Notes under the pieces: generated by a model
Seen by the model: the letters and a program-made list of their open reading frames with translations, nothing else
Told to the model about the DNA's origin: nothing
Database searches by the model: none
Made by a program: the position numbers and the translations under genes
Assembly (NCBI GenBank): GCA_021399395.1
Contig: JAAFKJ010000059.1
Span: 1 to 19,180, forward strand
Reading direction: 5' to 3'
From: Candidatus Heimdallarchaeota archaeon
GTDB taxonomy: Archaea; Asgardarchaeota; Heimdallarchaeia; Heimdallarchaeales; Heimdallarchaeaceae
DNA length: 19,180 nucleotides
In this document: one piece after another, positions 1 to 19,180 of the stretch
Layout: the number at the start of each line of letters is the position of its first letter
Numbering within the stretch: position 1 is the stretch's first letter

Positions 1-118
1 AACACAACCAAAAGCGATCCGAAAGCTTTGTCTCTGAACAAGGTGAACGGGGTAGGAGGGGATGTGACGTCCCCATGATGTGCTTAATGCATTTCTAAAG
101 AATTTGTACAAAATTCAT
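1..118 (+). mobile_element. Probable 3' end / right end of an IS200/IS605-family (tnpB) element, possibly degenerate
   Basis: Frame +1 reads NTTKSDPKALSLNKVNGVGGDVTSP* (stop 76-78). This resembles the TnpB C-terminal tail pattern N(I/L)xxK..P.AF...DG(V/I)xG....P, recalled from memory. A GC hairpin lies at 58-74, an inverted repeat GAATTT-GTACA-AAATTC at 100-116, and TTCAT at 114-118. The segment is more GC-rich than the rest of the window and is cut by the window edge. Confidence 0.45.
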
Positions 119-119
119 G

Positions 120-1298
120 TCATACTCTCTTTCTTTTTCTTTTTAAAACTATAACAGAAGAACTGACAAAAAGTATCAGTGTCGAATAGGCAAAGAAACT
201 TGAATCATCAGTAGGAGTAGGGGTTATTAATATCGATGGATCCAAAACAGCTCTAACAGCTTTTGAAGCATTGAGAAGTCCATGTCCGAAATAGATGTCT
301 TTACCTGGATCTCCAAGATCAGTTGCTGACTCGTATAGGATATGTTTAATCTCATCAACAGTGAGCGAGTGGTTAAGTGATCTCATTAATGCAATTACAG
401 CTGCTACTTGAGGTGCAGCAAAAGAGGTTCCCCATCCAGTCCAGTATTGATCTGGAGGAGCACAACTCCTTATGTTTACAGAGTTTTCATCTCCAACAGG
501 TGCAACTATGTCTGTCCATGATCCATAATTACTGTAATCTGCTTTTAGTTTGTTAATATTTGTAGCTCCAACAGAAATTACTTCATCATATGCTCCTGGA
601 TATGATGGATATTCTTGCCCTCCTAAAGGTAGATCTGTGTTTCCGGTTACAGAGACTACAGGAACATTTTGACTAATAGCGTAGAGTATATCATCGTAAT
701 AGTCAGTAGAATCAGCGTAATAGTGGAGACTCAAATTGATCACATCTGCCCCATTATCTACAGCATATCGGATAGCATCACCAAATTCCTCATAAGTTAC
801 ACCATTGTAATTATTTGATAGAAGAATTCGGAGATCCATAACGGTAACATTGGGTGCAACACCAACTATTCCCAAATCGTCTTTTGGTGCAGCAATAATT
901 CCAGCAATGAAAGTTGCGTGCCAATGAATTGGATCATCAATTTCTGGTCCAGGTATGCTATCGTTTGAGACAAAATCCCAACCGTATATATCATCTACAT
1001 AGCCATTACCGTCATCATCAATTGAGTTGTTGAAAACTTCCCCTGTATTTATCCAGGCTGATCCATTAATATCAGGATGGCCAAAATCAATACCAGAATC
1101 GATTATAGCAACTGTGATTTCTTTGGAACCCTGGGTTATTTCCCAAGCTCCTGTTGATTGAATATGTGAGTGGTGGAAAGAATTCTCATAGTTAATTGCC
1201 GTAACTGTTGGAATTTGATTTGTGCTAAAAATTCCTAAGCAGAGCAAGATGCTCAAAACTGTAAATGTTGAAGATAGATACAACTTTTTACTTCTCAT
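120..1298 (-). CDS. S8 (subtilisin-like) serine peptidase with N-terminal signal peptide and C-terminal membrane anchor
   Basis: Catalytic motifs IIDSG (Asp), HWHATFIAG (His) and GTSFAAP (Ser); oxyanion Asn in VTGN; DDDGNGYVDDIYGWDF Ca-binding insert; C-terminal TPTPT linker, hydrophobic helix and KRKRKR tail. Confidence 0.95.
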   Translation of the reverse strand: MRSKKLYLSSTFTVLSILLCLGIFSTNQIPTVTAINYENSFHHSHIQSTGAWEITQGSKEITVAIIDSGIDFGHPDINGSAWINTGEVFNNSIDDDGNGYVDDIYGWDFVSNDSIPGPEIDDPIHWHATFIAGIIAAPKDDLGIVGVAPNVTVMDLRILLSNNYNGVTYEEFGDAIRYAVDNGADVINLSLHYYADSTDYYDDILYAISQNVPVVSVTGNTDLPLGGQEYPSYPGAYDEVISVGATNINKLKADYSNYGSWTDIVAPVGDENSVNIRSCAPPDQYWTGWGTSFAAPQVAAVIALMRSLNHSLTVDEIKHILYESATDLGDPGKDIYFGHGLLNASKAVRAVLDPSILITPTPTDDSSFFAYSTLILFVSSSVIVLKRKRKRV

Positions 1299-1428
1299 GC
1301 TTGTACATTGTTTTACTTATAAAAAAATGTTGTGAATTTTAAAAAAATCTACTTTATCAAATGGAATGAAAAAATAATACAATATAATCTTGATTCTGTG
1401 AATAATTTTTGTTCAAACTGAATTATTA

Positions 1429-1436
1429 TTATATAC
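1429..1436 (+). promoter_or_regulatory. Candidate TATA box for the larE-larC-larB-SDR transcript
   Basis: TTATATAC lies 22-29 nt upstream of the larE ATG at 1458, which fits a leaderless archaeal transcript. The AT-rich background lowers certainty. Confidence 0.5.
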
Positions 1437-1457
1437 CCATGAAAAAGGCAATCTGAA

Positions 1458-2273
1458 ATGATTAATAATCATATTGAGAATCTTAGTAATTACTTTAAGA
1501 ACAAAAAAGTAGTAATCGCATATTCAGGAGGACTAGATAGCACAGTCTTACTGGAGTTTGCAATGCAGAATGCAAAAGAAGTTCATGCAATTACTGTCAA
1601 ATCTAGTCTTGTTCCACAAGATGAACAGGATTTTGCAGTAGAATATCTCGAAGCAAGGAATATTCAATTCAAAGTACTTCAACTTGATCCTCTACAGCAT
1701 CCTAAAGTTGTTAATAATGATGAAAGAAGGTGCTACTATTGTAAGAAACTGATTTTTGAAAGCATTATTGAAGAATCTAAGAACTTTAAACCAGATATTA
1801 TCATTGAAGGATCGAATACAACTGACTTATCTGATTACAGACCTGGTTTAGATGCTATCAAGGAGTTAAAAGTGAACAGCCCGTTTCTTGAATTTCAAAT
1901 TTCTAAAAGCGAGATCAGAGGATTAGCTCAAATCTTAAGTTTGGATATTGCTGAAAAACCAGCAACAACCTGCTTAGCAACAAGAATACCATATGGTCAT
2001 ATGATAACAGAAGGAAAACTAGAAAAAATCGAAGCAGCTGAAAAAATAATTAAGGATGCTATTCCAGTTTCTGTTTTACGAGTAAGGGACCATGGAGAAA
2101 TAGCTAGAATTGAGGTATCAGCTGAAGATTTTGAGAAATTTTTCGATATTCAGATTCGAAACTCCATCAAAGAAAACTTAAAAGAATTAGGATTTTCATA
2201 CATAACCCTTGACATCAGTGGTTACAAACAAGGGTCAATGAATATTAACATAGAAGGTGTTGAAAATAACTAA
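1458..2273 (+). CDS. larE: ATP-dependent sulfur transferase LarE (NPN cofactor synthesis)
   Basis: PP-loop IAYSGGLDST, RCYYCK, DLSDYRPG, CLATRIPYG and RVRDHGEIARIEV motifs; adjacent to larC and larB. Confidence 0.93.
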   Translation: MINNHIENLSNYFKNKKVVIAYSGGLDSTVLLEFAMQNAKEVHAITVKSSLVPQDEQDFAVEYLEARNIQFKVLQLDPLQHPKVVNNDERRCYYCKKLIFESIIEESKNFKPDIIIEGSNTTDLSDYRPGLDAIKELKVNSPFLEFQISKSEIRGLAQILSLDIAEKPATTCLATRIPYGHMITEGKLEKIEAAEKIIKDAIPVSVLRVRDHGEIARIEVSAEDFEKFFDIQIRNSIKENLKELGFSYITLDISGYKQGSMNINIEGVENN

Positions 2274-3501
2274 AGCGATTATTATAGATCCGAGAAATGC
2301 AGGTAGTTCAGGGGATATGTTTCTTTCAGTCTTTCTAGATTTGTTTGAAGATAAGAACTCATTGAATGAACTTGTAGAACTCATAAATAAGAAGTTCAAA
2401 GCAAATATGTCTGTTGATCCGCAGAAAATCAATAAGAAAAGTATTCATTCTACTCATCTTTCTATTTCTATAGAAAATGACATTGAAAAGAAACATGCAA
2501 AGGATCTAATGATTTATTGTAAGATGGTTTTAGAGGAACTAGAAATCTCTGATAAAGCTAAGAAATTAGCAGAAAAAATGCTTATGACTCTCTTTGAAGC
2601 TGAGTCTAAGGTTCATGGTGAGGACATTGAGGAACTTCACCTACATGAAACTGCTAGTTTAGACACAATATTGGATATCATAGGTACCGTTTTGCTATTA
2701 GAAAGGAATAACGCTCTTGAGCGAATATTCATAGGATTACCTGTTAATGTTGGAAGCGGATTTGTAACTTTTTCACACGGGAAAATGGCAGTACCTCCTC
2801 CAGCTGTTTTGGAGATTTTGAAAGCTAAAGAATATCCATTTTTCAGTGATGAAGTTGATGGAGAGTTACTAACTCCTACAGGAGCAGCGATATTAACTAA
2901 CCTAGTGACAAAGAAACTCCAATCATTGCCACCTGTTAAAATCGATAAAATAGGTTATGGTGCTGGGAACAAAGATTTAGAGAATAGATCTAATGTAATT
3001 AGAGTAATGAGCGCAGAATTTGAAGATGACAGTACTAAAAATTATCTTATGATGCTTGAAACTCATTTAGATGATGTAACTGGTGAATTACTAGGAGGGG
3101 TGATGAAGAAACTCTATGCTAATCATGCTCTCGATGTCTCATACTATTCTTTGTTTATGAAGAAAAATCGTCCAGCTTATGCACTTAGAGTTATTTGTGA
3201 TGAAGACAATTCATCTGAACTCGCTAAAATAATCATGCAAGAATTGGGAACTTTAGGAGTGAGAGAGAGTAGATTTGCTAGATACGAATTGGAGAGGAGA
3301 GTAATTACAAGAGAATTTTTCATTGAGAAAAAGAAATTCAAATGTAGATTCAAAGAAAGAATTCTTGATGGGAAAGTGATAGGTGCAAAACCTGAATTCG
3401 ATGATATGATTACTATCCATGAAGAAACAAATATTCCTTTAGTTGATTTAGAAAACAAACTTATCAACTTCTATAATATGGGAGATGAGTTTTGTGAGTA
3501 G
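2257..3501 (+). CDS. larC: Nickel insertase LarC (single ORF, both domains fused)
   Basis: AGSSGDM, AESKVHG, HLHE..SLDTILDI, HG..AVPPPA, GELLTPTGAA, GYGAG, ETHLDD, MKKNRP and TLGVR motifs. Exact start uncertain (GTG 2257, TTG 2260 or ATA 2266). Confidence 0.93.
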   Translation: MLKITKAIIIDPRNAGSSGDMFLSVFLDLFEDKNSLNELVELINKKFKANMSVDPQKINKKSIHSTHLSISIENDIEKKHAKDLMIYCKMVLEELEISDKAKKLAEKMLMTLFEAESKVHGEDIEELHLHETASLDTILDIIGTVLLLERNNALERIFIGLPVNVGSGFVTFSHGKMAVPPPAVLEILKAKEYPFFSDEVDGELLTPTGAAILTNLVTKKLQSLPPVKIDKIGYGAGNKDLENRSNVIRVMSAEFEDDSTKNYLMMLETHLDDVTGELLGGVMKKLYANHALDVSYYSLFMKKNRPAYALRVICDEDNSSELAKIIMQELGTLGVRESRFARYELERRVITREFFIEKKKFKCRFKERILDGKVIGAKPEFDDMITIHEETNIPLVDLENKLINFYNMGDEFCE

Positions 3502-4270
3502 AAGAGAAATTCTAGAAAGATTAGTTAATCAAGAAATTTCTTTGGAAGAAGCTGATAAAGCTCTTTCTTCAGTTCAAATCGAAGAAGTTAGTGAAATCGC
3601 AAATTATGACGTTTTTAGAGAGAGAAGAACTGGGATCCCTGAAGTAATTTTAGCTGAAACAAAGAGTCCTGAGATGGTTATTGAAATTGTAGAGAAAGTA
3701 CTCTCTAAGAAACCTATTGTGCTAGTATCTAGAACAAAAAATGAACATATTGAATTGATTAAGAATCTTGAGCAAGAATATGAAATTGAATATGGAACTA
3801 ACAATCATTTCTGTAGACTCAGACATAAAAATCACATTCTAAAAAAACATGAGGGGAGAATAGGTATTATTACAGCTGGCACTTCAGATCTACATATAGC
3901 AGAAGAAGCAAAAGCTATAGCTGAAATGATGGGATGTGAGGTTTATCTAATCAATGATGTAGGTGTTGCTGGAATTCATAGGCTCTTTCAACCCCTAAAG
4001 GAACTAATTGAGAAGGATGTTGACGTTTTAATTGTTGCAGCAGGTATGGAAGGAGCTCTACCAACCGTTATTGCCGGATTAGTTGATATCCCCATCATAG
4101 GATTACCTATCTCAACAGGATATGGATTTGGTGGAAAAGGCCAAACAGCTCTGATGAGTATGCTGCAAACATGCTCCCTAGGTGTAGCAGTTGTGAATAT
4201 AGATGCTGGTGTAAGTGCTGGTGCAGTAGCTGCTAAAATCGCATCTAGGAAATGTAAACATGAAGATTAA
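3485..4270 (+). CDS. larB: NaAD carboxylase/hydrolase LarB (PurE-like fold)
   Basis: RRTGIPEVI, AGTSD..IAEEA, DVGVAGIHRL, AGMEGALP, GYG and C..GVAVVNID motifs; overlaps the larC end by 17 nt. Confidence 0.94.
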   Translation: MSFVSRREILERLVNQEISLEEADKALSSVQIEEVSEIANYDVFRERRTGIPEVILAETKSPEMVIEIVEKVLSKKPIVLVSRTKNEHIELIKNLEQEYEIEYGTNNHFCRLRHKNHILKKHEGRIGIITAGTSDLHIAEEAKAIAEMMGCEVYLINDVGVAGIHRLFQPLKELIEKDVDVLIVAAGMEGALPTVIAGLVDIPIIGLPISTGYGFGGKGQTALMSMLQTCSLGVAVVNIDAGVSAGAVAAKIASRKCKHED

Positions 4271-4294
4271 AAGATAAAGGAGTAAGGATGAATA

Positions 4295-5086
4295 ATGATA
4301 GTTGTTATTACAGGTAGTACTCAAGGTATTGGATTTGCTTTAGCAAAAGAGTTTCTAAGATATGGTGATGATATCGTAATCTCTTCTCGTAAAATCGACC
4401 GAGTAAATGATGTTGTTAAAGTACTAGAATCAGAATTTCCTGAATCCAAAATTCTAGGATTCAAATGTGATGTGACCCAACCAACAGATCTTGAAAATCT
4501 AGCAAAATCCACTGTTGATGCTTTAGGTGTTATTGATATATGGGTCAATAATGCTGGAACTAGTGGATTTGAATATCAACCACTACAAGACTGGGATGAT
4601 GGAACACTTAAGCAAATAATAGAAACTAACATGCTTGGAACATTATATGGTTCCAAAGAAGCTATCAAGGTTATGACTGAACAAAAGCATGGCAAAATCT
4701 TCAACCTAGCTGGTATGGGGTCTAACGGAATGGCATCACCTAATTTGGCAGCTTATGGAGCATCTAAGGGGTCAATTCCACAGTTAACAAAATCCCTTGC
4801 AGGGGAACTTAAAGGAACAGGAGTCTTGGTTAACCATGTTAGCCCAGGTATTGTACTAACAGATATGATTACAACTAATGTACCTCCACAAGCAGTTTCA
4901 ATCTTCAATATACTAGCAAGTAGACCTGAGAATGTTGCTAAGTTTCTAGTGAAAAAGATGAGAGCAGTAGAAAAAAGCAAAGCCAAAATTAATTACTTAA
5001 ATTCATTCAAAGCTTTCTGGAGATTTATGACCGCTGGTTTTAGAAAAGGAAAATATTTTGACGAGGAAGGAAATTTCAAAGGTTAA
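4295..5086 (+). CDS. Classical short-chain dehydrogenase/reductase, NOL/NYC1 (chlorophyll b reductase)-like subfamily
   Basis: TGSTQGIG, CDV, IDIWVNNAG, YGASK and SPGIVLTD motifs. FNLAGMGSNG and NILA..PE.VA recall plant NOL/NYC1. Confidence is for the SDR call; the subfamily is less certain. Confidence 0.9.
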   Translation: MIVVITGSTQGIGFALAKEFLRYGDDIVISSRKIDRVNDVVKVLESEFPESKILGFKCDVTQPTDLENLAKSTVDALGVIDIWVNNAGTSGFEYQPLQDWDDGTLKQIIETNMLGTLYGSKEAIKVMTEQKHGKIFNLAGMGSNGMASPNLAAYGASKGSIPQLTKSLAGELKGTGVLVNHVSPGIVLTDMITTNVPPQAVSIFNILASRPENVAKFLVKKMRAVEKSKAKINYLNSFKAFWRFMTAGFRKGKYFDEEGNFKG

Positions 5087-6726
5087 TCAAGATTTTCTTC
5101 TTCTGTCTGTGATACTAATTCTTGTTTTTTGAATAATCCCTTTATTCTGCGATAGAAGCTTATAGTGCTAGTTTTGATATATTTGAAAAATTCCTTGAAG
5201 TCCTCTTTGAGATTTTTATAATTCTCTTTTTTGAAAACAGCCTTGTAATATGAAACAGGAATTAATGGAGAAATCAGTATTACTACACCCAACAGGAATG
5301 CAGGATGCAGATATCGAATTGTAATCATAAGTGACCAGTTATATGCATATATTGCAGCAATTAAAACAAGCAATAATAGAATAGTAAGCGTAAGCCATAA
5401 AAATTGTTGGAACATAGTTTTGGAAGAAGTATTTACTTCTTCATTTGTACCTTTTTTTCTTCTTAGTAAACATGCTTGGAATTTATTAATAGAGTTGGTA
5501 ATGAGAATTACACTTGTAATTACGAGAAATGGGTTGAGAAAAGCATTATAGTATTTGTAGATCCCCCTTGAAATGAAAACGTGGACAATGAAAAAAATCC
5601 AAGTAATGTAATAGATAAAGGTGCTATCATCAGAGCTTAATTTCTTAGCGTTAAAGTGTCCTAGGAATAATCCGAAACCATAGAACAGAATGAAAGGGAG
5701 CATAGGTATGCTCACCCACATATAGAAATTAGCTAATCCTTCAGCTCCCCAATAAAGAATCGTATTCGCAAAAGTTACACCATGTTTTAAACTTGCAGCA
5801 GTATTATCTACATACCAGAGAGGCCTACCAGCTGCAAAGATTCTTCCTATGTAAAGATGTGGAGTAAGGAAAATCCAAGGTATCGAAAAGATCAGAAAAG
5901 ATACTAGAAATGGTCTCAAAAATTCCTTAAATGCTTTCTTGATATCATACTTTTTCCAGATATAAGAGAACAAAGGAATAAGCATAAACAAGGGCATCTG
6001 TTTTGTCAACCATGCTATGGTAAGAGAGTAAGCGGATAGTTTGTATTTCTTTTTCATGAATAAAAACAATGTTAGTAAGGTGAAGAATGTCATCTGAGGG
6101 ATGTTGAAATAATAAGCATCGACATATAGAAGATTAATAGGCATGAAAACATACGCTATTGCACCGATTAAACCAAGGATGTGTCTTTTCACTTTGGTAT
6201 CTTTTAGTGAAGAGAAATTGATGATGATGAGATAAATCATAACAGCTGAAAGTCCCTCAAAATTAACAGCAGTCCATTTAACAGCACTATTGACTAAAAA
6301 CGCTCTAGATGCTCCTGGATAAGATAGATTTAGAAGCAGAAAAGTAAAATATAATCCATAGATAAACATAGGTCCATAGAGATAATAATCCAATGGAGTA
6401 CCTTCGTATCTTCCATAAGGGTTCCACCAATCAATAAATGCATCTAAAAATTCAGTATAATAATAAGATGCGTCTCTGTAAACTTCAAAATACCAGGTAA
6501 CGGATTCATCCGATGGATTAGTCCATGTATAATCAAAGTATAACAAATCATCAAATGGACCAATATAACTTTGAATCCAACTAGCAATTTCTGTTGTGAA
6601 ATAGAGAGCAAAAATGAATAAAAGTGCTGAGAGAACAATTATAATTAGAATATTTGGGGTAAAAATACTTCTAATTTTACGAAACTTTTTTGGGAAAAGT
6701 TTCCTTTGTTTTCTCAAATTACTCAT
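5083..6726 (-). CDS. Polytopic membrane protein, probable GT-C fold glycosyltransferase (GT87 / GPI-mannosyltransferase-like)
   Basis: About 10-12 hydrophobic segments. A long first loop carries RDASYYY, WNPY and YLYGP, and a later LTKQMP motif is typical of GT87-like enzymes. ATG at 6726 preferred over TTG at 6735. Confidence 0.65.
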   Translation of the reverse strand: MSNLRKQRKLFPKKFRKIRSIFTPNILIIIVLSALLFIFALYFTTEIASWIQSYIGPFDDLLYFDYTWTNPSDESVTWYFEVYRDASYYYTEFLDAFIDWWNPYGRYEGTPLDYYLYGPMFIYGLYFTFLLLNLSYPGASRAFLVNSAVKWTAVNFEGLSAVMIYLIIINFSSLKDTKVKRHILGLIGAIAYVFMPINLLYVDAYYFNIPQMTFFTLLTLFLFMKKKYKLSAYSLTIAWLTKQMPLFMLIPLFSYIWKKYDIKKAFKEFLRPFLVSFLIFSIPWIFLTPHLYIGRIFAAGRPLWYVDNTAASLKHGVTFANTILYWGAEGLANFYMWVSIPMLPFILFYGFGLFLGHFNAKKLSSDDSTFIYYITWIFFIVHVFISRGIYKYYNAFLNPFLVITSVILITNSINKFQACLLRRKKGTNEEVNTSSKTMFQQFLWLTLTILLLLVLIAAIYAYNWSLMITIRYLHPAFLLGVVILISPLIPVSYYKAVFKKENYKNLKEDFKEFFKYIKTSTISFYRRIKGLFKKQELVSQTEEENLD

Positions 6727-6790
6727 TGAATTCAATATAAGAGAAATAATATCAGTTTTAAAGATTATTGAAGAATTTTAAGTCAAGGAA

Positions 6791-7315
6791 TTAGTTTCTA
6801 CCGAAAGATTTTTCCCCAGCTTTTATCTCTACTTTCAAGATATTTTCAAAAGGTGTCAACGGGCAAGTCCATTGATCATTGTAAGCACAATAGGGGTTAT
6901 AAGCAGAATTGAAGTCAAGAACATATTGATCCTTTCCATTCTTCTCAAGTTCAATATATCTACCTGCTCCATAGGATTCTGTACCGCTTGTTTTATCTTT
7001 AAATGGAACAAATAAATAGTCAGAATTTGGTTGTAAATAAACAGTTAAACTTGAAATCACACCATCAATCTCAAATGCAATATAACCATGGCGGATGTAG
7101 GTTTGAAGCACCCCAGTTGATGTTCTTATGTCTACTTCTTGTTTTTGTGAATACTCCTTCAACTCAACTGTAAATTTCAAATCTTCTTTAACTCCAAAAT
7201 AGTCCAGACTTGAGAACTTAGCTGATTGTTCTTCTGTCAAAGGTGAGTAATGCTGATTTTTGAAATAGTTATCCTTTTTCATTCGCTCTTGTTCAATAGA
7301 TTCGCTATAATTCAT
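6791..7315 (-). CDS. DUF1684 family protein
   Basis: SPL...F..LDYF, LFVPFKDKTSGTESYGAGRY, LDFNSAYNPYCAYN and CPLTP.EN....I.AGEK. ATG at 7315 preferred over TTG at 7324. Confidence 0.92.
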   Translation of the reverse strand: MNYSESIEQERMKKDNYFKNQHYSPLTEEQSAKFSSLDYFGVKEDLKFTVELKEYSQKQEVDIRTSTGVLQTYIRHGYIAFEIDGVISSLTVYLQPNSDYLFVPFKDKTSGTESYGAGRYIELEKNGKDQYVLDFNSAYNPYCAYNDQWTCPLTPFENILKVEIKAGEKSFGRN

Positions 7316-7419
7316 TGTATTCAAAAATAAACTCTAATTAATATGTTTAATTTATAGCTTTTAACTAAAATTGCAGTATACAAAATCTTATTAGTAAAAT
7401 TCGTAGATTTGGGCTTGGG

Positions 7420-8310
7420 ATGAATGGACAAGGTTCAAAACAGAATATTGACGATTTAGTAAAGGAAGGTAGCTACCAATGGATATTGGATGAATTTCCT
7501 TTTGGTGTTTCAGTTCAAACTATAGATCGAGAAATACTCTATGAGAATGAAGCTGTAAAAGATTTAGTTGGGTCATATATTACCAGGCATTGCTTCAACA
7601 GATGGCATTATCTACCGGGTAAAGGGGATGAACCTTGCAATGACTGTCCAGCAACTATTGGTTTCAAAGATGGTAAATCACATAAAGTTTTTAGAAAAAC
7701 ACTAGGTCCTAATGGAGAAGATATTTTCATAGAAATACAATTCCTTCCAGTTAAAAATGAGAATCAAGAGATCGATAAATTCATAGAAATAATAACCAAT
7801 GTTAGTCTATTAGATAAAGCAAAAGTTCTTTCTAGTACACCTATAGAAGAAATAAGCCAATCCCTTCAAGTTTCATTTGTAAAGTTTGGTGAGACTGGCG
7901 GAGAAGTTATCTCTACTGACAATCTTGATTTTGCTAAAAGTGAAAATCTAGAAGAAATAGTTGTCCAATTAACAGTCTATATTTTCAGCGGAGTTATGCA
8001 AGGATTCGAGGATCAAGAAGGACTTTTTGGACCTTTTCCAGTTTTAGATAAGACAGAATATTTAATGGAAACTTATCTCTTCAGAATAAAAGATGATGAA
8101 GCTAAAGATCCGAGATTAAAAGGGATGCAACCTTCTATGATCTTATTCTTTTTCCCAAGAGAATATTATTTCTTATTTGAGAAAAGAAATGATATTGAAG
8201 AATTTATCTCACAAAAGATTACGGAGTGGGGGAAATTACAGAATATAACACAAGAGTCTCATAAAACCTTTGCAGAAGATATAAGGAATTTTCTTGAAAA
8301 ACTCATCTAA
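7420..8310 (+). CDS. PAS-domain protein (Cys-containing PAS) with an uncharacterised C-terminal domain
   Basis: ILDEFPFGVSVQTIDREILYENEA PAS start; HCF...PCNDCP Cys cluster; PVKNENQEIDKFIEIITNV PAC-like end. The C-terminal half (GLFGPFPV, KDPRL) shows no kinase, GGDEF or HTH motifs. Confidence 0.75.
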   Translation: MNGQGSKQNIDDLVKEGSYQWILDEFPFGVSVQTIDREILYENEAVKDLVGSYITRHCFNRWHYLPGKGDEPCNDCPATIGFKDGKSHKVFRKTLGPNGEDIFIEIQFLPVKNENQEIDKFIEIITNVSLLDKAKVLSSTPIEEISQSLQVSFVKFGETGGEVISTDNLDFAKSENLEEIVVQLTVYIFSGVMQGFEDQEGLFGPFPVLDKTEYLMETYLFRIKDDEAKDPRLKGMQPSMILFFFPREYYFLFEKRNDIEEFISQKITEWGKLQNITQESHKTFAEDIRNFLEKLI

Positions 8311-8384
8311 TTTTTGTAAAAGAATAAAAATGGTGAAATATAGTTTGAAGCTAACAATTAAAAAGCAACCAGATATGTTAAAAC

Positions 8385-9317
8385 ATGCGATACGGATATT
8401 ATGTAAGAACTGAACTTAACTATCCTAAAATAAGTGAACTCACCAAAAGAGCTGAGGGAATGGGTTTTGAATCAGCCCATGTAAATGATCATCTGATTGG
8501 GTTTGATGAAAAGCAAGATAAGAAAGAACCATATCTTGAAGCTCTAATGCTTATGAGCGCTTTAGCTGTAGAAACCAAGAAGATCAAATTAGGCCATATT
8601 GTTTTGTGTAATTCCTTCAGAAATCCTGCATACTTGGCTAAGATGATAAGTACATTAGATCATATCTCGAATGGTAGAGCTTTGCTTTGGTTAGGAGCTG
8701 GTTGGTATGAAGAAGAGTATAAAGCTTACAGTATCCCCTTTTCTAATGGAAAACAGCGAGTAGATGAATTGGAAGAATCTTTGACAATTTACAAGAAATT
8801 GTTCACCGAGGACTCAACTGATTTCAAAGGCAAGTTCTGGACACTTGAAAATAATAGAAATTATCCTAAGCCAGTTCAGAAACCATACCCTCAGATTGTT
8901 CTTGGCACTACAGGAAAAAGGATGACCGAGATTGCTTGTAGAGAAGCTGATGGGATCAATCTTCCGTATGTTAAACCAGATGATCTTCCAAAATCGATTG
9001 AAGTCATTAAAGGACACTTAACGAAATATAAGAGAGATCCTAATACTTTCGAAATATCTTATTTTGGAGTAATAAACATCGTAAAAGACCAAGAAGAATT
9101 AGATAAACTAGTTCAAACGATAATAGAAAGGGCACCAGAAGATAAGAAACCAACAAAGGAAGATATTTTACGCAACCAATTCATAGGTTTTCCAGAAGAT
9201 ATAAAAGAAAAGATGGATACATTAGAAAATGTAGGTATCGATAAAATGGTGATTGCAGTCAGAAAATCTGAGACTATAGATGATCCATTGAAGTTGTTTG
9301 TTGATAAAATAATGTAG
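8385..9317 (+). CDS. LLM-class (luciferase-like) flavin/F420-dependent oxidoreductase
   Basis: AEGMGFESAHVNDH, FRNPAYLAKMISTLDHISNGR, LGAGWYEEEY and PKPVQKPYP motifs. Confidence 0.93.
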   Translation: MRYGYYVRTELNYPKISELTKRAEGMGFESAHVNDHLIGFDEKQDKKEPYLEALMLMSALAVETKKIKLGHIVLCNSFRNPAYLAKMISTLDHISNGRALLWLGAGWYEEEYKAYSIPFSNGKQRVDELEESLTIYKKLFTEDSTDFKGKFWTLENNRNYPKPVQKPYPQIVLGTTGKRMTEIACREADGINLPYVKPDDLPKSIEVIKGHLTKYKRDPNTFEISYFGVINIVKDQEELDKLVQTIIERAPEDKKPTKEDILRNQFIGFPEDIKEKMDTLENVGIDKMVIAVRKSETIDDPLKLFVDKIM

Positions 9318-9326
9318 GTGATAAAT

Positions 9327-9569
9327 GTGTATTCAAGTATATTTCATCGTTTAAGGAAAATTATTGTAGAAGTAGCTAATGTCAAAAGATATGTTGTTAC
9401 ATTTAACACATATTTTGAAGATGAACTAAAAATGAATGAAGATGACTTAGTGGAGTTGCGAAAAAGAATAGAGAACGAATTTGATATCTCTCTCCCTAAA
9501 AACATCTTCAAAGAGTTCAATATTGTTGGAGAGATTGTAGGATTAGTTGAAGCTGAACTAGGCAGATGA
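9327..9569 (+). CDS. Acyl-carrier-protein-like small protein lacking the phosphopantetheine-accepting Ser
   Basis: Aligns without gaps by eye to bacterial AcpP, but LGADSLD reads LKMNEDD. GTG at 9327 is preceded by SD AGGTGAT (9316-9322); the ORF track start is 9318. Confidence 0.75.
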   Translation: MYSSIFHRLRKIIVEVANVKRYVVTFNTYFEDELKMNEDDLVELRKRIENEFDISLPKNIFKEFNIVGEIVGLVEAELGR

Positions 9570-9604
9570 TGCAGTTGCGTCATCAAAAAGAAACAATAAA
9601 AGAA
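9565..9604. terminator. Hairpin plus minus-strand oligo-T tract between convergent genes
   Basis: GATGATGC-AGTT-GCGTCATC (9565-9584; 8 bp with one G-U pair), then an A-rich run (9585-9604) that reads T-rich directly after the DUF1015 stop. Confidence 0.5.
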
Positions 9605-9605
9605 G

Positions 9606-10880
9606 TTAGAGGAGTTTTTCCCCTTCTTCTAAACTTAACATTGTAAAACCACTTATCATTTTTGGATAGAAATCTGTAGCTTTCTGAGGCATTCTTTCTC
9701 CATTCTTTGCAACTTTTAGAACTTGATCTGCACTTGTAGGATTGAGAATGAAAGCAGCTTGATAGGTTCCGTTATCAACTTCTTCTACAGCTTCTTGCCA
9801 CCATCTTTCATAGAAGATATCATCATCGATGTGTAACTCACCTAATTCCATTATACCATGGAAGATCATATCTCTGAGTATAACGACATCAAGAGCTTTG
9901 AAGTCATCACTTGCATCTCCAACATATCTGTTAATTGAAGAAGCATCCTTCAAGATTAAAGATGTAGCTCTTCCATCTTGGTAAAAGACAAAAGTATGTT
10001 TATCCTTATTCTCTTTAAGAAACTTAGGAATATCTGTTTTTAGAATTTCATTCATGTCAAAGAATACTTTGAGTTCATTCATTTTCTCTTCAGAAACTTT
10101 AACTTTAGCTAAACAGCGATGGGTAGCAAGAATAACTAGACCTTCATCTTCAACAGGAACAAGATAAGTCATTCTAAACTCAGGAACGTCATCCTCACTC
10201 CATGATCCAGCAGCACTACGTCTCATATCTCTATAGGTTACAGCTGTTTCATAACGATGGTGTCCATCAGCTATGACTAATTGTTGATCTTGGAATACAT
10301 CTTGTACAATCTTAATATGAACGCGGTCAGTAAGTTTCCAAATGCGATTAAGAACACCTAAATCATCTTTAGCATTAATCAAAGGTGGCTCTTGAGATAT
10401 CTCATCAAACAAGTTTATTGTCTTCTTATCAGGGTCAGAATAAAGTATAAATCCAGTTTCAAGAGTGTGCTTTGTTGTTTTGAGCATATTCAATCTATCT
10501 ATCTTTGGACCTTTGTGAGTCTTTTCATGAGGTAAAACTATCTTCTCGTTAAATGGATGTAATCGTAAAGCACCAATGAACCCTTTTCTGATATATTTGT
10601 TACCAAACAACTCATATTCTTGATAATATACATAAAGACCTGGAATTTCATCTTTTTCTAGAATTTTTTCTAGCAACCATTTTTCCAGACGTTGTTTAGC
10701 AACTTCATAACGGTTTTCTTCACTAGGTAATGTTAATCTACAATAATTGTAGTCTGATTGATCATAATATTTCAGTTGCATCTCTGCATCTATCTTATCA
10801 TAGGGTTGAACAATTAATTTTTCAATGTCCCCTGCTTTTTCTGTGTATCTAATAGCCTTAAATGGTCTGATATCTACCAT
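9606..10880 (-). CDS. DUF1015 family protein (ParB/Srx-like core)
   Basis: IRPFKAIRY, PYDKI, LPHEKT, IADGHHRYETA, THR and RMPQKATDFYPK motifs. ATG at 10880 preferred over TTG at 10889. Confidence 0.92.
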   Translation of the reverse strand: MVDIRPFKAIRYTEKAGDIEKLIVQPYDKIDAEMQLKYYDQSDYNYCRLTLPSEENRYEVAKQRLEKWLLEKILEKDEIPGLYVYYQEYELFGNKYIRKGFIGALRLHPFNEKIVLPHEKTHKGPKIDRLNMLKTTKHTLETGFILYSDPDKKTINLFDEISQEPPLINAKDDLGVLNRIWKLTDRVHIKIVQDVFQDQQLVIADGHHRYETAVTYRDMRRSAAGSWSEDDVPEFRMTYLVPVEDEGLVILATHRCLAKVKVSEEKMNELKVFFDMNEILKTDIPKFLKENKDKHTFVFYQDGRATSLILKDASSINRYVGDASDDFKALDVVILRDMIFHGIMELGELHIDDDIFYERWWQEAVEEVDNGTYQAAFILNPTSADQVLKVAKNGERMPQKATDFYPKMISGFTMLSLEEGEKLL

Positions 10881-10987
10881 TGTAATCAAACTAGCTCAAC
10901 AAGAACTCTATTTTAATTTATTTATTAGAATATGTTTTACAAAATGCTCATTTTTTTCATATATGTTATTTTGCACAATAAGAAGTT

Positions 10988-11030
10988 ACGATATACCATG
11001 ATAGAACGATATACCAGAACAACGATATAT
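10988..11030 (+). repeat. Three direct repeats ACGATATA(CCA) in the DUF1015/actin divergent intergenic region
   Basis: ACGATATACCA at 10988-10998 and 11006-11016; ACGATATAT at 11022-11030. Start-to-start spacings are 18 and 16 nt. Confidence 0.8.
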
Positions 11031-11042
11031 CTTCATAAATCC

Positions 11043-11050
11043 TTATTAAT
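11043..11050 (+). promoter_or_regulatory. Candidate TATA box of the actin-like gene
   Basis: TTATTAAT lies 25-32 nt upstream of ATG 11075 and directly downstream of the repeats. Confidence 0.45.
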
Positions 11051-11074
11051 TTGGAAAAATAATATTATTTGAAA

Positions 11075-12538
11075 ATGACATCAGATAATTCAAAGTCTAA
11101 ACCAAGACATTGTGGAAAAATTATGCATCGTCTTTATATCCGTAAAGGCACAGAGAAGAGAAAATGGATAGCTGTAGGCTATTATTGTGATGAATGTTCT
11201 GAAATGCTTAAAGAATATGATTTGAAGAAGATGGTGACTATTCATGAATTTCCAACTGATGCTTTCAATCTAGTTGATAGAATAACCAATCCACAAAGTC
11301 TAGTCTTGGATCCAGGTTTTTCGCTTACTAAAGTTGGTTTTACTGGTGAGAAGATTCCAAGATTCATTTTTGATTCTGTTGTTTATTATAATGAGTCAGG
11401 AGAGTCGTTTATTCAACTAGCAGAAAAAACTGAAACTACTGTTAAGATAAAGAAGAAACACAGAATATTTAATATTGTAGAAAATAGAGAGGAATTGAAT
11501 AAGGACGTTTTTGAAATATTTCTCACGCACATATTTGAAAAACTCAAAGTCAAATCTTCGAAAACAGCTGTTTGGGTTATCGAAAAATATCATAATGCAA
11601 ATTATTCTGATTTCCTAAAAGGCAGATTGGATGTAATAAATAATAGTTCTTTACCTGAAAAAGCTAAACAGCATCTCAGGAAAGAGAAAAAAACCGAGTA
11701 TGTCAATGGTTTTGAAACAGCATCCTCAAACCGAAGAGCTATGGCTGAAGTCTTCTTTAATGTTTTCAAAACCCCTAAAGTATATTTCTCTGTAGGTGAG
11801 TTACTCTCACTTTATGCAGATAATCAAGTGACAGGAGTGGTTGTTGGAATTGGTGCTAATTCAACAAGAATAGTACCAATTTATGAGGGATTTATTATTT
11901 CTCATGGTTTAAGTATTCGTGAAAGAGGAGGGGTGGATGTTGTTAATCAAGTTAAAGAGTTTATCACTAAAGTCGGATTAAAAACCCCCAAATCATATCA
12001 TGTAGATTATCAAGTTCAAAAAAACACTCGATTAGCTTCAGAAGAATTTTGCTATATTGCAGATGATGTTAAATGTGAAATGAAGAAACGTAAAGAATCT
12101 GATAAGTATGCAAGATCAGTTAATGTTGTTCATGATATTCACATCAAACTAGATGAAATTCGATACCTTGCACCAGAGATTCTCTTCGAAAATGAACCTC
12201 TTAGTATCTTGAACAAGCCTGGAGACCTTGCTGATGCTGTTATTGAATCTATTCAGAAGTGTGATAAGGGATTAGCTAAGAGTCTATATTCTAACATCTT
12301 GCTAGTGGGTGGGGGGACATTGTATGAGGGTTTTAGTAAGAGATTTTATCAAGATCTTAAATCGAAGATTCCTGACAATATAGTATTCAATGCAACAGCA
12401 AAACCTGACAGATTAATTTCAGCATGGATAGGAGGATCAATTCTATCAGGTATGAAACTATTTGAGGAGAGGAAATTCTGGGTTTCTAAAGCTGAATATG
12501 AAGATAAGGGGTCATCAGCTGTAGATAGATGTATTTGA
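11075..12538 (+). CDS. Divergent eukaryote-type actin-family protein with an N-terminal zinc-ribbon-like domain
   Basis: LVLDPG...KVGFTGEKIPR, LLSLYA..TGVVV, VPIYEGF, RYLAPEILF, LYSNILLVGGGTLYEG, SAWIGGSILS and WVSKAEYEDKGSSAVDRCI all parallel actin motifs. The N-terminus carries HCG...YYCDEC. ATG 11075 preferred over TTG 11069. Confidence 0.93.
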   Translation: MTSDNSKSKPRHCGKIMHRLYIRKGTEKRKWIAVGYYCDECSEMLKEYDLKKMVTIHEFPTDAFNLVDRITNPQSLVLDPGFSLTKVGFTGEKIPRFIFDSVVYYNESGESFIQLAEKTETTVKIKKKHRIFNIVENREELNKDVFEIFLTHIFEKLKVKSSKTAVWVIEKYHNANYSDFLKGRLDVINNSSLPEKAKQHLRKEKKTEYVNGFETASSNRRAMAEVFFNVFKTPKVYFSVGELLSLYADNQVTGVVVGIGANSTRIVPIYEGFIISHGLSIRERGGVDVVNQVKEFITKVGLKTPKSYHVDYQVQKNTRLASEEFCYIADDVKCEMKKRKESDKYARSVNVVHDIHIKLDEIRYLAPEILFENEPLSILNKPGDLADAVIESIQKCDKGLAKSLYSNILLVGGGTLYEGFSKRFYQDLKSKIPDNIVFNATAKPDRLISAWIGGSILSGMKLFEERKFWVSKAEYEDKGSSAVDRCI

Positions 12539-12545
12539 TATGAGG

Positions 12546-13598
12546 TTATTTCAAACCCCATATTTCTTTTGTTTTTCTTTCTAAATCCTCTAAACCTTCA
12601 AATGAAGGCTTTTTCTTTCCTTCTTCGATTTCATGAACAGTTTCCAGAAGATATTTGTTCAAAGGAGTGTCTATACCTAATCTTTTTCCTTCTTGAACTA
12701 GATAACCATTAAGATAATCTATTTCAGATTTTCTTCCCCACTCAATTGATTGAAGACTTGAGGATTTCAGGTTCTTATATTTCCTACCAATAATTTTGAT
12801 GATAGACTGTTTAAAGAAATAGCTAAATGAGAAACCATGAAGCTCTTTTTTACTAATTGCTAAAGAGTAAAAACTCAAATTGTTAAGTTTCTGCAATTTG
12901 ATATTCTTAGCATTAGCTACTTGAATTCCTTCGGTGATTATGGTTAAGAAAGCGATTCTAGTTATCTTCCTTTGAAGCATTGCACCTAATGTCATACCAC
13001 TTATTACTCCAAAAGAAGCCACAGATAAGTTAATCAGAAGTTTTGAAAACTTGTCGTTCAAAATGTTGTTAGACCATTTTGTTGGGACTGTAAAAGACAG
13101 CTTTTCAATGATTTCGTCATCATTTTTCTGTTTCTGACCATCCATTCGTCCATAAACCATCTCACCTAGTGATGTTTTATTGGATTCAGCTGGACCTTTT
13201 TTTGATGCACCAAAGCTAACAACACAACCAACAAGATTTTCAGGATTTAGGCTTTCACTTAATTTCTCTTCTATCATACCATTAGTCATTGTAACAAGAG
13301 TGAAATCTTTACTTAGTTTTGGTTTGATTCTCTTTAATGCATCTTCTAGATGGTTAAGTTTTGTTACTATGAAAACCAAATCCAGATCATCAGGTAAGTC
13401 TTCAATTTGTAAAACAGGAGTAAGATTTTCTTTTACTATATATTCTCCGCTAATCCCTGTAACTTTCAAACCGCGTGATCTTACAAGATCCAATACTTCT
13501 TGATGTTTACATACAACATACAAAGGAAAATCATTTTTAGCTAAATCTGCAGCTATTACAGTTCCTATTGCTCCTAAACCGATTAATGCACTTTTCAT
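12546..13598 (-). CDS. panE: 2-dehydropantoate 2-reductase (ketopantoate reductase family)
   Basis: GLGAIG Rossmann motif, VTK, TNG, SKLLIN and SSLQ...GRKSEIDYLNGYLV...G..TPLN. True substrate not established. Confidence 0.85.
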   Translation of the reverse strand: MKSALIGLGAIGTVIAADLAKNDFPLYVVCKHQEVLDLVRSRGLKVTGISGEYIVKENLTPVLQIEDLPDDLDLVFIVTKLNHLEDALKRIKPKLSKDFTLVTMTNGMIEEKLSESLNPENLVGCVVSFGASKKGPAESNKTSLGEMVYGRMDGQKQKNDDEIIEKLSFTVPTKWSNNILNDKFSKLLINLSVASFGVISGMTLGAMLQRKITRIAFLTIITEGIQVANAKNIKLQKLNNLSFYSLAISKKELHGFSFSYFFKQSIIKIIGRKYKNLKSSSLQSIEWGRKSEIDYLNGYLVQEGKRLGIDTPLNKYLLETVHEIEEGKKKPSFEGLEDLERKTKEIWGLK

Positions 13599-13638
13599 TG
13601 AAATTAGGATAAGTTGGTTAATATTAAAATTTTCTACG

Positions 13639-13658
13639 AAAAAGAAAGAAGAAAAAAA
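13639..13658 (-). terminator. Archaeal oligo-T terminator after serA
   Basis: The minus strand reads TTTTTTTCTTCTTTCTTTTT immediately after the serA stop. Confidence 0.6.
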
Positions 13659-13660
13659 GG

Positions 13661-14584
13661 TTAGAGTTCTTTGAAAGCTTCAATTACTCTTTCTGCAGCT
13701 TGAACACTTGCTCTCATATTTCCTTCAGCTGTTTGAGCTCCTATATGAGGACTGATGATTACATGTTCATGCTTCAAAAGAGGATTATCTGCAGCTGGAG
13801 GTTCTTTTTCAAAAACATCAGTACAGTAATGACCTAACTGTCCAGATTGAAGAGCTTCAAAGGCTTCCTCTTCATTTACAATTCCACCTCTAGCACAGTT
13901 GATAAGAACTGTTCCTGGTTTCATCAAAGCGAATTGATCCTTACCGATCATATGTTTGGTTTCACTAGTAAGAGGTAGATGTAAACTGATATAGTCTGCA
14001 TTTTTGAGAATTTCTTCCATTGATCCCTTCATATCAATCACAGGATTTTCTGGAGCGAATTTATCGTATCCAATTGCACCCATTCCGAGAGCTTTACATT
14101 TAACTGCAAGACTTGTACCTATTCTTCCTGTACCAATTAGACCAAGTGTTTTTCCATCGATCTCTCTTGAGAACAACTCTTTCTTCATAGTTTTGTATGA
14201 TTCTGGATTTCCTTTAATTTCGCATGTACCTTTAACAACATCTCTTGTTGAAGCTAGAACCATTGTAAGAGCTAGCTCAGCTACAGAATTTGTTGTTGCT
14301 GCTGGTGTATTAACTACTTTAATACCGCGTTGCATAGTTGTTTCAAGATCAATGTTATCAAGACCGACTCCAGCTCTACCAATCACCTTGAGATTTACTG
14401 CTTTTTCAAGAAGTAATCCACGAACTTTGGTTGCTGAACGTACGATGATTGCGTCATAATCTGCTATAATGTGAGGTAGTTCTTCTTTGGGCAAATCCCA
14501 TGCAACATTTACTTCGAATCCTGCATCTTTTAAAACTTCAACTGCTTTTTCATTTAGTTTATCTGATAGAATTATTTTTGGCAT
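13661..14584 (-). CDS. serA: D-3-phosphoglycerate dehydrogenase (short form without ACT domain) / D-2-hydroxyacid dehydrogenase
   Basis: IVRSATKV, GRAGVGLDNID, GTGRIG, LHLPLT, NCARGG, DVFEKEP and PHIGAQT motifs. SD AGGTGA precedes ATG 14584. Coupled to the upstream aminotransferase. Confidence 0.85.
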   Translation of the reverse strand: MPKIILSDKLNEKAVEVLKDAGFEVNVAWDLPKEELPHIIADYDAIIVRSATKVRGLLLEKAVNLKVIGRAGVGLDNIDLETTMQRGIKVVNTPAATTNSVAELALTMVLASTRDVVKGTCEIKGNPESYKTMKKELFSREIDGKTLGLIGTGRIGTSLAVKCKALGMGAIGYDKFAPENPVIDMKGSMEEILKNADYISLHLPLTSETKHMIGKDQFALMKPGTVLINCARGGIVNEEEAFEALQSGQLGHYCTDVFEKEPPAADNPLLKHEHVIISPHIGAQTAEGNMRASVQAAERVIEAFKEL

Positions 14585-14593
14585 TTTTTTCAC

Positions 14594-15670
14594 CTATAGT
14601 TCCCAAATTTCTTCAATAGCTGCCAGTAGTTCTTTTAATCCTTCTAGAGTATGATCACCCATATGACCAATTCTAAAAGTGAGTCCTTTCAGCTTACCAT
14701 AACCATTGGCAATGACGAACCCTTTTTCAGCTAATTTTTTATTAAGATCTCCAACATCCTTCTCCAATTTGTTCTCAACAGTTGTTACAGTTACAGATTT
14801 GTATCCATCTTCTGCAAAGAGGCCAAAACCATGCTTTAGTGCCCATTCATGGGTGTAATCTGCCATCGCTTTATGTCTCTTATAGATATTTTCAGCTCCT
14901 TCTACTAACATCTGTTTGAGTTTATAGTCAAATGCAAATAGAAGAGAGATATTTGGAGTTGAAGGAGTCTGTTTCTTCTTTCCATAGTAATCTAACAGTT
15001 TTTCAAGATTGATGTAAGTCCCTTTGTTGGGAACATCTCGAGTTCTATCGTAAGCTGCTTGAGATACTATTACAACTGAGAGTCCAGGAGGTAAAGCAAA
15101 ACATTTCTGTGTGGAAGCAAAAACCAAATCTGTTCCCCATACATCTGGAAGCAATAAATCTCCACCCATGGAAGAAACTGCGTCAACAACCAGCAAAGTT
15201 TCAGGATAATTCTTTAACAAACTACCAACTGCTTCAAGATCAGCTTTTACACCTGTACTGGTTTCATTATAACATATAGTTACAATATCGTAATCAGATT
15301 CATCTAGTTTTTCTTTTATTAACTCTGGTTTGATAGCTTTACCCCATTCCACATCTAGTCTATCTGTTTCTATTCCACTATCAACAAGAGTATCATACAT
15401 CCTTGATGAGAAGGAACCATTGATACATGCTAGAGCTTTCTTACCTGGTCGGACAAGATTTCTAGCAGCTATATCCATGAAGATAGTACCAGAAGCGGTG
15501 TGAACTAAAACATGTTGTTCAGTTTTGAAAAACTTGCGTAATTGTGTTAAAACACTGTCATAAAGTAAAGTAAAATCATTACTTCTGTGACCAAACAAAG
15601 GTTTAGCTTGTGCTTTTAAAACATCATCTTCAACCTCAGTAGGTCCGGGTATCCATAATTTCTTGTGCAT
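14594..15670 (-). CDS. Class V PLP aminotransferase (alanine-glyoxylate / serine-pyruvate / archaeal phosphoserine aminotransferase family)
   Basis: IPGPT, HRS, NETSTGV, VDAVSS, STQKCFALPPG (PLP Lys), TPSTP and FRIGHMG motifs; SD AAGGTGAT upstream. Confidence 0.93.
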   Translation of the reverse strand: MHKKLWIPGPTEVEDDVLKAQAKPLFGHRSNDFTLLYDSVLTQLRKFFKTEQHVLVHTASGTIFMDIAARNLVRPGKKALACINGSFSSRMYDTLVDSGIETDRLDVEWGKAIKPELIKEKLDESDYDIVTICYNETSTGVKADLEAVGSLLKNYPETLLVVDAVSSMGGDLLLPDVWGTDLVFASTQKCFALPPGLSVVIVSQAAYDRTRDVPNKGTYINLEKLLDYYGKKKQTPSTPNISLLFAFDYKLKQMLVEGAENIYKRHKAMADYTHEWALKHGFGLFAEDGYKSVTVTTVENKLEKDVGDLNKKLAEKGFVIANGYGKLKGLTFRIGHMGDHTLEGLKELLAAIEEIWEL

Positions 15671-15973
15671 TCAAATCACCTTAATTATCACGCTGATTCA
15701 GTTTATTCTATAAAATAAAGGTTATTGTCTCACCCATAATTTTCAAAGCTAATAAACAGATGTTACCAATAAAGAGATGAATAACAATCTATTAGGAGAC
15801 CAACAACTAAGATTTTTTGAAAAAATATTGAATGTATTTATAAATGGAAGAATAATACAACGATAAAAAACGCTTAAAATACAATTTTCTGAAACTAGAA
15901 GCCCTTTTAATCGCTTTTGTATTGTGAATGTTATGGTAAGGTTTTTTTACTCAAGTTTAGAATAATGTGATTG

Positions 15974-17620
15974 ATGGCTATACCAGATAAAGATAAACAG
16001 AAGTCAGAACTTGAAAAGACAATGCAGAAATTTTCAGATTTACTGCCTTCTGTTAAACCAGAAGTTGATCCTGCTGAAAAAGCGCTAGTAGTAATAGATG
16101 GAACAGCTAAGTCTAAAGCAGCGGTTCTAGTTGCAGGAGAGCTAAATAGACATTTTGGTACAAAAATAGATGTAATTTGTTTCTATACTGAACAACCACC
16201 CGCCAAAACAGAAGCATCCAAAGAGAGTTATGAGAGTTCATTGTCCTTTGCATATGAACATCTTAAAAGTAAGGATTTTGAGATTAAGGGTGAGGTTGTT
16301 GAAAATATAGATAATCTGAAATCTATTCTAGATAATGTAATTCAAAGTGTAGAATATGATATAATTTTGGTACCATCTTCATTTATAGGATTGAAAGAAA
16401 CTAAAATCCAAAAAGATGATGAGGAAGATGAAGAAGCAAGCATAACAGTATTAGGAGATGTATTCGAATACTTGCTTGAAGAAATCAAAAATATTCCAGT
16501 TCTACTAATAGAAAGTGAGAAAATCAATTTAGAGCTTCTTTGGAAGAACATTCCAATTGTTTTCAGCAATACAAACCAACTCAGCTATTTGTTTGAGAAA
16601 GCAATGAAATATAGTCTAAAGAAATCTGAAATTCATCTTCTAATAAATATCAATCCAATCTTCCATGAGGACAAAAATCAAGAAGAATTGGATGCACTAA
16701 TAAATAGAAGTATTGAAGATTTGGAGATATTTGAAAAAGCCAATTCACAGGTATTTAAAGAATCTTCCAGATATGTTGATACACACCTTCTATCTACAGA
16801 TAATTTTGAAAATTTCAAGAAAGAATTATATACTTTTGGAAAAGATGTTGGAATTCTAATTGTTTACATGACTTCAAAACATTCCAGTCTTTATGGATTC
16901 TTTACTGAACTTCTTGAAGATAGTGAAATCACTTTTCCGATCCTCATAGCTAAAAGAAAAATTGAGACTAAGAAAGAGGAAGTTGAACAACCAGAGGAAG
17001 AGGGAGCAGAAGATGAACCTTCTAAGGATGAAGTGGAAGAAGAAGTAGAAGTCAAAGAAGAAGAAAAGGAAGAAGAAAAAATAGTGATAGATGAATCCTT
17101 AAAAGAAGAAATAAAAGAAGAAGTCAAGAAAGATATTCTAGGAATTACTGAACCTTCTGAAGAAGTGGAAGAGGAAACTGTGGAAGAAGAAACTGTGATA
17201 GAAAAAGCTATAAAAACTAAAATAGAAGAAATTAGTAAAGAGGAGGAAGAGGAAATGTCAGAGATTGATGAAATAAAAGAAGAAGTCATAGAAGAGGTTA
17301 TTGAAGAGATCAAAAAAGAAGTCATTGAAGAAGTCAAAGATGAACCTAAGAAAGAGATCAAAAAAGAGGTCACAAAAGAGCTCAACAAAGAAGAAAGTAT
17401 TGAGGAATTAAAAGAATCTATTCTTGAAGAAATCAAGGAAGAAATCATAGAGGAAATCAAATACGAACTCAAGAAAGACCTCAAAGAACCCAAGAAAGAA
17501 CTCAAAGAAAAAGTCATTGAGGAAATGAAAGAAGAAGCTGAGGAAGCTGAAGAAAAGCCCTCTGATGAAGAAGAAGAAGAAGAGGAAGAAGAAGTTACAT
17601 CAAGAATGGACTTCGAATAA
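15974..17620 (+). CDS. Protein with two divergent universal-stress-protein (USP)-like domains and a ~220-aa Glu/Lys-rich tail
   Basis: ALVVIDGTAKSKAAV...G..IDVI, YDIILVPS and LGDVFEYLL...IPVLLI match the USP pattern. A second, weaker repeat runs from WKNIPIV to FPILIAK, followed by a low-complexity acidic C-terminus. Confidence 0.7.
   Translation: MAIPDKDKQKSELEKTMQKFSDLLPSVKPEVDPAEKALVVIDGTAKSKAAVLVAGELNRHFGTKIDVICFYTEQPPAKTEASKESYESSLSFAYEHLKSKDFEIKGEVVENIDNLKSILDNVIQSVEYDIILVPSSFIGLKETKIQKDDEEDEEASITVLGDVFEYLLEEIKNIPVLLIESEKINLELLWKNIPIVFSNTNQLSYLFEKAMKYSLKKSEIHLLININPIFHEDKNQEELDALINRSIEDLEIFEKANSQVFKESSRYVDTHLLSTDNFENFKKELYTFGKDVGILIVYMTSKHSSLYGFFTELLEDSEITFPILIAKRKIETKKEEVEQPEEEGAEDEPSKDEVEEEVEVKEEEKEEEKIVIDESLKEEIKEEVKKDILGITEPSEEVEEETVEEETVIEKAIKTKIEEISKEEEEEMSEIDEIKEEVIEEVIEEIKKEVIEEVKDEPKKEIKKEVTKELNKEESIEELKESILEEIKEEIIEEIKYELKKDLKEPKKELKEKVIEEMKEEAEEAEEKPSDEEEEEEEEEVTSRMDFE
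16952..17617 (+). repeat. Low-complexity GAA-rich coding repeat (E-[IVL]-[KI]-[EK] tetrads and poly-Glu)
   Basis: For example EIKEEVIEEVIEEIKKEVIEEVKDEPKKEIKKEVTKE and ELKESILEEIKEEIIEEIKYELKKDLKE. Confidence 0.85.
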
Positions 17621-17723
17621 TCAGATAAACATACGGTGATTACCCAATCACAGAAGATATCTGCAAGCCGAGATTTAGCTTGTTTATGTAGATGAATGAT
17701 TATATTTCGAAAATGGTGATGGA

Positions 17724-19180
17724 TTGGTAAGTGTATTAGATAATTATGGTTGGATCGCGACTATTATTATTGTCATAATTGTACTTGCCACAATTCTACT
17801 ACTGATGAAGGAAGGTGTTGATGCAACAAAAATTACTGTAACTGGTGCAGTAGTTGTAGCATTGATTTACATGTTCTTTATGGATTGGAAAGTAGGGTTT
17901 GAGGAAAACCTGAGTTTTGAACATGTACCACATAATTTCTTGGAGGCTTTGTCTCATACAATAAATGTTGAAGCGATACTAATTATTTTCTCCGTCAGCA
18001 TAATTGTTGCTCTAACCAAAGGAGCAGGATTCTTTGATTTTATATCACTATCAATAGTCAAGTTAACAAAAGGAGATCCAAGAAAATTAATGATTGCTTT
18101 AGGAGGGCTAACATTCTTTGTTTCAATGTTTTTTGATAATCTTTCGGCAATAATTTTGCTGGGATCACTTACTGTAGTCATCTGTAGACAGCTGGAATTG
18201 AGATTACAACCATTCATTCTTTTTGTAGGTATTAACACTATCATAGGAGGTCTCCCAACACCAGTTTCATCACTTCCCAACATTATCTTCTTCAACTTAC
18301 TTAAACCAGGAACATTAACTAAAGAGGTTAGTTTTATTTCCTTCATGGGTTATATGCTCCCCATTGCTATATTCTTCTTTGGAATAGCTACAGCATTCTT
18401 TTTCTTCATCTACAGAAAAGATGTTCTTATCGAAGTTTCAGATGAAAAGAAAGAGCAATTGAGCAGAATCAATCCTTGGTCAGGTGTTGAAAACAGAAAA
18501 AATATATGGAAATCACTAATTCTCTTGGGAATTCTCTTTGCAGGTTTCCTCTTAACAAGTATTAAAGTTGATGCAACCCAGATCAGTATTGGGTTAAGAG
18601 ATATCTCCCATCTAAATTTAACAGGCACGATTTTTCCTGAATACCACAGTCATATCGCAACTGTTTTCCAATTTCCTGATGTAGCATTCGTAGCTCTGAT
18701 TGTAGCAGTATTTGGTATTTTTCTCTTCAAAAAAGACTTAAAACATTATCTCGAGGATGGGGTTGAATGGGAAATGATAGTTTTCTTCATAGCCTTGTTT
18801 ATACTCATGGGAGTGTTAACTGCCTCAGGAGCCTTATCTCCACTAACAAAAATTATGGCCAGTTTCCTTCAACCAGATGAATCGGGTGCAATCCCAGTTG
18901 GAGGACAGATACTGGTTGCGTTAATAATCGGAGTTGTAGGGTTACCGATTACGGGATTCTTGAATGGATCATCAGCTGCACTGATATTCTCCTATATCTT
19001 CCAATCTCTTCCCAGAGGCATATTACCTGGATTATGGATAGGGTTTGTTCTAGGAGGTAATATAGGTGGGGCACTATCACCGTTAGGTTCGATTACGATA
19101 TTGATGGCACTTGAGATATTAAGAAGAGAAGGAGATAAGATATCCTTCCTGCAATATATATGGAAGATGCTCCCTCTGAC
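17724..19180 (+). CDS. ArsB/NhaD (IT superfamily, P-protein/OCA2-like) membrane transporter, truncated by the window end
   Basis: Not in the ORF track. Manual translation shows the frame open from 17700 to the window end, with probable TTG start at 17724 after SD GGTGAT. Motifs: GFFDFI...VKLTKGDP, SMFFDNLSA, IGGLPTPVSSLPNII, VEWEMIVFFIALFILMG, GGNIGGALSPLGS and ISFLQYI. Confidence 0.88.
   Translation, partial: MVSVLDNYGWIATIIIVIIVLATILLLMKEGVDATKITVTGAVVVALIYMFFMDWKVGFEENLSFEHVPHNFLEALSHTINVEAILIIFSVSIIVALTKGAGFFDFISLSIVKLTKGDPRKLMIALGGLTFFVSMFFDNLSAIILLGSLTVVICRQLELRLQPFILFVGINTIIGGLPTPVSSLPNIIFFNLLKPGTLTKEVSFISFMGYMLPIAIFFFGIATAFFFFIYRKDVLIEVSDEKKEQLSRINPWSGVENRKNIWKSLILLGILFAGFLLTSIKVDATQISIGLRDISHLNLTGTIFPEYHSHIATVFQFPDVAFVALIVAVFGIFLFKKDLKHYLEDGVEWEMIVFFIALFILMGVLTASGALSPLTKIMASFLQPDESGAIPVGGQILVALIIGVVGLPITGFLNGSSAALIFSYIFQSLPRGILPGLWIGFVLGGNIGGALSPLGSITILMALEILRREGDKISFLQYIWKMLPL

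Follow-up and report, generated by a model that had tools for sequence, protein, structure and literature searches.

An open reading frame in the stretch of Heimdallarchaeota DNA analysed here (19,180 nucleotides, hereafter the window) encodes an actin-related protein with an additional N-terminal module, very likely a zinc ribbon. The frame occupies positions 11075-12538 of the forward strand and specifies a protein of 487 residues, here called ZnR-ARP. No other part of the protein is as well conserved as this ribbon, which a variable linker joins to a divergent actin fold. The original prediction concerned the span 11075-11300, which corresponds to residues 1-75, and the peptide quoted there is present in the window. 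The relevant features are listed by window position.

10990-10997, 11008-11015 and 11024-11031, no strand assigned: three GATATAYC boxes in the divergent intergenic region, the third of them palindromic
11043-11049, forward strand: TATA-box-like TTATTAA, ~26 nt before the ATG at 11075
11075-12538, forward strand: ZnR-ARP gene, 487 codons plus stop, ATG start (alternative TTG at 11069)
11099-11212, forward strand: putative zinc-ribbon module, residues 9-46, with invariant residues, predicted strands and knuckles, and a pairwise identity of 0.69
11102-11116, forward strand: knuckle 1 of the module, PRHCG
11123-11185, forward strand: long basic/aromatic β-hairpin of the module, residues 17-37
11186-11197, forward strand: knuckle 2 of the module, CDEC
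Residues 44-46 of the module: predicted third strand
11213-11290, forward strand: variable linker, residues 47-72, with a short helix (47-56) followed by a low-confidence stretch, and including the non-conserved Met53
11291-12535, forward strand: divergent actin fold, residues 73-487, from Pfam Actin (3.1e-59), AF2 and Foldseek
11297-11350, forward strand: phosphate-1 motif, residues 75-92, aligned to actin 7-38, with D79, G81, K86 and G88 retained
11585-11722, forward strand: family-specific insert, residues 171-216 (~46 in all), falling between positions that correspond to actin ~107 and ~113
11831-11890, forward strand: remodelled phosphate-2 motif, residues 253-272, aligned to actin
12293-12343, forward strand: adenosine motif, residues 407-423, with GGGT retained, aligned to actin GGTT

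ZnR-ARP residue 75 is aligned with actin residue 7 in the PDB comparisons, whose phosphate-1 strand is reached by about residue 9 in the conventional actin of the same genome. The N-terminal extension therefore measures ~72-74 residues, and the ~75 extra residues claimed in the original prediction are borne out by both the Pfam and the PDB alignments. Also as predicted, the extension holds an H-C and a CxxC knuckle around a basic, aromatic hairpin, in frame with the actin; a linker lies in between.

The fusion itself is almost certainly real. Two ways in which it might be illusory had been raised from the outset, namely translation from a downstream start (for instance M53, at the sequence MVTIHEF) and the joining of two genes by mis-assembly; M17 is a further candidate for such a start. 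It is true that two database gene calls (P0003 and P0004) begin at M17, and that loci L001 and L007, from two species, have no canonical start codon before knuckle 1 or anywhere upstream of M17. However, the DNA behind P0004 (L002) encodes an upstream ATG and the full ribbon, and knuckle 1 is retained in frame as xPxHCG, with its P, H and C invariant, in 19 of the 19 loci that include the 5′ end. The start-codon column of the alignment holds ATG in the window and in L002, and GTG in L015. Residue 53, the Met that opens MVTIHEF (window position 11231), is Met in only 1 of the 36 aligned relatives, while a conserved TATA-like element sits 5′ of the ribbon. As regards mis-assembly, contigs from two studies cross the ribbon-actin junction: one of 1403 bases, from a different study, spans 11054-12456 with 0 differences, and two more also bridge the junction. 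In addition, 21 independently assembled genomes carry the fusion, in reading frames of 482-526 aa wherever no contig end intervenes. Given the rarity of Met53 and the bridging contigs from another study, both a wrong start and an artefact of assembly can be set aside; the opposite reading is already close to refuted and we find it scarcely credible.

Pairwise identity is 0.69 in the ribbon, compared to 0.48 in the actin body and 0.28 in the linker. Residues M17, Y21, R23, G25, T26, R29, W31, G35, C38 and C41 are invariant in the 36 aligned relatives, and P10, H12, C13 and K15 are conserved in at least 90% of them. The conservation of the His and Cys residues, on which the original prediction had been made to depend, is confirmed: P10, H12, C13, C38 and C41 are invariant in all 20 DNA-derived locus translations. 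As judged from the alignment, such an N-terminal pattern is not due to chance. Arg, Lys, Tyr and Trp abound in the hairpin between the knuckles, and residues 7-46 have a net charge of +7 in the window protein and of +7 to +11 across 34 complete rows; the corresponding ranges are +5 to +12 for residues 1-46 and -12 to +7 for the body.

An AF2 model of the module alone has a pLDDT of 83-88 over the first 40 residues and places strands and knuckles in zinc-ribbon order. Strands are predicted at 18-24, 30-37 and 44-46, which, as read from strand positions, agrees with the three-stranded antiparallel sheet that a zinc ribbon has between and beyond its knuckles. In the full-length model the ribbon falls to pLDDT blocks of 62-79, compared to 83-88 alone, and linker residues 50-63 are below 50. 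Passages of PMC5906684 describe the zinc ribbon as two metal knuckles, each at a β-hairpin turn, with the consensus CPxCG. Both knuckles of ZnR-ARP fall at predicted turns in the AF2 model; knuckle 2 is CxxC, and knuckle 1, as PxHCG, departs from CPxCG letter for letter. The candidate ligands H12, C13, C38 and C41 would bind one Zn, making this a Cys3His ribbon. H12 is probably the fourth ligand, because in alignment A3 the first Cys of the free-standing relatives' CxxC(G) falls on P10, and two relatives (P0113 and P0130) have Cys at the H12 position. Adjacent His and Cys are unusual as two ligands of a single zinc. A precedent for a Cys3His ribbon reportedly exists, to go by the title of one paper.

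The actin fold of the body is well supported. Pfam Actin (PF00022) aligns residues 74-485 to profile positions 5-407 of 410 (E 3.1e-59; 201.1 bits against a cut-off of 27), and the full-length AF2 model has a pLDDT of 86.9 and a pTM of 0.82. Foldseek matches this model to actins at E ~1e-33, with target-normalised TM scores of 0.82-0.89 and 25-27% identity, which corresponds to the four-subdomain actin fold; structures of the actin/Arp4/Arp8 module (8a5p) are among the matches. The best PDB sequence matches are the Hodarchaeales 'HC1 actin' (9wc4, 7.8e-48), eukaryotic actins and Arp1. Within the family, for phosphate-1, D79 and G81 are each found in 35/36 relatives, K86 in 34/36 and G88 in 36/36; for the adenosine motif, the counts are 36/36 for G412, 35/36 for G413 and 33/36 for G414. 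Where actin has D154, D157 and H161, ZnR-ARP has G (N in most relatives), A and R, respectively. Across the family, Asp is found at 258 in 0/36 rows and at 261 in 1/36, Arg at 265 (the H161 position) in 34/36, and Gln at the actin Q137 position in 1/36. The PDB alignments leave the insert unmatched and pick up again at residue 217 (actin 113); within the insert, G183, L193, P194, K198 and L201 are near-invariant.

In one respect the original prediction does not stand, as it called the body a eukaryote-type actin. Two conventional actin genes in the same genome score 448 and 437 bits against Pfam Actin, while ZnR-ARP scores 197, and its identity to the nearest conventional Asgard actins is 28-29%. 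In a quick, midpoint-rooted tree whose ARP rows comprised Arp1 and Arp4 only, the ZnR-ARPs form a separate clade on a long stem (SH-aLRT 100) and do not nest with either of those rows. Taken as a divergent paralogue whose nucleotide site is remodelled and which carries a conserved ~46-residue insert, ZnR-ARP is by its sequence the third actin of the cell, ARP-like and not conventional.

The original prediction suggested looking for the same fusion in other Asgard archaea. It occurs in 21 genomes, and the same 21 score in a ribbon scan of 400 genomes and in a body scan of 83 genomes of the class. In the ribbon scan the ribbon was never found apart from the ZnR-ARP actin body, and no ribbon-less orthologue was found in the 83 genomes of the class. 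A metagenome contig collection yielded two loci, both ribbon-actin fusions, and a viral contig collection held no relative. All carriers fall within one order, in two groups of family rank, so ZnR-ARP is a lineage-specific invention and not an ancestral Asgard or eukaryotic trait.

Free-standing homologues of the ribbon, also suggested as a check, were recovered as well. When 1.84 billion representatives were searched with a profile, 41 matched at E<=1e-3, and 28 of these were fetched; left out were P0024 and P0034, which are known family members, and 11 long proteins. These long proteins (308-2940 aa) were each matched several times, at profile positions ~26-61. Many of the 28 are proteins of 37-99 aa with the pattern CxxC-x(n)-RxYIR-x(n)-W-x3-G-[YW]-x-C-x2-C, and L046, an ORF of 91 aa from a further Asgard genome, belongs to the same small-ribbon family. 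This unnamed family (P0117, P0119, P0125, P0134, the minis P0123 and P0132, and L046) is homologous across the whole module, shares RxYIR ... W-x3-G-[YW]-x-C-x2-C with the ZnR-ARP ribbon, and comprises its true closest relatives. Its members differ from ZnR-ARP in being free-standing, in tandem or fused to something other than actin, and in mostly having a classic CxxC at knuckle 1 instead of PxHC. One of them, P0145, places the same PxHCG-type ribbon ahead of an unrelated domain of ~390 aa. That C-terminal domain had no Pfam, PDB or NCBIfam match; in the ESM Atlas it is closest to unnamed bacterial clusters (0.95-0.96), with BtrH_N/Peptidase_C39-like proteins at only 0.86-0.87, so P0145 looks enzyme-like and not nucleic-acid-related, which we take as a lead only.

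Database searches attach no established name to the module. A cluster look-up gave no informative name for 10 ribbon relatives, and a word-indexed search with A3 gave 7 matches. With residues 1-75, Pfam returned nothing significant, only zf-C2H2_DHX34 at E 0.1-0.24, and no Pfam family, TFIIB, TiaS, GRF, LIM and FYVE included, exceeded its cut-off for 10 free-standing relatives, for the 21 ribbon-family members that make up A3 or for 8 further members. The best sub-threshold result was for the free-standing relative P0141 against Zn_ribbon_TiaS (26.2 bits against a cut-off of 27.3, first knuckle only). The ribbon had no match above threshold in NCBIfam or PHROGs, and a single-sequence query of the PDB gave only PHF5A (E 3.7). 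Searching the PDB with the A3 profile, we obtained only weak, summed matches to tandem C2H2 arrays at their YxCxxC and judged them spurious. Foldseek with the ribbon model gave no significant match (best MqsA in the PDB at E 0.78, best in BFVD at E 0.3). In the ESM Atlas the best score for the ribbon was 0.89, to unnamed viral clusters; this is below the usual level of recognition and is a lead only.

We propose that the ribbon may serve as a portable targeting handle, in which the invariant Arg/aromatic sheet face (Y21, R23, R29, W31 and Y36) would grip a polyanionic, sequence-conserved ligand. This would most likely be DNA or structured RNA, bound in the manner of three-stranded 'type-2' zinc ribbons; we put the chance that the ligand is a nucleic acid somewhat short of even. 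The charge pattern is in favour, since the positive charge of the ribbon is constant while that of the body varies. So is the fold class, as, according to passages of PMC5906684, the type of zinc ribbon built as a three-stranded meander is prevalent among nucleic-acid binders and touches nucleic acid via aromatic and charged residues of the sheet. Portability is supported by P0145, with the same ribbon on an unrelated domain, although its enzyme-like appearance (again, a lead only) speaks against a nucleic acid as the ligand. The ribbon also matches no named nucleic-acid-binding family, and among the 14 loci examined no DNA- or RNA-related gene is conserved nearby. Moreover, zinc ribbons also dock proteins and bind ubiquitin, according to passages of the same source, and a basic, aromatic surface could equally bind lipid. 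As for the body, with both phosphate-2 aspartates and the equivalents of Q137 and H161 lost, and the phosphate-1 and adenosine motifs kept, it would probably still bind nucleotide and hydrolyse it poorly. A nucleotide that is bound but poorly hydrolysed would suit a static ARP-type platform rather than a dynamic filament former; such a platform could, for instance, seed or cap the two conventional actins of the cell or give them a docking site. In its most specific form, the proposal has a sequence- or structure-specific ribbon that would hold an ARP without hydrolytic activity, within one polypeptide, on the chromosome or on a particular RNA. There the protein would recruit or seed conventional actin, as a counterpart of chromatin-bound nuclear ARP modules or of ParM-ParR-parC segregation systems that arose independently in the class of archaea closest to eukaryotes, and the ribbon would define a new family of portable 'address tags' shared with other cargo proteins such as P0145; this form we regard as decidedly unlikely.

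The same invariance could also reflect docking to a conserved protein, such as the acidic surface of the filaments of the cell's conventional actin, a protein resembling ubiquitin, or part of some large machine; in that case ZnR-ARP would work on filaments, as a nucleator, capper or brancher. Invariant Arg residues with no exchange for Lys, together with invariant Tyr, Trp, Gly and Thr, fit a single co-evolving partner, and the genome's two conventional actins are possible partners. Protein-binding zinc ribbons exist, including ubiquitin-binding ones (PMC5906684), one free-standing relative scored just below the LIM domain cut-off (21.3 against 22.9 bits; a lead only), and the same ribbon on an enzyme-like protein would fit varied cargo brought to one protein hub. 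However, no partner gene is linked in the 14 loci, no significant Pfam match to a protein-binding zinc-finger family was found, and a 40-residue segment with a net charge of +7 to +11 would be more typical of polyanion binders. On balance we think a docking role rather unlikely. A membrane anchor, with the hairpin binding anionic archaeal lipids to hold the ARP at the membrane or in protrusions, would account for the conserved positive charge and the exposed Trp and Tyr. Bacterial MreB and FtsA have built-in membrane-targeting elements, and the module-linker-body layout resembles that of membrane-tethered bacterial actin homologues. Yet generic lipid binding usually tolerates Lys/Arg exchange and drift, whereas the ribbon is the most conserved region, with invariant Arg, Gly and Thr; it lacks a hydrophobic loop and an amphipathic helix (the helix that comes after it is part of the variable linker), and Pfam gave it no significant match among lipid binders of the FYVE, C1 or PH type. 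We think an anchor very unlikely. We give a similarly small chance to a role within the protein itself, either regulatory, by docking on the actin body and plugging or capping its cleft or its barbed-end groove, or in zinc-dependent self-association. Ribbon and body are never apart, as expected of one co-evolved unit, and the conserved family-specific insert could be a docking site, but the linker is variable and predicted with low confidence, the ribbon is modelled with less confidence in the full-length protein than alone, and this ribbon type is also found on an unrelated protein and in free-standing minis.

ZnR-ARP has the fold and the phosphate-1 and adenosine motifs of conventional Asgard actins (Lokiactin type), eukaryotic actin and Arp1 (PF00022), but shares only 25-29% identity with conventional actins and forms its separate, long-stemmed clade. 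Conventional actins have ~375-390 residues and no extension, while ZnR-ARP adds ~72 residues of ribbon and linker and the insert of ~46, and residues equivalent to D154, D157, Q137 and H161 are replaced. Nuclear ARPs (Arp4, Arp5 and Arp8, of INO80/SWR1-type remodellers) are likewise divergent; they do not polymerise, are held at chromatin through added segments and have family-specific inserts. The likeness to ZnR-ARP is one of concept, with DNA binding by ZnR-ARP being a proposal only, and the tree with Arp1 and Arp4 rows gives no evidence of common descent with a eukaryotic ARP class. To our knowledge, the extensions of eukaryotic ARPs are not zinc ribbons. ParM is positioned via ParR/parC, a DNA-bound adaptor, and in MreB, FtsA and ParM, as possibly in ZnR-ARP, an actin fold is placed by a short targeting element or adaptor. 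These proteins belong to other actin subfamilies, however, and their anchors are amphipathic helices or separate adaptors, not a fused zinc ribbon. The classic Cys4 or Cys3His ribbons of TFIIB/TFB, TFIIS, RPB9 and Rpp21, and the C-terminal one of TiaS, share with ZnR-ARP the two hairpin-turn knuckles flanking a sheet (predicted, for ZnR-ARP), a CxxC second knuckle, and an aromatic, charged sheet face. They differ in the first knuckle, which is CPxCG in classic ribbons and PxHC, with adjacent ligands, in ZnR-ARP.

The original prediction did not recognise this architecture among described Asgard actins, and no zinc-ribbon-actin fusion came up in the titles and abstracts of the Asgard actin/ARP literature searched or in passages from PMC9834061, 10.1101/2025.02.26.640444, 10.1101/2025.07.24.666526, 10.1101/2021.02.04.429862 and PMC5906684. 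The second of these papers mentions an enrichment of Heimdallarchaeaceae, the family of the present organism. Supplementary ARP catalogues or trees, such as the actin tree behind PMC9834061, may hold members without comment. Asgard archaea are studied for the origin of the eukaryotic actin system; characterisation of their conventional actin is under way, but their ARP-like paralogues are functionally blank. Here the handle is built in and extremely conserved, which offers an experimental entry, since the ligand of the ribbon would tell where an archaeal ARP works. If it is DNA or RNA, ZnR-ARP would be the first prokaryotic actin-fold protein directly tethered to nucleic acid, in functional parallel to nuclear ARPs; if it is actin or membrane, a new mode of cytoskeletal regulation would be indicated. 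Also uncovered here is an unnamed family of zinc ribbons, notable for the unusual first knuckle PxHC.

The gene is solitary and flanked by opposite-strand genes. Neighbourhoods were compared for the window and 13 loci with enough flank, drawn from L001-L021. In 11 of these 14, a divergent DUF1015 gene precedes ZnR-ARP, which is followed on the opposite strand by genes for a PanE-like protein, a 2-hydroxyacid dehydrogenase and an aminotransferase V; L010, L014 and L016 have different neighbours (PGK, FeoAB). This synteny is merely genus-deep and plausibly reflects shared ancestry only. An operon partner for ZnR-ARP was considered and rejected, with the gene standing alone and the neighbour order only genus-deep in the 14 loci.

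Archaeal TATA boxes lie about 26 nt upstream of the transcription start. The TTATTAA element is at about that distance from the ATG, which implies that the mRNA, predicted to include the ribbon, would be leaderless or nearly so; the element is kept as TTTATTAA/TTTATAAA in 6 loci. The GATATAYC boxes have no other occurrences in the 19-kb window and give 4 matches when the palindrome is counted on both strands, a number also reached in 18 of 200 shuffles. All three boxes are kept in register in 6 loci (alignment A4), and they form a possible operator.

The gene has two possible starts in the window:

11069 (TTG) or 11075 (ATG) to 12538, + strand: ZnR-ARP open reading frame

When read from the ATG at 11075, the frame yields a product of 487 residues (P0001), opening with the peptide quoted in the original prediction. 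Pfam Actin (PF00022) matches residues 74–485 with an E-value of 3.1e-59 and 201 bits (cut-off 27). When the protein is aligned to solved structures, residue 75 pairs with actin residue 7, and only residues 73–106 and 217–485 can be aligned; the stretch between them, 107–216, is longer than the matching part of actin and unlike it. These limits imply that about 72 residues precede the actin fold, close to the 75 or so that had been predicted, and that a longer and dissimilar stretch lies at 107–216.

A word-indexed search yielded 105 proteins at E ≤ 1e-3; the first 43 are relatives with 33–76% identity. Where source labels are given, these read ‘actin family protein’ or ‘hypothetical protein’ from Heimdallarchaeota or Heimdallarchaeaceae, except for one partial sequence labelled Thorarchaeota. 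Seven partial sequences of 267–344 amino acids were omitted and the other 36 were aligned. We see that M17, Y21, R23, G25, T26, R29, W31, G35, C38 and C41 are invariant in this alignment, with P10, H12, C13 and K15 at least 90% conserved. Pairwise identity averages 0.69 over residues 9–46, 0.28 over 47–72 and 0.48 over the actin part (73–487). Judged by its conserved columns, the extension is no ragged tail.

Database entries P0003 and P0004 begin at M17; in the DNA behind P0004 (locus L002), however, an ATG lies further upstream and the first knuckle is complete. Twenty-one loci were fetched from species-representative genomes, and in all 19 where the 5′ end is present, xPxHCG is encoded in frame upstream of M17. 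P10, H12, C13, C38 and C41 are invariant in 20/20 DNA-derived translations, against the possible objection that the His/Cys residues are not conserved. A downstream start at ‘MVTIHEF’ had been raised as a possible objection; its Met, residue 53, is Met in only 1 of 36 rows, so this start lacks support. The start-codon column is GCG in two closely related species (L001:2249–2310 and L007:2653–2720), where no ATG, GTG or TTG was found between the upstream stop and M17, though the frame still encodes knuckle 1; translation begins either at a non-canonical codon (an ATT follows) or late enough to produce a truncated ribbon. One relative annotated at 519 amino acids (P0009; L049:3624–4874) has 31 additional N-terminal residues that align with nothing, and these look like an over-long gene call from an upstream in-frame Met. 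Among assembled contigs of public runs, a 1403-base contig from a different study spans 11054–12456 with zero differences, and contigs from two other public runs cover 10890–11344 and 11188–11407. These independent contigs over the junction exclude mis-assembly.

An AlphaFold2 model built with the full alignment gave a mean pLDDT of 86.9 for the actin body (pTM 0.82), 62–79 for the N-terminal module, and below 50 for residues 50–63. When the module, or handle, was folded alone with the DNA-derived alignment, pLDDT was 83–88 across the first 40 residues, and the following elements were predicted:

R11-H12/C13-G14/K15-I16: tight turn
Residues 18–24 and 30–37: strands of a long hairpin
Residues 38–41: CxxC at the next turn
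Residues 44–46: short third strand
Residues 47–57: helix

In PMC5906684, the zinc ribbon with a three-stranded meander is described as a knuckle, an extended strand, a hairpin, a knuckle and a third strand. The predicted handle has this order of elements, and we infer its strand pairing and ligand geometry. The conserved residues and the module-alone model together bear out the H-C and CxxC knuckles that had been proposed around a basic, aromatic hairpin, in frame with the actin fold.

A profile of the DNA-derived alignment was searched against 1.84 billion representative proteins, giving 41 matches at E ≤ 1e-3, of which 28 were fetched. Five of the matches are the ZnR-ARP family itself or its fragments, and many of the remainder are free-standing homologues of 37–99 residues with CxxC, then RxYIR, then W-x3-G-[YW]-x-CxxC. 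Four small proteins of 118–218 amino acids (P0109, P0120, P0128 and P0137) contain two ribbon copies, and in P0119 a single ribbon leads into a long acidic tail. In the metagenomic proteins P0110 and P0145, the latter a longer member of the same cluster, a PxHCG-type ribbon and a linker precede an unrelated domain of ~390 residues, for which there was no match in Pfam, NCBIfam or PDB. The Atlas neighbours of this domain are unnamed bacterial clusters (0.95–0.96), with weak nearness to BtrH_N/Peptidase_C39-like clusters (0.86–0.87).

When the ribbon is aligned with its free-standing relatives, P10 of the ZnR-ARP family lines up with the initial Cys of the classic knuckle, and two relatives have P-x-C-C-G where the actin family has P-x-H-C-G. 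From these relatives and this register, His12 is most plausibly the fourth ligand in a putative Cys3His site; it has no non-ligand replacement in the 34 rows that cover it or in the 20 DNA-derived translations. No named family for the module scored above cut-off in Pfam, NCBIfam, PHROGs, PDB sequence, Foldseek against PDB and BFVD, or the ESM Atlas. In the nearest cases, one free-standing relative narrowly missed the cut-off for the C-terminal ribbon of TiaS (26.2 vs 27.3 bits, matching just the first knuckle), and another that for LIM (21.3 vs 22.9 bits). The characteristic features of a zinc ribbon are present in the handle, but it fits no named ribbon family and its first knuckle, PxHC, is unusual.

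Foldseek places the model of the body among actins (E ~1e-33, target-normalised TM 0.82–0.89, 25–27% identity). The phosphate-1 residues are retained (D79 and G81 in 35/36 rows, K86 in 34/36, G88 in 36/36), as are the adenosine motif GGGT and E323. Other stretches depart from actin:

Window 11585–11722, residues 171–216: conserved family-specific insert of ~46 residues between the equivalents of actin ~107 and ~113, with no actin counterpart
Window 11831–11890, residues 253–272: remodelled phosphate-2 loop, both actin aspartates absent across the family

Where actin has D154, Asp occurs in 0/36 rows (Asn 23, Gly 5, Ser 5, others 3); where it has D157, Asp occurs in 1/36. The H161 position is Arg in 34 of 36 rows; Gln is found at the Q137 position in one, with a near-invariant adjoining Glu. 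Within the insert, which is predicted to be mostly helical, G183, L193, P194, K198 and L201 are near-invariant. Nucleotide binding is probably retained, and hydrolysis probably poor.

Two conventional actin genes are present in the same genome as well, in frames of 390 and 384 amino acids:

Contig C48:1239–2348, − strand: conventional actin gene (L023), Pfam Actin match
Contig C37:21058–22170, − strand: conventional actin gene (L024), Pfam Actin match

Pfam Actin scores in this genome are 448 and 437 bits for the conventional copies versus 197 for ZnR-ARP. The assembly, 82% complete, thus holds three actin-family genes. A quick maximum-likelihood tree was computed from 47 rows, comprising the window protein, 13 family members, the two actins of the same genome and 31 other word-search matches, mostly unnamed metagenomic proteins of unknown origin. 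In this tree, which has no outgroup and only Arp1 and Arp4 among ARP classes, the ZnR-ARP family forms one clade (SH-aLRT 100) on a long stem apart from all else, and no nesting with Arp1 or Arp4 rows was seen. The body is an actin-family member outside the conventional Asgard actin group, and we read it as ARP-like. Of the predicted ‘eukaryote-type actin’, the family assignment stands and the conventional type does not, given the separate clade, the remodelled phosphate-2 loop and the insert.

The ribbon profile was searched in 400 genomes of the phylum, and a strong match (E 1e-29 to 1e-36) was found in 21: the window's genome, 17 of the 24 others in its genus, 2/2 in a second genus and 1/1 in a second family of the order. 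The four genomes from the other three genera of the window genome's family, two of them single-contig assemblies at 92–93% completeness, gave no match, and neither did 15 genomes from the order's other two families; absence from incomplete genomes (72–92% complete) is not proof of loss. Elsewhere, the only matches were weak ones in three short open reading frames; one of these, L046, encodes a classic free-standing ribbon, 91 amino acids long. A body-only query (75–487) against 83 genomes of the class gave 291–655 bits in the same 21 genomes, as full-length orthologue-grade matches or contig-end fragments, with frames of 482–526 amino acids where no contig end cuts them. All other body matches were of conventional-actin grade (~160–177 bits, residues 143–413 only) or weaker. 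Each carrier genome has one copy, and neither a ribbon-less orthologue nor a body-less ribbon of ZnR-ARP type was found in the two scans (400 genomes for the ribbon, 83 for the body).

In layout, a strongly conserved basic module is followed by a variable flexible linker and the ARP-like body. Residues 1–46 are consistently positive in net charge (+5 to +12), while the body spans −12 to +7. As a portable module, the ribbon is also found free-standing and on another cargo protein, and it probably serves as a targeting device for the ARP-like body. Its two long predicted strands carry the invariant residues Y21 and R23, and R29, W31 and Y36. According to PMC5906684, the three-stranded zinc ribbons of TFIIS, RPB9, Ku and Rpp21 contact nucleic acids via aromatic and charged residues. 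As the strand residues of the handle are of this kind, we tentatively place nucleic acid first among its possible ligands. A conserved protein, for instance the actin filaments of the same cell, ranks second as partner and seems rather unlikely; binding to membrane lipid would be improbable, as would an intramolecular or self-association role.

In the searched literature no zinc-ribbon–actin fusion is described, in line with the original prediction, though supplementary tables could list members without comment. Public records name the relatives ‘actin family protein’ at most. From general knowledge, ZnR-ARP may functionally recall nuclear ARPs with DNA-contacting extensions, and likewise bacterial actin homologues with built-in anchors. 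The architecture is real and cleanly delimited, offers an obvious way in for experiments and is confined to one lineage.

The gene is flanked by opposite-strand genes: DUF1015 lies upstream, and downstream come a PanE-like reductase, a 2-hydroxyacid dehydrogenase and an aminotransferase. This order recurs in 11 of 14 loci examined, for which shared ancestry alone plausibly accounts; at L010, L014 and L016 the neighbours are instead phosphoglycerate kinase, FeoAB and a nuclease/phosphatase-family protein. No conserved partner gene was found beside ZnR-ARP among the 14 loci. Sizeable open reading frames without a Pfam match at E ≤ 1e-3 lie at 5083–6735 (−), 7420–8310 (+) and 15971–17620 (+), encoding 550, 296 and 549 amino acids.

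Three GATATAYC boxes and a TTTATTAA-like element are common to six loci; in the window, this element lies ~26 nt upstream of the ATG at 11075:

Window 10990–11049: three GATATAYC boxes, the third palindromic, then TATA-like TTATTAA, in register in six loci

The boxes are spaced by 18 and 16 bp and lie in the intergenic gap that separates ZnR-ARP from the divergent DUF1015 gene. With the usual archaeal promoter geometry, transcription is expected to begin just ahead of the ribbon. The boxes and the TATA-like element look like a candidate operator and promoter for some regulator.

Follow-up and report, generated by a model that had tools for sequence, protein, structure and literature searches.

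The window analysed here, the whole stretch of 19,180 nucleotides (positions 1-19,180 of the forward strand of contig JAAFKJ010000059.1, assembly GCA_021399395.1, Candidatus Heimdallarchaeota archaeon), encodes the third, much altered actin copy of its genome. Judged from the sequence, this gene may specify an actin-related protein peculiar to a single Heimdallarchaeial order, in which a polymerising ATPase was turned into a tethered actin-fold adaptor, an account held with slightly better than balanced confidence. The protein would probably neither hydrolyse nucleotide nor polymerise, but still bind nucleotide. A sequence-only reading of positions 11309-11869 (the D81 codon to the R267 codon of the open reading frame 11069..12538 on the forward strand) had proposed an actin that is likely a pseudo-ATPase or has altered chemistry; an N-terminal head, an insert, the loss of pointed-end and lateral surfaces and an upstream box array, all unseen by that reading, change the picture from an odd ATPase to a tethered actin-fold adaptor. 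The features are as follows.

10988-10999, 11006-11017 and 11022-11033, forward strand: three 12-bp near-palindromic boxes, ACGATATACCAT, ACGATATACCAG and ACGATATATCTT
11043..11050, forward strand: TATA-box-like element TTATTAAT, about 10 bp past box 3 and about 25 bp before the start codons
11069..12538, forward strand: coding sequence of the actin-related protein, 489 aa from TTG 11069 or 487 aa from ATG 11075
11093..11212, forward strand: basic zinc-ribbon-like head, residues 9-48 (KPRHCGK...YIRKGTEKRKW..GYYCDEC)
11213..11293, forward strand: helix and low-confidence linker from head to actin fold, residues 49-75, poorly conserved in sequence (pLDDT <50 over residues 54-63)
11309..11332, forward strand: phosphate-1 loop DPGFSLTK, D81-K88; D11, G13 and K18 kept, S14 and G15 lost
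11603..11725, forward strand: subdomain 1 insert of 41 residues, spanning roughly residues 179-219 and containing the conserved motif LKGRxDVINNSTLPExAK
11783..11818, forward strand: hinge helix YFSVGELLSLYA, Y239-A250; Q137 replaced by G243 and A138 by E244
11846..11869, forward strand: phosphate-2 loop GIGANSTR, G260-R267; D154, D157 and G158 lost, H161 replaced by R267
12041..12043, forward strand: E325, equivalent of actin E214 (which we take to be a ribose contact), invariant in the clade
12302..12331, forward strand: adenosine loop LVGGGTLYEG, residues 412-421, retained

ATG 11075 is the likelier start codon and is also the start in the database copy P0002. The protein matched the Pfam Actin family (PF00022) over residues 76-487 with 197-201 bits against a cut-off of 27, and all 36 clade members matched this family as well. 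The two canonical actins of the same genome (contigs C48 and C37) reached 437-448 bits and retain every catalytic residue. Intact frames of 471-519 aa were found in more than 30 database clusters, and 9 orthologue pairs gave dN/dS values of 0.13-0.20, showing purifying selection on the gene. Loss of the gene in several close relatives, and one gene fragment with in-frame stops in another genome (G016), would fit a pseudogene in decay, or an artefact of assembly or annotation. However, for the window copy this explanation is refuted by the intact frames, the confident fold and the dN/dS values, and the appearance of new invariant residues also speaks against it, so that its probability is practically negligible.

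In actin, Q137, D154 and H161 support metal coordination and hydrolysis. Residue numbers follow rabbit actin as presumed here, with the actin of this genome serving as anchor (D16=D11, H80=H73, Q144=Q137). By phmmer against PDB actins, DPGFSLTK pairs with DNGSGMCK/DNGTGLSK, SVGELLSLYA with AIQAVLSLYA/SMQAVLSLYA, and GIGANSTRIVPIYEG with DSGDGVTHVVPIYEG. A profile-profile alignment (hhalign) of 36 relatives with 23 canonical Asgard actins reproduced this register (probability 100, E 1.4e-78). Thus, structural re-alignment cannot restore the canonical residues, and every nucleotide-site substitution listed in the sequence-only reading was recovered in the HMMER and profile-profile alignments and in clade-wide column counts.

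These counts compare 35 clade members (the outlier P0040 was omitted) with the 23 canonical Asgard actins, including the genome's own two. The glycines of the G15 and G158 columns, the histidine of the H73 column and the aspartate of the D154 column are present in all 23 canonical proteins and in none of the 35 clade members, D154 being replaced by N25 G5 S4 H1; this bears out the proposed loss of the H73 sensor loop. Asp at the D157 column is found in 19/23 canonical actins and 0/35 clade members. Q137 is kept in a single clade member (G20 K10 E4 Q1) against 23/23, whereas the next column, Ala in 23/23 canonical actins, is Glu in 34/35 of the clade, and the H161 column changes from His in 23/23 to Arg in 35/35. 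The window protein has G243, G260 and R267 at Q137, D154 and H161. Such a clade-wide pattern makes the rewiring a family property, caused neither by chance nor by sequencing error, and the fixation of E244 and R267 points to a re-built site and not to simple decay.

The adenosine and phosphate-anchor residues D11, G13, K18, G156, E214, G301 and G302 are retained in 34-35/35 clade members. G301, G302 and E214 are each present in 35/35 and Y306 in 31/35, in agreement with the suggested retention of the adenosine motif, and R210 is conserved within the same range of 31-35/35. Lost in the clade are K213, K336, R177 and R183. The loop tips (S14, G15 and D157-V159) vary within the clade, and the replacements at the G15 and G158 columns are often bulky (K, Y, L, F, R). 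Across 26 columns that we take to be nucleotide contacts, the mean majority frequency was 0.71 against a background of 0.61, a value reached by 198 of 10,000 random column sets.

The proposal of a hydrolysis-dead scaffold or nucleotide sensor can be kept in a softened form. The catalytic set and the clamp glycines are absent clade-wide; that the site is dead is an inference from this. Catalytic loss, purifying selection and a conserved adenosine pocket taken together fit a hydrolysis-impaired scaffold or nucleotide sensor. The body may hold an adenine nucleotide as structural cofactor or state sensor, with hydrolysis very slow or nil, and the fixed E244/R267 pair may stand in for the water-activating pair Q137/H161. 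The bulky replacements at G15 and G158 may exclude the beta and gamma phosphates, which argues against a bound triphosphate.

D11, K18 and G156, together with the fixed Glu and Arg in the pocket, would equally suit an alternative active site. In MreB, Hsp70 and ParM, the catalytic Glu occupies the column equivalent to actin Q137. In the clade this column is variable and holds Glu in 4/35 members only; the near-invariant Glu (34/35) lies one column later, and the suggested parallel of a shifted Glu acting as in MreB/Hsp70 does not amount to positional equivalence. An unlikely but credible explanation is nevertheless that the protein is still an ATPase with re-invented chemistry, with E244 as general base, R267 stabilising the gamma-phosphate and N260 together with D81 holding the metal, and that it may drive a new type of assembly via the replaced D-loop and the 41-residue insert. 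The conservation of E244 (34/35), R267 (35/35) and the anchor residues D11, G13, K18, G156, E214, G301 and G302, purifying selection on the gene, the use of a Glu near the E244 position by other actin-fold ATPases and the conservation of the D-loop replacement within the clade would all be in line with it. However, the Glu is one residue off a catalytic column that is itself variable, both clamp glycines are replaced at freely variable loop tips, unlike in an active phosphate clamp, and the pointed-end and lateral contacts of F-actin are lost.

A nucleotide-free pseudo-ATPase, in which an E244-R267 salt-bridge network (with K243 in some members) shuts the cleft and the 'adenosine' residues serve only fold stability, is regarded as rather unlikely. 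Replacement of Gly15 and Gly158 and loss of the acidic metal ligands D154 and D157, each in 35/35, would agree with an empty cleft, as would the loss of K213, K336, R177 and R183 and a pocket residue set that has become more basic. It would leave unexplained, however, why E214, G301, G302, Y306 and R210 are kept in 31-35/35 and D11 and K18 in 34-35/35, and the contact columns are conserved above background, beyond what fold stability alone predicts.

The protein has the four-subdomain actin fold. The full AF2 model (pLDDT 87.2, pTM 0.82) gave only actin entries among the best 50 Foldseek matches listed (TMt 0.83-0.89), and VIA-align superposed it on actin with a Z of 38.6 and an rmsd of 2.3 over 338 residues. 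Every solved ARP scored below actin, with Z values of 34.9 for Arp3, 34.8 for the dynactin chain 5adx_J, 32.2 for Arp4, 32.1 for Arp7/9 and 27.3 for Arp8; crenactin (28.3), MreB (24.9), Hsp70 (at most 23.3) and ParM (about 18-20) were also compared. Divergence from canonical actin is uneven. Consensus identity is 45% in subdomain 1 and 43% in subdomain 3, 10% in subdomain 2 and 26% in subdomain 4, and the barbed-face groove is identical at 19/25 positions. With region boundaries for the D-loop, H73 loop, plug and lateral contacts that are presumed here, identity is 1/13 in the D-loop (with 6 gap columns), 2/13 in the hydrophobic plug, 1/16 at the subdomain 4 tip and 3/15 on the lateral surface. 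Within the clade, the segment that takes the place of the D-loop is itself conserved (majority frequency 0.82), so that a new kind of self-contact is possible. The insert corresponds to a 41-column gap in canonical actins in the hhalign alignment; conservation reaches at least 90% at its residues G185, L195, P196, K200 and L203, and its pLDDT is 73-95.

For the tethered adaptor, these surfaces would mean that F-actin-like homopolymers could not be built. The retained barbed face may instead dock a partner, which could be the Lokiactin-type actin of the same genome, engaged at its pointed end or D-loop, or a regulator that binds the groove. A kept barbed face with a diverged pointed face is the layout expected of a pointed-end docker that stops filament growth.

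The N-terminal head is a zinc-ribbon-like module and a putative zinc binder, as suggested by sequence and model. With alignment residue 1 corresponding to residue 9 of the open reading frame, H14, C15, M19, Y23, R25, K26, G27, T28, R31, W33, G37, C40 and C43 are invariant in 16/16 loci. The putative ligand pattern is H14-C15 plus C40-x-x-C43, the first knuckle being H-C and not C-x-x-C. AF2 on the isolated head predicted beta-hairpins with pLDDT 84-89 over residues 1-40. No Pfam family matched the head at E up to 10, the Atlas gave no usable match, and Foldseek found no structure at E <=0.001 (best E 0.41). The best VIA match was weak (Z 3.1), and the weak structural neighbours include DNA-binding zinc-ribbon domains of large serine recombinases. 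Among proteins of 37-119 aa no stand-alone homologue was detected, only two fragments, and no second copy was found elsewhere in the genome; the head is confined to the actin-related protein family of this gene. Basic and carried on a flexible linker, the head might anchor the complex on some polyanion, perhaps DNA.

The three boxes upstream of the gene (10988..11033) have start-to-start spacings of 18 and 16 bp. The paired-box pattern GRTATAYC-N6-12-GRTATAYC occurs at a single site in the 2.8-Mb assembly, upstream of the actin-related gene, and its reversed control matched nowhere in this assembly (0 matches). The array lies upstream of the gene in 16/16 loci (the window and 15 orthologues), including three with a different gene neighbourhood, and the paired pattern is restricted to the actin-related gene in 6/6 gene-bearing genomes. 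Paired boxes outside the locus in genomes G009 and G011 fall within open reading frames and were taken as chance matches. In the orthologue loci displayed, box 3 is followed in the equivalent position by a TTTAWTAA-like element, by inference the archaeal TATA box. In genus g10, boxes are also found downstream of the TATA-like element and across the start codon, an arrangement that appears operator-like. The three boxes, just upstream of the promoter, may control expression of the gene.

One might ask whether DNA binding and self-regulation are the main job of the protein, with the head recognising the gene's own boxes and the actin fold serving as oligomerisation or sensor module. Such an explanation, considered improbable here, could draw on the 16/16 association of array and gene across differing neighbourhoods, the confinement of paired boxes to the gene in 6/6 genomes, the operator-like layout over the start codon in g10, a basic, family-restricted head absent elsewhere in the genome, and the recombinase zinc-ribbon domains among its weak structural neighbours. 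However, a gene and its own promoter elements co-occur whoever binds the boxes, the structural matches of the head are insignificant (Z at most 3.1), and a purely self-directed regulator leaves the conservation of the barbed-face groove unexplained. A bolder extension of the adaptor account, and a long shot, is a DNA-to-actin-cytoskeleton link in a single polypeptide, in which the head would bind the boxes or other DNA, the nucleotide-locked body would dock by its barbed face onto the pointed end of Lokiactin filaments and the operator would self-limit synthesis. If true, archaea would possess an equivalent of the actin-like partition systems that bind centromeres, or of the nuclear ARPs found on chromatin.

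Among known systems, the closest relatives of the family are conventional and Asgard actins, and the best solved sequence match is PDB 9wc4 ('HC1 actin'). Lokiactin-type actins share about 30% identity overall and 36% over the C-terminal 270 residues, together with the Pfam family, the four-subdomain fold, the barbed-face groove, the adenosine loop and the C-terminal ...RCI. In contrast to them, the window protein has replaced catalytic residues, clamp glycines, H73 sensor, D-loop, plug and lateral contacts, and adds a 75-residue head plus linker and the 41-residue insert.

Arp4, Arp8 and Arp7/Arp9 are nuclear ARPs of eukaryotes that hydrolyse ATP weakly or not at all. Like the window protein, they carry insertions and an extended N-terminus on an actin fold, their hydrolysis site is degenerate and, by analogy, use as a non-polymerising scaffold with a possible DNA link is presumed. 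However, there is no sign of orthology; the window protein is structurally nearer to actin (Z 38.6), a zinc-ribbon-like head is to our knowledge not present in nuclear ARPs, and no HSA-helix partner or remodeller is encoded near the gene. Arp10/Arp11 is the pointed-end capping ARP of dynactin; chain J of 5adx was taken to be Arp11. The retained barbed and diverged pointed face and the VIA Z of 34.8 are points in common, but dynactin-like partners are lacking and the sequence is no closer than to other ARPs. In ParM/ParR/parC, the repeats are bound by a separate adaptor, and polymerisation and ATP hydrolysis are the work of the actin-like protein. The likeness lies in an actin-fold gene coupled to a short DNA repeat array immediately upstream; unlike there, the window has no adaptor gene and no plasmid context, the residues for polymerisation and hydrolysis are lost, and ParM lies structurally much further away (Z about 18-20) than actin.

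Divergent extra actins beside a conserved Lokiactin are already known from Asgard archaea: 'asgardactins' are described as forming five clades (Da Cunha et al. 2022, PMC8850707), and three extra actin homologues were reported in 'Ca. L. ossiferum' (PMC9834061). The passages of these two papers available for a comparison by description mention neither a zinc-ribbon head nor a rewired site (PMC8850707, PMC9834061). Literature searches yielded no paper describing the family of the window protein.

If the adaptor account is right, the family would represent an independent archaeal conversion in which ATPase and polymer contacts were lost, one docking face was kept and a targeting module was added. 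It would be a candidate for regulating or anchoring Lokiactin filaments, and a natural experiment on which nucleotide-site residues the actin fold needs once hydrolysis is gone. The protein is small and should express easily, and the compact, conserved cis-element array makes its binder directly identifiable. As a mere lineage-specific accessory scaffold, the family would have a reach limited to one archaeal order.

In unconstrained phylogenetic trees, whose database representatives carried no labels for the eukaryotic ARP classes (Arp1-Arp11), the clade stands on its own long stem apart from 18 canonical Asgard actins. A grouping of the clade with the canonical actins of its own family was not rejected in the AU test (lnL difference 0.57, p 0.484). 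Two fungal matches (P0039 and P0041) that scored above Asgard actins are tandem double actins and thus uninformative on ARP affinity. Database matches of about 480-560 aa that resembled the same architecture turned out to be conventional actins or protist ARPs whose extended N-termini are unrelated, and the ARP clusters with a zinc ribbon that the Atlas suggested did not appear among the strongest matches listed when Pfam Actin was scanned phylum-wide.

Of 400 Asgard genomes, 21 were seen to carry the family, and these belong to two families of one order. Its neighbourhood consists of a metabolic block in genus g1 and of different genes in g10 and g2, and with contexts differing between genera no partner gene is conserved beside it. 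The gene is dispensable and has been deleted in some close relatives: it is absent from the assembled DUF1015-ApbA junction in G009, G010 and G021, and what is left at the G009 junction is the three boxes plus the 14 terminal codons, together with a stop.

The stretch in which the sequence-only reading had proposed a rewired actin nucleotide site spans codons D81 to R267 and lies entirely inside one open reading frame, which encodes an actin-related protein (ARP). An alternative start, ATG at 11075, gives 487 aa, the form held in the protein database.

11069..12538, forward strand: ARP gene, 489 aa, TTG start
ARP residues 9-48: head, KPRHCGK..M..YIRKGTEKRKW..GYYCDEC
ARP residues ~179-219: 41-residue insert interrupting subdomain 1, conserved motif LKGRxDVINNSTLPExAK

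Pfam assigned Actin to residues 76-487 (E 3.1e-59, 201 bits), and the first 75 residues form an N-terminal extension. In the source genome (2.8 Mb in 201 contigs, completeness 82%; G+C of the window ~33%), the Pfam Actin model scored 196.8 bits for the ARP versus 448 and 437.5 bits for the genome's own two actins, both of which carry canonical DNGTG, MQA and DSGDGVTH/DAGDGVIH motifs. Where relatives of the ARP bear names, the annotation is Heimdallarchaeota or Heimdallarchaeaceae.

Every residue pairing with actin that had been made by eye was reproduced in HMMER alignments. The profile of 36 ARP relatives (the clade) aligned to that of 23 canonical Asgard actins, the two own actins among them, with probability 100 and E 1.4e-78, and the register around all three motifs was unchanged. 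Residue numbers are what we take to be those of rabbit actin, anchored on the source genome's own actin.

Column counts at the nucleotide site (clade, n=35, not counting the outlier P0040 at 33% identity; canonical actins, n=23)
D11: clade 35/35; canonical 23/23
G13: clade 35/35; canonical 23/23
S14: clade variable; canonical T/S
G15: clade 0/35; canonical 23/23
K18: clade 34/35; canonical 23/23
H73: clade 0/35; canonical 23/23
Q137: clade 1/35 (G20 K10 E4); canonical 23/23
A138: clade E 34/35; canonical A 23/23
D154: clade 0/35 (N25 G5 S4 H1); canonical 23/23
G156: clade 35/35; canonical 23/23
D157: clade 0/35; canonical 19/23
G158: clade 0/35; canonical 23/23
H161: clade R 35/35; canonical H 23/23
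R177: clade I/V/F and similar; canonical R 23/23
E214: clade 35/35; canonical 23/23
G301, G302: clade 35/35; canonical 23/23
Y306: clade Y 31/35; canonical F 21, Y 2

These clade-wide counts, together with the common register, indicate that the rewired site is real and that its substitutions are fixed throughout a protein family. The adenosine motif, which the sequence-only reading had also seen as retained, is indeed kept (E214, G301 and G302 in all 35 sequences, Y306 in 31). The outlier P0040, a database protein of 500 aa, has the same H-C...C-x-x-C head and two longer inserts; its site pattern differs (G13 to E, Q137 to E, D154 to I, G156 to S, H161 kept, G302 to S).

Judged from the residues, the site appears to have been rebuilt and not to have decayed. 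Adenosine-holding and phosphate-anchoring residues are retained, the loop tips of the beta/gamma phosphate clamp vary freely, and a fixed Glu/Arg pair stands where the water-activating, metal-coordinating residues were. A protein with a new active site may also be considered, as may one with an empty nucleotide pocket. In the reading preferred here, the ARP body would be an actin fold that holds nucleotide essentially without hydrolysis.

The AlphaFold2 model built from the clade alignment was confident (pLDDT 87.2, pTM 0.82), and the best 50 Foldseek rows were actin entries without exception. The ARP was also searched against 48,161 representative chains.

Structural ranking of the ARP by Z score
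Actin: 38.6 (rmsd 2.3, 338 residues, 30% identity)
Flagellar actin-like chain: 36.2
Arp3: 34.9
Dynactin chain 5adx_J: 34.8
Arp4: 32.2
Arp7/9: 32.1
Arp5/Arp6-type chains: 30.7
Crenactin: 28.3
Arp8: 27.3
MreB: 24.9
Hsp70s: <=23
ParMs: 16-20

This ranking places the predicted ARP structure in the eukaryote-type actin/ARP group, nearest to actin itself. The top solved relative by sequence was 9wc4 'HC1 actin' (E 7.9e-48), with the aligned parts limited to residues 75-108 and 219-487.

Between the clade and canonical consensus, column identity was 45% in subdomain 1, 43% in subdomain 3, 26% in subdomain 4, and 10% in subdomain 2. With the region boundaries that we assume, 19 of 25 columns were identical in the barbed-face groove, 1 of 13 in the D-loop (where six columns are deleted), 2/13 in the plug, 1/16 in the subdomain-4 tip, and 3/15 on the lateral surface. 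At the level of consensus sequence, the pointed-end and lateral contacts required for F-actin are shown to be lost; the barbed-face groove would be kept to dock a partner, and the basic head would act as a tether.

In this head, H14, C15, M19, Y23, R25-T28, R31, W33, G37, C40, and C43 were invariant in 16/16 loci. Modelled alone, it formed beta-hairpins (pLDDT 84-89), and in the full model the linker to the body had pLDDT <50. The head matched no Pfam family, and its structural neighbours, zinc-ribbon domains of large serine recombinases, MqsA, and ZifS, were weak (Foldseek E 0.41 or worse; VIA Z <=3.1). It is zinc-ribbon-like, with putative metal binding. The ESM Atlas holds two Asgard 'actin-related' clusters of ~500 aa (65 and 79 members), in both of which 57-80% of members carry the double-zinc-ribbon Pfam domains DZR and Zn_ribbon_3. 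Domains of this type were matched in 0/36 clade members, and the two clusters are a different zinc-ribbon-ARP family; as a candidate lead, zinc ribbon-ARP fusions may thus be recurrent in Asgard archaea.

The ARP may also be an autoregulator with DNA binding as its primary role, and near-palindromic boxes do precede its gene.

10988-11033, 5' of the ARP gene: three 12-mers, ACGATATACCAT, ACGATATACCAG, and ACGATATATCTT, spaced by 18 and 16 bp

The 10-mer ACGATATAYC occurred seven times in the source genome, three of them in this array, and the paired-box pattern occurred there only at the ARP array (reversed control 0). The same array was found in 15/15 fetched orthologue loci; the strict pattern gave 48 boxes with the consensus A-T/C-G-A-T-A-T-A-C/T-C-A-T, the first box was ATGATATACCAT in 11/16 loci, and the array ended ~10 bp upstream of a TTTAWTAA-like element. 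It accompanies the ARP gene in two other neighbourhoods, in genera g10 and g2. The g10 loci (L024, L028) have two or three boxes before a TATA-like element, one after it and, across the ATG start codon, an exact copy of ATGATATACCAT. Five further ARP-bearing genomes showed the paired pattern at the ARP gene only; among five ARP-less genomes, three lacked it, G011 had it inside a gene, and G009 had it at the scar of a deleted ARP gene and at two intragenic places. This co-occurrence across loci and genomes therefore identifies the array as the gene's own cis-element. At the G009 scar (contig C159, locus L031, 3916-4141), between ApbA and DUF1015, three intact boxes run straight into the last 14 ARP codons, which read EYNEKGSTAVD-stop-CI-stop.

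The ARP was matched at E <=1e-58 in 21 of 400 genomes of the phylum, the source genome counted: 19/30 in family f1, 1/1 in f2, and none in the others. Within the window's own genus, it was present in 17 of 24 genomes, and in three of the seven ARP-less ones (G009, G010, G021), the flanking genes were assembled side by side. In G016, a fragment of the ARP gene (C389:5070-5675) has two in-frame TAA codons, which may reflect pseudogenisation or faulty assembly. The word-indexed database held ~37 clade clusters, mostly of 471-519 aa and 40-100% identity, clearly separated from canonical actins (388 versus <=191 bits). An exhaustive search of 1.84 billion representatives gave only P0025 (724 bits), P0038 (643), and fragments before a drop to 329 bits, after which hits were multi-stretch and of 600-900 aa. 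Nine orthologue pairs had dN/dS of 0.13-0.20, a set without L016, whose tblastn range took in an upstream stop.

In trees, the clade stood on a long stem outside 18 canonical Asgard actins, and an AU test did not reject its grouping with canonical actins from the same family (lnL difference 0.57, p 0.484). An old origin and a lineage-specific duplication followed by fast divergence are therefore equally likely on this evidence; the narrow range favours the duplication.

Asgard genomes with extra actin paralogues are already described in two publications (PMC9834061, PMC8850707), and a 2026 preprint mentions Asgard proteins that cluster structurally with INO80 ARPs (10.64898/2026.10.28.762692). 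A zinc-ribbon-headed, catalytically rewired Heimdallarchaeial ARP was not found described in the openly accessible literature. The clade is a real, conserved, functionally constrained, and new variant of the ARP theme, for which we infer the mechanism.

In the window, a divergent DUF1015 gene, the ARP gene, ApbA, a 2-hydroxyacid dehydrogenase, and a class-V aminotransferase form a block (9606-15670), which 12 genus-g1 loci share (L016-L023, L025-L027, L030), judging by the lengths of their ORFs and by the start of DUF1015, which is conserved; Pfam was applied to the window alone. A conserved CTCTATTTTAATTT element just 5' of DUF1015, at ~10900-10925 and at the equivalent position in 12 orthologue loci, is probably that gene's promoter. 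Four ORFs of the window matched no Pfam family at E <=0.001: 5083-6735 (-), 7420-8310 (+), 9318-9569 (+), and 15971-17620 (+), of 550, 296, 83, and 549 aa, respectively. Adjacent PP-loop/QueC-like (1458-2273), Ni_insertion (2257-3501), and AIRC (3485-4270) genes, assigned by Pfam on the forward strand at 1458-4270, presumably resemble the nickel-pincer cofactor genes LarE/LarC/LarB.
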